A stretch of 64,000 bases of DNA from a virus. This document shows positions 1-64,000 of the stretch, one piece after another. A program made the translations under genes and the position numbers. The number at the start of each line of letters is the position of its first letter. Position 1 is the first letter of the stretch. Location: positions 1-64,000 of IMG/VR virus record IMGVR_UViG_3300032116_015796, one strand, 5' to 3'. The notes beneath the pieces were generated by a model, which made no database searches, was not told the DNA's origin, and saw nothing but the letters and a program-made list of their open reading frames with translations.

Positions 1-450
1 AATGGTGTTGGATTGGAAGTTATCCCCAATGGTGTTGTATTGGAAGAAATCTCCAATGGTGTTGTATTGGAAGTTATCCCCAATGGTGTTGTTAACGCCC
101 GACCCAATGTTGTTTTGATAGAAGTTACCCCCAATGGTGTTGGATTGAAAGTTAATCCCAATGGTGTTGTATTGGAAGTCATTCCCAATGGTGTTGGATT
201 GGAAGATATCCCCAATGGTGTTGGATTGGAAGTTATTCCCAATGGGGTTGGATTGGAAGTTATCCCCAATGGTGTTGTATTGGAAGTTATCCCCAATGGT
301 GTTGTTAACGAAGTCATTCCCAATGTTGTTTTGATAGAAGTTACCCCCAATGTTGTTTTGATAGAAGTTACCCCCAATGGTGTTGTATTGGAAGTCATTC
401 CCAATGGGGTTGGATTGGAAGTTATCTCCAATGGCGTTGAAGTTGAATCC
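1..450 (-). repeat. Imperfect ~30-bp coding tandem repeat (10-aa unit NTIGDNFQYN/S)
   Basis: Repeated unit aatggtgttg(g/t)attggaagttat(c/t)ccc, about 14 degenerate copies, no unique spacers. Confidence 0.9.
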
Positions 451-1959
451 ATCACAAGTATTAGATGAAAAATTGTTTCCAATTCTATTACCACTAAAAT
501 TATTTGTCCCAATAGTTAAATTGGTTCCAATAGTATTATTTCCAAAAACGTGTCCAATATTATTTTCGTAAAATTGTGAATATATGGTGTTATTATTATA
601 TCCGTTCCCGATTAAATTACGATAAAATTGTGAATAACTTTCATTACCATTATATCCATTACCAATATCGTTATTATAGAAGTCATTATAAATTTTATTA
701 TTATTAAACTGATTTCCTATTTCATTATTTTGAAAATCCCCGTTAGTGTAAACATTATCTCTAAAGTCATTTCCGATATTATTCCTATAAAAGGACCCAC
801 CAAGTAAAATATTAAACTCAAAATCACTACCAATTCGATTATTATTAAAATTTGACGTAATATAATTATTATTAAAGTTTTCCCCAATTATATTACCATC
901 AAAATCATCATTTGTTGAGTTGTTATAAAAACTATCACCTATTTGATTATTATCACAATCATCATTAAATGTGTTATTATAAGAACCATTACCAATGGTA
1001 TTGTTTCTAATTGCACCGTCAAGAAAAACATTGTTTGCCAAAAGAAAATCTCCTGTACCTTGTTCGATAAATAAATTGGCTTGGTTACCAATATAGTTGT
1101 TAACCGCACCATCAATAGCATCACCAAATGTTGTGTATTCAAAAACTTGGTCTTGCCTTACATTAGGTTGGTAATAACTCATTATACCATCATCATTTCC
1201 AAAATAATAAGGTGAATTACTGGTTTCATTTATTGTTACACCTGATATGATAGCCAAAGAATCACTCACAACAGATATAACTTCAAAAAATGAGGGATTT
1301 AAATTTTGTATCGAAACAATCGACCCTGAACCAAAATTTGAGTTAAATGTTGTACCAGTATCACCATATAATACACCAGTTGTCCCTGTTAAACCACTTA
1401 TTCCAACAAGACCACCTAATGGACTATTTTCTTCATATGAATACCCACGATATCTTTTAAATAAAATACTTCTGTTATCATAATCAGTTCTATTATTAAA
1501 GTTATCAATTCTTTCGGTAATTCTACCTTTTGCAAAACTATTCGTTATTTCAGTATTATTCCAAGTTATATCATATGATATTTTATCTTGTGGGTGTAAT
1601 GTTGAGTATACCGTAGGTGAGAATCCTGTTGTGGATACCGCCAATAATAAAATTGGTTCTGTTGTTCCTGTTTTATAGTTACCCGTTGTAATAGGGGTTT
1701 TAGTATTATCGTAGTTTGGTTGGTCATAACAAGTTTGAAAATCGGTAATTAAATAATATCCACCAGGTACTAAAGTTCCTCCTGTATATAATGAATATAA
1801 TTCATCGTAAGTTACTACTTCATAAGTTCCACCACCTGTTGATAGACCTGAATAAGGAATATGAAAAGTAAACCCACTTTGTTCAATAGCAAATAATGAA
1901 TTACTTGTTATACCTGTTGAAAGTGATAATTGACCTATTGTTTTTCCTGAAAGTATCAT
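1..1959 (-). CDS. Putative tail fibre/virion protein with long parallel beta-helix repeat region (3' end runs off window; absent from ORF track)
   Basis: ATG at 1959 opens a frame with no stop down to position 1 (MILSGKTIGQLSLSTG...YLITDFQTCYDQP...KGRITERIDNFNNRTDYD...). The C-terminal part is (N-T-I-G-x-N-F-Q-x-N)n, typical of beta-helix fibres. A late-type motif lies 15 nt upstream. Confidence 0.8.
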   Translation of the reverse strand, partial: MILSGKTIGQLSLSTGITSNSLFAIEQSGFTFHIPYSGLSTGGGTYEVVTYDELYSLYTGGTLVPGGYYLITDFQTCYDQPNYDNTKTPITTGNYKTGTTEPILLLAVSTTGFSPTVYSTLHPQDKISYDITWNNTEITNSFAKGRITERIDNFNNRTDYDNRSILFKRYRGYSYEENSPLGGLVGISGLTGTTGVLYGDTGTTFNSNFGSGSIVSIQNLNPSFFEVISVVSDSLAIISGVTINETSNSPYYFGNDDGIMSYYQPNVRQDQVFEYTTFGDAIDGAVNNYIGNQANLFIEQGTGDFLLANNVFLDGAIRNNTIGNGSYNNTFNDDCDNNQIGDSFYNNSTNDDFDGNIIGENFNNNYITSNFNNNRIGSDFEFNILLGGSFYRNNIGNDFRDNVYTNGDFQNNEIGNQFNNNKIYNDFYNNDIGNGYNGNESYSQFYRNLIGNGYNNNTIYSQFYENNIGHVFGNNTIGTNLTIGTNNFSGNRIGNNFSSNTCDGFNFNAIGDNFQSNPIGNDFQYNTIGGNFYQNNIGGNFYQNNIGNDFVNNTIGDNFQYNTIGDNFQSNPIGNNFQSNTIGDIFQSNTIGNDFQYNTIGINFQSNTIGGNFYQNNIGSGVNNTIGDNFQYNTIGDFFQYNTIGDNFQSNTI

Positions 1960-2004
1960 TTTTTTGTTTTTTATATAAATATTATATTTTGTTTATTAAT
2001 TAAG

Positions 2005-3687
2005 TTAACAAGAACCTGAAAATGTTAATGGGAACTGACAATCAAACGCGATAGTCCCTCCAGGACCTGTACCAACATATGTGTAAGTTCCGTCTGAAAA
2101 TATTAAACCGACAACACTTGTTGACCCGTTAAAATCAGTTATAGTATCATTAAGTTGTATTTGTAAAGTTTCTGGTGTTTGTATTAGTTGTAGTGAATTC
2201 GAATTTATTGATGTGGCGCCATTCCACAATGATGGGACTACAATGTTTCTAACACAATTAGGTGTTAATGTTGGGGTCGGTGTTGGGGTCGGTGTTGAAG
2301 AGATTGGGATAGTCGTATAAGATGGTGCTAAATTTGCTCCTAAATCAATTGAAACTGAAACAGTGGTTGTTTGTGAAAAAGGTGAATCAAAAGAACCACC
2401 AAAAATATTCCACCCTAAGAATTGATATCCTGGTTGTGGAACTGATTGAATACTATAAGACTGATTTTTATTTATTGTAAGTGTAGTGTCTGTTGTATAA
2501 GTAACCCCATCGAAAATTATTGATTGTCCTCCATTTATAGTTTGTATATATAAAGTTAATTCCGCTTGAGGTGTTGTTGAGGATGTTGGTGTTATTGTTG
2601 GTGTTGGTGATGGAGTCTCAGTATTTGTTGGTGTTGGTGTTGGTGTTGGAGTCTCAGTATTTGTTGGAGTAGGAGTTGGAGTTTCAGTATTTGTTGGAGT
2701 AGGGGTTGGAGGAACTTCAAATTGAATTTGAGTTGCCAAAATCGATATTGGAAAATCATTTGGTGAAATATTTCCAACAAATAGTTCTGCAGTTTTATTA
2801 AGTGAATCATAAGCTAATGATGGGTTTGTTACAATTGCTTGACCAACAACTTGATTTGGTAACATTATAACATTTGCCGTTACATCAATTGTTCCTCCAC
2901 CAACAAGTCCCAATCTAACAGTTAAAGGAATTGTTACATTGTAATTAATAGCGAAGTTAGAGTTTACGGTAAAAGTTGTAACCACAGAACCGCTAGATAT
3001 TTCGGTTGAAATTGTGTACTCAATTTCAGGGTCAACAAACATTAGATATTCATTTTCACCAACCTCAATATACTCATCGTTTTCAGTAATTATAGGATTA
3101 ATTAATTGTTGTATTGTTGTAGTTGTAGTTGTTGTAGGATTAAATGTAGTTGTAGTTGTTGTAGGATTAAATGTAGTTGTGGTTGTTGTAAAATTTGGGG
3201 TAGGTGTTGGTGGTGGACAAGTTGGACAACTTGGACATGGTGAAGTAGTGGTGGTTGTTGTAAAAGGCCCGTTTATACAACAAGGGAACTCTGATACATA
3301 ACAACTATCGTATGGTAAATCATCGGCAATGAAAGATTCTTGTATGTTGATGTAAAGTTTTTCTCTTATAGGTAAAATTAATACCCCATCATCATTTCTT
3401 AACATGAATTGACCTTCATATCGACCAACTTTATTAGTATCTCTATTTTGAAACTGATAATAAATGTAATATTCTGGTTCTGCGTTTGGGTCTATAAAAG
3501 TTTTCTCCACAAACCCTGCAGGTCTTGATGTTACTTTTGGAATACCTGTTGCAGTATCAACCATAGAAAAGAATATTGCAGACAATTCTATGGTCTTCAT
3601 AAAATTATCGAAATCACTTCTACCGTCTTTAACTACTTGTAATTTTAATAAAGGAAGAGTAGCATTTTTTTTAATGAAAAATTCCAT
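2005..3687 (-). CDS. Putative virion structural protein: BppU-like N-terminal domain, Thr/Pro-rich linkers, InlB-B/Flg_new-like repeat
   Basis: N-term FFIKKNATLPLLKLQV..YYQF...DT...GRYEGQF; (FNPTTTTTT)n and (PT)n tracts; YSIQSVPQPGYQFLGW. Confidence 0.55.
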   Translation of the reverse strand: MEFFIKKNATLPLLKLQVVKDGRSDFDNFMKTIELSAIFFSMVDTATGIPKVTSRPAGFVEKTFIDPNAEPEYYIYYQFQNRDTNKVGRYEGQFMLRNDDGVLILPIREKLYINIQESFIADDLPYDSCYVSEFPCCINGPFTTTTTTSPCPSCPTCPPPTPTPNFTTTTTTFNPTTTTTTFNPTTTTTTTIQQLINPIITENDEYIEVGENEYLMFVDPEIEYTISTEISSGSVVTTFTVNSNFAINYNVTIPLTVRLGLVGGGTIDVTANVIMLPNQVVGQAIVTNPSLAYDSLNKTAELFVGNISPNDFPISILATQIQFEVPPTPTPTNTETPTPTPTNTETPTPTPTPTNTETPSPTPTITPTSSTTPQAELTLYIQTINGGQSIIFDGVTYTTDTTLTINKNQSYSIQSVPQPGYQFLGWNIFGGSFDSPFSQTTTVSVSIDLGANLAPSYTTIPISSTPTPTPTPTLTPNCVRNIVVPSLWNGATSINSNSLQLIQTPETLQIQLNDTITDFNGSTSVVGLIFSDGTYTYVGTGPGGTIAFDCQFPLTFSGSC

Positions 3688-3735
3688 CCAATCTATTTTA
3701 TTCTATAAATACTTTACTTGTATAAAATAAACAGA

Positions 3736-5442
3736 TTAACTTTCTTTTCTTAATTTTCCATCATAGTGGTCAAATCGATTATGTTCAGTTGGTGTGAGTA
3801 ATAATAATCCTGATGATAAATTCCCTTTTATTGTTTCTTGAAACATGTGACTCATCCAAGTTTGTTCAAATGGATGACCCCACTTTGTTTCCAAGAACAT
3901 TTTTTTGTTACCTTCTTTTGAAACTATCTGAGGCCAATTACAATAATATACCTCTCCTAAAGCGTACGGAACATCTTTATGTATTTTAATCTTTGTAAAA
4001 ACTGTGTTTGGAGCATCAGGGTCTAAACCTAATTGTGGTAATGTTGGTTTTTCAGTCCAATGAGTTTCCCTGAAATTTTGTGGTACGTTATACCAACTCC
4101 ATTGAGTTGAGTTATTACCGAAAAATTCTGTGAAATTAAACTTTAAAAAATCTAATTCTTCTTTTTTAATAATTTCTAAAGATTTGTTAAACAAATTATT
4201 AACATATCTGTTAAAACCGTTTTTACAAGTTTCTCCAGGTTTTGGGTAAAAGAACATATCATCTTCAAAAAATAACATATATTCTAATTTTGTTTCATCA
4301 AAATGTTCTGCAATCCATTGTCTTCCACCACATATTCCTAAGTTATCCATTTTTATGTGGGTAAATCCGTAATCTTTACAAAGTTTTACATATTCAGGAG
4401 TTGTTGACAAATCAGTTGAGTTATCTAACAGGAATTTTTCTGTTTTATCTAAAAAGTCAGAATCATAATCTTCCATAGATTTAATTAAAGTCCTAAACTG
4501 ATTTGGACTATTAAAAGTTAAAACGTATAAACCTACCCCCTCAATTTGATTTTGTTTTATTGAATTTATTTTTTTAAGAATGTCTTTAGCGTCTTGTTTT
4601 TTTTGACCTTGTGTTTTAGTCACTAAAGAATCATTTTTCAAGTCTTCAAAAAACTTACCCACTAAACCATTTCCTTCAATTTCGAAATAGTTTATTAAAT
4701 TATGGTTTTTATATAACATTATTGAGAAGACAGATTCTTCAGTTCCCATATAACCTTTGGACAAAGTATCCTTCAATATAGAATAATATATTGTGTTAAT
4801 CTCACTTATACTATCTTTAGGTCCTCCAAAAAAACCTCCTCTTGGAACTAATTTTACATCATTACCCGCCCATTCATTTATTTTAGGATAACTAAAACCA
4901 TGGATTTCGTTATTTGCAATATATGGAAAACATACAAATGAAAATTTATTAATGTATTTGGTTAATTTGTCAAGTACTTTATCGTGTGTAAAATAACCTT
5001 GGTGAACGGTATTGGTAAGTCCCGCGTCAATCCAAAACATGTACTTAGAGTTGAACCTATCCAATAGTTTAGCATCGTGTAATAGAAAAACTTTTGACAT
5101 TACCAACGGATTGTACATCTCTAACTGAGCTTGGGTAGAATCTTTTAACCATCCAGCCTGATTAAACCATTTAGGGTCTTTTCTTATTTTTTGAATTAGT
5201 GGGTAAAATTCGTTTGTTTTAAACCAAGACTGATTTCTAACAATGAATTGAGTATTTGATTTATCTCTATGATGCCAAACAAATGACTCTAATTCAGGTT
5301 CTCCAAAAATAATCATTTTATTTTCAACCTTAAGTAATTGAGAAAACTTATCTTTATAGTGGTCAAACGACCTAGACCAACCTTCCTTAAGGTTATTTCT
5401 ACCTATATCCCATAACCCTGTTACAAGTGTAATTTCAGACAT
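3736..5442 (-). CDS. Two-domain glycosyltransferase (HtrL/YibB/WlaTC-like N-terminus plus GT-A domain)
   Basis: ITLVTGLWDIGR, FWIDAG and GGFFGG motifs; second domain with LLDNS...FFEDD. Confidence 0.7.
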   Translation of the reverse strand: MSEITLVTGLWDIGRNNLKEGWSRSFDHYKDKFSQLLKVENKMIIFGEPELESFVWHHRDKSNTQFIVRNQSWFKTNEFYPLIQKIRKDPKWFNQAGWLKDSTQAQLEMYNPLVMSKVFLLHDAKLLDRFNSKYMFWIDAGLTNTVHQGYFTHDKVLDKLTKYINKFSFVCFPYIANNEIHGFSYPKINEWAGNDVKLVPRGGFFGGPKDSISEINTIYYSILKDTLSKGYMGTEESVFSIMLYKNHNLINYFEIEGNGLVGKFFEDLKNDSLVTKTQGQKKQDAKDILKKINSIKQNQIEGVGLYVLTFNSPNQFRTLIKSMEDYDSDFLDKTEKFLLDNSTDLSTTPEYVKLCKDYGFTHIKMDNLGICGGRQWIAEHFDETKLEYMLFFEDDMFFYPKPGETCKNGFNRYVNNLFNKSLEIIKKEELDFLKFNFTEFFGNNSTQWSWYNVPQNFRETHWTEKPTLPQLGLDPDAPNTVFTKIKIHKDVPYALGEVYYCNWPQIVSKEGNKKMFLETKWGHPFEQTWMSHMFQETIKGNLSSGLLLLTPTEHNRFDHYDGKLRKES

Positions 5443-6071
5443 TATTTTTTATATTTACAAACCCAAACTACTTTGGAAAATTTATTTTGATTATAAAATT
5501 CTAATCCGTTCTCTTTGGATGCTTCGGAAATATCATCCTCAACAATCTCCAACCAATTCCATATCTTATTATTAATCTCCTTTTCAAATGTAGATTTATC
5601 CACACAATAGTCATGTGCCATTATAAAATCACCTTGTTTAATAAACTTAGACAATAAATTGAATTCTCCTATCTTCCATCCTCCATCACAAAGTACAATT
5701 GTAGTACCCTCTGAACGAATGAAATTTTTTATATCTTCAGGTACGTCTTTAAAGTCCCCAAAAATATCCTCGACCCTAACATCAATACCTTTTTTAACCA
5801 TGTCACTATACCAAGGTCTCGCACTTATATCAAAAGTTAGGATTTTTGTATTCAATTCTAATTCTTCAGTGATTGTTTTTAAAAACATTGTAAACCCACC
5901 TAAAGCAGTACCTATCTCTAATATTCTTTTTGGTTTTACTTCTTTAATAAAATCATAAAAAACTTGATAAACATCATGGAATTGTTGAGCTGAGTGCCCA
6001 TCAAAAGAAGACAAACTGTCGTTTGCCAATAAATTTGTTTTTTTTGTTATTCTTTGTTCTATAGTTTTCAT
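5442..6071 (-). CDS. Class I SAM-dependent methyltransferase (Methyltransf_24/CmcI-like), probable sugar O-methyltransferase
   Basis: ILEIGTALGG motif I; LCDGG...HD. Confidence 0.75.
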   Translation of the reverse strand: MKTIEQRITKKTNLLANDSLSSFDGHSAQQFHDVYQVFYDFIKEVKPKRILEIGTALGGFTMFLKTITEELELNTKILTFDISARPWYSDMVKKGIDVRVEDIFGDFKDVPEDIKNFIRSEGTTIVLCDGGWKIGEFNLLSKFIKQGDFIMAHDYCVDKSTFEKEINNKIWNWLEIVEDDISEASKENGLEFYNQNKFSKVVWVCKYKK

Positions 6072-6084
6072 AATAAAAATATAA

Positions 6085-6792
6085 TTAAAATCTTATGTGT
6101 GTAACTCCTGTATTAGCAACAAACTTAAAAAAATTTCGTAACTCAAACATTTTTTTCCAGTCCATAACCATTTTAGCATCCACTGCTGACATACCAATCT
6201 CAACCCCCTCAGCGAATGCCCATATATCATTTTTAACCCCAAACTCATTTCGTTCTTTCCATTTTTGAACGAAGACTTTTAATTTTTGATTATTTTTAAA
6301 AACTAAAAATTGTTCATTTACTACTTGAGCGTTATCATAAAAATTAGTTTTTAATAAACCGTAAGGTTCTACTTTGTGTCTCCAAAAACACTTCTCAATG
6401 TCCCACTTACTACTACCTATTGAGTGAGGTCTTTCGTAGATAAAATCAAACTGTGATTTGTTCATCGAATTTAAAAAATCAACAAATTTATTTTCACTGT
6501 AACCATCATGAATATCCCAATCCGCATCAAAAAAAATAATAAACTCAAAATTTCTTTTTGAGCATTCCATAACAGGAATATATTTTAAATTATAGTTAAA
6601 GTAATTTTTTATTGTGGTAGTCTCTTTTTTATCAAAGTTGATAAAATCAACGTTTTCAATTTCAACAAAGGGACAATCGGTTACTATTATTATTTTATGA
6701 CCTTTAGAAATCTTATTTAAATTTCTCGCAAAATTACAAGCACTTAAAAAATATTTTTTACCTATCGCAATTGTTGTAAAAACGTAACTCAT
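6085..6792 (-). CDS. Putative GT-A glycosyltransferase
   Basis: TTIAIG..Y, IIVTD, FFDAD (DxD); operon context. Confidence 0.55.
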   Translation of the reverse strand: MSYVFTTIAIGKKYFLSACNFARNLNKISKGHKIIIVTDCPFVEIENVDFINFDKKETTTIKNYFNYNLKYIPVMECSKRNFEFIIFFDADWDIHDGYSENKFVDFLNSMNKSQFDFIYERPHSIGSSKWDIEKCFWRHKVEPYGLLKTNFYDNAQVVNEQFLVFKNNQKLKVFVQKWKERNEFGVKNDIWAFAEGVEIGMSAVDAKMVMDWKKMFELRNFFKFVANTGVTHIRF

Positions 6793-7481
6793 AATTTATC
6801 CGCAATTTTTAATGTTTCGGGATTAGACGGACCGTTATCATGTACAATAATTGGGTTAAACCTTTCGATAAAAATTTTACCATTTTTTATCTGAACGTGT
6901 TTTTTAGAATTTAAAGTACTCATAAAAAATTCACAGTCAGAATCAATTATAATATCATCATTCAGTAAGAACTGAATTGTCCATTTACCTTGGTCATCAA
7001 TTCCTGTATCATAAACATTATTAATAATACTTTTCATATGATTCAGTACTTTTTCAGTGTATCCGAAATAAGTTCCTGAGTTCAAATATCTGTATTCTGA
7101 GTTTATTTGTTTCTTATTATATAAATGGGTATACGAATTGGGTGGCCATAAACATTGTTCTGCACCCATAATAATTGAACAATTTTTTGATTTAAATTTT
7201 TCGATTATATTTTTTGGTGAAGAATAGAAATTTGTGTCTGTAGCGTCTAAGAAAAGTATAAATTCATATTTACCTAAAATATTTTGTTCTAAATACTCAT
7301 ACAATTTTACTATTTTATAAAAATATAGTTTATCGTAATAAGAATCACTATTACAAATACCATTGTATCTTACTACGTGTATATCTGAATTCTCAAAATA
7401 GTTTAAAGCATTCTTAACAAAAATAGGGGTATAATTTGAGGGGTAGTCAAATAATACTGTGATTAATGCAATGTTTTTCAT
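6789..7481 (-). CDS. PLOD/LH3-type glycosyltransferase domain protein
   Basis: FLDATD, GAEQCLWP, YRYLNSGTYFG, DDQ and HDNG match the procollagen lysyl hydroxylase GT domain. Confidence 0.75.
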   Translation of the reverse strand: MKNIALITVLFDYPSNYTPIFVKNALNYFENSDIHVVRYNGICNSDSYYDKLYFYKIVKLYEYLEQNILGKYEFILFLDATDTNFYSSPKNIIEKFKSKNCSIIMGAEQCLWPPNSYTHLYNKKQINSEYRYLNSGTYFGYTEKVLNHMKSIINNVYDTGIDDQGKWTIQFLLNDDIIIDSDCEFFMSTLNSKKHVQIKNGKIFIERFNPIIVHDNGPSNPETLKIADKL

Positions 7482-8722
7482 AAATTACCGACTAATCTCT
7501 CACACCAACCTTTAGATACTGAGTGAGGCCAAACAACCCAATATTTAGGTTTTTCTTTAGCGTTAAACTCTCTCCATATTTTACAGTACTTGTCAGGGTC
7601 GGTCATCATTCTGTTTATTTCATTAATATCAGCATCTCTTCTGAAAATTGTTTCATCTTTTTCATCATGGAAAGCAACAACCCAAAAATCGTAATCTGTT
7701 TCAGGTACTTGACTAAAACTAACATCAATACAGTGTTTAAATATTGAAAGGAAACTATCTTCCCATTCTTCTTCTGTTTGGTAAATTGTTGGATTAGGGG
7801 GGTAGTTTTTATCTAAAGTGTATTGTTGTACGGCTCTTTTAGAAAATCTTAAACCTGAGTAAATCTCATAATCTTTTAAGGTTCTCTCAGTTCCGAAACC
7901 GTGGTTTCCGAAATCAATGGCGGTTTCTCCATCCATACCAAATAGTTGTCTATTCTTTTTATGAGAACTTTCATTTTTCTTAAACCACTCTTTATCGTCA
8001 TCCCACTGTTTGGTTCTATTTTTTCTTGTGTATTCATGCCAAATAACAGTTCTATGTGGATGAAACAAATCATACCCGTGAGTAAATGCTCTTACCGCAA
8101 TTGATATCTCTTCCCCATGAAAATAAAATTCAGGGTCGTGTTGTACTTCTTTAGCAAATTGTCCTAAAGTAAAACAGAAGTGTGCAGAATAAAATCTTGC
8201 GGGTACTGGTTCTGTTAATTGTCCCCATCCAGGGATTGTTTCAGGTAAGAAAAATACCGCTCCTTCGGGAATAAATCTATCAAAAGCCATTCTCCATGGT
8301 TCTTTAACTCTACCTTGAGGGTCGTTATCAGGGTCAAATGATGAAACATAAGAAGTTAGTAAAGGTTTTTCAAACCCTTTTTCTTGTAATTGTTTAATCA
8401 TGTTAATTAGTGTCTCATCCCAATCCTTATCAAATCTCATATGAGAATCTAATTGTAATGTGTACTCTTCGTCTTGATATAATTGTTGTACTTTATTTCT
8501 TGCCCAACAAACTCCTTTTGATTCTGAGTACAATACATTTTCGACTCTAAATCTATGGTCAAGTTCAAATTCTGTTAAGTCGTCAAATTTGTCATCTGGA
8601 TGATATTGTCGACATATTCCTACTCTTAAATTTTCAGGGTATTTTGCATTTTCCAACATGTTATTTAATGTTGGTATAAGTTGTGGGTCTCTATAAGAAG
8701 CAATTTGGATAAAAATTTTCAT
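7478..8722 (-). CDS. GT60 / GlcNAc-transferase family (Gnt1/OGNT-like polypeptide alpha-GlcNAc transferase) with extra C-terminal domain
   Basis: IFIQIASYRDPQL, GVCWAR, LQLDSHMRF..WD, FHGEEI..AVRAFTHGYD, IWHEY. Confidence 0.85.
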   Translation of the reverse strand: MKIFIQIASYRDPQLIPTLNNMLENAKYPENLRVGICRQYHPDDKFDDLTEFELDHRFRVENVLYSESKGVCWARNKVQQLYQDEEYTLQLDSHMRFDKDWDETLINMIKQLQEKGFEKPLLTSYVSSFDPDNDPQGRVKEPWRMAFDRFIPEGAVFFLPETIPGWGQLTEPVPARFYSAHFCFTLGQFAKEVQHDPEFYFHGEEISIAVRAFTHGYDLFHPHRTVIWHEYTRKNRTKQWDDDKEWFKKNESSHKKNRQLFGMDGETAIDFGNHGFGTERTLKDYEIYSGLRFSKRAVQQYTLDKNYPPNPTIYQTEEEWEDSFLSIFKHCIDVSFSQVPETDYDFWVVAFHDEKDETIFRRDADINEINRMMTDPDKYCKIWREFNAKEKPKYWVVWPHSVSKGWCERLVGNL

Positions 8723-8769
8723 TTTTATTTTAATGATAAAAAAATAAAAACAAAACTCAATAAATCTTT

Positions 8770-10596
8770 TTAAATTCCTCCTCCGTCAGTTATTGTCCAT
8801 AATTTTGTTCCTGTTAGGTATGTTCTACTTGCACCTGCAGTTGAAATCGTGTATATAGAGCTTCCTCCATCAAATGACACTCCTGATTGTAATGAGCCAC
8901 CTAAAGATGCCCACCCATTTAGTAAAGAATCATAGTTTACGGTTGATAATGTTATACCGTTAAACATTGCCGTCATATTTGTTACATTAGAAACATTCCA
9001 TCCACCTAAATTTTGGTCAAATAAATTGGCAGATTGGAACATAGAGCCCATATCGGTTACAGACGAGACATCCCAACTACTAATATTTTGGTTAAAGTTT
9101 GTTGTGTTACCAAACATCGTAAACATATTGGTAACAGACGAAACATTCCAACCACCAATTGGTTGATTAAAAGGGGTATTATAGAACATATACTCCATAT
9201 TTGTAACTACTGAAACATTCCATAAATTTATACCTAAAGAACCTCCGTTGTTAAAACTTGTAGCATTACCAAACATAAAATACATATTTGTAACTGAAGA
9301 TACATCCCATAAACTAATATCTTGATTGAATACACTCGCTTGTGCAAACATTGTAGACATATTAGTAACCGAAGAAACATCCCAATTTCCAAGTGGTTGA
9401 TTAAATGATATTGCATTTGTAAACATACCCCCCATATTTGTAACATTAGAAACATTCCATGTATTAATATTTTGATTAAACATATTTGTACCACCAAACA
9501 TTACGAGCATTGACGTTACATTTGACACGTCCCAACTTCCAATATATTGATTAAAGTTAGACGCATTCTGAAACATAGTACCCATATTGGTTACAGATGA
9601 AACATCCCAACTATCCATATTATTAACAGTTGTTAAACTTGAACATGATGCGAACATTGAATATAAGCTTGTAATACCTGTCAAATCAGGTGTATCAGTA
9701 ACTCCCGTTAAAACCAAGTTAGTACACGCATTAAACATCGATGCGTTTGAATTAGACTCCCCTCTTAAAGGTCCCCATTTTATAATTTCTTTTATATTAT
9801 CTTTATATAATGTTGCATGAGTCGCAAAATTCCAACCTTCAATTGTTCCTGTAATTGTAATTGTATAATCACCAGGTGACGCGTAAGTGTGAGTTCTATT
9901 GGCGTATGAGTTAACAGATGTATTACCATCACCCCAATTAATTATTCCCGAATAAGTTCCTGTTGGTGAGTACGGAAGTTCAATTGTAGTTGACGCAGAC
10001 CATACTGAAATAAATGCAAAAGGTAATGGAGATGGAGTTGGTGTTAACGTAGGAGTCACAGTTGGGGTAGGGGTTGGTGTCATTGTTAGGGTAATTGTGG
10101 GTGTTGGTGTCGGTGAAAGAGGGGGTGGTAATGGTTCACAAGCACCCATAACACAAGGAATTCCAACCGATATTAAAACCCCATCCTCTGCGGTAGGTAA
10201 TTTCCCACAAAATAATAATTCGGTTGTACCGTCAATTAACCCATAGAATATTGTCCCGTTACATTGAGTATAACTAAAATCTTTCTTTACTGTGGTTATA
10301 TTACTAAACTGAATACAATTACATTGAGCAATTGTTGGTGTAGGAGTCATTGTTGGTGTCATTGTTGGTGTAGGAGACGGACAACTATACAGTTGAAAAA
10401 ATTCACAACCGTTAGAATCTATTAATTTAACTATAACAGAACTAACACTATCTAAAGGATAAACTAAAGTATATAGAAAATTTGGAGGAATATTAATCCC
10501 GACACCTGCCGACGCACAATATGTTAGAGTCGAATCACAAACATATACATCGTAAGGTCCCGTACCAGTTGCTCCTGTTATTTCTATTGTCTGCAT
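8770..10596 (-). CDS. DUF285/BspA-family leucine-rich repeat protein with PKD-like domain and PT-rich linkers (putative virion adhesin)
   Basis: About 8-9 copies of the 25-aa WDVSSVTNMxxMF...FNQxIxx repeat; INWGDG...HTYASPGDYTITI. Start refined to ATG 10596. Confidence 0.85.
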   Translation of the reverse strand: MQTIEITGATGTGPYDVYVCDSTLTYCASAGVGINIPPNFLYTLVYPLDSVSSVIVKLIDSNGCEFFQLYSCPSPTPTMTPTMTPTPTIAQCNCIQFSNITTVKKDFSYTQCNGTIFYGLIDGTTELLFCGKLPTAEDGVLISVGIPCVMGACEPLPPPLSPTPTPTITLTMTPTPTPTVTPTLTPTPSPLPFAFISVWSASTTIELPYSPTGTYSGIINWGDGNTSVNSYANRTHTYASPGDYTITITGTIEGWNFATHATLYKDNIKEIIKWGPLRGESNSNASMFNACTNLVLTGVTDTPDLTGITSLYSMFASCSSLTTVNNMDSWDVSSVTNMGTMFQNASNFNQYIGSWDVSNVTSMLVMFGGTNMFNQNINTWNVSNVTNMGGMFTNAISFNQPLGNWDVSSVTNMSTMFAQASVFNQDISLWDVSSVTNMYFMFGNATSFNNGGSLGINLWNVSVVTNMEYMFYNTPFNQPIGGWNVSSVTNMFTMFGNTTNFNQNISSWDVSSVTDMGSMFQSANLFDQNLGGWNVSNVTNMTAMFNGITLSTVNYDSLLNGWASLGGSLQSGVSFDGGSSIYTISTAGASRTYLTGTKLWTITDGGGI

Positions 10597-10600
10597 AATT

Positions 10601-11074
10601 TTACGAACATTGTGTTGGAGTTGGTGTTGTAGTTTTTGTTGGTGTTGGTGTTGGTTTAGATGGTAAGCAACCACAAGGGTTTGTACAACTTACAGTTGGT
10701 GTTGGTGTCGGAGTTGGTGTTACTGTATTTGTTGGTGTCACGCTTGGTGATGGACTTATACAAGGTGTTAATGTCGGGGTGACTGAAGGTGTTAATGTCG
10801 GAGTTGGTGTTTGTGTCTTTGTTGGGGTAATTGTAGGTGTCGGTGTAGGTGTTGGTCTTGGTACGTTTAAATAATACACACAATTATTGAACAATGTTGT
10901 TATAGTATATATACCATATATTTCTTGTGGTGGATTAAGTAATCCTGCATTAAAAGTAAACGGTAATTCGTGGTCACCTAAATTCAAAACTAATTCAGTC
11001 CCCTGTGGATTGAACAAAATGTTTGCAATCTCACCATCATAATTTATACTTTGTATTGTAATAATTTGATTCAT
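10601..11074 (-). CDS. Small PT-rich putative virion protein
   Basis: ~70-aa beta-rich N-term followed by (PT)n tract; tightly packed with neighbours. Confidence 0.65.
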
Positions 11075-11077
11075 TAA

Positions 11078-14000
11078 TTAAAAATTGTTTTCTATTGCTA
11101 GACAGACTTCACCGTTCTCGTTTATTAATCTCTGCATATCAGAGAAACTAATAAAGGCATAACCATTTTTGCCCCAAGAGCGTCCCCAACTGTTTTTAAT
11201 TCTAAATAGTTTAGTTCTTAAATCAACCCCATTTATAACATAAGCATGACCACCAACTATTCTTCCATTCACCTTTATTAATCCATTTTTATTTGGTCTA
11301 AACATACCTTGATACCAATTAGTACCAACTACAACAGGTCCTTTAACTAAAACTGTATTAATCAAAACCGCAAGGTCATATGTCCATAAATAAGATGATA
11401 TTCTTCCTGTGTTTTTCAAAAACTTAGCTCCACCTCTTACCGATGTTCCGTCATAGTTTTCGCCAAACCACTCATCTAATTTTTGAGCTTGTTTATAAAT
11501 TGTTGTTGGGTTTACTATCGGGGGGACTCCTCCGTGTTTAATAGGTCCATCTTCAATCCAATGAGCCCAAGCGTAACCAACACATTGTGGAGTACTTCCT
11601 TGATTTCCCCACCATTCCTCAGAATCCCAGTATTTTGAAGTCAATGTTGTTGGTCTGAATTGCAATTTATTTTCGATTAAGAACAATCTATCTCTTTTAT
11701 CTTCAATATAAACTCTTCCTAATGGTAAAGGTTCGGTCGTTGTTGTAGTTGTGGTAGGATTGAAAGTTGTAGTAGTTGTTGTTGGGTTAAATGTTGTTGT
11801 GGTTGTTGTAGGATTGACAGTAGTAGTTGTTGATGTTGGTGTATCCCCTGTTGTGTAATTAAAATCATCTGGTAGACATACTAAAGTTGAGCAATCAGGA
11901 CAATCAGGATTAAACATCCTAAAAGTGTTTTTTAACAACAAGAAGTTATGTTTCACTTCAGGAGCCGAAAGAGGTGTGATATACATTCTAAATTGTGAAA
12001 TCGCGCCTTCAAAAGTTCCTGCAAAATTTTGTTCTATTTGGATGTTAGTTTTTAATCCGTTTAAAGAAGTTCCTGTCAAATCATTAGTCGGGAAATTTTC
12101 AGGGTCTTGTTGGTAAGGTCCGAAATATAAAATTTCTTCTCTAGTCACCAAAGTCAAAGTATTTGTATTAGACGGATTTGTTATTACGGGAGTGTCATTC
12201 CAATGAGCAATTAGTACTCCTGATTCATTATTTAAGTTAGTTAATATTTGAGGTTCACCAAAACAATCTATATAGTCAATGTCAGTTGTTACATCACCAA
12301 TTGAATAGTTCCAAACTGAACATGCTCTGAATGTTAAGTTTTCTCTTAACCCTTGAGTTCCTCCACCCCAAGACACGTTGAAAGGAACTCCAACTTGTTT
12401 TTCTTTATCGGTGTTTAGTGCTCTTGGGATTATTTCCTCAAAATCTTCTATAGTCCAAAATAACTTACCATTGATATAAATTTTAAGTCTTCCTTTTCTA
12501 TATTTTTTTTCTAATAACCATTTCTCATTAAGATTTACAATTTCAATTTTTTCCGCCTCTTCCGCTTCAGGACGAGTATATGGTACGGTAATTAGTGAGG
12601 AAGTATTATTCGCTAAAGATTCTAAATATAACTTTTTAGTTATATCACCTAAACCTCCTCGATACCATAAATCACAATCATCAAACCAAGTATATCTTTC
12701 CCATACGGCATCGATTTGAAACCAATGTTCCAAATCTAACCATGCGGGGTTAATTTCAAAACAATCAGGATATATTGGAGGTGAACAGTAATCTAAAACA
12801 GTATAACCAGTTGTATAGGTTACCCCTGTAGTAGAACAAGAACCTGTTGTTTCACAGTCTCCTGTAAATAATAAAACTCTAACCCCTATCTGAGGGTTTT
12901 TAGGTTCTCCACATAATCTAAATGATAAAGCGTTAGACATTGCATCATATAAAGGGTCTTTTTCACAAGTGTCCTCAATTGACGTAAATCCCGTATTAAC
13001 ATTACAAGGTAAACAATCATTACATGTATTACACTTAGTACATGAAGGTGTACAAACAGGTGGTAAAATGCAACCGTCAGATATTGGTGTAGGACTTGGT
13101 GTTGGAGTTGGCGTTGGAAAAATAATAGAATCACATTTATGTGTCTGACATTCCCACCCACACGATTCACATCTTATTTCTCCACATCCACATCCACATG
13201 AAATACTTTTTTGAGCATTACCCTTACACTTATCACAACCATAATTAACATGAGTGTCATGTATTCCTCCTTCAGACCTTGGTGGATAAACAAAAATACA
13301 ACGACTATTTGTTATTGTTTTGTTACAACAAGCACAAGTTGTTAAACCTGATAATGGGGTAGTTATACGAGTATATCCTGTGAAACAATTTGGAGTTCCG
13401 TCAGCATGATGATAAAATTTATTTTCGGCTCTTGTTCCAAAATAAAAGAAAGTGTTTTTATTATTAGGATAAATTTTATTTAATGTTGTCTCACCAGGTC
13501 CTGGAAAATATTCATTAATTAACCTTGGTTTCAATATCATTTCAACTGACCAACCTTTGTTCATCCTTTCAGGAAAAATATCATAATCATATCCGAACAA
13601 CCTATAAAATCCTTGATAGAATCCACCATATAGTTCATGGTATCTACCTTCAAACGGACTAAATTTACTTACCACTTCATAAAGTACAACGTCAGGAAAA
13701 CCTGAAAATCTAACAATATCATTACCTGTATTTGCGGTAACTTGAAAAAGTTTTAGTCTTCTGTCAAAACTTAATCTATCAAATTTTTGAGTGTTATTTA
13801 GTAAACCTTCAGTAAACGTTATTGTTTGTCCTGTCATATATTCCACAAGACCGTTATCAACTCCTGTTAATCCTATATCACAAGAAGTGGATGAGGACAA
13901 ACATTTTAAATCAATTTCTTTTGGGTTGTAATAATTTTGGGAAACAAAAACATTGTTTTTATTATAGTTTTTGTAAGTAAGAGTTAAATTCTGTGCAGTT

Positions 14001-14188
14001 TCAATATTATTAATGTCGAAATAAAAAGGTAATCTATTACCATGTGTTTGGGCAATTAAATAAGGAGAGAAAACAACCTCCTGATTAAAATCCATTTCAT
14101 CATTAGTCAATGACATATCATGTGTATCCAAAGATAACTTCGGAAACAAATTAGGTCTAGCATATTGATTTATATTTTGACTCGCCAT
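11078..14188 (-). CDS. Large Cys-rich virion-type protein with split LamG-like domain, Thr-rich linker and C-terminal papain-like (C1) cysteine peptidase
   Basis: RLKIYINGKL, FEGAISQFRMYITPLS (LamG-like); NQGSTPQCVGYAW, GGHAY, IKNSWGRSWG (C1 catalytic Gln/Cys/His/Asn). Confidence 0.75.
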   Translation of the reverse strand: MASQNINQYARPNLFPKLSLDTHDMSLTNDEMDFNQEVVFSPYLIAQTHGNRLPFYFDINNIETAQNLTLTYKNYNKNNVFVSQNYYNPKEIDLKCLSSSTSCDIGLTGVDNGLVEYMTGQTITFTEGLLNNTQKFDRLSFDRRLKLFQVTANTGNDIVRFSGFPDVVLYEVVSKFSPFEGRYHELYGGFYQGFYRLFGYDYDIFPERMNKGWSVEMILKPRLINEYFPGPGETTLNKIYPNNKNTFFYFGTRAENKFYHHADGTPNCFTGYTRITTPLSGLTTCACCNKTITNSRCIFVYPPRSEGGIHDTHVNYGCDKCKGNAQKSISCGCGCGEIRCESCGWECQTHKCDSIIFPTPTPTPSPTPISDGCILPPVCTPSCTKCNTCNDCLPCNVNTGFTSIEDTCEKDPLYDAMSNALSFRLCGEPKNPQIGVRVLLFTGDCETTGSCSTTGVTYTTGYTVLDYCSPPIYPDCFEINPAWLDLEHWFQIDAVWERYTWFDDCDLWYRGGLGDITKKLYLESLANNTSSLITVPYTRPEAEEAEKIEIVNLNEKWLLEKKYRKGRLKIYINGKLFWTIEDFEEIIPRALNTDKEKQVGVPFNVSWGGGTQGLRENLTFRACSVWNYSIGDVTTDIDYIDCFGEPQILTNLNNESGVLIAHWNDTPVITNPSNTNTLTLVTREEILYFGPYQQDPENFPTNDLTGTSLNGLKTNIQIEQNFAGTFEGAISQFRMYITPLSAPEVKHNFLLLKNTFRMFNPDCPDCSTLVCLPDDFNYTTGDTPTSTTTTVNPTTTTTTFNPTTTTTTFNPTTTTTTTEPLPLGRVYIEDKRDRLFLIENKLQFRPTTLTSKYWDSEEWWGNQGSTPQCVGYAWAHWIEDGPIKHGGVPPIVNPTTIYKQAQKLDEWFGENYDGTSVRGGAKFLKNTGRISSYLWTYDLAVLINTVLVKGPVVVGTNWYQGMFRPNKNGLIKVNGRIVGGHAYVINGVDLRTKLFRIKNSWGRSWGKNGYAFISFSDMQRLINENGEVCLAIENNF

Positions 14189-14237
14189 CTTTTTTATGAT
14201 AAATACACCAAAACGAAGTATTTATTGATAAAAAAGA
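14189..14237. promoter_or_regulatory. Divergent pair of late-type motifs forming an inverted repeat
   Basis: cttttttatgataaatac ... gtatttattgataaaaaag; GTATTTAT on each gene's sense strand 10-13 nt before the ATG. Confidence 0.6.
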
Positions 14238-14238
14238 C

Positions 14239-15075
14239 ATGATAAGTTTTAATAAAGAATATTTCAGAAACAATTGTTATTTCTTCTTGAAGGATAGGGG
14301 AGAAACTTTTTCTTTATATTATTCTGTTGCGGATACTTTAACTGAGTCAAGAAAAAATGACGATAAGAAAGACTTTCCAAAAAGTAAGTTAAAAAAAATA
14401 GAATCATTGATTAAAAAATATTTTACATCTAAGACAAAACCTTCAAAAAAGGAAGTGGACAAAGATTTAGATAACGTTGAAAAAACTGAAATTGATGAAT
14501 TAATTGATTCTGATGGTACTATGTTAAGTTCAAGAGTGCCATTTTTAAACATGTATTTACATCCTAAAAAAACAATGGACCAAACTGTTGTTGCTTCGAG
14601 AGTTTCTAATGACCCTGTAACAAGAGGATATCGTGCGGTTTATTGGGGTGAGAGTGAAGATGAGAAAGATAACGTAGTATCTGAAATAGATTATTCGGAT
14701 GCTTTTGGTTATGAAGAAACTGAAAATAAAGACTTTAATGATACCGTAAAAACCTTAAAAACTATGGGAGTAGATAATGCGGTAGAAAGAGCAAAACAAT
14801 TTGGTAAATTACCAAAACAAAAAAGAACAAAAGGAAAACTAAAACAAAGATTAGTCGAAAAAGGGGCTATCGAAGAAGAACAAAAGAAAATGATGTCTAA
14901 AATGGTTGAAGATATTTTGGCTAAAAAATCAAAAGACTCTTCAGACGTAGTTTCTAAAGGTGATAATGCGGTAAGTAAGGTACTTATAAAGAACTTGAAA
15001 TCCATTAAAAAAATTGCAGAAAAAGAAGGTGTTAGTATAAATAAATTAATAAACATTCTCAAAACAGATGAATAA
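14239..15075 (+). CDS. Hypothetical phage protein
   Basis: 278-aa ORF with late-type motif upstream. Confidence 0.75.
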   Translation: MISFNKEYFRNNCYFFLKDRGETFSLYYSVADTLTESRKNDDKKDFPKSKLKKIESLIKKYFTSKTKPSKKEVDKDLDNVEKTEIDELIDSDGTMLSSRVPFLNMYLHPKKTMDQTVVASRVSNDPVTRGYRAVYWGESEDEKDNVVSEIDYSDAFGYEETENKDFNDTVKTLKTMGVDNAVERAKQFGKLPKQKRTKGKLKQRLVEKGAIEEEQKKMMSKMVEDILAKKSKDSSDVVSKGDNAVSKVLIKNLKSIKKIAEKEGVSINKLINILKTDE

Positions 15076-15538
15076 AGATTTATACGGACATAAAGTACCT
15101 ATTCCTGAAGAAGTTGTAACTTATTTACAACAATGTCATGATGCGGCACAAGGCGCGGATGAGAACACTGAAGGATATAGAAGAAATAAAGAACTTAGAG
15201 ATTCAAAAGAAGCTACGTACCAACAATTAAAAAGGATGAAAAATTTCTTTGACAATTTTAATGGTCATGAAAATGATTTACCATTCATATTAAATGGTGG
15301 TCATTATGTTAAGGGATGGGTAGATAGAACTTTAGGAGGTATGAGAGATGGGGTTGAATTAGGTAAAGAAATTAAGTCAGAAGTTTTACCAAATCAATTT
15401 ATCCAACAACATGATAAAAACGATTTAAAGAATTTGAATAGACCGAGTAAAAGTCATTCAAGTAACGTTGAGTATTATGATTTAGCAGTAACAGAAAGTT
15501 TAAAACGAATAAACGATTTAATAAAAAAAATAATTTAA
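15068..15538 (+). CDS. Hypothetical phage protein
   Basis: 156-aa ORF overlapping the previous stop; LKRMKNFF..GG..VKGW motif. Confidence 0.75.
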   Translation: MNKDLYGHKVPIPEEVVTYLQQCHDAAQGADENTEGYRRNKELRDSKEATYQQLKRMKNFFDNFNGHENDLPFILNGGHYVKGWVDRTLGGMRDGVELGKEIKSEVLPNQFIQQHDKNDLKNLNRPSKSHSSNVEYYDLAVTESLKRINDLIKKII

Positions 15539-15539
15539 T

Positions 15540-15836
15540 ATGGCAGTTAATGAACCTTTAAATTTTGAACAACCAAGCAATGAGTTGTCGTCTATCGCTG
15601 ATGCGGAGAGAAAAAAACTTTTACCTAAAAATGATTTTGTTAGACAGGCAAATGAGTATTCTTCGGTTAACAAAGATGCTTTGGCTGACGGAGATGATTA
15701 TGGTAAAGGTACGGGAGTATTCTTAGATGTTTATAATCAAGGAGCGGGAGCGATTCAGGATATCCTTGAAAGAAAAGCTGAAGTGGTTATTAATGAATAT
15801 CAACCAAACAAACCTTACACAACACCAAGCGCGTAA
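15540..15836 (+). CDS. Hypothetical phage protein
   Basis: 98-aa ORF, translationally coupled. Confidence 0.7.
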   Translation: MAVNEPLNFEQPSNELSSIADAERKKLLPKNDFVRQANEYSSVNKDALADGDDYGKGTGVFLDVYNQGAGAIQDILERKAEVVINEYQPNKPYTTPSA

Positions 15837-16240
15837 TGAAACTAACCAACATCGCAAAATCATTAATTTTGGAAGTTGCGTCTATTGAAAATATAGTAGA
15901 TGCAATAAAAAAACGCCAAAAAATTGTGGTTTATTATGATGGTGATGAACCAGGTGGTAGAGGTTTAAGAGAAATAGAACCTGTTTGTTTTGGTTACAGT
16001 AAAGCGGATAACCCTGTGTTAAGAGCATGGGATTTAGAAGGAGCGTCTCATACAGGTTATAAAGGAGAACAACCTTTACCAGGTTGGAGACTTTTTAGGG
16101 TAGATAAAATATTATCGTTTAAACCAACAGGAGAAACTTTCAACGAACCTAAACCAAATTACAATCCTAATGGTGACAAAAGTATGAAAAGAGTTATAAT
16201 TAACGTTGTATTCGATAATCAACAACCACAAACTGTATAA
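15836..16240 (+). CDS. Stand-alone WYL-domain protein
   Basis: AIKKRQKIVVYY...REIEPVCFG...LRAWD...WRLFRVDKI. Confidence 0.8.
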   Translation: MKLTNIAKSLILEVASIENIVDAIKKRQKIVVYYDGDEPGGRGLREIEPVCFGYSKADNPVLRAWDLEGASHTGYKGEQPLPGWRLFRVDKILSFKPTGETFNEPKPNYNPNGDKSMKRVIINVVFDNQQPQTV

Positions 16241-16241
16241 T

Positions 16242-16829
16242 ATGAATAGCGAGAATGAATTAATCCAAAAACTTATGATGTCCAAAAAAATAATGGACAT
16301 ACACAATAAAACACCAAGAACCCAAAATCCAGGTATGAACATTAATATGCCTGTTGTTGAGGAATTTTCCGCTCCTCAGGCATCATACAATATACCACAA
16401 GATGTGTTAACTGAAGTTAGTCATACATCATCACCTAAAAAAATGACACAAGAAATTCCTACAGAACAAAGAATTATGTCATCTAAACTACCTGATGAAA
16501 TTAAAAGACTAATGATTGAACATCCAATCGCACAACCTAACTCAATGGCGGGTCCTACATTATCAAATGACTTGGTTGAGAAAGCGTCAAGATTAATGGG
16601 AACAACTCCTCAGATTCAAGAAACAACACAACAAACAAGAAGACAAACTAATACGTCTAATATAGATTTAGACGAAATTAGGTCTGTTGTTAGAGAGACT
16701 GTTGAAGATGTTTTAAAGGAAAATGGTCTTTTAGTTGAATCCACAACTAAATCTAACGAAACAATTACCTTTAAAGTCGGTAAACACATTTTTGAAGGTA
16801 GAGTTACCAAAGTGAAAAAAATCCAATAA
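16242..16829 (+). CDS. Hypothetical phage protein
   Basis: ORF; start refined to ATG 16242 after the WYL stop; followed by a terminator. Confidence 0.7.
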   Translation: MNSENELIQKLMMSKKIMDIHNKTPRTQNPGMNINMPVVEEFSAPQASYNIPQDVLTEVSHTSSPKKMTQEIPTEQRIMSSKLPDEIKRLMIEHPIAQPNSMAGPTLSNDLVEKASRLMGTTPQIQETTQQTRRQTNTSNIDLDEIRSVVRETVEDVLKENGLLVESTTKSNETITFKVGKHIFEGRVTKVKKIQ

Positions 16830-16837
16830 CTACCTAT

Positions 16838-16867
16838 AACCCCTCAAATAGAGGGGTTTTTTATTTT
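16838..16867 (+). terminator. Rho-independent terminator
   Basis: AACCCCTC-aaata-GAGGGGTT followed by a T-run. Confidence 0.8.
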
Positions 16868-16875
16868 TACAAAGG

Positions 16876-16906
16876 TTGATTAAAAACATTAGATGTACTA
16901 TATTTC
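16876..16906 (+). promoter_or_regulatory. Bacteroidota-type housekeeping promoter (near-consensus) for the sugar-modification operon
   Basis: TTG(16876)-N20-TATATTTC(16899). Confidence 0.5.
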
Positions 16907-16927
16907 AATTATTATATTGAAAATACT

Positions 16928-18148
16928 ATGTCTAAAAAAATTAATGTTTTAATACTTCCATCAGATAAAACTGGTGTTGGTAAATTCCGCTCTGTAGACC
17001 CTCATATTATGCTACAAAACTTATATCCTGATGATTTTCATGTGGATATTGATTATGAACCTAGAATAAATGACCCTAATTTTTGGAAAAAGTACCAAAT
17101 CGTACACGTTCACAGAAACATTGGAGTTAACTACGACCAAACTCCTCATTTAATTAAATCTCTTAAAGAGATGGGTATCATTGTGATTGTTGATATTGAT
17201 GATTATTGGTTACCAACTAAAGAACATCCAATACACTCTATAATTTTACATGATAAAATTCATGAGAAAATTGTCGCTAATCTTAGAGTTGCAAGTTACG
17301 TAACTACAACAACAAAAATATTTGCTGACGAAATTCGCAAATTTAATAAAAATGTTGTCGTTTTACCGAACGCAATTAATCCTGATGAACCTCAATTCAA
17401 CCAACCAACAGAAGAATCTGATAGAATTAGAGTGGGTTGGTTAGGGGGGTCTTCCCACTTACACGATTTAAAACTTTTAGACGGTTTCATCTCAAAAAAT
17501 GGTTCTGAGATTAACAATAAATTACAATATGTTATTTGTGGTTTTGATACAAGAGGTTCTGTAACTGAAATAGACCAAAAAACAGGTCAAAGAAAACAAA
17601 GACCTATTCGACCTGAAGAAACTGTTTGGGCAAGGTATGAGGAAATTTTTACAAACAAATACGGCATAATTGATGAAAACTATAAAAAGTTCTTATTAGA
17701 ATTTAAAGAACAAGAATATGTTGGTGACAGTACGTTACCGTATCGAAGAGTTTGGACAAAACCTGTTAATCAATATGCAGCAAATTATTCTAAATTTGAT
17801 ATTTCATTAGCACCAATTAAAAATCACATTTTTAACAGAATGAAATCTCAACTTAAAGTTATTGAAGCGGGATTTTATAAAAAAGCATTAATTGCATCCC
17901 AAGTAGGTCCTTATACAATTGATTTAAAACACGCGTTAAAAGAAGGTCAATTTACTGATGGTAATGCTTTGTTAGTTCAAGAGGCACGAAATCATAGTGA
18001 TTGGTCTAAGTACATTAAAAAATTGGTACAAAACCCAAATTTAATTACTGACTTGGGAGAAAGACTATATGAAACAGTTAAGGATACCTATCACTTGAAA
18101 AACGTGACAATAACAAGAGCAGAATTTTATAAATCTATTGTTAACTAA
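16928..18148 (+). CDS. GT-B (GT4-like) glycosyltransferase
   Basis: VDIDDYW, VLPNAI, VGWLGGSSH, DISLAP...FNRMKSQLKVIEAG. Confidence 0.8.
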   Translation: MSKKINVLILPSDKTGVGKFRSVDPHIMLQNLYPDDFHVDIDYEPRINDPNFWKKYQIVHVHRNIGVNYDQTPHLIKSLKEMGIIVIVDIDDYWLPTKEHPIHSIILHDKIHEKIVANLRVASYVTTTTKIFADEIRKFNKNVVVLPNAINPDEPQFNQPTEESDRIRVGWLGGSSHLHDLKLLDGFISKNGSEINNKLQYVICGFDTRGSVTEIDQKTGQRKQRPIRPEETVWARYEEIFTNKYGIIDENYKKFLLEFKEQEYVGDSTLPYRRVWTKPVNQYAANYSKFDISLAPIKNHIFNRMKSQLKVIEAGFYKKALIASQVGPYTIDLKHALKEGQFTDGNALLVQEARNHSDWSKYIKKLVQNPNLITDLGERLYETVKDTYHLKNVTITRAEFYKSIVN

Positions 18149-18149
18149 T

Positions 18150-18623
18150 ATGGAATCACCAAAAAAAATAATAGGGTTTACCGCAGGTAATTTTGATTTA
18201 TTACACCCTGGATACATTTATACTTTTGAAACTGCGAAACAACATTGTGATTATTTTATGGTATTTCTTCAGAGAGACCCTTCTGAAACCAGATTTACCA
18301 AATACAAACCTGTAATCCCACTTTATGAAAGATATAAAACTTTAATGTCAATAAAATATATTGATGAAGTTGTAACATATCAGACTGAAGAGGATTTGGT
18401 TAAATTAATTGAATTTTATAGACCTGACGTAAGAATACTTGGTGATGATTATATTGGTAAAAGATTTACAGGAGACCATTTACCTATTAAAGTTATTTAC
18501 ACAACCCGTTCACATAATTGGTCAACCACAAAAATTAAAGATTTGATAACAATACAAACTATCAAACAAAATCCTGAGATTTTAAATAAATTAGAAGATT
18601 ATGATAAAAATACCAATAACTAA
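18150..18623 (+). CDS. Cytidylyltransferase (TagD/RfaE-like)
   Basis: AGNFDLLHPG (HxGH-like), ER...L.SIKYIDEV, GDDY, STTKI. Confidence 0.85.
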   Translation: MESPKKIIGFTAGNFDLLHPGYIYTFETAKQHCDYFMVFLQRDPSETRFTKYKPVIPLYERYKTLMSIKYIDEVVTYQTEEDLVKLIEFYRPDVRILGDDYIGKRFTGDHLPIKVIYTTRSHNWSTTKIKDLITIQTIKQNPEILNKLEDYDKNTNN

Positions 18624-19323
18624 AATTTTATTTTTAGATATCGAGACCGTTGGGTGTTGCCCTGATTACGAAGTTTGCCAAAACTTAAATTCTAGTATGG
18701 CCAATCAATTTGAAAAATATTTTGATTGGTTTTTAAAACGATTTCCTGAAGACAACCAACTTGGTATGGAATCTTTAAATTCACAAATGAACGAGGTCTT
18801 TAAAAAACGAGCGGGTCTTGTTCCTGAATTTGCTAAAATTGTTTGTGTGAGTATGGCCTTTGTTATGGATAATGGAGAAGTCAAAAAACAAACATTTGCA
18901 AGTGACGATGAAAAAGAAATTTTAACCCAAGTTCAAAAATTATTAATTAGATGTGGTAATTTAGATTTCTTTTTATGTGGACATAACCTGAAAAATTTTG
19001 ACATCCCTATGTTGGCAAAAAGAATGATTATCAATGGTTTAGTCCCACCTCCAATTCTTCCTTCATACGATACCAAACCTTGGGAGATAAAGGCAATTGA
19101 TACTAAAGAGATTTGGCAATATGGAGCGTATTCCTCAATAGGTTCGTTAGATTTATTATGTACTTGTTTGGGTATTGAGTCTCCTAAAGACGGTGAAATT
19201 ACTGGTGATAAAGTTCATCAGGCGTATTGGGAAGGAAATAAATTGTCTGAAATTTCACAATATTGTGAAAAAGATGTTAAGGTATTAATAGACATCATTA
19301 AAAAATTAAAAGAGTTACAATGA
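18601..19323 (+). CDS. PolB-like DEDDy 3'-5' exonuclease
   Basis: FLDIET, GHNLKNFDIP, YCEKDV. Confidence 0.85.
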   Translation: MIKIPITKILFLDIETVGCCPDYEVCQNLNSSMANQFEKYFDWFLKRFPEDNQLGMESLNSQMNEVFKKRAGLVPEFAKIVCVSMAFVMDNGEVKKQTFASDDEKEILTQVQKLLIRCGNLDFFLCGHNLKNFDIPMLAKRMIINGLVPPPILPSYDTKPWEIKAIDTKEIWQYGAYSSIGSLDLLCTCLGIESPKDGEITGDKVHQAYWEGNKLSEISQYCEKDVKVLIDIIKKLKELQ

Positions 19324-19910
19324 CACCAAATTTAATGGATTTACAAGAGCAATTAAAAAAGTTGCAAGATATGGTTAATAGCGAAGAGGAGATTGACTAT
19401 GAAGATATAATGAGTGAACTTGGTTTAGATGTAAAACAATTAGAAGAAGACATGAAAAACTACACTCCTCAGTTACCACTTAAATTTTCTAAATTACATC
19501 CTGACGCAGTTTCTCCAAAATACAATTATCCAACCGATTCAGGTTTTGATTTACATTCAGTTGAGGATTTGGAAATCCCTCCTTTTGGTAGAATCTTAGT
19601 CCCGACAGGTTTATCATTCGATATTAAAGATGGGTATGAAATTCAAGTTAGGTCTAAAAGTGGTCTATGTATTAAACAAGGACTAATGGTTCTTAATTCA
19701 CCAGGAACTGTAGATAACGGGTATACAGGTGAAGTACAAGTAATTGTTTTTAACACAAATAACCACAAGGTCTCGATTCCAAAAGGGATGAAAGTAGGGC
19801 AAGCAGTTCTTTGTCCTGTTGTAAATGGGAAGTGGGTTGAGTTAATCGAAAAAAATAAAATCTCTGAAAAAGACAGAGGTAGTAATGGTTTTGGAAGTAC
19901 AGGGATATGA
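19320..19910 (+). CDS. dut: dUTP diphosphatase (trimeric dUTPase)
   Basis: SGFDL, RSKSG, NSPGTVDNGYTGE, RGSNGFGSTG. Confidence 0.95.
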   Translation: MTPNLMDLQEQLKKLQDMVNSEEEIDYEDIMSELGLDVKQLEEDMKNYTPQLPLKFSKLHPDAVSPKYNYPTDSGFDLHSVEDLEIPPFGRILVPTGLSFDIKDGYEIQVRSKSGLCIKQGLMVLNSPGTVDNGYTGEVQVIVFNTNNHKVSIPKGMKVGQAVLCPVVNGKWVELIEKNKISEKDRGSNGFGSTGI

Positions 19911-21400
19911 TTACTATAATTTATTCAACACATAAAGATTCAGAATATAATAACAAATTTAGACAACATTTGTTACAAACTGTTGGCTTAAAAGATGTTC
20001 AAATCTTAGAATATCAAAATAATAATCAATATTCACTTGCACAAGTTTACAATAGTGGAATAACCGAATCAATTTATGATATTGTTGTTTGTTGTCATAA
20101 TGATATTAAACTTGAAAAAAATTGGGGTAAAAAATTACTTGAAGATTTTTCAAACAATACAGAATTCGGAATAATTGGAAAAGCAGGTTCTTGTTATTTC
20201 CCTGAATCAGGAGTTTATTGGGAAAAGATGAATAAGACCATGGTTGGTCAAGTTTATCACCATCCTGAAGGACAGAATAAATGGTTGAGTCAATATTCAT
20301 CTAAATTACCGTTTTTAATACCCGTTGTTACTGTTGATGGTTTGATTATTTGTTTTGATAAAACTAAAATCAAATATAAATTTGATGAGTCTTTTGGTAA
20401 GTTCCATTTTTATGACCATGGATTTTGTTTACCTAATTACATTAACGATGTTAAAATCGGTGTTACCTCATCATTTGAGATTACTCACCAATCTGTAGGT
20501 CAACCAAACCAAGAATTTTATGATAGTAAAGAAAAATTCTTAAAAAAATGGGGACATATGTTACCAATGGATTTAAAACCAAAAGAAGTTTTTTTTGAAA
20601 ATATTGTAGAAAAACCTATTAAGAACATTGGTAAAGTGGCGATTATCATACCTACAAAAGGTAAAACGGATATGTTATTTGAGTGTGTAAAATCTTTTTA
20701 CACCCACTGCAATTCAGACCTGTTTGATATTATAATTGCCGATACGGGGTCATCTGAAGAAGAAAAGGAATGGATAAAAACCAACATTTTAAATTTAGGT
20801 AATATTAAATTAATCGAATATGATTATTATAATTTTGCTAAAGTTAATAATGATGTTGTTAAAAATTACACAAATGATTACGAATTTATTTTATTCTGTA
20901 ATAATGACATAAAAATACTAAACAATGTTGTTTACGGATTACTTGAAAACTTTAAAAAGTATCCCCAAGCAGGGACTATAGGTTGTAGACTTCATTATGA
21001 AGATAACACCGTTCAACATAATGGATTGGCTGCGAAAGTGGATTCTAACAAATTTTTTAGGGTTGATAACAAATCCACAGGTTCTTACTATTCATACACC
21101 ATAAATAGTAAAGAGGTTTTAGGTAATACCGCCGCTTTATTTATGGTTAGAAAAAATGTTTTTCAAAAATTAGGGATGTTTAATGAACAGTATTCAAACT
21201 GTTTTGAAGACGTAGAATTTAATCTTAAATCAATTGTTACGGGTCACAGGAACTATATTTGTGGTAATTGTGTTGCATATCATTATGAAAGTAAAACTAG
21301 AGAAAGGAATACCGAAGTTGAGAAACAAGATTATTTTAATAACCTAATACCTTTTGTTCAAAAATACCTTGATAAATTTATCACTAAATTATATATTTAA
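19907..21400 (+). CDS. Two-domain GT2-family glycosyltransferase
   Basis: CCHND..FHFYD first domain; IIIPTK, IADTGS, FCNND, FEDVE, HYESKTR second domain. Confidence 0.85.
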   Translation: MITIIYSTHKDSEYNNKFRQHLLQTVGLKDVQILEYQNNNQYSLAQVYNSGITESIYDIVVCCHNDIKLEKNWGKKLLEDFSNNTEFGIIGKAGSCYFPESGVYWEKMNKTMVGQVYHHPEGQNKWLSQYSSKLPFLIPVVTVDGLIICFDKTKIKYKFDESFGKFHFYDHGFCLPNYINDVKIGVTSSFEITHQSVGQPNQEFYDSKEKFLKKWGHMLPMDLKPKEVFFENIVEKPIKNIGKVAIIIPTKGKTDMLFECVKSFYTHCNSDLFDIIIADTGSSEEEKEWIKTNILNLGNIKLIEYDYYNFAKVNNDVVKNYTNDYEFILFCNNDIKILNNVVYGLLENFKKYPQAGTIGCRLHYEDNTVQHNGLAAKVDSNKFFRVDNKSTGSYYSYTINSKEVLGNTAALFMVRKNVFQKLGMFNEQYSNCFEDVEFNLKSIVTGHRNYICGNCVAYHYESKTRERNTEVEKQDYFNNLIPFVQKYLDKFITKLYI

Positions 21401-21402
21401 AT

Positions 21403-22032
21403 ATGGCTAATGGAATATACAAAATAACGGAAGACTTTGAAAAAGAACTGTCCGATTACACAAAATCACCGTATGTTGTTACGGTAGATAATCAAAGTAA
21501 TGCTTTATTTTTGGCGTTAATGTATGAGAAAGTAAGTGGTATGGAAATTGAAATCCCCTCTCGTACTTACCCCTCAGTACCATGTGAGATAATTCATGCA
21601 GGTGCAAAAGTTAAATTTAAACCTGTGGAAGGTAAAACAATTAAAGGGTCATATCAATTGTATCCTACTAAAGTTTGGGATTCGGCTCTTTCTTTTACTT
21701 ATGGAATGTACAAACCAAATACCCATATGTGTATTTCTTTTACAGGTCCTTATAAACATTTTAAATTATCTAAAGGTGGAGCAATCTTAACTGACGACTA
21801 TGACGCTTATTTATGGTTTAAAAGAGCGAGATACAGTGGCAGAAGAGAATGTTCTTATCATGATGACCATTTTGATATGTTAGGATGGAATTTCTATATG
21901 ATGCCTGAGTTAGCTGCGAGAGGAGTACTTTTGATGAAACAATTTTATAATGTTGACGGAAGTCCTAAACATAATGAGGATTTAGAATTACCTTACCCTG
22001 ATTTATCCAAGTTCGATGTCTATAAACAATAA
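21403..22032 (+). CDS. Short DegT/DnrJ/EryC1/StrS-family PLP-dependent sugar aminotransferase
   Basis: FEKELSDY, ALFLAL, DSA, SFTGPYKHF..GGAILTDD, GWNFYM. Confidence 0.8.
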   Translation: MANGIYKITEDFEKELSDYTKSPYVVTVDNQSNALFLALMYEKVSGMEIEIPSRTYPSVPCEIIHAGAKVKFKPVEGKTIKGSYQLYPTKVWDSALSFTYGMYKPNTHMCISFTGPYKHFKLSKGGAILTDDYDAYLWFKRARYSGRRECSYHDDHFDMLGWNFYMMPELAARGVLLMKQFYNVDGSPKHNEDLELPYPDLSKFDVYKQ

Positions 22033-22723
22033 ACATATCTGTGTTTTAATATGTTTTAATAACTATGAACATATAGTTAAATGTTTCGAATCTATAAAAA
22101 ATCTACCTTTAGATTTTTTTATAATAGAAAACCCATCTAAAAATTCCGATAAAATTCAAAAATATTTTAAAGAACAAAAATTAAAAGGGTATGTTAGATT
22201 CGAAGAAAATATTACAAATAACGCGGTTGATATAATAAGAGAAGATTACTCACCTTTATTTCAATCTTATGAATATATAACTTTTTCAGATTGTGATTTA
22301 TTTACTGATTCCTCCTCTTCATTATTTTCCGAAATATATAGAATATTAGAATATGAAGAAGTTGGAGTTTGTTGTACATCATTATGTATGGATAACCTTC
22401 CTAATGTTCCTGACGCAAATGGTTGGATTCCTAACCCAATATCAATTCACGAAGATTATATTAATGTAAATACAGGTGTTCATTTCATGACTATGAAACA
22501 AAAAAATTATTCATTATTATATGGGACAAAATTTAAAGACACCTTAATGGTTTCTTTAATTAGAAGTAAGAACCTAAAATGGGTTTCAACAAAAGAAAAC
22601 AAATCAATTCATTTGACTTGGGATTTGTACTACCAAGGTAACGAGTACTATAATTTTAAAATTGAGCGTGGTTTAGAATCATTGTGGTCACATAACGAAA
22701 CATCGGATTATATTATTTTATGA
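22016..22723 (+). CDS. Putative GT-A glycosyltransferase
   Basis: FIIENPS, FSDCD (DxD), HLTW; cluster context. Confidence 0.5.
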   Translation: MSINNKHICVLICFNNYEHIVKCFESIKNLPLDFFIIENPSKNSDKIQKYFKEQKLKGYVRFEENITNNAVDIIREDYSPLFQSYEYITFSDCDLFTDSSSSLFSEIYRILEYEEVGVCCTSLCMDNLPNVPDANGWIPNPISIHEDYINVNTGVHFMTMKQKNYSLLYGTKFKDTLMVSLIRSKNLKWVSTKENKSIHLTWDLYYQGNEYYNFKIERGLESLWSHNETSDYIIL

Positions 22724-23295
22724 AAAGAGCGTTAATTGGTTTTGGTGGTCATGCGAGAGAAGTTATCGCTCAAATGAAAGTTAATTTACCTTGTTTTGTT
22801 GATGATTCTTTTTTAACTAAAGAAACCCTACCGTTATCTAGATTTAATCCAAATGAGTTTGAAATAATGGTTGCGATTTCAGACCCAAAAAAAAGAATGG
22901 AAATTGTAGGTCGATTACCAAAAGAAACTAAATATTTTACATTTATCCACCCTACCTCACTTATAATGTCTGAAGTTAAAATAGGTCACGGTTCTTTTAT
23001 TGGGGCGTATTCAGTAATTACGACAAATATAACAATTGGTACTCACTGTATTTTAAATCGAGGTAACCATATAGGACATGATTCAATAGTCGGAGATTTT
23101 TTTAGTGCAATGCCGTGTTCAGTTATTTCGGGTAATTGTTTAATTGGTGACAGAGTTTATTTCGGTACTAATTCATCCGTAAGAGAAAAAATTGAAGTAT
23201 GTGATGATGTAACTATCGGTTTAAATTCAGGTGTGGTCAAACACATAACAGAAAGTGGGGTGTATGTAGGTGTCCCCGCAAAAAAAATAAAATGA
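22720..23295 (+). CDS. NeuD/PglD-family sugar acyltransferase (hexapeptide repeats)
   Basis: IGFGGHAREV, FIHP, IGHD, GVPAK. Confidence 0.9.
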   Translation: MKRALIGFGGHAREVIAQMKVNLPCFVDDSFLTKETLPLSRFNPNEFEIMVAISDPKKRMEIVGRLPKETKYFTFIHPTSLIMSEVKIGHGSFIGAYSVITTNITIGTHCILNRGNHIGHDSIVGDFFSAMPCSVISGNCLIGDRVYFGTNSSVREKIEVCDDVTIGLNSGVVKHITESGVYVGVPAKKIK

Positions 23296-24011
23296 TGAAG
23301 AATACAAAATTAGCAATTGTAATTGCAACATATCGTAGAGATGACGGTAAAAGTTTTGAATTTTTATACAGAACATTAGAAAGTATAAAAAAACAAACCT
23401 ATAAAAATTATAAAATATTTTTAATAGGTGATAAATACGATAAACCCGAAGAAGTTAGTCGGGTAATAAAAGATTTGTCGTTGGATAAAATTTATTTTGA
23501 AAATTTACCTATTGCAAAAGAAAGAAGTAGATATACTGGTCATGTACTTTGGTCTTACGGTGGAGTTAATGCAATTAATCATGGAGTAAAAATAGCTTTA
23601 AGTGAAGGTTTTGATTATGTGTGTCATTTAGACCACGATGATTGGTGGTACGAAAACCATTTAGAGTTAATCAATAAATGTATTTCAGAAACAGGTTCGG
23701 AATGGGTTTGTACTAAATCCACATACCGAAACCCTTTTACATTTTTACCCCCAGTAGATACTAATGATGAATATGTTGATTTTCATCCTAGGTCATCAAT
23801 TTTAATACACTCCTCAGTATGTATGAATTTCAAAAAAATCCCCTTATTATATCGGGATATTTACGAAGAAACAGGTGTAGTAGGTTTACCAACTGACGCA
23901 GATTTGTGGGAAAGATGTAGACAATATATAATATCTAATAAATTAAAAAGTACATTAATAAATAAAATAACTTGCCGTCATGATGAAGAAGGATATGAAA
24001 GACTCAAATAA
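23292..24011 (+). CDS. GT2-family glycosyltransferase
   Basis: IVIATYRR, HLDHDDWW, DADLW. Confidence 0.8.
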   Translation: MMKNTKLAIVIATYRRDDGKSFEFLYRTLESIKKQTYKNYKIFLIGDKYDKPEEVSRVIKDLSLDKIYFENLPIAKERSRYTGHVLWSYGGVNAINHGVKIALSEGFDYVCHLDHDDWWYENHLELINKCISETGSEWVCTKSTYRNPFTFLPPVDTNDEYVDFHPRSSILIHSSVCMNFKKIPLLYRDIYEETGVVGLPTDADLWERCRQYIISNKLKSTLINKITCRHDEEGYERLK

Positions 24012-24642
24012 AATTAACATAACTGAAGACTCTATTAATAGAGTAAACGAAATAATTCAAAATATGGAAGGTAAATCCTTTCATAATCATTACCATATAT
24101 TGTATGATATTATTACTTCATTAGGTAAGAAAAATCAAACCTATTTAGAAATTGGTGCTTACTGTGGTGGGTCGGCATCTTTAGTATCAACAAACGAAAA
24201 TGTTTCAAAAGTTTACAGTATTGATATTGGACATCCAATACCTAAAGAAGTACCAATTAAAAATGTTAATAAATTTAAACATTCTAATTGTGAATATGAA
24301 TATTTTCATGGAAACTCTAGATTAAACAACACTATTGAAAAGGTTAAATCAAGTGTTCCTGAAATTGATGTTTTTTTTATTGACGGTGACCACTCATATA
24401 ATGCGGTTATTGAAGATTTTAATAACTATAAAGATTTAGTGTCTAAAGGGGGTGTTATTGTTTTTGATGATTATCACGATAAAATCCATAGTCCTGATGT
24501 ATTTCATGCAGTTAATGATATTGTGAAAACACTTAATTTAGATGAATATGAAATTATTGGTAGTTTAAACTATGATTTAATAAAGAAAACAAATTTCCCA
24601 AATATAGAATCAAGTAATGAGTTTATTTTAATTAAAAAATGA
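23995..24642 (+). CDS. Class I SAM methyltransferase (Methyltransf_24)
   Basis: YLEIGAYCGGS, FIDGDHSY, GGVIVFDDY. Confidence 0.85.
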   Translation: MKDSNKINITEDSINRVNEIIQNMEGKSFHNHYHILYDIITSLGKKNQTYLEIGAYCGGSASLVSTNENVSKVYSIDIGHPIPKEVPIKNVNKFKHSNCEYEYFHGNSRLNNTIEKVKSSVPEIDVFFIDGDHSYNAVIEDFNNYKDLVSKGGVIVFDDYHDKIHSPDVFHAVNDIVKTLNLDEYEIIGSLNYDLIKKTNFPNIESSNEFILIKK

Positions 24643-25469
24643 AAAAAATAATAAACTTTACGCCTACAGGAACTCAAACTAATCGACAAAATTCTTTAGC
24701 GCCTTTAACTCCTAATGAAATTATTGAAGAGGTTCATGAAGCGTATGAATTGGGTATTACTCTAACTCATATTCATGCCAGAGACCCTATTACATTAGAG
24801 AATACTTACAATAAAAATGTATACAGAGATATTTTGGAGGGTATAAGGAAACATTGTCCTGACTTATGTGTTTGTGTTTCATTAACAGGTAGGTTATTTC
24901 CTGAATTTGAAAAGAGGTCTGAGGTTTTAGAGTTATACCCTGACATGGGGTCTTTAACTATGTCGTCATTAAATTTTCCAAGAGGAGCCTCGGTTAATGA
25001 ACCTGAAATGATATTGAAACTAATTACAAAAATGGAGGACTATGGTGTCACTCCTGAAATTGAATGTTTTGATACGGGTATGTTAAATTACACAAATTAT
25101 TTAATAAGTAAATCAATTTTAAAAGGACCTCATTATATTAATGTAATACTTGGTAATCTATATAACGCTCAAACAGATTTATCGACATTCTCATCAATTT
25201 ATAATCATAAACCCAAAGACTCTTTAATGTGTTTGGGTGGGATTGGTAATCAACAATTGAAATCAAATATTATGGGATTATTATATTTTGATGGTTTAAG
25301 AATTGGTCTTGAGGACAACCTATACTTTCGTGAAAAAGAAATTACAAAAAACATTAACTTATTAAAAAGAATACATTTAATATCAGAAGAATTAAATTAT
25401 CAAATAATGAACCATAAAGAATTCGGTGAGAATGGTTTTAAAAATAAAAAAAATGAAAGTATCAATTAA
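24639..25469 (+). CDS. kce: Beta-keto acid cleavage enzyme family (3-keto-5-aminohexanoate cleavage enzyme-like, DUF849)
   Basis: PTG, P.TPNEIIEE, HIHARD, PDMGSL, PEIECFD.G, RIGLEDN. Confidence 0.85.
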   Translation: MKKIINFTPTGTQTNRQNSLAPLTPNEIIEEVHEAYELGITLTHIHARDPITLENTYNKNVYRDILEGIRKHCPDLCVCVSLTGRLFPEFEKRSEVLELYPDMGSLTMSSLNFPRGASVNEPEMILKLITKMEDYGVTPEIECFDTGMLNYTNYLISKSILKGPHYINVILGNLYNAQTDLSTFSSIYNHKPKDSLMCLGGIGNQQLKSNIMGLLYFDGLRIGLEDNLYFREKEITKNINLLKRIHLISEELNYQIMNHKEFGENGFKNKKNESIN

Positions 25470-26118
25470 TCAACCTTATTTTTTTCCTTACCTCCCATTT
25501 TATCAAATGGTTAATTATTCTGATGTTTTTGTGTCATTAGATAGTGTGAATTTTTGTAAAAAAAAATTCATTAATCGGAACGTTATCACCGATAACAATG
25601 GTAGAAAAATCAATTTCACACTACCAATAAGAAATCTATCTCAGAATAAAAAAATTAATCAAAGTGAAATATTTAATTTAAAAAAAACTAAAGATTCTTT
25701 TATTAAAAAATTGAAACTAACTTATGGTTTTAGGAAATCTAATTTAGAGGTTTTTGATGTAGTTGATTCGTGTTTCACGTCAAATCTAATATCAGAAGTT
25801 TCAACAAATTCGATTAAAAACGTTTTTAATTACTTAGGAATTGAAAAATCAATTTTATTGTCTTCAGAATCATTTAAGAGTTATGACGAATATAAAAAAG
25901 AAATCAAAATTTACGGAATTTGTCATGAATTAAATTGTACCGATTACATTAATTTACCGAATGGTAATTTATTATATGATAAAGAAGATTTTACAAAAAA
26001 AGAAATCAAATTATCCTTTATTTCGAATGACCTAAACTATAATACATCTATTTTAGATGTATTATTTAGGGAAGACAAACAACAAATAATAGGCAAACTA
26101 AACAATCACATTCAATAG
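25453..26118 (+). CDS. WbqC-like protein
   Basis: INQPYFFPYLPFYQMV..SDVFV.LD, FINRN, YIN..G..LY, SILDVLF. Confidence 0.85.
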   Translation: MKVSINQPYFFPYLPFYQMVNYSDVFVSLDSVNFCKKKFINRNVITDNNGRKINFTLPIRNLSQNKKINQSEIFNLKKTKDSFIKKLKLTYGFRKSNLEVFDVVDSCFTSNLISEVSTNSIKNVFNYLGIEKSILLSSESFKSYDEYKKEIKIYGICHELNCTDYINLPNGNLLYDKEDFTKKEIKLSFISNDLNYNTSILDVLFREDKQQIIGKLNNHIQ

Positions 26119-26744
26119 TGAATACAGTAGTTTCAATAGGATTTACCGAATCCCATTTATTAATGGTTTCTGATTTGTTATTTTCATTAAATCTAAATCC
26201 GAATATACTAATTTTTGATAACCAAAAAAGATTTAAATCAGAAAAAAACTTTATCTACCATAAATACGATTTTATTGATACTTTAGAAAATCAAGATAAT
26301 TTATTTTTTGGTTTTGCAAAACCGTTAGGTAAAAGTAAATTATTCCATTCTATAAATATAGATTCAAAAAAATTCATAAACTTAATACATTCAAAAAGTG
26401 AAATATCAAAATACTCTGAATTAGGTATTGGAATAAGAATTGAACCTGGGACAGTTATTGTGGCAAAAACTAAAATTGGTAATTTTGTTAATATAAATAG
26501 AGGTGTTAATATTGGTCACCATTGTAGTATAAGTGACTTTGTAACTATTAATCCAGGGTGTTCAATTGCAGGACATGTGACAATAGGAGAAAATACGGAA
26601 ATATGTATTGGTACAACAATAATTGACGGTATTAATATTGGTAGTAACACTATAATTGGTGCTGGTTCAGTAGTTACTAAAGATATCCCTGACAATGTTG
26701 TTGCTTATGGTAACCCTTGTAAAATAATCAGAAAAAATTTATAA
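26118..26744 (+). CDS. NeuD/PglD-family sugar acyltransferase (second copy)
   Basis: NLIH, IGHH, hexapeptide repeats, GAGSVVTKDIP, GNPC. Confidence 0.88.
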   Translation: MNTVVSIGFTESHLLMVSDLLFSLNLNPNILIFDNQKRFKSEKNFIYHKYDFIDTLENQDNLFFGFAKPLGKSKLFHSINIDSKKFINLIHSKSEISKYSELGIGIRIEPGTVIVAKTKIGNFVNINRGVNIGHHCSISDFVTINPGCSIAGHVTIGENTEICIGTTIIDGINIGSNTIIGAGSVVTKDIPDNVVAYGNPCKIIRKNL

Positions 26745-26746
26745 AA

Positions 26747-27370
26747 ATGTTACATATAATAACACCCCTTTATCGATTTGAGAATTTAGAAACAACATAC
26801 AATTCTATTTTAATGAATGAAGATATTACTTGGCACATATCAAAATCAAATCAACGAGAAGACATAGTATTAGATTTTATTAAAAACGATAACAGAGTTA
26901 AAGTGTACAATGTAAATTGTACCGATGAAGAAGCATTTAAAAAACGTCAACACGTTTTGGAAAAACTAGATTCAGGATATTTTTGTTTTTTAGATGACGA
27001 TACTATATTCCATGAAAATATGTATATAAAGTATTTGGAATGTTTAGAAAACAATTTTATTGGTATGGTAATCGGACAACAAGTCATAAATGATAGACAT
27101 CTTAGATTAACCGCAAGTATACCATTATATAGACATATCGATGTTGGTAATGTTTTAAGTCACACTAAATGTTTAAGTGAATGTAAATGGCCGTCAAGTC
27201 ACATTTCAGGGGTTAATCAGAAGGATTTTCTTTTTTGGGAATCTGTCTATAATTTTTATAATAAAAAATGTATTTTATGGAATAAGCCAATTTCATATTA
27301 CAATTTTTTAAATACCGAATCAAAAAGTATAGGAAAAAATAAACTTTTTATTGCAGGAAATATAAATTAA
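26747..27370 (+). CDS. GT-A glycosyltransferase
   Basis: HIITPLYR, CFLDDD, IDVG, D..F, YYN. Confidence 0.7.
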   Translation: MLHIITPLYRFENLETTYNSILMNEDITWHISKSNQREDIVLDFIKNDNRVKVYNVNCTDEEAFKKRQHVLEKLDSGYFCFLDDDTIFHENMYIKYLECLENNFIGMVIGQQVINDRHLRLTASIPLYRHIDVGNVLSHTKCLSECKWPSSHISGVNQKDFLFWESVYNFYNKKCILWNKPISYYNFLNTESKSIGKNKLFIAGNIN

Positions 27371-27387
27371 TAAACTCAATTTGAATT

Positions 27388-28176
27388 GTGAAATATAACG
27401 ATAGGATAGACATTGAAAGAATTGGGGTTACAGGTTCTTATTATTATAACATTAGTGATAACATTATATCCGCAAGAATCTTAAGTTCTTTTTGGTTAGT
27501 TATGGAAGACTCAAATGATGAATTTGTACCTCATTTAAAAAAAGATGGATTTTGGGAATCATGGGTATCTCTTTGGATTAGTCAGAATGTCTCTCCTGGT
27601 AGTATCTGTATTGATGGGGGAGCTAATTACGGGTATTACACCTTTCAATTATTACTTCATGGTTGTGAGGTATACTCAATAGAAGCCAATCCATTTTTAA
27701 TACCGTTTTTGGAAAAATCTTTAAAATTAAACGGTAAATTACCTCTAACAATAATTAATTCCGCAATAACTGACGGGACTACCGATAAAATTGTTCTGAA
27801 CATAACCAAATCCCCATTACATTCAAGTGTTTTAAATTTTAAAACTAGCGAATCACAGGTTGAGGTGAATACAATCAGTCTACAAAGTTTTAAAGGAAAA
27901 AAAATAGATTTCATAAAATTAGATATCGAAGGTTGTGAACAACAAGTTCTCCCAGATTTGTTTTTACTTCAAAATGAAAATCCTAACATGGTATGTTTAA
28001 TAGAATGGGTTTACGATTCGTACCCAAATAAAAGTAGACAATTTTATGAGTATTTAATAAACCATTTCTATGTAACATATATTGATTTTGATGGTAAAGA
28101 AAAAAATCTTGAATCTTATGAATTTATTGAAAATGAAACTTTAGATTTAAGAATGTATGTACTCAGAAAAAAATAA
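27388..28176 (+). CDS. FkbM-family methyltransferase
   Basis: IDGGANYGYYT, IEAN, IDFIKLDIEGCE. Confidence 0.88.
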   Translation: MKYNDRIDIERIGVTGSYYYNISDNIISARILSSFWLVMEDSNDEFVPHLKKDGFWESWVSLWISQNVSPGSICIDGGANYGYYTFQLLLHGCEVYSIEANPFLIPFLEKSLKLNGKLPLTIINSAITDGTTDKIVLNITKSPLHSSVLNFKTSESQVEVNTISLQSFKGKKIDFIKLDIEGCEQQVLPDLFLLQNENPNMVCLIEWVYDSYPNKSRQFYEYLINHFYVTYIDFDGKEKNLESYEFIENETLDLRMYVLRKK

Positions 28177-28187
28177 AAAAAAACAAT

Positions 28188-28916
28188 ATGACTAACAGAA
28201 AAAAAACCCCTTCATTAACTCAAGAACCAGAAAGAAAACTTTCTAAAAAAACATTAATAACTGAGATAATAAAGAAGAAAACAAAAGAAAAATTTTTAAC
28301 AATAAATCAAAAAAAATATTACGACACTTTAATCTCTAGTGAAATTACCGTTTGTTCAGGACCTGCGGGTGTTGGTAAAAGTTATATAACAATGAAAGCG
28401 GCGATTGATTTAATATCAGACCCGTCAACACCTTATGAAAAAATTATTATTGTAAGACCTGCAGTTGAGGCTGAGGAAAAATTAGGGTCTTTACCTGGCA
28501 ATGTCGAAGAAAAATTAGACCCGTACATTTTCCCTTCTTACTATTTGATGAATAAAATAATTGGTAAAGAAGCAAGAGAAAAATTAAAAGATATTGATGT
28601 AATTGAGGTTTTTGCATTGGCATATATGAGAGGAATGAATATTGATAACTCAATATTAATTTTTGAAGAGGGTCAAAACTCTTCCCCAAGTCAAATGAAA
28701 TTACTACTAACCCGAATAGGTTTTAATAGTAAGTTTTTTATTTCAGGTGACGTTGAGCAATCCGACAAATATAAAAACAAAACTCAAAGTGGTTTATGGG
28801 ATGCAATTGAAAAATTCAGAGATGATAATCAAGTTTCAGTATTTGAATTTAAAGATAAAAAGGATATTGTAAGAAATCCTTTAATAACTAAGATTTTAGA
28901 AAAATATGAAGAATGA
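28188..28916 (+). CDS. phoH: PhoH-family ATPase
   Basis: GPAGVGKS, IVRPAVE, LGSLPG, YMRG, LTRIG, GDVEQSD, IVRNPL. Confidence 0.95.
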   Translation: MTNRKKTPSLTQEPERKLSKKTLITEIIKKKTKEKFLTINQKKYYDTLISSEITVCSGPAGVGKSYITMKAAIDLISDPSTPYEKIIIVRPAVEAEEKLGSLPGNVEEKLDPYIFPSYYLMNKIIGKEAREKLKDIDVIEVFALAYMRGMNIDNSILIFEEGQNSSPSQMKLLLTRIGFNSKFFISGDVEQSDKYKNKTQSGLWDAIEKFRDDNQVSVFEFKDKKDIVRNPLITKILEKYEE

Positions 28917-30037
28917 TAAAGTTTGTTAATAATGCAAGTGTTACTAAAGATGTATCGGGGTCAACTCGTGGAGTAAACATTTATGGGTTTGCAAATAAAA
29001 TTTCGGGTTTAGGTCAAAATGCCAGACAAGTACTAAGAGCAATAAATAATACTGACATATCTTACAATTATTTAGATTTGTTTTCGGCATCTAAAGAGTT
29101 CAAATTTATTGAACCAACTATTAATCACAAATTCAAAACTAATCTATTTTGTTGTAATCCTGATATTGATTTGACTGATTTTATTAATCTTAAAAAAAAT
29201 AATCATAAAAAAAATATTGGTTTATGGGCATGGGAAGTAGAGGTTCTTCCTGAGTATTGGATTAAATATTCAGAGCTTTTTGATGAAATATGGACAATTT
29301 CTAATTTTACTAAAAGTATTTTTGAAAAGGAATTACCAAATAAAATTATAAAATCTTTAAATATTCCAGGAGCACCATTTAAACTGTTGGACAAGTCCAC
29401 ATGTAAACAAACATTTGGAATTAATTCCAATACTTTTTTGTGTTCATTTGTTTTTGATTCATTTAGTGATATAAATAGAAAAAATCCATTACATGTTATA
29501 GAGTCTTTTGAATCATCATTAGGGGATGAAGATTCTGTTTTATTAATAAAATGTCAAAACTTAAGTCAAGAAAACAGGGACATATTACTTAACTACCCTA
29601 AAACTAAAAAAGTTAAATTTATTTTTGAAACTTTTTCAGACGAGTTAATGAATCATTTATTTTGTGCGACTGATTTATACATTTCTCTTCATAGAAGTGA
29701 GGGGTCAGGACTGACAATAATGGAGGCATTATCAGTAGGCACACCTTGTTTAGTGACAAATTATGGTGGATGTTTAGATTTTTGTCTTCCTGAATTTTGT
29801 GAGTTAGTTGATTATAACTTTATAGAAATTACTGAAGATATTTGGTATAAAAATAACTTTTTTAAAGACAAGGAAGTTTTTTGGGCAAACCCTATAGTAA
29901 ATGACGCGTCTAATAAAATTAAAAAAATATTTGACAATTATGATGACTACCTTATTAAAACTAATGAATTAAAAAATTTCATAGAGAATAATTACAATTT
30001 AGAAAATATGTCTATTTTTTTAAAAAACAATTTATGA
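28913..30037 (+). CDS. GT4-family glycosyltransferase
   Basis: WAWE, DEIWTIS.F, RKNP, SLHRSEGSGLTIMEA. Confidence 0.85.
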   Translation: MIKFVNNASVTKDVSGSTRGVNIYGFANKISGLGQNARQVLRAINNTDISYNYLDLFSASKEFKFIEPTINHKFKTNLFCCNPDIDLTDFINLKKNNHKKNIGLWAWEVEVLPEYWIKYSELFDEIWTISNFTKSIFEKELPNKIIKSLNIPGAPFKLLDKSTCKQTFGINSNTFLCSFVFDSFSDINRKNPLHVIESFESSLGDEDSVLLIKCQNLSQENRDILLNYPKTKKVKFIFETFSDELMNHLFCATDLYISLHRSEGSGLTIMEALSVGTPCLVTNYGGCLDFCLPEFCELVDYNFIEITEDIWYKNNFFKDKEVFWANPIVNDASNKIKKIFDNYDDYLIKTNELKNFIENNYNLENMSIFLKNNL

Positions 30038-30636
30038 GGATTGGTATAGAAATTAACGGTGTTCTTAGAAATACTTTGGGTAAAATTGAACAAACCTATA
30101 ATAAATTTTACGTGGAAAAAACCGAAGGTATTGAAGATGAAGACGAGTTCAAATATGAAGTTATTTCTGGATTGGATTCTTTAGATGTTAAATCTCATCT
30201 AAAATTTAGAGATGATGAGGAATTATTTTCTTTTTTATATGAAGAATTCCCGATGGAAATTTTTGGTCACGCTCAATCCACAGAGTACACCACGTTTAAC
30301 GATTTAAATGAATTGTATTTTCAATTAAGAGATAAGCACGAGATGATAATAGTATCAGATGAGATTGGTAAATCAAAACCAGCTTCATTGTTTTTCTTAT
30401 CTAAATTTGGTTGTCAATTTGAGAAAATTGTATTTTATAGTAACTACACTATAAATGAAATGTGGAATCAAGTTGATATTTTAATTACATCAAATCCAAA
30501 TTTATTAGAAAATCATCCTGAAGATAAAATGGTTATAAAATATAACACAATATATAATAAACAAGTTGATTCTTTTCACTCAATTACGTCTATTAGAGAA
30601 TTAGAATCTAAAATAAATGAAACAGTACTATGTTAA
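30034..30636 (+). CDS. HAD-superfamily 5'(3')-nucleotidase-like protein with degenerate motif I
   Basis: MRIGIEINGVL in place of the canonical IGIDxDGVL; YN near C-term. Confidence 0.55.
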   Translation: MRIGIEINGVLRNTLGKIEQTYNKFYVEKTEGIEDEDEFKYEVISGLDSLDVKSHLKFRDDEELFSFLYEEFPMEIFGHAQSTEYTTFNDLNELYFQLRDKHEMIIVSDEIGKSKPASLFFLSKFGCQFEKIVFYSNYTINEMWNQVDILITSNPNLLENHPEDKMVIKYNTIYNKQVDSFHSITSIRELESKINETVLC

Positions 30637-30899
30637 AAATTTTAGGAGAAAATTATTATCTCGATTTAGACAAAATCGAGGACTACATCAATGTTGAACC
30701 CCCAAAAGATTATACAGGGGTTCCTGAAAATCATATAAGCGTTGTTAAATATGATATGGTTAAAGCATTAACTGAAACATTATTAACCGAAAGTGAAGAA
30801 GTTGATGAAAACTTGGGTTCTAAAGCGTCAGGTTTATCGATACCATTTAAACTAGCGTTCAATACCCTCCTTAATAAAAAATTACTAAATAAATATTAA
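30630..30899 (+). CDS. Hypothetical phage protein
   Basis: 89-aa coupled ORF. Confidence 0.7.
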   Translation: MLKILGENYYLDLDKIEDYINVEPPKDYTGVPENHISVVKYDMVKALTETLLTESEEVDENLGSKASGLSIPFKLAFNTLLNKKLLNKY

Positions 30900-30903
30900 A
30901 AAA

Positions 30904-31968
30904 ATGAATCAAGAAAATTTATCAAAATTAGAAAAATCAATTGAGAACTTAAAAAACAAAAAAAGTAAAATTTATTTGTTGGTTCAAGACACCAAAGGTA
31001 ACGCAAAGGCTTCTATCGCGTATATCTATAATTTAGGAATGTCACTACTTAATAGTGGTTTTAATCCTATTATTCTACATGAAAAACCTGACTACACAGG
31101 TGTTGCAGGATGGTTAGGAAAAGAATATATGGATTCTTTACCTCATAAATCTATTGAGGGCGAAAATTTAGAAGTCTCACCTGAAGACTTCATCATTGTC
31201 CCTGAATTGTATGGTTTTGTAATGGCACAGTTATCAAAACTTCCTTGTGGTAAAATTGTCTTATGTCAAGCTTATGACCACATGTTAGAAACATTACAAC
31301 CTGGTATGACTTGGGGTCAAACAGGATTCCATAAATGTATAACAACTTCTGAATTCCAAAAAGAATTCATTTCAAATGTTATGAGAAATGTTTCATTTGA
31401 CGTTATTGAACCTTTTATTTCTGACAAATATAAAAAACAAACTAAACCATCTAAACCTATTATAACAATTCATTCAAGAGAACAGAGAGACACGACTAAT
31501 TTAGTTAAATCTTTTTATTTAAAGTTCCCTCAATACAGATGGGTAACGTTTAGAGATATGAAGAGTCTAACTGAAGACCAATTCGCACAAGCGTTTCAGG
31601 ATAGTTTCTTATCAATTTGGATTGACGAAACAAGTGGTTATGGTACATTTCCATTAGAATCTATGAAATCAGGAGTACCCGTTTTAGGTTTAGTACCAAA
31701 TGTACTTCCTCATTGGATGAGTGAAGATAATGGTCTTTGGATAAACAATAAAACTCAACTTGTAGATTTTGTTGCGGACTTTCTTCAAAATTGGTTAGAA
31801 GATAATATTAATGAAACTCTTTTGACTGAAATGAAAAACACTGTTGATAAACTACCAACAAAAGAAACTTTTGACTCTAAAGTATCTGAAGTTTTTGAAA
31901 GTTATATAAACACTAGATTAACTTCATTTGAAGAACAATTAAATAAATTTACAACAATAGAAGAATAA
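30904..31968 (+). CDS. GT-B (GT4-like) glycosyltransferase
   Basis: DFIIVPE, SGYGTFPLESMKSGVPV. Confidence 0.7.
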   Translation: MNQENLSKLEKSIENLKNKKSKIYLLVQDTKGNAKASIAYIYNLGMSLLNSGFNPIILHEKPDYTGVAGWLGKEYMDSLPHKSIEGENLEVSPEDFIIVPELYGFVMAQLSKLPCGKIVLCQAYDHMLETLQPGMTWGQTGFHKCITTSEFQKEFISNVMRNVSFDVIEPFISDKYKKQTKPSKPIITIHSREQRDTTNLVKSFYLKFPQYRWVTFRDMKSLTEDQFAQAFQDSFLSIWIDETSGYGTFPLESMKSGVPVLGLVPNVLPHWMSEDNGLWINNKTQLVDFVADFLQNWLEDNINETLLTEMKNTVDKLPTKETFDSKVSEVFESYINTRLTSFEEQLNKFTTIEE

Positions 31969-31972
31969 AATT

Positions 31973-32776
31973 ATGGAAAAATTCGATATCTCGGTAATAC
32001 TACCAATTAAGTCGGCAGCGGCTAGAGGATTTGATGAACTTTTTGAAAAAGCGATTGAATCTATTAAAATACAAACTTTACAAATTAAAGAACTAATCAT
32101 TGTTCATACAGACGAAACCGCATTAGTAGAGTTTTTAGACCGATTTAATTTCGGTGATATAAATGTTAAAAGAGAAGTTTGGACAAAACCGCCAAGCTAC
32201 GCGGAACAAATTAATCACGGAGTTAGAGTTTCTACAGGTAATTGGATTTCATTGTTTGAATTTGATGATGAATACTCTAAAATTTGGATTAAAAACGTTA
32301 AACTATATTCAGAATCATATCCTGAAATTGACGCATTCTTACCAATTGTTGTCGATATTGATGAAAAAAACCAATTCGCTGGTTTTACAAATGAAGCAAC
32401 GTTTGCATTAAACATTGCATCTGATATGGGTATGTTGACAAATGAAACATTACAAACTTACCAAAATTTCCAAATATCAGGTATGGTTATTAAAAAATCA
32501 AAATTTATTGATTTTGGTTTAATTAAACCAAGTTTCAAACTTACGTTTGGCTACGAATTCTTTTTAAGAATGACACATAATAATGTTAAATTCATGTCTA
32601 TTCCAAGAATAGGGTATAAACATGTAAACCTAAGAGAAGGTTCTATTTTTTGGAATTACAAAAATGGTGACAATGTGTTATCTGAGGATGAGGTTAAATT
32701 TTGGGTTGAGTCGGCTAAGAAAGAATATTTTTTCATCAATGACAGAGCCATAAAATACGAACCTTCCGAAGTTTAA
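31973..32776 (+). CDS. GT2-family glycosyltransferase
   Basis: ISVILPI, N.GV, FEFDD, IPRIGYKH. Confidence 0.75.
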   Translation: MEKFDISVILPIKSAAARGFDELFEKAIESIKIQTLQIKELIIVHTDETALVEFLDRFNFGDINVKREVWTKPPSYAEQINHGVRVSTGNWISLFEFDDEYSKIWIKNVKLYSESYPEIDAFLPIVVDIDEKNQFAGFTNEATFALNIASDMGMLTNETLQTYQNFQISGMVIKKSKFIDFGLIKPSFKLTFGYEFFLRMTHNNVKFMSIPRIGYKHVNLREGSIFWNYKNGDNVLSEDEVKFWVESAKKEYFFINDRAIKYEPSEV

Positions 32777-33525
32777 TGAGTGAAGTTAATGTTTTAACGG
32801 GAGCAACAGATGTATTAACAAAAAAGAAAGGTAGAAAACCAAAACAAGCAAATTATTTTGATGTCCAAGAGGAATTAGCGGTTATCAGATTTTTAGAAAC
32901 CGATTCTATGGAAGAAAAAAATAAAATCTACAACGATTTTTTGAGAAAACCTCTGGATAAGATGATATCTTCTATCATAAGAAGGTATAAATTGTATCGA
33001 AAAGATATGGATTTTTACGAAATCCATACTGACACTCATTCATTTTTAATGACTAAAATCGATAAGTTTAAGCCTTCAAAAGAGAAGAAGGCTTATTCTT
33101 ATTTTGGTACTATCTGTAAGAATTATTTGATGGGTCAAATAATTAAAGACCAAAAGGAAATTAATAGAAAAATATCTTATGAAGATATTTCGCCCATACT
33201 TGAAAATAACACCGACTATTCATATTCCATAGATTCTGATTCTGTTGATTCGGAATTAGTAATAAGAAATTTTCTTACAGAATTAGATAAATTCTTGAAA
33301 GAAGGTAATCTAAATGAAAATGAAATTAAGTTAGGTTACGCTTTATATGATTTATTTGAGAACTACGACAGTATTTTTGAAGGGAGTTCAAATAACAAAT
33401 TTAATAAAAATATTATTCTTTTGTCATTAAGAGAAATGACAAACTTGTCTACCAAAGAAATAAGAAGTTCCATGAAAAAATACAAAGTTATATATGTGAA
33501 CTTGGTTGATAAAATGGCTAAATAA
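32776..33525 (+). CDS. Phage sigma factor, T4 gp55-like (probable late sigma)
   Basis: Sigma region-2-like KIDKFKPSKEKKAYSYFGTICKNYL, comparable to gp55-family F.P.K..PFAYFT.I..N; C-terminal helical LREMTNLSTKEIR. Confidence 0.7.
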   Translation: MSEVNVLTGATDVLTKKKGRKPKQANYFDVQEELAVIRFLETDSMEEKNKIYNDFLRKPLDKMISSIIRRYKLYRKDMDFYEIHTDTHSFLMTKIDKFKPSKEKKAYSYFGTICKNYLMGQIIKDQKEINRKISYEDISPILENNTDYSYSIDSDSVDSELVIRNFLTELDKFLKEGNLNENEIKLGYALYDLFENYDSIFEGSSNNKFNKNIILLSLREMTNLSTKEIRSSMKKYKVIYVNLVDKMAK

Positions 33526-33550
33526 AATTACAGAATAACTATTTATTATT

Positions 33551-33925
33551 ATGGGAAGACCTCAAAAAAAAGAAATTAATTTATCAAAAGAATCCATTCT
33601 TTCATTGATGCAAGAGATTTATAATGAACTTGTTGAGCAGAGAAATACTGCAATAAGAATTCAAAATAAAATGTTGTCGATGATGAAAGAGCCTGAGGAC
33701 ATGACTCTAATTGGTCCTGTAATTGAAAAACAACAAAAAATTATAAATGACTGTGTAGATAAAAAATTATCGTTGTCTAAGTTGCAATCAAGTATTTGGG
33801 AAAAACAAAGTTCAAGTAAGGAGTCATTTTCTATTTCCGATATTGACATCGATGATGAGATAATTAAAGACTTGTTAGAAAAAGATATTTCTAAATCTGA
33901 CGGTAGTTACAAAATGAATAAGTAA
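33551..33925 (+). CDS. Hypothetical coiled-coil protein
   Basis: 124-aa ORF. Confidence 0.7.
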   Translation: MGRPQKKEINLSKESILSLMQEIYNELVEQRNTAIRIQNKMLSMMKEPEDMTLIGPVIEKQQKIINDCVDKKLSLSKLQSSIWEKQSSSKESFSISDIDIDDEIIKDLLEKDISKSDGSYKMNK

Positions 33926-33927
33926 AA

Positions 33928-35835
33928 ATGGCTTCATTAGATTTAAATGCGGATTATAAGGCGATTCAGGATAAAGTCAAAGCCACTCAATCATATAAAG
34001 ATGCTAAAGCGGATTATGATAAGGCGAAAAAAAGAAAAGGAGAAAGTTTTGATAAAAAGAAATCTGAAGTTACTGAAAAAATCAATAACTTTAAAAAAGA
34101 TACTAAAAAATATCAAAAACAGATTAAATCTCAATTTGAGCAGTTATTAGATTTAAATAACGTTACAGGAGGTAAAGGAAGTAATTCATCTAAGTACATA
34201 AAAAAACTAATGTTACAGGCTTTAAAAAACATTGAGCCAAAAATATTAGAAATTTTACGACAAGAAGCGATTAACGCGGTTGGTTGTGACCAACAACAAG
34301 TATTTAATGCACAGGTCTTATACATAAAAGTTTCATCGGTTGATTTAGGGTCAATGCTAAAAAAAGACCCTGCAGATGAAATAGGTAAAGTTTTATACGA
34401 AAAAAATCCAATAGCCATTCAGTCATTCCCATTTTCAATGAATAGGGAATTATATCAAAGAATACAAAGTGGACAACCATATTCTGTGGATAATGGTCAG
34501 TTGTATTTAGGAGCGTCTACTCAACCATTGTTCGATATACAATATGTTGAGACAGATAACATAGGACAAACAGGTCCTTGGTTTAAGGTAACCTTACCTA
34601 ACAGGATTGGTAATGTTAACAAGGTTGGTGAATTCTTAGTTGATTATTACAAGACAATCAAATTAGTTGATTTTACTAATATTATCGCCCAAATTATGGA
34701 GGCGTTATGTGGAGCAATTTCAATTCAGGCGAACGTTGGTTTAGTACAAGCCGAGGACGCAAGTAAATTCATGTTAATTTTACAAAGAATACTTGGGTTG
34801 TGTTTTGATTCTGTAAAAGAAATTGATGTTAGTGGTGTTGCGAAAGTATCTGAGTTGGACGGTATTGATGAATCTTTTTTTGAATTTACTGAAATTGATT
34901 TAAGAAATATAGACCTTAGAATTGCTAACATAAAAAAAGGTGTAATACAATTTGAGGATTGTGGTAATGTAGATATCCCTGTAGACTCTACATCAATATT
35001 AAATGCTCTAAATAACTTAAATTTTGTACCTGATTCAGATTTGGAAAACGCGTCTGACCAAGTGACTAATGTTTTAGCCAATAATCCTGAACTTAATGGT
35101 TTAGGGATTGAAGCAAATATTCAAGCGTCAGTTGATTTTAACTTTATTAAGTTATTAGCACAAGGGTTAATATTCGCTCTTTTAACTCCAAAAATTTTGT
35201 TACCGATTATGACCATGTTAAAGGCTATCGGACAAAGTGCGATTGATGGTATTGATTCGTTCCAACAATTTGCGAAAACTTTTAGAAAATTTGTATTAAA
35301 CTTAGTTTCTAAAGTAGGTTCACTATTTGTTCAGGAATTATTTAATTTAATAAAAAGAGACATTCAAAATTTAATCCAACAAGTGATAATGGATTTGGCA
35401 AGAGAAAAGGCCGACAAAAGAATTATTATGATTTTGAAATTAATCCAATTGTTACTTTTAATTGCACAGTTTATATCCGATTGGAGGAAGTGTAAAAGTG
35501 TTATTGATGAACTATTACAGTTGTTGAATATCGTCGCTTCAGGATGGGGTGGTGAAGTACCATTACCACTTCTTTTTGCCTCCCAAATCTTAGACGGTTA
35601 TTCTGAAACAAGAGCCTTTATTGGTACTATAGAAGAAATGCAAAAATTAGGGATTCCTACAGGTCCTATGCCTGACGGAAGCCCCAACTTAAATGTACTT
35701 TCTAAATTCGCTCAAATGAAAGCTCAAGCTAAAGAAGAATCTGAAAATGGTAAAGTTCAAGTTGCGGTTGGTGCTCTTAGTATTACACCTGCAGGATTAA
35801 CAGTTCCATCAAGTGCTTTTGGTAAAAAAATGTAA
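33928..35835 (+). CDS. Hypothetical large protein (possible baseplate/tail component)
   Basis: 635-aa ORF upstream of the spike gene; function inferred from position only. Confidence 0.65.
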   Translation: MASLDLNADYKAIQDKVKATQSYKDAKADYDKAKKRKGESFDKKKSEVTEKINNFKKDTKKYQKQIKSQFEQLLDLNNVTGGKGSNSSKYIKKLMLQALKNIEPKILEILRQEAINAVGCDQQQVFNAQVLYIKVSSVDLGSMLKKDPADEIGKVLYEKNPIAIQSFPFSMNRELYQRIQSGQPYSVDNGQLYLGASTQPLFDIQYVETDNIGQTGPWFKVTLPNRIGNVNKVGEFLVDYYKTIKLVDFTNIIAQIMEALCGAISIQANVGLVQAEDASKFMLILQRILGLCFDSVKEIDVSGVAKVSELDGIDESFFEFTEIDLRNIDLRIANIKKGVIQFEDCGNVDIPVDSTSILNALNNLNFVPDSDLENASDQVTNVLANNPELNGLGIEANIQASVDFNFIKLLAQGLIFALLTPKILLPIMTMLKAIGQSAIDGIDSFQQFAKTFRKFVLNLVSKVGSLFVQELFNLIKRDIQNLIQQVIMDLAREKADKRIIMILKLIQLLLLIAQFISDWRKCKSVIDELLQLLNIVASGWGGEVPLPLLFASQILDGYSETRAFIGTIEEMQKLGIPTGPMPDGSPNLNVLSKFAQMKAQAKEESENGKVQVAVGALSITPAGLTVPSSAFGKKM

Positions 35836-35839
35836 AAAT

Positions 35840-36052
35840 ATGACAAAAAAAGAAACTGCGGAAAAAGTACTAAAAATAGTAAAAGATTATAAATCCCATT
35901 CAAACAAGGATTTAACATTTGCTATGGATTTTATCCAAGAAGATTTTAATTTAACAAAAGAAACTCTTTTGAGATTATCTACTCATTTGGATAAATTAGA
36001 AACAACATACAATTTAATTTTAAAAGAATACGAAGGTAGAGTTAAAAAATGA
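35840..36052 (+). CDS. Hypothetical protein
   Basis: Short coupled ORF; start refined to ATG 35840. Confidence 0.65.
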
Positions 36053-37623
36053 ATATAACTAACGACAATCAATATCAAATCATATTTCCTGGTATCGTCT
36101 TGGATGACCAAGACCCAATGATGCTTGGTAGATTAAGGGTTATGCCAGAAACAGAAGTCTACCGAGATATCATCGCTTCAGTTCCAAATTGGAGTGAGGA
36201 AAAAGATAAATGGTCAAGTAGAGACCCTTTAATATTTTTACCTTTATTACCGTTTTTTTTAAGTCAAATACCAAAAAAAGGAGAATACGTTAATATCATT
36301 TATCAAAATAAAAAATTTGTTTTTCAAAACCAATTCTATATTCAAGGACCGTATTCTTCACCTATGTTATCTCCTTTTGAATACTACCAAGGTTCTAAAA
36401 AGTTTTTAGCTACGGGTGACAGAATAAAACAAGGTTTAAGTATTAAAAATACTGATGGAACTTATAGAAATAAAAATAGTTTCGGGGTATTTCCTGAACC
36501 TGGTGATAATTCTCTTTTAGGTCGTGGTAGTGCCGATGTTATTGTAAAACAAGATGAAGTTTTAATAAGAGCGGGAAAAACTAAAACTCTTAAATCAACT
36601 CAGTTACCTGCGGGTAATCCTCTTAGGTCGTTTTTACAACTATCATATTTTCCTCAGACAAAAAATTTAGAAGACCCTGAATCATTTGCAAGACTTAAAG
36701 AAATTGTAAAAGTCGTTAAAAAAATGGTTGTGTGGGATATTATGAATTTAGAAAATACCCAAGATGTTTTTAATGGTTCTGTTAAATTTTATAACGTAAT
36801 ACCTTCTGAATCGGTTAATACTCAAAATTTTAAATCCGATACAATAACTAAATTATCTGAAGGAACAAATTATACATTTCTTTGTGGTATTAATTTTAAC
36901 TCAGTTTCTTTTGAAACTGCGGTTAATATAATTAACAAAACTATACAAGGTGTTTTTAACAGTTTTATTCAACCCGACCCAAACTATCCTTTATTACCCT
37001 CAACACCAAATGTGGTTGACCAATTCCCATTTATTGTCACACCATCAAAATTAACTTATGAAACGGGTAACAAATTTACAACCGCATCTACCGCAAACGA
37101 TATTGCTGAATTAGTTAATTTTAAAAGGTTTTATAAAAAAATAAAAATTAACGATGGTATTAAACAAAGTGGTTTCTTTTTGGTTTCAGAAAATAATAAT
37201 GGTAAACCTAAGATAGGTCCTAGTTCTGAAGTTGTTACTGAGACAGTTACTCCAGCAAATTACACTCAAAGTTCTATTACTTATGGTGTTTTAGGAGGTC
37301 AAAGACTTTATTTACTATCACAAGATTCTGCAGGTCCTAAAGGTCAAATTAGTTTAAGTCAAACTTTATATGGTATTCCACAAGAAAAATTTATTGGTAG
37401 TGAAAAAAGTATTCAAACACAAACTTACCCAACTGTAAGAGGTGATGAGTTAATGATTTTACTTAGAAAAATGTTTTCCTACTTAAAAGGACACGTGCAT
37501 CCCGAATCAACAATACCTCCTGTTCCTGTTGCCGCAGGTAATGGTCAGACAAGCACAGAAATTGACCAAATATTAGCAGACGCTGAAAATACAATTCTAA
37601 ATCAAAATATTCGAATTAATTGA
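36049..37623 (+). CDS. Baseplate hub / central spike protein (gp5/gpV-like)
   Basis: N-terminal OB-fold signature [17 protein letters not shown]...P..GE.V; C-terminal HxH (GHVHP) apex motif. Confidence 0.7.
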
Positions 37624-37647
37624 TATTTATTAAACAAACAACGTTTA

Positions 37648-39117
37648 ATGTCAATTAATAATTCGTATTTCAGTAAAAATAACACTATTATATCTAATAG
37701 CTTCACAAACACAGGAAGAAATCCTGTGACTGAACTATTTTTTGGTTCATTAGCAACTTCTCAATATCCTAATGGGTATAGCCGATTTATATTTGATTTG
37801 GATTTGACTCTTTTAAAAGAAAAAGTAACTAATGGTACAATTTCTCTTGATTGTAATGAAAAACCAAAACACACACTTAGAATGGTTAACACCTCTTCTT
37901 TTGACCGTGAGTTATTGAATACGAGAACTTCACAAGGCAGAATGAGAGCAACATCGTTTGACCTTGTTCTTCTTAGAATTCCTTATATTAATGATGATAT
38001 GGATAGACCTCAATTATGGGATGAAGGGGTTGGTTATGATTTTGCTGACTTGGTTTATGATTATAGTGAGTTTGATAAAAACTTTTCAGATAGACCATCT
38101 AATTGGTATCAAACAACAACATTAGGTGTTTGGACAACAAATGGTATATATGACAACACAAATTCAGGAACTGGTAATACCATTCATTATTCAGCATTAA
38201 CAAAGGTTGCTGAACAACATTTTGAATTTGGTGATGAAAATATCGAGTTTGATATGACAGGTGAAATAAACGATATTTTAAATGGAGTTTTAAATAACGT
38301 ATCGGGATGGGTAATTGCTTATAAACCACAATTAGAAAACATTACAGGATTAACTGATATATATGAAACACAATTCTTTACTCGTCATACCCAAACATTT
38401 TATGAACCTTATTTAGAGACAAACTATAATGACTTTATTGATGATGATAGAAATAACTTTACGTTAGGTAGAGTTAATCATTTATACCTTTATCTATATG
38501 ATAATGGAAATCCTGTTAATTTAGACTTCAATCCTACTGTCGACATCTTAGACAACGGTGGCGATGTAATATTATCTAATCTCCCTACTTGTAAAAAAAC
38601 AAGAGGAGTTTATGAAGTTACTGTACCAGCTCTTAATAGTTATAAGACACCATGTACATTTTCAGATAAATGGAAAAACTTAAGTTTAAATGGATTTCCA
38701 ATAAATCCAATTTTAAATGATTTCACCCTTTATCCGTTTAAAAATTCAATTCAAATTGGAACTGAATCTCAAGAACCAAAACTTTATGGTTTTGATTATT
38801 ACGGAATTAAACAAGATGAAAAAATCTTTAATACTGACATAAGAAAAGTTGGGGTTGTAATTAAACAGGCATATACTACAAATAAACTTTTACAAAAAGT
38901 AGAGGCTTTTTATAGGATATATGTTAGAGAAGGTCAGACTGAAGTACAGGTTCAAGATTGGACAAAAATAAATAGAACACCAAATGAGTATTATTTCATT
39001 TTTGATACAAGAGATAAAATACCAAATGAGTATTATATCGATATACAAGTTAAAAGTTCTAACGAGGTTAACACCTATAAAAAACAAATAAAATTTCAAA
39101 TTGTAAATTATAAATAG
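37648..39117 (+). CDS. Putative virion structural protein
   Basis: 489-aa beta-rich ORF with late motif upstream; SRFIFDLD, WDEGVG. Confidence 0.6.
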   Translation: MSINNSYFSKNNTIISNSFTNTGRNPVTELFFGSLATSQYPNGYSRFIFDLDLTLLKEKVTNGTISLDCNEKPKHTLRMVNTSSFDRELLNTRTSQGRMRATSFDLVLLRIPYINDDMDRPQLWDEGVGYDFADLVYDYSEFDKNFSDRPSNWYQTTTLGVWTTNGIYDNTNSGTGNTIHYSALTKVAEQHFEFGDENIEFDMTGEINDILNGVLNNVSGWVIAYKPQLENITGLTDIYETQFFTRHTQTFYEPYLETNYNDFIDDDRNNFTLGRVNHLYLYLYDNGNPVNLDFNPTVDILDNGGDVILSNLPTCKKTRGVYEVTVPALNSYKTPCTFSDKWKNLSLNGFPINPILNDFTLYPFKNSIQIGTESQEPKLYGFDYYGIKQDEKIFNTDIRKVGVVIKQAYTTNKLLQKVEAFYRIYVREGQTEVQVQDWTKINRTPNEYYFIFDTRDKIPNEYYIDIQVKSSNEVNTYKKQIKFQIVNYK

Positions 39118-39119
39118 TT

Positions 39120-40964
39120 ATGGCAGCGAATTCAATAAATTGTGTAAACTTAGATGAAAAAGATATAGATTTCAATGGTAACATTATAAATTCAGGTGAA
39201 TATTGGGTTGGGATGACTGACCCATTTGACCAATTTTTCACTCAAAGAATATGTGTTGAGACAGTGTCCAATATTGATAGTCCTGGAAGTGGTTTATTTG
39301 CCACACAACAATATACAAGTTGTTATGATTGTGTAAGTAATAATAATGGTTTAATACAATTAAACCCATGTTACCAAACTGTTTTTGAAGTTTTATTTAT
39401 TAATGTAAGTGCTTTAACAGAATCACAATATTTGGAAATTTATTCAATTTCTACAGGAGACACTGGACAAGCTTTATATATAGAATTTTTAAATAACGGT
39501 ACATTACAAAAAGGGTGTTTTAATAAATCTAAAATAGTAACTGTAAGTACCGCAGAATATGTTCAAATTACTGCTCAACTACAATCTATAGGTCAACAAA
39601 TTGTAAATGATTTAAATTATACTGCTCAAACCGACTGTCAAAGTTGTTTAACAGTCTCTTCGTTTATTTATGAAGTTTCCAATTGCGTGACAGTTGACGA
39701 AATTGAGTATGTTTATTTACCTTATGATTTTCCTTCAGGACATTTAATTTCATATACTGATGGAATTAATGAATTTTGTGGTGTTGTTCGCGGTCTGACC
39801 GTTGAAAATGTTGCAACATATACTTTTGTCACTGATTACGGTCCATGTCGTTTTGAATCTTGTTGTGATACTTGTTTAGAAAATGTAAATAAAAAAGTAT
39901 TAATTGAAAATTGTGTAGATGATACAGACCAACAAGTAGTTTGGGCGTCTCTATTATTTGGTTTGGAGTCAACTAATTTTGAGTTAGGTGGGGGTTGTTT
40001 TAAAATTATGGGAGAGACATCAGACCCTATAAGTTTTGTAGGGTACTTAGATTATGAACCTCATAGTAGTTGCGAATCTTGTCTTACTTGTAATGGAGTT
40101 ATATATCAATATGCTTCTTGTGATGACCCAACAACTCCTGCTGGAGTGATTCAAACAAATCAAATATTACCAAATGGTTTTTCTTTTATAAATCCTTTTG
40201 AAGATAAATGTTGTATTATTTTAGGTTTATCAACGGGGTCACCTATTAGACCAGAATCTTTACCAAGTGTACAACCTTGTGTTTGTGATACTGTATTAGA
40301 ATATCAAGTATTTCCTGCAACAGAATGTTTAACAGGAATACCTGTAGGAGTTTTAACGGATATGAACGCCCAAGATGGTGACATAGTAAAAATAATGTAT
40401 GGTGAGGTTGAATTTTTGTGTGTTCAACTTAATAGTACGGGTAGACTTCCTAGAGTGACATACAATTCTGAACGAGATGTTAATGGTGATACAATTATAT
40501 ATAATAACTGTACGGACTGTATAAGTAACAGAGAGATTGGTGTAAGAACTGTAAATTGTGATACTCAAGAATTTAGTATTGTAAATGTTCCATATTCATC
40601 ATATACAGAATTTTTATTTAATCGAGATGATAATTTCATTTTCAATTGTTTTGTTGATGCTGAAGGTTATTGTAGAACCGTAGTTGAACCTTGTCCTCAA
40701 CCACCAACAGGACGTTTATCTATCCCTGTGACAGATTATTTTAGTTGTCCTGTGTGTCGAACGTTTAATCCTGACATACCTCCAACAACAGTATCGGCAG
40801 GAACTGAATATACCGTATGTGTGATATGTGAGGACTGTTGTCAATCAGGAACAACTGCAACTGTAATAAAACCTCCTCATCCAACTTGGTCAAGACTTAA
40901 CGGTGATGCCGTTGTTTTATTAGACGCGGTACAATTAGGAGGAATGTTTGGATTAAATGCTTAA
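39120..40964 (+). CDS. Cys-rich repeat protein (paralogue A)
   Basis: Recurrent Y/F-x-x-C-x-x-C modules; C-terminus shared with the next gene. Confidence 0.75.
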   Translation: MAANSINCVNLDEKDIDFNGNIINSGEYWVGMTDPFDQFFTQRICVETVSNIDSPGSGLFATQQYTSCYDCVSNNNGLIQLNPCYQTVFEVLFINVSALTESQYLEIYSISTGDTGQALYIEFLNNGTLQKGCFNKSKIVTVSTAEYVQITAQLQSIGQQIVNDLNYTAQTDCQSCLTVSSFIYEVSNCVTVDEIEYVYLPYDFPSGHLISYTDGINEFCGVVRGLTVENVATYTFVTDYGPCRFESCCDTCLENVNKKVLIENCVDDTDQQVVWASLLFGLESTNFELGGGCFKIMGETSDPISFVGYLDYEPHSSCESCLTCNGVIYQYASCDDPTTPAGVIQTNQILPNGFSFINPFEDKCCIILGLSTGSPIRPESLPSVQPCVCDTVLEYQVFPATECLTGIPVGVLTDMNAQDGDIVKIMYGEVEFLCVQLNSTGRLPRVTYNSERDVNGDTIIYNNCTDCISNREIGVRTVNCDTQEFSIVNVPYSSYTEFLFNRDDNFIFNCFVDAEGYCRTVVEPCPQPPTGRLSIPVTDYFSCPVCRTFNPDIPPTTVSAGTEYTVCVICEDCCQSGTTATVIKPPHPTWSRLNGDAVVLLDAVQLGGMFGLNA

Positions 40965-40991
40965 GCGAGATATTTATAAATAAAATTTAAA

Positions 40992-43763
40992 ATGGCATTT
41001 CAAAGAGTATATGTAGAACCTTGTGGTAAAGGTTTTGGTTATGATTTATTAATAGATAATTCAGTAACTTCAATTTCGGTAGGTCAAACATATTTTATAT
41101 CAGGTACTACAGGTCAACCTCCAAAACAACAACAAATAGTTGGTTGTTTTTCAGTAAAAAACATTAAAGATGTTCAATCAGGACCTGCGGATTCTTTAAC
41201 ATTTAGCACTCCTTATTTAGGTTGTGAGGAGTGTGAATTAGCCAACGCTAATTTTATCCTATTAAGAACTTGTTTTGATAGTCAATATGGTCAAATAATA
41301 ATTAATATAGGTGATATTACCCCTACACCGTCTATAGATGATGTCTTTTTAATGGAAGTGATTATTTTAGATGATTTTGGAGGGTCAATTAGATTAACTT
41401 CATGTTTTTCAGTATCTGGTTTTTTATCATCAAATTTTGATTTTAATCCCACAGGAGTTTTATCATATTCATCAAGAACTGACTGTCAAGATTGTTTAAA
41501 TAATTCACCAATAATTCATGAGGTTTATGACTGTATAGATTCTAATGAACCATATTATATCGCATTTCCATCAACAGGTTTTCAAGACCATTTAATTACT
41601 TTCACAGATTTATTTGGTATTACACAATATTGTGGAACAGTTAAAGGACAAGTTGGAGATGTTGCAATAACAGGTTTATTAGTGACAGATTTGGGTAAAC
41701 CAGACGAGACAGGAATTAAGTGTGATGATTGTTTGGCAAATGTTGCCGAAAAGAAAAAACTACAAAACTGTATAGATTCTGATGAAATTCAAATTGTTTG
41801 GGCGTCCTCATTATTTCAACCAGATAATTCAACACATTTATCAAACGCTAATGGATGTTATACAGTTCTTCCTGATGTTGTACCACCTGAAGAACCTATA
41901 ACTGTAAATGAACTTGCAAACTTTGACCCTCAAAATAATTGTGAAGATTGTTTGGAATGTTACGGTATAGAATTTGATTTTGTTACTTGTGAAGAAATTG
42001 AAGTATTTGAACCTGTAAATCAAATTAATACAAATGGAGCTGGTTTTAACTTTTTATCCAGAGAAATAACTATTGACTCCTCAAATAAATTATTTGCGGT
42101 TTTTCAAAATTCAGGTAGAATTGCAAAATATAATCTAGGTACTTTGAGTTGGGAAGAAAATTCTGTACCAGTTTTGGTCAACCCTTGGGGTATTGCAATA
42201 AATGAAACCGATGGGATTATTTGTGTTTCAAATTTATCGACTAACCAAGTCACATTTTTTGACTATAATAATATTAATCTTAGTAATTCAATATCAGTTC
42301 CATTGTTTAGTGGTCAAAAAGTTTATTTTGACCCTATTGGTTCTAAATTTTATGTAGTGTTCGCAAATACTGGTGTTCCTAACATCGCTGTTTTTGGAGG
42401 GTCGAGTTACTTAGGGATGTCTTATATTATATTTGGTAGTTCATCCGCACGATATACTGATGTTGTTAGAATTGGTACAGGAATTTATTGTTTAAACTAT
42501 AGTAATCAACAACTAGAGGTTTATGATTTAAGCTATACCTTAATTAACACTTATGGTTTAACAGGAAAACCATTGTCTTTAGATGTAGATTATATTAATA
42601 CTACTATTTACATTGCAACAAATGCTTCAAGGTATATCAAATTTAATTACACCACAATTAGTTTTGTTGACGTAAATTATAGTCCGAATTGTGTGACAGA
42701 TGAACAAAAAATTAAAATTGAACCATCTACTAATCTTTTGTACATCACTGACGTTAATTGTAATCATATCTATATTTTTGATTTGACTACCGACACTTTA
42801 GTAAGGTCTGTAACAAATTTTGATAATCAATACGGTATTAATAGCATTTATGGAATGGCGTTAGATACGTCAAATAATATATGGTTTGGTTCTAATGTTA
42901 GAATATTCCAAACTCAAACATCTAATCAATTTGTTAATGGGTCTTCAAGTACAAATGAACTTTTAACTGTAGGTCAAACTTTCTTCAATCCTGTATTAAG
43001 CGCATGTTGTGAAGTTACAGATACAAACTCAATTACTAACGACTCATTTCTAAATATAACAGAATATCCTAGTATACTTAATTTTAATGACTGTACAGAA
43101 TGTTTAAGTACTCCTGTAGAATCTTTTGTTTGTATAGACTGTATAACAGGTAATGAGGCTATTTTAGTTGCACCAGCAGGTACTTTTATTATTGGAAATT
43201 ATGTCCGTTCTCAATACGGTAACTCAGATTGGTTATGTTTTGAAATTGTTGATAACTACACTGTAGAAAACTACGGTGATTTATTTAAATTAGAATCAAA
43301 TGGTGTTGTGTATTCAAGTTGTGAAGAATGTCAATCAGGAGCGACTATAGGTATTACATTAATCAACACTGAAACATTACAACAAGAACAATACAACATA
43401 ACTTTAGATGTATGGTATCGAATTGTAGGTTTTCCTTTTTCACTACCATTATCTTGTCTTAGTGATAAAAATGGTGTTTGTTATCAGGTGATTAATGCTT
43501 GTCCTATCGATAATGTACATCCTTTATTTGAACCTGGAGATTTCTTCCTAAATCAATCTTTATGTAGATTAAATAGTGAACGATTACCTGTATCAGCGGG
43601 TACTGAATATTTGGTTTGTCAAATATGTGAAGATTGTTGTGGTTCAGGAACAACCGCAACATTAATTGTTCCTCCTCACCCTGTATGGACAAGACCTAAC
43701 GGTCAACAAGTAACATTGTTAGACGCAGTTGCTTTAGGTGGAATGTTCGGATTAAATAATTAA
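40992..43763 (+). CDS. Cys-rich repeat protein (paralogue B) with inserted NHL/YncE-like beta-propeller
   Basis: Collinear with paralogue A; insert with NPWGIAIN, KPLSLDVD, LYITD, IYGMALDTSNNIWFG blades. Confidence 0.75.
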   Translation: MAFQRVYVEPCGKGFGYDLLIDNSVTSISVGQTYFISGTTGQPPKQQQIVGCFSVKNIKDVQSGPADSLTFSTPYLGCEECELANANFILLRTCFDSQYGQIIINIGDITPTPSIDDVFLMEVIILDDFGGSIRLTSCFSVSGFLSSNFDFNPTGVLSYSSRTDCQDCLNNSPIIHEVYDCIDSNEPYYIAFPSTGFQDHLITFTDLFGITQYCGTVKGQVGDVAITGLLVTDLGKPDETGIKCDDCLANVAEKKKLQNCIDSDEIQIVWASSLFQPDNSTHLSNANGCYTVLPDVVPPEEPITVNELANFDPQNNCEDCLECYGIEFDFVTCEEIEVFEPVNQINTNGAGFNFLSREITIDSSNKLFAVFQNSGRIAKYNLGTLSWEENSVPVLVNPWGIAINETDGIICVSNLSTNQVTFFDYNNINLSNSISVPLFSGQKVYFDPIGSKFYVVFANTGVPNIAVFGGSSYLGMSYIIFGSSSARYTDVVRIGTGIYCLNYSNQQLEVYDLSYTLINTYGLTGKPLSLDVDYINTTIYIATNASRYIKFNYTTISFVDVNYSPNCVTDEQKIKIEPSTNLLYITDVNCNHIYIFDLTTDTLVRSVTNFDNQYGINSIYGMALDTSNNIWFGSNVRIFQTQTSNQFVNGSSSTNELLTVGQTFFNPVLSACCEVTDTNSITNDSFLNITEYPSILNFNDCTECLSTPVESFVCIDCITGNEAILVAPAGTFIIGNYVRSQYGNSDWLCFEIVDNYTVENYGDLFKLESNGVVYSSCEECQSGATIGITLINTETLQQEQYNITLDVWYRIVGFPFSLPLSCLSDKNGVCYQVINACPIDNVHPLFEPGDFFLNQSLCRLNSERLPVSAGTEYLVCQICEDCCGSGTTATLIVPPHPVWTRPNGQQVTLLDAVALGGMFGLNN

Positions 43764-43767
43764 TAAT

Positions 43768-44466
43768 ATGAAAAGAAAAATTAGATTAACAGAAACAGAA
43801 CTTAATTCTCTAATCAAAAAAATGGTTAAAGAATCTGACTTTACAGTTGAGCCTGAAATAGGTACTCAACCAAGAGAGAAAGACGTAAAATCTATGTTTG
43901 GTCAAAAATATGGAGCTTACATCCCAATGGATGTTCTTAGATACATGAGAAAGAACCCCGCATTAATCTTCAAAAGATTATATGATATCTATGGTGATAG
44001 TGCATATGATTACTTAGATAAAGCCAAGGGTAATGATGATTTAATGGAGTCTCATGAAGGTATGAGTAATCGATACATGTTCTTTAGTAATTTAGAACAG
44101 ATGGAAAGACAATGTAATCTTTTATTAGACTTAGACCAAGACACGATAGAAGGAATATTAGAAGACGGTCATGATTGGGCACAAGACCATATTGCGGAAG
44201 CAAAAAATAACATGGACCAAGTATTTGATTTTATTATGAATCAAACAAATGGTGGAGATGAATATATGGACGATGAAGAAGAAATGGTAATGATGGAATC
44301 TGAGTTATCTGAAAAAAAGAAAAAAAATGTTCCTACAAATCCATCACTTTGGCAAAGTTGTTTACAATGGGCAAAACAAAGATATAAAGTTTGTCCAAGT
44401 GCTTATTGTAATGGAGCTGCCGCCAAACGATATAAATCAAAAGGTGGTAAATGGAAAAAGAAATAA
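43768..44466 (+). CDS. Hypothetical protein, putative internal head protein
   Basis: N-term KIRLTETELNSLIKKMVKE; C-term PSAY...YKSKGGKW module. Confidence 0.65.
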   Translation: MKRKIRLTETELNSLIKKMVKESDFTVEPEIGTQPREKDVKSMFGQKYGAYIPMDVLRYMRKNPALIFKRLYDIYGDSAYDYLDKAKGNDDLMESHEGMSNRYMFFSNLEQMERQCNLLLDLDQDTIEGILEDGHDWAQDHIAEAKNNMDQVFDFIMNQTNGGDEYMDDEEEMVMMESELSEKKKKNVPTNPSLWQSCLQWAKQRYKVCPSAYCNGAAAKRYKSKGGKWKKK

Positions 44467-44489
44467 GTGGTTTTTATACCACTTTTTTT
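44465..44489 (+). terminator. Rho-independent terminator
   Basis: AAGTGGT-tttat-ACCACTT followed by a T-run. Confidence 0.7.
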
Positions 44490-44635
44490 ATCTTTATAGG
44501 ATTGACAGAAATAAGGGATACACAAAAGATAATGTTGTATTATGTTGTTATTCTGCTAATATAGGACGAAATGAGAATGATGAAGATACTTGGAAAAAAT
44601 TTTTAAGTATTTTACAAATCAGTTTGAATAACTAA
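44489..44635 (+). pseudogene. C-terminal remnant of an HNH-type endonuclease
   Basis: (Y)LYRIDRNKGYTKDNVVLCCYSANIGRN resembles SLDRIDxxKGYxxDNVxxxCxxxN; no start or N-terminus. Confidence 0.6.
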
Positions 44636-44654
44636 ATTAATGTTCCTATATTTG
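44623..44654 (+). promoter_or_regulatory. Bacteroidota housekeeping promoter (-33/-7)
   Basis: TTTG(44623)-N20-TATATTTG(44647), perfect TTTG-N19-21-TAnnTTTG. Confidence 0.75.
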
Positions 44655-44675
44655 TGGTATTGTAAATTTAAAGAT

Positions 44676-45119
44676 ATGTTTAGAGGATTGAAAAGGTTGA
44701 CAAAAAGATTTTATGTGAAATGGAAATTAAAGTCAAGGTATAAGTGGTTACAGGAAGAGAGAAAGAATACTGAGGCAGAATCCGTTTGTCTATCAATTTG
44801 TAGAAGTTTAATTTCCCACCCTACTTCTAAATTTCTGATAGCACCAATCTCGATGAAGAGATATATAAAAAATGAACAATTAGGTTTGTTTATTATATTA
44901 GAAGATAGAAACATCAGCGTAACTAACCACGTTTACCATTATGATGTGAAACTATCGGAAAGAGATTGGGATAGAATTTGTACTATGTACGATTCAAAAA
45001 CTGAAAAAATAAGAGAGGAATATGAATCTGAAATCATGCGTCAGATTCAACACTCTCTAAGAAATATAAAAGATAAGATTGAAAAATTAAATCAAACTTC
45101 TCAAGACATTTCTAACTAA
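44676..45119 (+). CDS. Hypothetical protein (early/host-promoter driven)
   Basis: ORF; start refined to ATG 44676, downstream of the promoter. Confidence 0.7.
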   Translation: MFRGLKRLTKRFYVKWKLKSRYKWLQEERKNTEAESVCLSICRSLISHPTSKFLIAPISMKRYIKNEQLGLFIILEDRNISVTNHVYHYDVKLSERDWDRICTMYDSKTEKIREEYESEIMRQIQHSLRNIKDKIEKLNQTSQDISN

Positions 45120-45812
45120 TCTTTCAACAGATTCGTTTTGTTTTTTTCTTGGTTTGTAACTCACCATTTTAGGTTTGTTACCTGTACCACCTTTAGGATT
45201 TGTTTTTTCCGCTCTTCTTTTTTGAGCACAAGCGGCTTTTTTCTGTGAGTCAGTCATCTTTGATGCAACACCTGCCGCTCTACATTTAGGATATCCTTTA
45301 TCAGTTGCTTCAGGTCTACCACATGGAGGATGTCCTCCGCCTTCTTTTTTTCTACAAATATTAACCCAAGGACCTTTAGGTTGTTTACTACCTTTAGGTT
45401 TCTTTTTTGTACCAAACCAAACCGCCAAATCTTCGTTTAATAAATCGTCAGTAATTTCAATCCATTCACTAACATTTTTTTTGTTATTAACTTTTTGTTT
45501 AACTACCTTAAATTTATCCGCAAATTCGTCTTCACCTTCTTCTCTATTTTGAATTTTAAAATCTTGATTACTTAGTTTTTTAGAAATCTTTTCTTTACCC
45601 CCAATATTTTTATTGTTTTTACTCATTATTCCGTCTAAAGAATCGTAATTATTTTTTGCGTTAACATAATCTGAAATTTGTTGATTAAATGGGTCTAAAC
45701 TATTTTTTAACCATTTTCTAAATCCAGGTCTAAAAGGAGGATTATATGAACCTCTTGCACCTGTTTCACTTGTGGCTTCTTTAAGAACTTTTTTAATGGT
45801 ATCTCTTAACAT
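45087..45812 (-). CDS. Hypothetical basic protein, putative internal head protein
   Basis: N-term IKKVLKEA; LNEDLAVWF...WVNICR...PCGR...YPKCR module. Confidence 0.7.
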   Translation of the reverse strand: MLRDTIKKVLKEATSETGARGSYNPPFRPGFRKWLKNSLDPFNQQISDYVNAKNNYDSLDGIMSKNNKNIGGKEKISKKLSNQDFKIQNREEGEDEFADKFKVVKQKVNNKKNVSEWIEITDDLLNEDLAVWFGTKKKPKGSKQPKGPWVNICRKKEGGGHPPCGRPEATDKGYPKCRAAGVASKMTDSQKKAACAQKRRAEKTNPKGGTGNKPKMVSYKPRKKQNESVERLVRNVLRSLI

Positions 45813-45859
45813 TTCAAATTATTTTCCTTATTATTATAAATATCACATAGAAACAAAAA

Positions 45860-46072
45860 ATGGAAGAAGAACTATTCGGTAAATTATTTAATACAGTTCC
45901 ACTTGTAGATGAAAATCATTTAGATACGATTTTAAGTACAATGGACAAACCACACGCAACTTATATACTCGTACAAGCAGTTAAACACGCATATCACTCA
46001 GGAGTATACTCATTGGGTGAATCCGAAGTAATCTCAAAGTGTATTAGAGTCTTAGGAAAAGAAGAGTCATAA
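45860..46072 (+). CDS. Hypothetical protein
   Basis: 70-aa ORF with A-rich leader, ending at a bidirectional terminator. Confidence 0.65.
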   Translation: MEEELFGKLFNTVPLVDENHLDTILSTMDKPHATYILVQAVKHAYHSGVYSLGESEVISKCIRVLGKEES

Positions 46073-46103
46073 AAAAAGGTCAGTTTTATAACTGACCTTT
46101 TTT
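46071..46103. terminator. Bidirectional terminator
   Basis: AAAAAAGGTCAGTT-ttat-AACTGACCTTTTTT between convergent genes. Confidence 0.85.
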
Positions 46104-46123
46104 ATTGTGATTTAATTTTTTTA

Positions 46124-46462
46124 TTAGAAGTCCGCACCTTCTCCCGCAGTTGTGTCTTTACCATCTTTACCTGTAGTTGGTTGAGTTCCTAAAGATGCTC
46201 CAGTCGGAAGTTGTTCCGCTGGTTTAGTTGGTAACTTACCAACTTCGCCTCCTTGTGTTGCAGTTTTACCTTTTAATGCGTTTTCGATTGCAGCAATTGT
46301 TTTAGAACCTAATTTACCATCAACAGTTAATCCCGCTTTAAAAGTATCATTTAATAATTGTTGTAACTCAGTTGCGGTCGCTTCGTTGATTCTTCCTTTG
46401 GAAGGTGAATACATATTAATGATTCTATTTTTTTCTGATTCTGAAATTGTCATTCTTTTCAT
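46124..46462 (-). CDS. Small protein with peptidoglycan-binding (PG_binding_1-like) motif
   Basis: ELQQLLN...LTVDGKLGSKTIAAI; start refined to ATG 46462 (MKRMTISESEKNRI). Confidence 0.7.
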   Translation of the reverse strand: MKRMTISESEKNRIINMYSPSKGRINEATATELQQLLNDTFKAGLTVDGKLGSKTIAAIENALKGKTATQGGEVGKLPTKPAEQLPTGASLGTQPTTGKDGKDTTAGEGADF

Positions 46463-46484
46463 TGTCGTATATTTTTTTATTTTG

Positions 46485-47387
46485 TTATGCTTCACCTCCA
46501 ACAACGTTTGTAGATGTTGCAGGACCTGTTGGTGTAGATTTAAGTTTATTATAAATCGCGTCAATCGTTGCTTGGTCCATCGTACCTGATTCCGTAACTC
46601 CAACTTGTTTTTGAACTGATTTAATTCTTGGTGCTAATGATGTTCCTGTTCCACCTCCTGATTGCATTTTAGAACCTGGTTTAGGACATTTCCATCCTGA
46701 GTTTTTATATCCCTCAACATCATTACCCCAACCACATTTTTGTGCGTTTGTAGCAACATCACCACCTTTTGTTGATTGGTCAGGATTTGTTTGTTGTTGT
46801 TGAGCTTGTTTAATAATTTGTTGTGTTCTTCTGTATGATTTAATCATAGGTTGATAAACATATTTATTCCATTCAGAATCATCATCAATATCACCATCTA
46901 AATCATTAAATAGTGTATATCCTGGGTGGTTCTCAGCATATCTTTTAACAACCGCACATAAATCAGGAATTGTTTGTAGTGAACCAAAAGCTTTACCGAT
47001 TGCTGCCTCATCAGTTCCTAAACCTTCCATTGCGTTCCATAATTGGTCAACAACTCCGTCAATTGCGGAGTCATCCATTGTTGTTTCACCAACACCTTTA
47101 GCATTACAACCCTGTGTAATTTTTTGTGCCGCGTCTTTTGACCCAGGACCACTAAACGCTTGATAAATAAGGTTAGCTGCTCCACCTATGATAGCTCCAG
47201 GAATAGCACCGACACCCGCGAAAGCCGCTCCACCTGCCGCTCCCGCCGCAGTTGCAGTTCCAACTTTACCCCAATCAATTTCATCCAATTCTTCAGATTC
47301 TTTTAAATATTGTTTTCTTGTTGCATATTCGTGCATTCCAAGAATTCTTTCTCTTTCAGATTCATTTATAGAAAATAAGTTCTTCAT
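46485..47387 (-). CDS. Glycine-zipper + annexin-repeat + PG-binding-like protein
   Basis: GTATAAGAAGGAAFAGVGAIPGAIIGG; QLWNAMEGLGTDEAAI...Y......L.NDLDGD; VQKQVG...SGTMDQATIDAI. Confidence 0.7.
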   Translation of the reverse strand: MKNLFSINESERERILGMHEYATRKQYLKESEELDEIDWGKVGTATAAGAAGGAAFAGVGAIPGAIIGGAANLIYQAFSGPGSKDAAQKITQGCNAKGVGETTMDDSAIDGVVDQLWNAMEGLGTDEAAIGKAFGSLQTIPDLCAVVKRYAENHPGYTLFNDLDGDIDDDSEWNKYVYQPMIKSYRRTQQIIKQAQQQQTNPDQSTKGGDVATNAQKCGWGNDVEGYKNSGWKCPKPGSKMQSGGGTGTSLAPRIKSVQKQVGVTESGTMDQATIDAIYNKLKSTPTGPATSTNVVGGEA

Positions 47388-47501
47388 AACATTTTTGTTT
47401 ATTAATAAATATCGTAATCAATAAAAAAAGTACAAATAAACTTTTCTTAATTTAATTTGTTTGTATATGAATTATATTTATTTATAAAGTTGTTTTGAAA
47501 T

Positions 47502-48602
47502 ATGAAAAAATTAATCTTAATAGTAGTATTAATGATGTTAAGTTTAACGTCATTTTCACAAACATGTACCACATTAGTTGCAAATGATAGAATGGAAACA
47601 TTCGATTGGTTTGGGGATTGGTGGTTATTACAATCAAATTCAGGGTTTTATACAAATGCCTCAACATCTCCAACAACAAGTGCCGCAATATATGGACTAG
47701 GTTCAGGAACTTCTGCAATTGAACAGAATTGGTATGTTTTACCAAATATAACGGGATTAAACCCAACTAGTACATATCAATTTAAATTTAGACTTGCATC
47801 ATATAAATTTTCATCTTCCGCAACTTCAGGAGGCGTTGACGGGGGAACAAGTCCTGATTTAATTGAAGTTCAGATATCAACTGACGGTGAGGTTACGTAC
47901 ACTTCAGAAATAAGAATCAGGGGATTTTCAAACGCATTTTGGGATTACAATACAAATGGTGTAATTAATAAAACCTCAAACGGAGCTCTTACCACATACT
48001 CACCCGTTGCGGGAGGAAATAGAACAACAACAGGTGATGGTTATTCTGTTATAACACTTACAATACCTCCAGGAATTACACAAATAGCCGTTGATGTTTT
48101 GGCAAGAGTAAATGCCGCAGGTGAAGAATGGTGGTTCGATGATTTTGAATTATATGAAATATTTGATTGTACTCCATTACCAATTGAATTAATTAATTTT
48201 GACGGAACAAATAATGTTAGTTATAATAAATTATTTTGGTCAACCGCATCTGAAATAAATAACTCACATTTCACTTTAGAAAGAAGTATTAATGGTCAAG
48301 ATTGGATTACAGTATCAACCATTAATGCCGCAGGTAATTCAAACACAACACTATCATACGAATATAAAGATTATAGTTATGTAAGAACCCATGTAAATTA
48401 TTATAGGTTAAGTCAAACAGATTATGATGGAGTTAAAGAATACTTCAATATAATAGCAATTCAACCTGATGATACAAATAGTAGTTGTGACGAGTTCGAA
48501 TATTTTAGTTTGTCAGGAGTAAAAATTGATATTAATCAAGTACCGACAGGAATTTATTTAAGAAAATGTGATGGTATTGTAGAAAAAATATTTAAACCAT
48601 AA
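47502..48602 (+). CDS. Secreted Bacteroidota-type protein (signal peptide, Ig-like pre-CTD domain, degenerate T9SS C-terminal sorting domain)
   Basis: MKKLILIVVLMMLSLTSFSQ; PLPIELINF...WSTASEINNSHFTLERS.NG...YYRLSQTDYDG; GIYL...KIFK. Confidence 0.75.
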   Translation: MKKLILIVVLMMLSLTSFSQTCTTLVANDRMETFDWFGDWWLLQSNSGFYTNASTSPTTSAAIYGLGSGTSAIEQNWYVLPNITGLNPTSTYQFKFRLASYKFSSSATSGGVDGGTSPDLIEVQISTDGEVTYTSEIRIRGFSNAFWDYNTNGVINKTSNGALTTYSPVAGGNRTTTGDGYSVITLTIPPGITQIAVDVLARVNAAGEEWWFDDFELYEIFDCTPLPIELINFDGTNNVSYNKLFWSTASEINNSHFTLERSINGQDWITVSTINAAGNSNTTLSYEYKDYSYVRTHVNYYRLSQTDYDGVKEYFNIIAIQPDDTNSSCDEFEYFSLSGVKIDINQVPTGIYLRKCDGIVEKIFKP

Positions 48603-49275
48603 TTTTATTTGATTTTCTTATATTTTCTTTTCCCCACATTGGTTGAAGATTTGATAGTGACCAACATTTCATAAACTCTTCGTCACCAATTTCTTGTATA
48701 TTATACACTGAAATAGGTAATATGTGGTCGACATGCCATTCCCCATAGTTACCCCATGTCATACCGTCTTTAAATTGGTTTTCCAAATGACCAATAAGTT
48801 CTTCAGGAGAATATTTTAGAACTTCAAAATAATGACCATTCTTTTGTACATTATTCTCTTTTAATACTTGGTAGATTGCAGTTCTGAAATTATTAATTAA
48901 TTTATAAATGGGGTCGTTTGCTTTACGAGTTTTTTCGTAAGTTCTTTTATTTTTTCTATGTCTATCTATATTTTTATCTCTCCATTCTTTATGATATCCA
49001 TTAAGATAATCTCTATTTTCTTTAGACCATTTTTGGTGACTTTCTGAAAGTCTTGTTTTATTTTTTTCTCGATATTTTTTATCAGAAACTTTTTTACCTC
49101 CTAAAAATTTTCTTCCGCTCCCTTTAATATTAACACCATTCTCTTTTAATATTCTACTAATTGTAAACGTAGACCAACCAAACTTTTTAGATATTTCGCG
49201 CAATCCTTTAAGTTCATCAACGAACATTTTTTTTATTTCAGTAATCTCTTGTTCTGTGGGGATAATCTTATTCAT
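48592..49275 (-). CDS. HNH-type (homing) endonuclease with N-terminal HTH
   Basis: LREISKKFGWSTFTISRIL; WHVDHILP...NLQPMW..EN..KSN; start refined to ATG 49275. Confidence 0.8.
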   Translation of the reverse strand: MNKIIPTEQEITEIKKMFVDELKGLREISKKFGWSTFTISRILKENGVNIKGSGRKFLGGKKVSDKKYREKNKTRLSESHQKWSKENRDYLNGYHKEWRDKNIDRHRKNKRTYEKTRKANDPIYKLINNFRTAIYQVLKENNVQKNGHYFEVLKYSPEELIGHLENQFKDGMTWGNYGEWHVDHILPISVYNIQEIGDEEFMKCWSLSNLQPMWGKENIRKSNKIMV

Positions 49276-49329
49276 ATAATATAAATATATTATATTATTA
49301 CAAAAAAACAACTATTTAATTTTAATAAT

Positions 49330-49358
49330 AAAAAAAGGTCAGATTTCTCTGACCTTTT
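49330..49358 (-). terminator. Terminator of the capsid operon
   Basis: AAAAGGTCAGA-gaaa-TCTGACCTTTTTTT on minus strand just after the MCP stop. Confidence 0.85.
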
Positions 49359-49380
49359 AAAGATTTATTTAAAGATTTGA

Positions 49381-51258
49381 TTATCTCAATTCTTGTAAAT
49401 CAAATGTACGAACACCATCAACAGTAATACGTGCGTAGAAGCGGTTGTTCACCATCTTTTTCGCGTATCTTGTCATAATACCTTTGATAGGTGTGAAGTT
49501 GAATGGGTTGTACATTGTAGGTGTTAATTGTAGAGGTACATACGGTGCGTAGATGTAACCTGTGTCTAACAATGATGTTCCTTTGTGCCCGATTAACACT
49601 TGGTTAGGTGGGAAGTAAGGGTCACGGTAAACTTGGTAACGTCCTGCAAGAGTACCAACTCTTTCAATACCCATGTTGTATTGGTCTTGCTCAGGAGACG
49701 CGTTAGATACGTGGAAGTATTCTAAATCGTCGAAGATTGCAGAAACCTCAGATGATACAACAATCCAGTTAGCTCCACCACGAAGTGTAGACTTGTGGAT
49801 TTGTGCTGACAATTGGTTGATTGCAGTAATCAATGTTTGATTCCAATCTTTCTGAGTGTAAGAAGTTGTTAAACCTTGAACTCTTCTCCATCCGTTGTAA
49901 TCCCAACGTAGGTTCCAAGCCGCTCCTTTACGTAAGTCACGTAAGATTTCACGGTCAATTTCAGCCGCAACTTGTTCAGAAAGAAGAGCCGTTAACTCAG
50001 CTTCTGCGTCAATGTTGTGGAATGCCGCTACGTCTTGAGCAAGTTCTGGAGACCACTGAGCTCTTAACTTTCTTTCAGTTACAGTAACTGTTACTGATTG
50101 AAGGTCAAAAGATACCTCACCAATCTTATCTTCGAACTCAAGTTCTTCGTAACGTCTGAATACCGCAGTTAAACATGTATCTCCTGTAAGAGCCGCAGTA
50201 GCCCCATCAGCAAATGTTGTTCCTGTGTAACCATCTAAAGTACCATCACCACATGTTGCACATACTGGACAAGATAAATCCATTTCTAAATAGATACATC
50301 CGTCAGGAGTACAAATGTCTTGATAAGTACCACCGTTTCCTTTGTCAGCCCAAGTAGCAGTTGCACGTTTAGTGTAAAGACCGTTAACAATACCTTGACC
50401 ATATTGTTGTGTAACAACACGGAAAAGAATTGACTTTGGTTTTGAAGTATCTCCATCTACATAGAATGGATTACAAGTTGAAGCGGTGCTCACTAAATCA
50501 CACTCATTAGACGCAAATAAACGAAGGTCAGACAAGAAAGTTTCTGTGTCATACTCGTTACCATCAGGACCAATCATTTTACCAAGACCGTCTGGTGCGA
50601 AACCACAAAGTCTTACGATAAGTTTTCTTACATTTAAACCATCAAGGTCTACTGTAGTAGCTGAAAGAGGTGTTAATACTCCATTTTCCCATACTACAAC
50701 GTCTGCATTAACAGTAACTGCTGACCAACGACCTTTAGAGTAGTCAAACAACCCTGGAGGGTCTAATTCAGGTTCGTTACCTTCGTAGAATAAATCGTAA
50801 AGGTTTTTAGCGTAAGCTCCTGCCCCTGTGTAACCATTTGATGGGTCACCAGGATAGTTACCAGGAGAACCGATAGGAGCGTAGTGGTCACCACTGAAAT
50901 CTCCTGCAGTACCACCTGAGTAACCTTGGATTTTAGGTACGAAGTAGAACAATTTACCGATAGGTAAGTTCATAGCTTGTACAGAAACGATATCATTCGC
51001 TAATAATTTAGAGAATACACGTCTAACGATAGGGAATACTACAGTTTCGAATGAACCTGAGCTACCGTCAGAAGTTGCTTCATTGATTAGGAAAGACGCT
51101 TGGTTCTCATATAACTGAGCTACGTTTTCTTTTAGGTGGCCTTTAAGACCTTCTAGGAACCCTAATCTGTCCCATTTGTTAATTGTATCTTCTTTGATAA
51201 CCTTAAGGTGCTTAAGACCTATGTTACCAACAAGACCTGATTCTAATAATGCTCCCAT
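49381..51258 (-). CDS. gp23: Major capsid protein (T4 gp23-like)
   Basis: LYENQ, FPIVRRV, DIVSVQAMNLP.G.LFY, RKLRAQWSPELAQD..AFHNIDAEAEL, EIDREI, YAPYVPL, P.KGIMTRY. Confidence 0.97.
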   Translation of the reverse strand: MGALLESGLVGNIGLKHLKVIKEDTINKWDRLGFLEGLKGHLKENVAQLYENQASFLINEATSDGSSGSFETVVFPIVRRVFSKLLANDIVSVQAMNLPIGKLFYFVPKIQGYSGGTAGDFSGDHYAPIGSPGNYPGDPSNGYTGAGAYAKNLYDLFYEGNEPELDPPGLFDYSKGRWSAVTVNADVVVWENGVLTPLSATTVDLDGLNVRKLIVRLCGFAPDGLGKMIGPDGNEYDTETFLSDLRLFASNECDLVSTASTCNPFYVDGDTSKPKSILFRVVTQQYGQGIVNGLYTKRATATWADKGNGGTYQDICTPDGCIYLEMDLSCPVCATCGDGTLDGYTGTTFADGATAALTGDTCLTAVFRRYEELEFEDKIGEVSFDLQSVTVTVTERKLRAQWSPELAQDVAAFHNIDAEAELTALLSEQVAAEIDREILRDLRKGAAWNLRWDYNGWRRVQGLTTSYTQKDWNQTLITAINQLSAQIHKSTLRGGANWIVVSSEVSAIFDDLEYFHVSNASPEQDQYNMGIERVGTLAGRYQVYRDPYFPPNQVLIGHKGTSLLDTGYIYAPYVPLQLTPTMYNPFNFTPIKGIMTRYAKKMVNNRFYARITVDGVRTFDLQELR

Positions 51259-51296
51259 TTTATTGGTTTTTTTGTTTTTAGTTTAGTTTATTTTTA

Positions 51297-52814
51297 TTAT
51301 CTTAGTTTACCCATTAAATCTTTCATTCTAAGGAATTGAGGATTTTCATAAGTTTTTGACTCAATTAAGTTAACCGCTGAACCTGTTGAAGGTGCTTTTT
51401 CAATTACACGTTCGATAGACTCATTCATTGGTTGACTTGTCGTAGTTGAAAGCTCATCTTTAATGGTCTTATACAAATTCTTAGATTCTTTAATAGTTTC
51501 AACTCCATCGAATCTTCTAAGAATGTTGATTTTTTCTTGTTTTGATGTTGAGTGTTCAGTGAACAAACGTGTAGCGTATGCTAAGTTTGAGTTGAATACC
51601 GCAACTTCGTTTAGTTTGTTTCTGAAGATGTTAAGTGCTTTTCTGTATTCTTCATTCTTCTCTCTAAGGATTTGTAACTCTCTTAAAGTTTCACCTTCTT
51701 TAATTGCGGTGTTTGCTTTTGAATGAGCTCTTGGTTTTGGTAAACCACCCTTTCTGAAATTAGAACCACTACCATAAGTTCTTGAAGCTTCTTTAGTCTC
51801 CATTTTCTTAGGTTTGTGTTTGAATTCACCGTCAAGAGTTTCAGTATCTTTGTAAACGTTAACTTTCTTAGCGTTTCCTGTACCCATAGTCTTGTCAGAT
51901 TTTTTCTTAACCACTTTAAAACCTCCACTTGTATTAGGATTTTTAGAATAGATGTCTTTTTTAGGACCTTTTCCGATTCCAACGCCTTTTGGTTTAACTG
52001 TTTTTTTAGACTCCATCATGTAGTCGTCTTCTTCATACATTTCTTCTTCCATATCTTCTTCGTCATCCTCAAAAGAAATTTCGTAGATTGTTTCTGAATC
52101 CATACCTTCCATCATTTCGTCTTCTAAGTCTGCGTCACCGTAGAACTCTTCTTCTTCCATCATTTCGTCTTCATCTTCCATCATTTCTTCGAAGTCCATT
52201 TCTTCTTCGTCTTCGAAATCCATGTCCTCTTCATCTTCGTAATCCATATCTTCTTCATCTTCATCTCCGAAAACTTTCGATACGATTGATTCAATAGACT
52301 CATCTTCTTCGTCCATTTCTTCATAACCTTCGTTCTCTTCGTCCCACATTTCGAACATTTCCTCTTCTTCTCCTTCTTGAACAATCATGTATTCTTTGTT
52401 TGTTTCGTTATCCTTAAGATTAATATTTCCAGCACCGTCTTTTTTAACGATGATTTTATCTTCAGGGTCCATCAATTCGAATACACGAAGAACTTGTTCA
52501 TCGGATTGACCTGTCAAGTCGATTGTGTCCATAGAGTCCATGGCCATCATATCTTCGTCTTCATTATCAGTATCCATGTCTTCACCTTCTTCGTCGTCCA
52601 TTTCTGGCTCTTCCATTTCAGGCTCTTCCATTTCAACATCTGTTTCAACCTCTGCATCTTCTTCTTCTTGTTCAGATAGAGATTCTTTTACTAGTTCTTT
52701 GATTTCTTCCTTCATTGTTGAAGCAAGTATTCCTTTTGCGTTTTCAGCAACCGCTTCTTCCAAATTTTTCATTTGGATGATTGCTTCTTCTACTAAAGAT
52801 TTTTCTTTTGCCAT
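51297..52814 (-). CDS. Prohead core/scaffolding protein (acidic, gp22-like position)
   Basis: Very acidic E/D/M-rich middle, C-terminal coiled coil, immediately upstream of MCP; start refined to ATG 52814. Confidence 0.7.
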   Translation of the reverse strand: MAKEKSLVEEAIIQMKNLEEAVAENAKGILASTMKEEIKELVKESLSEQEEEDAEVETDVEMEEPEMEEPEMDDEEGEDMDTDNEDEDMMAMDSMDTIDLTGQSDEQVLRVFELMDPEDKIIVKKDGAGNINLKDNETNKEYMIVQEGEEEEMFEMWDEENEGYEEMDEEDESIESIVSKVFGDEDEEDMDYEDEEDMDFEDEEEMDFEEMMEDEDEMMEEEEFYGDADLEDEMMEGMDSETIYEISFEDDEEDMEEEMYEEDDYMMESKKTVKPKGVGIGKGPKKDIYSKNPNTSGGFKVVKKKSDKTMGTGNAKKVNVYKDTETLDGEFKHKPKKMETKEASRTYGSGSNFRKGGLPKPRAHSKANTAIKEGETLRELQILREKNEEYRKALNIFRNKLNEVAVFNSNLAYATRLFTEHSTSKQEKINILRRFDGVETIKESKNLYKTIKDELSTTTSQPMNESIERVIEKAPSTGSAVNLIESKTYENPQFLRMKDLMGKLR

Positions 52815-52931
52815 TTTGCGTGTTGATTTTTTATATATAAATATTACCAATTCCTAAAAAAGTCGTTTTTTGACTTTATTCAGAATTAGTTTTTTTATTT
52901 GTATATAAATATTTCCTTTTTTGGGAAAAAC

Positions 52932-52959
52932 AAAAAAGGAGGTCAAAGACCTCCTTTTT
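52932..52959. terminator. Terminator hairpin
   Basis: AAAAAGGAGGTC-aaa-GACCTCCTTTTT. Confidence 0.8.
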
Positions 52960-52990
52960 AAAATTGATTATTAAATTATTGAAATTTAAA

Positions 52991-53200
52991 TTATTCTATC
53001 ACCTCATCAATCTTACTTTCAACAATCGCGGTTATTCTCCAATCTTGAGTATAATGTTCGAACACCTTGGTTACTTTTGCTTCTACATCAGTTGGATTAT
53101 AACCCTTAACCAACTTTTCTTCTTTTTGTTTTTTTACTTTTCCTGATTCTGCGTCAACCATGTCGATGGTAACTCTTGCAATGAAATATTTTTCGTCCAT
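52991..53200 (-). CDS. DUF4494-like small protein
   Basis: YF.ARV...ESGKVKK.KE..LV......EA.V....I..I.ESKI.EV resembles the Bacteroidota DUF4494 N-domain. Confidence 0.55.
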   Translation of the reverse strand: MDEKYFIARVTIDMVDAESGKVKKQKEEKLVKGYNPTDVEAKVTKVFEHYTQDWRITAIVESKIDEVIE

Positions 53201-53212
53201 AATAAAATGTTT

Positions 53213-53935
53213 TTAATATCCTAAATAATCGGATAATTTTTTCATTAAGTCAAGAGATTTGTTTGCTGAAGGTCCAACTTCTCTTTCTGCCCTCATTCTA
53301 TTTTCTTCTTCTAAGTTCTCCTCAAACTGATGTCTTCCATCGGGTTCTAAGAAAAGATAAGCTCCTGGGGTGGATGGGGATGATACCAAGTCAAAACAAA
53401 TTAATTCAAAATCATCTTGAACTTCATTTTGTTCCCCAACTTTTTTAAGTGAACCAACCCCTCTTGAAGAGATTCCTAATGTAACACCTTGTCTTAAATA
53501 ATTTGCAGCTAAATCTCCTTTAGTTGAACAAACTCCTCTTTCATGGAAACCAGGACTTGTTAATAGTTTAAGTTTTCCCATAAGTACAGGTCCGTCCCAC
53601 CATATATCAGTTATAATATGAGATACTCTATCTAAGTCAATTAAAGATGATTCAGGGTGGTTTAACTCAGAAAGTGATGTACCTTTCTGAATCATCTTTT
53701 TGTAGTTTTCAGCTTCTCTTTTTAAAATTCTTTCAGGGTAAATTCTACCGTTTCTATTTGGAGTATTGTATTTTTGTAATACCGCATAAAACTCAAATGG
53801 TTTTGAGTAATCCAAAAGATTTTTAGATTCCATGATATATTGATTATTGTCGGTTTTAGGATTTATATATCCTGCATCATACTCAATCAATATCCCTTTT
53901 CCTGTTTGGCCAGGTTGTATAATTTGTAAACTCAT
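53213..53935 (-). CDS. gp21: Prohead maturation protease (T4 gp21-like)
   Basis: NRNGRIYP, ELNHP, VSHII, GISSRGVGSL, DLVSSPSTPGA. Confidence 0.93.
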   Translation of the reverse strand: MSLQIIQPGQTGKGILIEYDAGYINPKTDNNQYIMESKNLLDYSKPFEFYAVLQKYNTPNRNGRIYPERILKREAENYKKMIQKGTSLSELNHPESSLIDLDRVSHIITDIWWDGPVLMGKLKLLTSPGFHERGVCSTKGDLAANYLRQGVTLGISSRGVGSLKKVGEQNEVQDDFELICFDLVSSPSTPGAYLFLEPDGRHQFEENLEEENRMRAEREVGPSANKSLDLMKKLSDYLGY

Positions 53936-53957
53936 TGTCTATTTTTAATAATAAATA

Positions 53958-54428
53958 TTAATGAGTTTCTAATTTTACCTTACTTTCCTTTGTTTTACCG
54001 TTTTTAGTTAAATGAAATTTAAAATAGTCGTTTTTAGAAAAACCATGTTGTATAACATTTTTTACCATTTGTTTTAATTCATCTCGTAGTTTAATTGATT
54101 TAAAGTCGGTGATTAACTCTTTAAGGTATAAATTAATTTCTAAATTCAAAAAGGATTTTTTCCCGACTGTAATACCACTTGACCTTAAGTCTAAGTCAAC
54201 GATAAATTTGTCATCAAAAAAAGACCTGTCTAATGTTTCATAAATTACATGTTTAATTGACCTACTAAAATTAAGAACAATACGATTCCAATTTTCAGAA
54301 TCTTTTATGGGGTCTACCCAAGTTTGAATGTTTAAATAGAGTGATTTAAAATTTACTGAGTCTACTGTACCGTATAGTACTTTGACTGTTTTGAATCCTT
54401 GGATTCGAGAGGTTTTCCCCTTTTTCAT
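53958..54428 (-). CDS. Hypothetical phage protein
   Basis: 156-aa ORF divergent from rpsU. Confidence 0.7.
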   Translation of the reverse strand: MKKGKTSRIQGFKTVKVLYGTVDSVNFKSLYLNIQTWVDPIKDSENWNRIVLNFSRSIKHVIYETLDRSFFDDKFIVDLDLRSSGITVGKKSFLNLEINLYLKELITDFKSIKLRDELKQMVKNVIQHGFSKNDYFKFHLTKNGKTKESKVKLETH

Positions 54429-54458
54429 TAATATTCATATTTTTCTGTTTATTTTACT

Positions 54459-54504
54459 AAAAAATAAGAATATTTGTGTGATTAGTCAAAATTTATTATC
54501 TTTG
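54459..54504. promoter_or_regulatory. Overlapping back-to-back Bacteroidota-type promoters (rpsU and divergent gene)
   Basis: Plus: TTTG(54473)-N20-TATCTTTG(54497); minus: TTTG-N20-TATTTTTT. Confidence 0.7.
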
Positions 54505-54521
54505 TGGATATTTGTATATAT

Positions 54522-54713
54522 ATGTTGATTATCACCGTTAAAAAAAACAATTTAGAGAGAGCTCTAAAAGAATACAAAAGTAAGGTCATTAAAACAAGAC
54601 AAATGACTGAATTAAATAACCGTAAAACTTTTGTTAAGCCGTCAGTAAAACGCAGAAACCAAATTTCTAAAGCAAAATATGTTCAGAAGAAGTTTGGGGA
54701 CAATCAAGATTAA
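54522..54713 (+). CDS. rpsU: Ribosomal protein bS21 (Bacteroidota type)
   Basis: MLIITVK..NLERALK.YK.K..KT.....L..R..FVKPSV.RR....KA.Y; start refined to ATG 54522. Confidence 0.92.
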   Translation: MLIITVKKNNLERALKEYKSKVIKTRQMTELNNRKTFVKPSVKRRNQISKAKYVQKKFGDNQD

Positions 54714-55423
54714 AGATTTTCTTTTAATCCTTTTAACTTGAAATAAGTTAACTTGTCGTATTTCTCAGCGGAAACTTTATTGATAGTTTCATTTATTCTG
54801 TTCATAGTTTCAGAATCAGAACCCTCTTTAAGATTTTCTAATTTGTTTAGTACACCTTCTTTTAGAGAATCAAAATTATTTTTTAATTCACTATCATCCG
54901 AGTTTAAAAATTTAATTAGTTCTTTTTTCTCAGATTCATTTAATGACTCCATGTAATTTTGAATTGTTTTGTTTGCAACACTAATCATCGTACTCATAGG
55001 GAGTTTAACAATTTCTTTTTCAATTGGTCTTGGTCTTTTTAAAGATTCCGCAATTATTTTTTTACTTTTAATTCTTGATTCGATTGTTAAAACATCATTT
55101 GAGAATAAGTTATCAATATTTTCATATTCATTAGTCGTCTCAACTTTGTTCACCCAATTTTTTAAAATCTGTAAATCAGAAGATTTAATCTTATTAAGAC
55201 TATTCTCATAAATTGTAATACATTCATGAATATAATCATTCACGTATGATTCATTTAGACCTTTTTTCGAGTTTAACTCATCATATAAATAAAAAATCTT
55301 AGCAATGTTTTTTTTGTCTAAAACATTTGTTTTAAAATTTTTCAATTCATTTTTAAAAGTATTATTAGAGTATGATTCCAATAATACTTTTTCTATTTTA
55401 GATTTTAAAATTCCGAACTTCAT
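54710..55423 (-). CDS. Hypothetical phage protein
   Basis: 237-aa helical ORF downstream of portal; late motif upstream. Confidence 0.75.
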   Translation of the reverse strand: MKFGILKSKIEKVLLESYSNNTFKNELKNFKTNVLDKKNIAKIFYLYDELNSKKGLNESYVNDYIHECITIYENSLNKIKSSDLQILKNWVNKVETTNEYENIDNLFSNDVLTIESRIKSKKIIAESLKRPRPIEKEIVKLPMSTMISVANKTIQNYMESLNESEKKELIKFLNSDDSELKNNFDSLKEGVLNKLENLKEGSDSETMNRINETINKVSAEKYDKLTYFKLKGLKENL

Positions 55424-55444
55424 TTTCTTTTTTATTTATAAATA

Positions 55445-57256
55445 TCAATCTCTTAAAAGTTTTCCTAATTGATTCTCTATTTCCCCCAAATAATTCTTTC
55501 CTTTGGATAAATCAATAAATGAGTCTTCGTCAGTTAAACTTTCAGATTCTAAAAGAATTTTTAAATTATCCCGATTAAATGACTCGGGTGTTACCCCCGA
55601 TTCACCTCCTGGTGGTGGGGGTGGTGGAGGTGGTGGTGCTCCTCCTTCTTCTCCTCCAGGTGGAGGTGGTGGTGCGGATGCTCCTCCTGTTGCTCCTGAA
55701 ACACTCTTATATAATTTATCAACGTTATCAAATATTCCTGTCTTAGTTATAATTGTTGCGGTATTAGTTAATTCAGCTCCAACCGCCTTTTCAATTCTTT
55801 GTTGTTGTAGGTCAAGTTTAATTTCTTCATCAGACAAACCAAGAATGTGTTTTTTAGCCCAAGATACTGATACAGGGGCGATTCCTTCAATAGCGGCAAC
55901 CGCGTCTTTGTATAGTAATATTTTCTCTTTCCAAACATCTACCTTTAACAAATCGGCTTGTGTCGAAGGGTTTGTGAGACCTAATGTAAAGTTACTTAAT
56001 TCGTCTTCAAACCCTAAAAGGAATAAGTGAATAATCGCTATTTTATTAAGTTCGGCAATCATAGATTTTTGAATCCTGTTGATTGTTCGAGCAAAACGAA
56101 TGTCGAGTAATGATAAGTTTTTACCGTCTCCAACCGCCTCTTCAAACCCAAGATACGCCTTAGGTATTCTAAGAGCGGTAACAAGTTTTTTCTGAATATA
56201 TTCAATATCCGCAATTTCCGCTAAGTTTTGAGCTCCAGGTAAAGTGTCAATAGGATTTGGTGCTGCTGGGTCACGAACAGGAATAAAATAATCTTGGTCA
56301 ACTGCCATTTGATTGAACCTCATGTCAACATTACCTGATTGACTATCAACAACTTGATTTCTTTTAAATTTGTTTGCAACACGTTGTACATATGGTTCAA
56401 CATCTGCGTCATCCATATTTCCCACAAACACTTTAAAAACACGTCTTTCAGGGGCTCTTGATGTTCTATAAATCAACATAGCGTCTTCTGAAAGAAGTAA
56501 TTGTTTCCATATACGTCTCGCTTTTTCTAACATGGATGTTCCGTAAGGAAGTTTTCTGTCATCACCTAATAATCTGAAGTGAGCGATTTCCCAAGAGTTA
56601 AATTCCATGTCTTTCGCTTTCCACTTAAATCTTAACCCTCTATTTTCTTTTGGTTCATCAACCTTTTGAGCAGACCCTTGTGAAGGCATACCTCTTTCTA
56701 ATCGTTCAATTTCAATGTTGGGTAGTTGCATACATCCTACAACCCCTTTTTCAGCATCTAATTTTAAGTAAACAAAATTATCACCATACTTACATGTGTT
56801 TCTTGTCCACATAGGTAAATTAGTGTTTACGTCAAGTACATTGTTAAATAAATCGGCTAAAATACCTTTAATTCTTTTTGACTCAGAATATATCTGTAAC
56901 ATATAACCATTTTGGTCAACAGTTGTTGATTCTTCTCCGTATATGTCAAGAGCGGCGGAAATCTCAGGCGTATATTCCATAGATTCGTAATCATAAAATG
57001 ACGCCAATCTAGTTGGTTCATAATATACGGCTTGTGTATATAAATTACTTTCTATTTTAGTCCATTGATTTGCTAAATAGTAAGTTTGTTGAGCCTGTAG
57101 TAATTCTTTATCAAATTCTTGTTTAGAAGTGGTTTTGAGTAATTCTTTTCTATCGAATTTATAAGTTGGATAATCTTGGTTCAGTAAAGCGTTGGGTCCG
57201 AACGCGTGGGACAACCTTTGCCAAACTGTCAGATTATTATTTTGTGTATTTTCCAT
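55445..57256 (-). CDS. gp20: Portal protein (T4 gp20-like)
   Basis: PEISAALDI, EDAMLIYRTSRAPERRVF.V.VGN, DYFIPVR, IDTLPG, L..ALRIP. Confidence 0.95.
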   Translation of the reverse strand: MENTQNNNLTVWQRLSHAFGPNALLNQDYPTYKFDRKELLKTTSKQEFDKELLQAQQTYYLANQWTKIESNLYTQAVYYEPTRLASFYDYESMEYTPEISAALDIYGEESTTVDQNGYMLQIYSESKRIKGILADLFNNVLDVNTNLPMWTRNTCKYGDNFVYLKLDAEKGVVGCMQLPNIEIERLERGMPSQGSAQKVDEPKENRGLRFKWKAKDMEFNSWEIAHFRLLGDDRKLPYGTSMLEKARRIWKQLLLSEDAMLIYRTSRAPERRVFKVFVGNMDDADVEPYVQRVANKFKRNQVVDSQSGNVDMRFNQMAVDQDYFIPVRDPAAPNPIDTLPGAQNLAEIADIEYIQKKLVTALRIPKAYLGFEEAVGDGKNLSLLDIRFARTINRIQKSMIAELNKIAIIHLFLLGFEDELSNFTLGLTNPSTQADLLKVDVWKEKILLYKDAVAAIEGIAPVSVSWAKKHILGLSDEEIKLDLQQQRIEKAVGAELTNTATIITKTGIFDNVDKLYKSVSGATGGASAPPPPPGGEEGGAPPPPPPPPPGGESGVTPESFNRDNLKILLESESLTDEDSFIDLSKGKNYLGEIENQLGKLLRD

Positions 57257-57296
57257 ATTACAATTTTAATGTTAAATCTATATAATTAAATATTTC

Positions 57297-58436
57297 TTAA
57301 GTTATTCCCCATCTATTTTTCAAGAATAAAACAACATCGTCATGGACTGCAACACTGTGTTGAGTATTGAATATTATTAATTCTGCTAAGTAACCATTAT
57401 ATGGGTATTCTCCAGGACCTCCATCAAACGAACTACCAATTCTTAGTGGACCGTGAGAGGCATTATTTAAACTAAGACTATTTTGTGTGACTCCTGTAAC
57501 AAAAACACCATTCACATATGAATTAGCAGCAATTGTAACTAAATCACCTGGGTCTGATGCTCTTACCGAAAAAACTCTTAAATCTTTACCATCTAAAACA
57601 GGACCACTTCCATTAACTTCAATTGGTAATGTTATCATATTGACAGGTCCTGGACCTAAACCTGTGTTTACTTCTAAATAAACATCTGAATTAGAATTAA
57701 TATATAAACTTTCACTATTACGTGAAAATGATGGACCTGATATTCTAGTACTAAATACAAAAGAATCGGCTGATACTGACAATGGTTTTGCAACTAAATA
57801 TATCGTATAAGAATATCCTGTTTTGTGAATAAAAGTGATATCATCTGTTGTCACATATTGACTTGCACACGTTCCTGTACAAGGTGGTGGCCAACAACCT
57901 CCTGGGTCGCCAGAGAAAAACAACATATTATACCCACTTAAATTATCGTAACTAGCAACACATCCCGTATCTCCTGTCGCAATTTCAACACTATCACTAT
58001 ATCTGTAAAGTTCTGTTATTCCATCTCCTGAAATTGGTGAAGAAGGGTTTAGGTAATTAGTATCAAATGTTTGATAATATAATACAGGTTGACCTAAACT
58101 AATAGGGTTAATTCCCTGATATGATAATGACGGTGTAATTGTAGGGGTTACTGTAGGTGTAGTTGTTTGAGTAATTGTAGGTGTTACAGTTGGTGTTGGT
58201 GTTTGAGTAATTGTAGGGGTTACAGTAGGTGTTTGAGTAATTGTAGGGGTTGGTGCTGGTGTTTCTGAATTAGTTACTGAAGGTGTTTTTGTAGGTCTTG
58301 GTACTCTACCAATTTGTTTATGGATATGTACTTTATCATTAGGACTTCTCTCAACTGTAAAAATACCTTGACCTGGCACATTTAATTTAGTACCACCAAA
58401 GTCTCTACCTGATTTTTTTCTTCTCTCTAAACCCAT
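57297..58436 (-). CDS. PT-rich protein with C-terminal LamG/ConA-like domain
   Basis: (TPTVTPTITQ)n; SYVNG, LRIG, YNGYLAELIIFN...V..FL..RWG. Confidence 0.7.
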   Translation of the reverse strand: MGLERRKKSGRDFGGTKLNVPGQGIFTVERSPNDKVHIHKQIGRVPRPTKTPSVTNSETPAPTPTITQTPTVTPTITQTPTPTVTPTITQTTTPTVTPTITPSLSYQGINPISLGQPVLYYQTFDTNYLNPSSPISGDGITELYRYSDSVEIATGDTGCVASYDNLSGYNMLFFSGDPGGCWPPPCTGTCASQYVTTDDITFIHKTGYSYTIYLVAKPLSVSADSFVFSTRISGPSFSRNSESLYINSNSDVYLEVNTGLGPGPVNMITLPIEVNGSGPVLDGKDLRVFSVRASDPGDLVTIAANSYVNGVFVTGVTQNSLSLNNASHGPLRIGSSFDGGPGEYPYNGYLAELIIFNTQHSVAVHDDVVLFLKNRWGIT

Positions 58437-58448
58437 TTTTCATAAATA

Positions 58449-60215
58449 TTACCTACCACCAAATAGCCACCCATATTTCATATATTCTTCTTTTCCAATG
58501 TTACCATTACTAAATTGACTTTTTCTTTCATTATAGTGAGGAATAACAGGATTGAACGATATTGAATTAGCGACATTTTCATTATTGTTTACTGACCAAG
58601 AATCAATCATAGCCTTTGTTTGTTGAGTAACTTTTGTTAGGTTACTAAATGATGATTCAGCAACATAAGTGGCCATAGATATCGCCATAATTAAGTCATC
58701 ATGATGACCTTTTTGGTGGTCGGGTCTACCATTTATATAAACAAACGTGTTCATTTCATTATATAAACGTGTACTGTAAATTCTAAATTCATGTCTCATA
58801 GCTTCCTCAAAAGAAGCAATTATTTGAACCCTTTTGTTATTGAAGTTGATACCAGGAATTTTCTCATTTGCTTTAGGGTCATACTTCCACTTGTTTCCAA
58901 TTTCAATACCATCTACGTATAAATTTTTGTAACCCATTTCTTGGAGTTTTCTTGCAGTAGAAACACCCATACCACCCGTGATATCAATCACAATATAACA
59001 AGAATACATATTAGCCCATTTATAACAAATCTCTGCCATAGTATCAGGAGGAAGTTTTCCAACATATTCTGCAACCTGTTCTCTTGTGTCAAAATCAATT
59101 ATTTGGAATGAACTAAAGTCTTCAGAGTCACCTCTCGATACATCGACACCCATTACATATTTGTGACCTACAACAGGTTCTTTCCATATCCAAAGAGCGT
59201 TACCCATCATTTTGTTTTCAGGGTCTTTAATCATATTTTCTCTAACTTTTTGCATCAAGTTGGAATCAAATACATTATCTCCTGAACCTAAGAAATTACA
59301 TTCTAATTCCTGAGAAACCTTTCTCTTATCATATTTTAGTTTTTTAACCATGCTTTCAAACCAATAGGAACATGGTTTGTACCCATCATCCATTAAACTT
59401 TGTAGTTCTTGATAATCTCTTTCAGGAAATGGTATTGATTGCCAACTAAGAATATCAGATTCTGTATATTCTTCTTTGTTTAGTAGGTAATGAATAATAT
59501 CTTTTGTTTTAACTAAATATAAATCTTTGGTGTACCTTGGGTCTCTAAACCAATACATCTCAGAAATTTTGAAGTCATTCATGTTTCTTAATGCTTGGTC
59601 GTAAATTTCATAATAAATTGGGTCGTATCCATTTGGAGTTGAGACAACGATAACCTTACCACCTGTAGAGAGTGAAGCCATACAAGCCGCCCAAAAATCA
59701 CTATCTGCTTCAATAAACGCCGCCTCGTCAAAAATAAGTACTGTCGGGGTAAATCCACGTAAAGCATCTTTTGATGTTGCGACCGCTTTAACCTCACAAC
59801 CATTTGTTAATTTATAATGTTTTTGAGAATTTTTTTCAGGTGCAAAATCTATATTCACCCAAGACGGCCATTGACCAACAAATGCTCTAATTTTGTTTGC
59901 CATCTCTAAAGATGTATCAAGTTTGTTAGCGATAATTAGAATTTTTTCAGGTTTTTCTTTTTTCGCAAAGGCTAATTTTTTTGAAACCCAAGCGGCGGTT
60001 ACTGTGGATACTCCCGCTTGACGATATTTTAATGCAATATTTTCATTGTATTCTTCATAATCTTGTAATAAAGATATTTGGTCAGGAAATAACTCTAAAG
60101 GGACATATTTTGATACTGTATTATCGTAAGTCTGTAAATACGTTTTAAGCGCGTATGGAGTATCTCTCATACATTTTACGTATTCCATAATTACTTGTTC
60201 TTTTGTTAAACTCAT
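58449..60215 (-). CDS. terL: Terminase large subunit (T4 gp17-like)
   Basis: LKYRQAGVST, LIFDEAAF, VSTPNG, QELEC.F.GS, YVMGVDVSRG, HDDLIMA. Confidence 0.95.
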   Translation of the reverse strand: MSLTKEQVIMEYVKCMRDTPYALKTYLQTYDNTVSKYVPLELFPDQISLLQDYEEYNENIALKYRQAGVSTVTAAWVSKKLAFAKKEKPEKILIIANKLDTSLEMANKIRAFVGQWPSWVNIDFAPEKNSQKHYKLTNGCEVKAVATSKDALRGFTPTVLIFDEAAFIEADSDFWAACMASLSTGGKVIVVSTPNGYDPIYYEIYDQALRNMNDFKISEMYWFRDPRYTKDLYLVKTKDIIHYLLNKEEYTESDILSWQSIPFPERDYQELQSLMDDGYKPCSYWFESMVKKLKYDKRKVSQELECNFLGSGDNVFDSNLMQKVRENMIKDPENKMMGNALWIWKEPVVGHKYVMGVDVSRGDSEDFSSFQIIDFDTREQVAEYVGKLPPDTMAEICYKWANMYSCYIVIDITGGMGVSTARKLQEMGYKNLYVDGIEIGNKWKYDPKANEKIPGINFNNKRVQIIASFEEAMRHEFRIYSTRLYNEMNTFVYINGRPDHQKGHHDDLIMAISMATYVAESSFSNLTKVTQQTKAMIDSWSVNNNENVANSISFNPVIPHYNERKSQFSNGNIGKEEYMKYGWLFGGR

Positions 60216-60238
60216 AAAATCACTTTATTATAAATATC

Positions 60239-60269
60239 AAAACCCTCATTTAATACTAAATGAGGGTTT
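60239..60269 (-). terminator. Rho-independent terminator
   Basis: AAACCCTCATTTA-gtat-TAAATGAGGGTTTT on minus strand. Confidence 0.8.
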
Positions 60270-60288
60270 CAAAGTGTGTAGGTTTGAT

Positions 60289-61611
60289 TTAGAATAAACC
60301 TGATATGTCTATATCATCTAAATCGTCATCATCATATTGTTTCATTGAATCTTCATAATCTTTTTTCTTCAAGTCAGACACGATTTCATCAACCATTCTT
60401 TGTATAAATTGAGTTCCTTTAGGGTCGTCTTTTAGAATTAACTTTGCAATTCTCATGAATTCTTTAGCGTCCAATCTTGAGAATCTCATAAACAAATAAT
60501 GTTGGATGTGTTTTTTATCTTCATCAAACAGTTCAATAGGATAAGTTTTTGTAAATTTTTCCCAAAAGATAGGTCCTAATCTTGAATCCCATATCTCGGC
60601 AGGTAATGTATCTTCCGCAGCTAAAACCATTTCAGCTTGTCTTGGGTCATCAGGTAAACCGTGTGTACCGAATATCTCATAGACACCTTTTACTAATTCG
60701 TGAACAAGTAATGGGAATGTTCCTGCTCTCGCCTTAACTGTCGGTGGGTCGGTTTGGTCATCAATTTCTGATTGTCCCATTTGTCCTCCTCCTGAACCTG
60801 CCATGGATTCCATATCAGGATATACCCAATACAAGTGTTCCATTAACGATTGTGTTACACCATATAAATTAAGTAGTCTTGGGTCTAATCTATTTAATTC
60901 CTGACCTACCAAAACATACATGTGACCTCCTTTGAACGCGGCGCCTTGAATTAATGAGTTTAAAAATCTTCTTTTTGCTCTCTCAAGGTTAAATTGTTCA
61001 AATGCGTCTGCAAATTCTTCTAAATCTTCTTTGTGTTTAAATGCTTCTTCAACATCCTCTTCATCAGGTTCTTGACCTTGAGTTTGCATTCCCTCCGCAG
61101 CTCCCATAGGACCGAAAACAAGTTTCGCGTCAAATTGTAAAGAACCTTCGGGAATACCTAATTCTTTTTTAACTAAGTCAACCGCCAAGTTTTCTAAATA
61201 TTCTTTGTTTTGTCTTTCAATCGATGAGATTTGTTGTAAACCTCCCATTGCCATTCCCATTAATCTCATTAATGGATTAGGACCTTGTATCGCTCCTGTA
61301 TCACCTAAATAACGTCTAACTTTTTCTACTGAATCCTTAAATCTTTTAGAAGCAATTAATTCAATAAAATCTCTATCCCCTTCAGGAATTGCAGGATGCT
61401 GATGGTATGGGGTTTGTTTCGAAGTGATTTTTCTTTCGATTCCAGGTTCCATTCTTTCAGGTCCTTCGTAATCTATCGGAGCTTCTTTTAATATTTTTTT
61501 AGTTTCATTTAATAATGAACGTTCTTTTTTTGTCAAACCCTCTGAAACTAATTTTTTTTCCAAATTAGATTTGGTTTTAAGTACTTTTTCCATTTTCGCG
61601 TTTAAACTCAT
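60289..61611 (-). CDS. Hypothetical phage protein (head module)
   Basis: 440-aa ORF; ILKEAP N-terminal motif; LVHELVKG. Confidence 0.75.
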   Translation of the reverse strand: MSLNAKMEKVLKTKSNLEKKLVSEGLTKKERSLLNETKKILKEAPIDYEGPERMEPGIERKITSKQTPYHQHPAIPEGDRDFIELIASKRFKDSVEKVRRYLGDTGAIQGPNPLMRLMGMAMGGLQQISSIERQNKEYLENLAVDLVKKELGIPEGSLQFDAKLVFGPMGAAEGMQTQGQEPDEEDVEEAFKHKEDLEEFADAFEQFNLERAKRRFLNSLIQGAAFKGGHMYVLVGQELNRLDPRLLNLYGVTQSLMEHLYWVYPDMESMAGSGGGQMGQSEIDDQTDPPTVKARAGTFPLLVHELVKGVYEIFGTHGLPDDPRQAEMVLAAEDTLPAEIWDSRLGPIFWEKFTKTYPIELFDEDKKHIQHYLFMRFSRLDAKEFMRIAKLILKDDPKGTQFIQRMVDEIVSDLKKKDYEDSMKQYDDDDLDDIDISGLF

Positions 61612-61613
61612 TT

Positions 61614-62654
61614 TTACTTTAAATTAATTCCGATTGATTTAAATGACAACCAATTAGGTAATTCTTCTTTACCCGCCTTTGGTGCTGGTTTAGGACCTGG
61701 CTTTGGTCTATAAGGGGTATCAGGAGTTGTCGGTTTTGTTGGTGTTTTTGGTTTTGGTGGTGCAATTGTTGGTGACCCTTGTTCGTTAGTCTCTTCTTTA
61801 TTTGCTTTAGGATTTGGTTTAGGTCCTGGTTTTGGTTTATAAGGATTGTCACGTTCTCTTTCCTTAGTTCTTTCCTTTTCCTTGGTTCTTTCCTTTTCTT
61901 TAGTCCCTTGTTCAGAAACCAAAGATAAAAATTCTTTTTTAGACATTTTTGGTGTCAGATGTTTTTCCAATATATTCATAATTCCTTTTTCTAAGTTACT
62001 TTCAAATTTTAAACTTGGACTAATGTCAGCAATTTTATTTTGCATATTTTTGTTAAACGCATTTCCAACCATATCCATATAGTTTTCGTTAGTTTCTTTT
62101 TTCTTTTTGTATTTTACTGTTTTCTCAGGGTGTAACTTTTCAGGTAATTTCTGAAACTGTTTTTTAGATGTCTTATCTGAAAACTCTTTAGCTTTTTTAC
62201 ACCATTCTTCTTTTTGTTTACCTTTACTTTTATCACATTTTGCCCAAAAATATTTTTGTTGAGCTTTAGACGCAAATTTTTCGGTTAATTCCATATTAGA
62301 TAACGCTAACGCCATTTCGTCATCACCTTTAGCACCTAATGATAGTGCAATATCATCATTTTCCAAATCGTCAGTTTCTTGAACGACCCTCATTCCACCA
62401 TCAGGTAAAGGTTGTAATTGACCCCCTTGTGGAATATTTATTGATTGTCCTTTACTCTTCATTGTGCTAACCTCTCCTGATGTATAATCAGTATAAGTTT
62501 TGGTCTCAGTTTTGGTGGTGGCTTCTTTAAGTTCTTTTTTAGACTCAACAAGTTTTCTGTATAAAACATTCACTTGTGATTCGTTTAATTCACCAAGAAG
62601 ATTACCACTAAAACCATGGTTTAACAAATGTAACAATTTATCGTTAGTTTTCAT
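61614..62654 (-). CDS. Hypothetical Lys/Pro-rich protein, putative internal head protein
   Basis: Several LxE motifs; duplicated PY(K/R)PKPGPKP.PKA; KEKERT repeats; start refined to ATG 62654. Confidence 0.7.
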   Translation of the reverse strand: MKTNDKLLHLLNHGFSGNLLGELNESQVNVLYRKLVESKKELKEATTKTETKTYTDYTSGEVSTMKSKGQSINIPQGGQLQPLPDGGMRVVQETDDLENDDIALSLGAKGDDEMALALSNMELTEKFASKAQQKYFWAKCDKSKGKQKEEWCKKAKEFSDKTSKKQFQKLPEKLHPEKTVKYKKKKETNENYMDMVGNAFNKNMQNKIADISPSLKFESNLEKGIMNILEKHLTPKMSKKEFLSLVSEQGTKEKERTKEKERTKERERDNPYKPKPGPKPNPKANKEETNEQGSPTIAPPKPKTPTKPTTPDTPYRPKPGPKPAPKAGKEELPNWLSFKSIGINLK

Positions 62655-63054
62655 AAACAACTTTCTTTTCAAATTCTAAAACGATGTCTCGTTCATATAA
62701 TTTATCTTTTACGGAAGATTCGGTTTCCCCAAATCTGAATACCAATCTTTTATTTAATTCAAAATTAACCTCATCAGATTCATTTTCCCAAGCCAATGCA
62801 ATAACTCCGTCAACCGCATCGACCATTGATAACCAATCGGATTTTTGAATCACTGAAAAATTAATTATATCGTGTTTCAATACTCCGACTTTTTTTATGT
62901 GTTCTAAATCAGGTGGTAAAGGATAACCATTTGCGGGTTTTGATTCCCAAGATTCCCCCCATATGTCCTCTATACTATCTGAGAAAATAAATTCGTAAAT
63001 ATTATCTCCTTTATAGTTCGGTCCTAATTCATTCACATAAATTAAAAAACTCAT
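62644..63054 (-). CDS. Hypothetical phage protein
   Basis: 136-aa coupled ORF. Confidence 0.7.
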   Translation of the reverse strand: MSFLIYVNELGPNYKGDNIYEFIFSDSIEDIWGESWESKPANGYPLPPDLEHIKKVGVLKHDIINFSVIQKSDWLSMVDAVDGVIALAWENESDEVNFELNKRLVFRFGETESSVKDKLYERDIVLEFEKKVVYEN

Positions 63055-64000
63055 ATAATACTACCTTTTGGTGTTACTTTAAGAGTTTTATTCTGTACTT
63101 CAAAAACTAAACATTTGTTATTTTTATTTTTTCCAACAAGTTTTGCGTTAGGGTATTTTTTTACCAACTTTGCTGAAGCAACTTCTTGGGAAATACTTTC
63201 TGACAAACTTTTAATTCTTTGCCTTGTCTTATTAGTTTTTTCAGTTTCAATATTTTTTTCTTTTTTCTTTTCTTCCAACATCAATCTTTCTTTTTCATCA
63301 ATTTTGAAATACTTAGTTAATACTTTTTCTACCTTAGACTCACCGAATAAACCTTCAATCATCTCTTCCATTCTACTAGCTTCTTCGTCTTTAATACCGC
63401 GGTGTTTAAGTTTAGAAGTTGCTCTACTTCCACCTGGTTTTCTATGTCTTGGGTAGTCGTCCTCCATATCGTCTTCTTCAGTGAAAAAACTTGCAACTAA
63501 ATTTTCCTTTTCTTTTTCACTCATGAAATCATCTTCTTCCGCCATTTCACCTTCAGGTTGTGGAGGTTCAGGAGCTTCCATACCCATTTCTTCTTCTCCA
63601 CCTTCAATTCCCATTTCTTCTTCTCCACCTTCGAATTTAGACATAATTTCATCTCTATCTTCTTCATCTAACGAGTTCAAATCTAAAGCCGATAATACTG
63701 AATTAATAACGTACTTTATATCCTTAGATGTCATTTCATTTTCTTCGTTAGATAAAAATGTTCTAATTTTTTGACCTAATTTACCTGTTAGTTTTTGGAT
63801 AGTTTTAAACGTAACCTCTTCTTCATCGTCTTCCATGTCTTGAGTATCGACTTCATCTTCCATTCCCATGTCATCTTCCATTCCCATATCATCAGTAGGA
63901 GCGGGTGCAGGAGCAGGTGCAGGTGCGGGAGCAGGAGCGGGTGCGGGAGTAGGTGCAGCTGGGGCTGGCATCTGTTCGTTAGTTTCGTGTTTTAAAAAGT
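63051..64000 (-). CDS. Acidic (PA)n/DDMGME-repeat protein, probable prohead core-like; 5' end probably outside window
   Basis: Frame stays open from ATG 63971 to the window edge (..FLKHETNEQMPAPA..). Confidence 0.7.
   Translation of the reverse strand, partial: FLKHETNEQMPAPAAPTPAPAPAPAPAPAPAPAPTDDMGMEDDMGMEDEVDTQDMEDDEEEVTFKTIQKLTGKLGQKIRTFLSNEENEMTSKDIKYVINSVLSALDLNSLDEEDRDEIMSKFEGGEEEMGIEGGEEEMGMEAPEPPQPEGEMAEEDDFMSEKEKENLVASFFTEEDDMEDDYPRHRKPGGSRATSKLKHRGIKDEEASRMEEMIEGLFGESKVEKVLTKYFKIDEKERLMLEEKKKEKNIETEKTNKTRQRIKSLSESISQEVASAKLVKKYPNAKLVGKNKNNKCLVFEVQNKTLKVTPKGSII

Follow-up and report, generated by a model that had tools for sequence, protein, structure and literature searches.

Can a bacteriophage build a mucin-like sugar coat on its own particle proteins? 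To our knowledge, the only phages documented to glycosylate their own particles are some mycobacteriophages, with phage XacN1 offering a hint. The question is raised by a 64-kb stretch of DNA (the window) from an uncultured jumbo phage whose host group is the Bacteroidota. A preliminary description of this sequence had read a cluster of glycosyltransferase (GT) genes and their Thr-rich neighbors as a virion O-glycosylation system with a GT60 initiator. We found that this reading holds in part: the enzymes, the tracts and the linkage between them are supported, the GlcNAc donor, the Thr acceptors and the virion location are proposed, and the cassette is not a fixed set of five genes.

Organization of the locus

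All ORFs named in the preliminary description were recovered at the coordinates given below on the (-) strand, and the cassette genes indeed share one orientation. Tract and motif counts refer to the 80-kb contig, which carries approximately 81 ORFs. From 14188 to 3736 the genes are coupled by overlaps of 1-4 nt or gaps of 3-48 nt, and no terminator-like intergenic sites were found within this operon. It is headed by a promoter-like motif, RTATTTAT (14199-14206, (-) strand), located 11 nt before the start of 11078-14188. Further (-) strand copies at 3705-3712, 1975-1982 and 58442-58449 lie ahead of 2005-3687, 1-1959 and 57297-58436, respectively. Of the 81 genes scanned, 18 are preceded by a sense copy of the motif at a distance of 12-40 nt (mostly 12-31), and four by an antisense copy. 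The genes that it precedes include terminase, prohead protease, other late genes and tract genes, and none of the GT genes. This promoter-like motif predicts that the cassette is transcribed together with late, not early, genes.

PHROGs placed the terminase large subunit (TerL) at 58449-60215 and the portal at 55445-57256. The "run of virion genes" in which the cassette had been placed should be taken as an inference rather than an observation, and in many relatives the cassette adjoins a putative DNA polymerase gene, not structural genes. A second sugar locus, some 15 kb long (18-33 kb), contains DegT, PglD-like, WbqC, GT2 and GT4 genes and resembles an O-antigen sugar pathway.

The GT60 gene

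The gene at 7478-8722 (-) encodes a soluble GT-A glycosyltransferase of family GT60, as originally suggested, and is a putative initiating polypeptide HexNAc-transferase. The protein matched the Pfam family PF11397 ("GlcNAc") with E 1.3e-71 and 242.4 bits (cut-off 21), a six-frame search against the same family gave 201.5 bits, and phrog_24687 was matched at E 5.5e-171. The DxH motif (D92/H94) and a further histidine, H229, are invariant across 34 diverse homologues of 35-50% identity. Foldseek searches of the PDB with the AlphaFold (AF2) model (pLDDT 96) gave GalNAc-T1/T2/T4/T7/T10/T12, PGANT9 and TgGalNAc-T3 as best matches (E 1e-10 to 2e-8), and the structural neighbors are almost all mucin-type polypeptide GalNAc-transferases (ppGalNAc-Ts). 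In the model, residues ~320-414 form a separate extra beta-rich C-terminal domain of ~95 aa; a Pfam search of the whole protein detected no ricin-type lectin domain. GT60 enzymes lack the C-terminal ricin-type lectin domain that GT27 has, and those of protists start mucin-type O-glycans on Ser/Thr-rich domains (PMC8724618). We found no characterized bacterial or phage GT60 enzyme in the literature searched. A Kyte-Doolittle scan, which is crude, gave no TM-like segment in GT60 or any other cassette protein, and the acceptor would therefore be cytoplasmic.

Across relatives GT60 retains 74-83% identity, and its conservation (80% identity) stands beside values of 77% for the capsid and 81% for terminase. 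GT60 is a core gene, conserved like the capsid gene, and not an accessory moron.

A conserved frame around a variable island

The gene at 6789-7481 (-), which overlaps the GT60 stop by 4 nt, encodes a GT_PLOD-type GT-A glycosyltransferase (Pfam GT_PLOD, E 3.6e-20) with a proposed elongating role, and few relatives carry an equivalent. It is followed by 6085-6792 (-), a GT-A-like protein with a DAD motif that has no match in Pfam or NCBIfam. Homology to XacN1 ORF331 (22% identity, E 8e-7) and ESM Atlas features, which provide a lead only by pointing to viral clusters with a minority of GT8/Nucleotid_trans/TOD1_MUCI70 members, make its earlier designation as a "DxD GT" plausible, not proven. The third gene, 5442-6071 (-), encodes a CmcI/rhamnosyl-OMT-type sugar O-methyltransferase (Pfam RMNT_CmcI, E 3.2e-9; NCBIfam rhamnosyl O-methyltransferase, E 6.7e-6, below cut-off). 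The Pfam matches thus agree with the earlier assignment of a PLOD-type GT and an O-methyltransferase, that is, of elongation and methylation enzymes. All three genes are members of a variable island, and 3736-5442 (-) forms the conserved 3' end of its frame. The N-terminal half of this two-domain protein (aa 1-255) is an HtrL/WlaTC-type transferase (Pfam HtrL_YibB, E 3e-16; TIGR02192, E 1.5e-21, below cut-off), as had been proposed, while for the C-terminal half, formerly called GT-A, ESM Atlas features alone give a GT2-like lead. It is 43% identical to XacN1 ORF330 over the full length, and HtrL-type genes are paired with GT60 in phages and many bacterial phyla.

GT60 and the HtrL-type gene bracket a hypervariable island with 101 gene clusters across 80 related loci, which are phylogenetically non-independent. 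Its content is mostly GTs and methyltransferases, including GT25, GT34, GT10, GT11, GT2, GT7, methyltransferases and a carbamoyltransferase. Rather than as a fixed set of five genes, the cassette is, judging from gene content across relatives, more aptly seen as a hypervariable island within a conserved GT60...HtrL frame.

Thr/Pro-tract genes

Strong Thr/Pro tracts were found in just five of the ~81 ORFs of the contig, and four of these flank the cassette. As first described, (PT)n tracts are present in all four flanking genes and poly-Thr in two of them. Candidate acceptor 1 (2005-3687, (-), 560 aa) begins with an Ig-like, BppU-N-like domain (nt 3283-3687) followed by TTTTTT/FNPTTTTTT repeats (nt 3115-3261), and its distal part consists of variable domains linked by PT tracts (nt 2569-2712 and 2269-2301). 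The N-domain is 62-90% identical in 33 relatives, and in most homologues poly-Thr comes directly behind it, even where the distal domain changes. The AF2 model has a pLDDT of 74. BFVD matches of the N-domain (aa 1-135) were BppU-N, minor tail and baseplate proteins (E 1e-4; named BppU, E 2.5e-4 to 1e-3). VIA-align gave Z scores of 8.1 for the 80alpha baseplate, 7.8 for the TP901-1 baseplate, 7.5 for the NF5 baseplate and 6.9 for TP901-1 ORF48-N, a range overlapped by generic Ig folds (Z 6.5-7.4) and by the scores of plexin IPT, GH9 N-domains and antibody V domains (Z 6.5-8.0).

Candidate acceptor 2 (8770-10596, (-), 608 aa), directly upstream of GT60, has an N-domain of ~75 aa, PT linkers (nt ~10327-10388 and 10036-10121) and DUF285/BspA-type repeats (Pfam DUF285, E 1e-83). 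Candidate acceptor 3 (10601-11074, (-), 157 aa) has a 72-aa N-domain and then only an 85-aa PT-rich tail (nt 10604-10858); its homologues in relatives range from 161 to 592 aa, and the copy in the complete relative G001 is 58% identical and tract-bearing. Candidate acceptor 4 (11078-14188, (-), 1036 aa) is the first gene of the operon. Its product contains, in order, a large N-terminal region, a Cys-rich stretch, a PT linker (nt 13085-13117), a second domain, FNPTTTTTT repeats (nt 11735-11842) and, at the C-terminus, a papain-like C1 peptidase (nt 11090-11722; Pfam Peptidase_C1, E 1.2e-6; phrog_16701 peptidase, E 3.6e-55; PDB cathepsin B-like, E 1.7e-5). The poly-Thr runs of 6-7 residues in candidates 1 and 4 occur as 9-residue FNPTTTTTT units, and the 27-nt unit (family D7) common to both genes has 80% nucleotide identity.

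The fifth tract gene (57297-58436, (-), 379 aa, tract at nt 58122-58304) sits between the terminase large subunit and portal, where the preliminary description had also noted one, and G001 has a tract protein between the same two genes (248311-248985). The gene at 1-1959 (-) encodes a repeat protein of >653 aa with a 9-residue NNxIGxxFx periodicity (27-nt tandem families D1/D2) and no Thr/Pro tract. This ORF is cut short because the contig ends at base 1; its equivalent in relatives comes after the 560-aa gene. The tract proteins may belong to the virion, as suggested by the late-type promoter motif, the BppU-like N-domain (Z 7-8, overlapping generic Ig folds) and the modular, fiber-like build.

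Tracts and GT60 in relatives and in bacteria

Tracts are enriched at both flanks of the cassette. Among 61 non-redundant relatives, they were present in the gene upstream of GT60 in 39/51 cases (76%) and in the gene after HtrL in 28/55 (51%), compared with 0/305 cassette genes and 44/428 other nearby ORFs (10%). In the complete 322-kb genome of G001, approximately 13 tract proteins are dispersed, with ~30 kb between GT60 and the homologues of 11078-14188 and 10601-11074; PT tracts may therefore just be the usual linkers of this lineage. In bacterial genomes, a multi-tract PT protein was found within 10 kb at only 7/66 GT60 loci, and a test of GT60-to-tract distances fell short of significance (p=0.055).

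The GT60...HtrL frame is kept in the cultured Xanthomonas and Stenotrophomonas jumbo phages XacN1, Xoo-sp13 and CM1 at 50%/43% identity. Their only Thr/Pro tracts within 40 kb belong to one giant protein (3148-3315 aa), which in XacN1 and Xoo-sp13 is annotated beside baseplate wedge genes. The idea that GT60 and tract genes co-occur is thus supported by operon coupling, the 61 non-redundant loci and these phages, although adjacency may not be the rule, given the dispersal in G001. In XacN1, the ORF334-ORF330 block (PMC5852040) has a GT60 (50% identical) and an HtrL-type gene (43%) framing other sugar genes. At least two protein bands of XacN1 virions were Schiff-stained, and the authors proposed phage GTs as the makers of these proteins, the identity of which was not given (PMC5852040). 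They did not name the GT60 family, the HtrL partner or tract acceptors (PMC5852040). XacN1 shares the paired frame genes with our phage and has, besides, a PT-tract giant protein beside baseplate genes and reported Schiff-positive virion proteins; it belongs to another phage lineage with a gammaproteobacterial host, and its middle genes differ (carbamoyltransferase).

Proposed mechanism and alternative explanations

The presence of a GT60 core gene in one late operon with swappable sugar genes and tract proteins suggests that the phage probably sugar-coats its own candidate fiber-like Thr/Pro-tract proteins. We lean, with some reserve, towards a phage-encoded cytoplasmic system for mucin-type protein O-glycosylation. 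The soluble, retaining GT-A enzyme, with DxH...H as metal ligands, would set the first HexNAc (probably GlcNAc) on Thr within the (PT)n and FNPTTTTTT linkers of the late, modular, fiber-like proteins. The conserved two-domain HtrL-type transferase would attach the next sugar or sugars, and the swappable GTs, O-methyltransferases and similar enzymes encoded between the two would complete a strain-specific glycan. This would yield rigid stalks, sheathed in sugar and resistant to proteases, that rise from anchor domains (one or more of them similar to baseplate BppU) and bear distal domains such as DUF285/BspA repeats, a C1 peptidase and others. On the virion, such a coat may serve stalk rigidity, masking or adhesion.

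Much of the cassette could also be read in terms of envelope glycans. HtrL/YibB takes its name from a locus for the LPS core, the second sugar locus (18-33 kb) is O-antigen-like, and surface-polysaccharide loci are typically hypervariable in GT content. Jumbo-phage GT clusters have been read as envelope-altering by Iyer et al. (PMC7824862), and the dispersed PT linkers of G001 would fit tracts that are unrelated, ordinary linkers. The two sugar loci would then make or modify glycans not carried by proteins, such as host LPS, capsule or other envelope glycoconjugates, to block superinfection; we regard this as unlikely. The fold neighbors of GT60 are polypeptide transferases and not GTs acting on lipids or oligosaccharides, GT60 is a core gene conserved like capsid, the cassette is predicted to be co-transcribed with late genes, and tract enrichment falls exactly at both cassette flanks. 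In addition, crude hydropathy scans found no polytopic Wzx/Wzy/PGT-like membrane protein in the complete G001 and no TM segment in the cassette. No lipid-carrier priming transferase, flippase or polymerase was found, the maximum in G001 being five TM-like segments in a 201-aa protein (Kyte-Doolittle, crude), and host enzymes could serve instead.

If GT60 does act on proteins, its target might lie elsewhere. The best-studied cytoplasmic GT60, Dictyostelium Gnt1, modifies hydroxyproline of Skp1, the tracts are Pro-rich, and tract proteins are missing from the vicinity of most bacterial GT60 loci. Hydroxyproline, capsid, sheath or other phage structural proteins, or a host takeover target are acceptors to which we give a rather small chance. 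A prolyl 4-hydroxylase-type domain (PF13640) was absent from the contig and four relatives (0/5 phage records, including relatives 100% and 91% complete), whereas control genomes matched; a host enzyme could serve. Moreover, TTTTTT units without Pro spacing are the most position-conserved feature beside the cassette, and the mucin-type transferases that are the nearest folds prefer Thr flanked by Pro. Glycosylation of phage DNA (hypermodified bases) to evade restriction is very improbable, even though it is a common role of phage GTs and the cassette adjoins a putative DNA polymerase gene in many relatives; DNA-glycan GT arrays reportedly differ between related phages (cited in PMC12619734). 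The fold of GT60 is of the polypeptide-transferase type and the operon position is late-type. A T4-type pyrimidine hydroxymethylase was considered as the supplier of an acceptor base, but the one PF00303 homologue tested, from the relative G003, passes the NCBI equivalog cut-offs for thymidylate synthase (330 bits vs 325; 319 vs 108), and no hydroxymethylase-like second paralogue of that family was seen.

Relation to known systems and significance

The proposed glycosylation of tract proteins has its closest enzymatic parallels in protists, namely Dictyostelium Gnt1 acting on Skp1-Hyp and the mucin-type pp-alphaGlcNAcTs of Dictyostelium and T. cruzi. The phage enzyme shares with them PF11397 and a GT-A fold with DxH...H, Pfam reported no ricin-type lectin domain in it, and Ser/Thr/Pro-rich candidate acceptors are at hand. 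Like Gnt1, it is soluble and without a membrane anchor, and putative multi-domain elongating GTs come next, as PgtA does after Gnt1. It differs in being bacteriophage-encoded, in its predicted action in the bacterial cytoplasm, in its extra ~95-aa beta-rich C-terminal domain and in its partner, which is an HtrL-type transferase and not a prolyl hydroxylase.

Virion O-glycosylation in mycobacteriophages has reportedly been described by Freeman et al. 2023 (cited in PMC12619734). There, phage GT genes adjoin the acceptor-tail genes and glycosylation takes place in the host cytoplasm ahead of assembly; here, GT genes likewise adjoin candidate-acceptor genes (same operon; flank tracts 76% and 51% vs 10%). 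The mycobacteriophage GTs are not known to belong to family GT60, and their acceptors are reportedly C-terminal tails of capsid and tail-tube subunits. Our phage, in contrast, has a GT60 initiator, internal mucin-like linkers of modular fiber-like proteins as proposed acceptors, and a hypervariable glycan island. Giant viruses (chlorovirus capsid glycans, mimivirus fibril glycans) also encode host-independent sugar synthesis and GT sets that decorate particle surface proteins, and their DegT, acetyltransferase and methyltransferase genes resemble genes of the second locus in the window. However, these viruses infect eukaryotes, use other GT families and attach their glycans through N-linked or otherwise atypical bonds.

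Metagenomes hold at least 7,400 close relatives of this GT60 and IMG/VR 369 loci, so such a system would be widespread in lakes and oceans. If true, it would extend mucin-type O-glycosylation to viruses of bacteria and explain the Thr/Pro "beads-on-a-string" proteins of large phages. It would also supply bacterial glyco-engineering with a polypeptide HexNAc-transferase that is soluble and consists of one subunit, and add a variable surface trait bearing on phage adsorption, particle stability and recognition. More tentatively, mucin-type O-glycosylation may be a core function of an abundant aquatic jumbo phage lineage and of the Xanthomonas/Stenotrophomonas jumbo phages. GT60 and HtrL would coat the Thr/Pro stalks of particle appendages, and a recombining GT/methyltransferase island would diversify the glycan by strain, giving a virion "glycocalyx" under diversifying selection, while the same pair would serve Thr/Pro-tract proteins of bacteria. 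Should this be so, the mucin-type systems of protist GT60 and animal GT27 would gain a counterpart in the world of prokaryotes and phages.

Glycosyltransferase cassette and Thr/Pro tracts

All ORF coordinates claimed in the preliminary description were confirmed on the sequence, and most of the enzyme assignments within the minus-strand cassette were borne out by Pfam. The GT60-like gene (7478-8722) belongs to GT60/PF11397 (E 1.3e-71), the PLOD-type glycosyltransferase (6789-7481) to GT_PLOD, and the proposed O-methyltransferase (5442-6071) is of the CmcI type. For 3736-5442, described as an HtrL domain joined to a GT-A domain, Pfam placed HtrL_YibB in the first half of the protein. The putative DxD glycosyltransferase (6085-6792) carries a DAD motif and gave weak leads to GT-A families, without a family match. 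The (PT)n and poly-Thr tracts reported for the genes around the cassette (2005-3687, 8770-10596, 10601-11074 and 11078-14188) are real, as is the PT protein encoded in the interval separating the terminase and portal genes (57297-58436), and the original observation stands. Strong tracts were found in five of the approximately 81 ORFs on the contig, and four of these five flank the cassette. A 27-nt unit encoding FNPTTTTTT occurs three times each in 2005-3687 and 11078-14188, with 80% nucleotide identity between the genes.

The assignment of the GT60 enzyme is strong. Across 34 aligned homologues sharing 35-50% identity, residues D92, H94 and H229 do not vary, and DxH...H is the Mn2+-binding pattern of GT27/GT60 enzymes. 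AlphaFold modelled the protein with very high confidence (pLDDT 96.2), and the model includes an extra predicted beta-rich domain at residues ~320-414. In a structure search with this model, the best solved neighbours were almost exclusively mucin-type polypeptide GalNAc-transferases (E 1e-10 to 2e-8), which is consistent with the mucin-type initiator originally proposed. Sequence searches of the PDB with the GT60 and HtrL-type proteins returned no match, and thus neither has a solved close relative. No membrane segment was found in GT60 by a crude hydropathy scan. According to a review, GT60 is a protist family that starts mucin-type O-glycans by adding GlcNAc to Ser/Thr-rich domains (PMC8724618). 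Candidate tract-type acceptor peptides for the enzyme are FNPTTTTTTFNPTTTTTT and (PT)6. Three to four GT60 domains in tandem also occur in giant proteins of up to 2461 aa (P0122, P0123, P0125 and others).

Conservation of the locus among phage relatives

IMG/VR contains 369 GT60 relatives, and close relatives in the protein collection number at least 7,418. In the best 80 of the 369 IMG/VR relatives, the loci share a common frame consisting of a tract protein, GT60, variable genes, the HtrL-type gene and a homologue of 2005-3687. The variable genes of these loci form 101 clusters at 50% identity and are mostly GT25, GT34, GT10, GT11, GT2, GT7, PLOD-type glycosyltransferases and several methyltransferase families, together with carbamoyltransferase, DegT, nucleotidyltransferase and GNAT genes. 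The expected co-occurrence of GT60 with tract genes was recovered in 61 non-redundant loci, where tracts were present in 39 of 51 upstream neighbours and 28 of 55 genes following the HtrL-type gene, compared with none of 305 cassette genes and 44 of 428 other ORFs; since these loci share kinship, the counts represent non-independent events. Compared with G001, a complete 322-kb relative, GT60 is 80% identical, in line with the major head protein (77%) and terminase (81%), and the HtrL protein is 65% identical; GT60 behaves as a core gene. In several relatives (loci L025, L035, L053, L068, L071 and L073), an opposite-strand homologue of 48592-49311 (endonuclease VII-like, phrog_1035) is inserted precisely where the HtrL-type gene meets the 2005-3687 homologue, a placement suggestive of a mobile nuclease bordering the variable island.

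A codon-pattern search for poly-Thr (ACN x6) in five large relatives was too noisy to be useful, with a reversed control pattern matching equally often, and was replaced by translation of the complete relative. This genome encodes approximately 13 tract proteins scattered over its length, and its counterparts of 11078-14188 and 10601-11074 are separated from GT60 by about 30 kb. PT tracts therefore appear to be a general linker of this lineage, and their adjacency to the cassette is frequent, not obligatory.

Of the isolated phages in the collection, just four have a GT60 gene (XacN1, Xoo-sp13 and the Stenotrophomonas phages CM1 and RAS14), and they represent an independent lineage. XacN1 shows the frame described above: ORF334 (GT60, 50% identical) is followed by a carbamoyltransferase, two ORFs and ORF330, an HtrL-type protein that is 43% identical over its full length. 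In the ~40-kb neighborhoods of XacN1, Xoo-sp13 and CM1, Thr-containing Pro/Thr/Ser tracts are confined to a giant ORF of 3148-3315 aa, annotated beside baseplate wedge genes in XacN1 and Xoo-sp13 (the CM1 record is without annotation). In XacN1 this protein is ORF325, and its PT tracts lie towards the C-terminus. Purified XacN1 virions show at least two Schiff-stained glycoprotein bands, and the authors suggested phage glycosyltransferases as the makers of these glycoproteins (PMC5852040). The supplement of that study does not match the Schiff-positive bands to named proteins.

GT60 in bacteria

GT60 is widespread among bacteria, with 577 confirmed loci and 4,740 clusters at E<=1e-3, and often forms a pair with an HtrL-type gene. 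The pair (loci L104-L183) was seen in Gemmatimonadota, Lewinellaceae, Cytophagaceae, Rhodobiaceae, Neisseriaceae, Vicinamibacterales, Bryobacteraceae and others. The conserved unit is the GT60 and HtrL-type pair, not GT60 alone. Multi-tract PT proteins occur within 10 kb at 7 of 66 bacterial GT60 loci, and in a distance test over these 66 loci seven of nine such proteins lay within 4 kb against 46% expected (p=0.055); this is not significant, and hence a general association in bacteria is not claimed.

Individual neighborhoods contain PT-mucin-like small proteins (Acidimicrobiaceae, Prosthecobacter and Congregibacter), KKPTPPPTTT repeats (Ginsengibacter) or a putatively VgrG-like protein with a very long TP run (Achromobacter). 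In Burkholderiales (L155 15049-17520; L125, L153 and L154), GT60 lies in a conserved neighborhood with a homologue of the phage 676-aa protein (67385-69415). An 823-aa protein with an uninterrupted run of 73 TP-repeat residues is encoded near the Burkholderiales GT60 and reads as VgrG-like from its sequence.

Tract proteins as candidate particle components

Across relatives, 2005-3687 is 62-90% identical over its first 135 residues, a segment that ends in FPCC[VI]NGP, and in most homologues poly-Thr follows directly, regardless of the distal domain, which in one relative is a C1 peptidase. The N-domain is modelled as an Ig-like sandwich (pLDDT 74). In BFVD, proteins of the BppU-N, minor tail and baseplate kinds are among its best matches. 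VIA-align ranks the baseplates of 80alpha, TP901-1 and NF5 among the best (Z 7.5-8.1), with generic Ig-like domains scoring nearly equally. This build of an anchor domain, a tract and a swappable distal domain is as expected for appendages, and is not proof of them. In the truncated protein 1-1959, positions 1-510 (minus strand) show a 27-nt tandem periodicity with 12-14 copies encoding a nine-residue NNxIGxxFx repeat, probably a beta-helix-like fibre; the opposite frames stay open across it.

Of 81 gene starts, 18 are preceded at a distance of 12-40 nt (mostly 12-31) by the motif RTATTTAT in sense orientation, against four with an antisense copy; the sense sites include 14199-14206, 3705-3712, 58442-58449 and 60230-60237. 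It precedes 11078-14188, 2005-3687, 1-1959, 57297-58436, terminase, protease and other late genes, and none of the glycosyltransferase genes on the contig. Only its position and orientation ahead of start codons depart from chance; its total count equals the chance expectation (22 found versus 22 expected). Scans for sigma-70 promoters and intrinsic terminators gave background levels only. From 14188 to 3736, the genes overlap or are separated by 3-48 nt with no intergenic terminator-like site, and therefore the glycosyltransferases are most likely co-transcribed with the tract genes.

Genome context and host clues

The 64-kb window forms the start of an 80,256-bp IMG/VR virus contig (GC ~31%), and the CheckV completeness of 27% points to a jumbo phage of ~300 kb. 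PHROGs identified the terminase large subunit (58449-60215), portal (55445-57256, minus strand), prohead protease (53213-53935) and major head protein (49381-51258). The portal has an unusual low-complexity C-terminal tail of poly-Pro/Gly/Glu stretches (APPPPPGGEEGGAPPPPPPPPPGGESG). The thymidylate synthase gene lies in separate frames in two relatives (G001 5332-7607 and G004 199944-202823), suggesting an intron, intein or homing-endonuclease insertion.

Several putatively secreted phage proteins are read as bearing Bacteroidota-type C-terminal sorting tails. Those encoded at 47502-48602 (plus strand) and at contig positions 72158-73896 (minus strand, outside the window) have predicted signal peptides and tails resembling T9SS sorting domains, a possible clue to a Bacteroidota host. 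Close relatives have been binned with MAGs of Saprospiraceae and other Bacteroidia. A published lineage of large phages from aquatic habitats, with Flavobacteriia as predicted hosts, has four core glycosyltransferase groups (PMC12619734).

Alternative explanations and interpretation

A hydroxyproline route for GT60 was rejected, as a search of the contig and of four relatives, of which two are at least 91% complete, gave no PF13640 prolyl-hydroxylase-type domain. Glycosylation of phage DNA was likewise rejected, because the thyA-like gene of one relative is a true thymidylate synthase that passes the NCBIfam equivalog cut-offs, and no hydroxymethylase-like paralogue appeared.

The sugar genes could instead make a surface polysaccharide, and a second, larger sugar locus (18138-32776, plus strand), interleaved with phoH, does resemble a sugar-nucleotide pathway. 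It encodes a cytidylyltransferase, a double GT2 (497 aa), DegT fragments, two hexapeptide (PglD-like) acyltransferases, CmcI-type and FkbM-type methyltransferases, BKACE, WbqC, GT4 and further GT2 genes. Against this route, a crude hydropathy scan of the complete 322-kb relative found no polytopic flippase, polymerase or priming membrane proteins, although host enzymes could supply these membrane steps. Unusual amino-sugar donors, for the cassette's glycan or a different one, may come from the second locus.

In conclusion, gene order in phages, together with one published stain of a cultured relative, lends good support to a putative functional connection of GT60 with the Thr/Pro tracts. The case for the tract proteins as parts of the particle is indirect. 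On balance, we lean towards the phage glycosylating its own predicted tract proteins.
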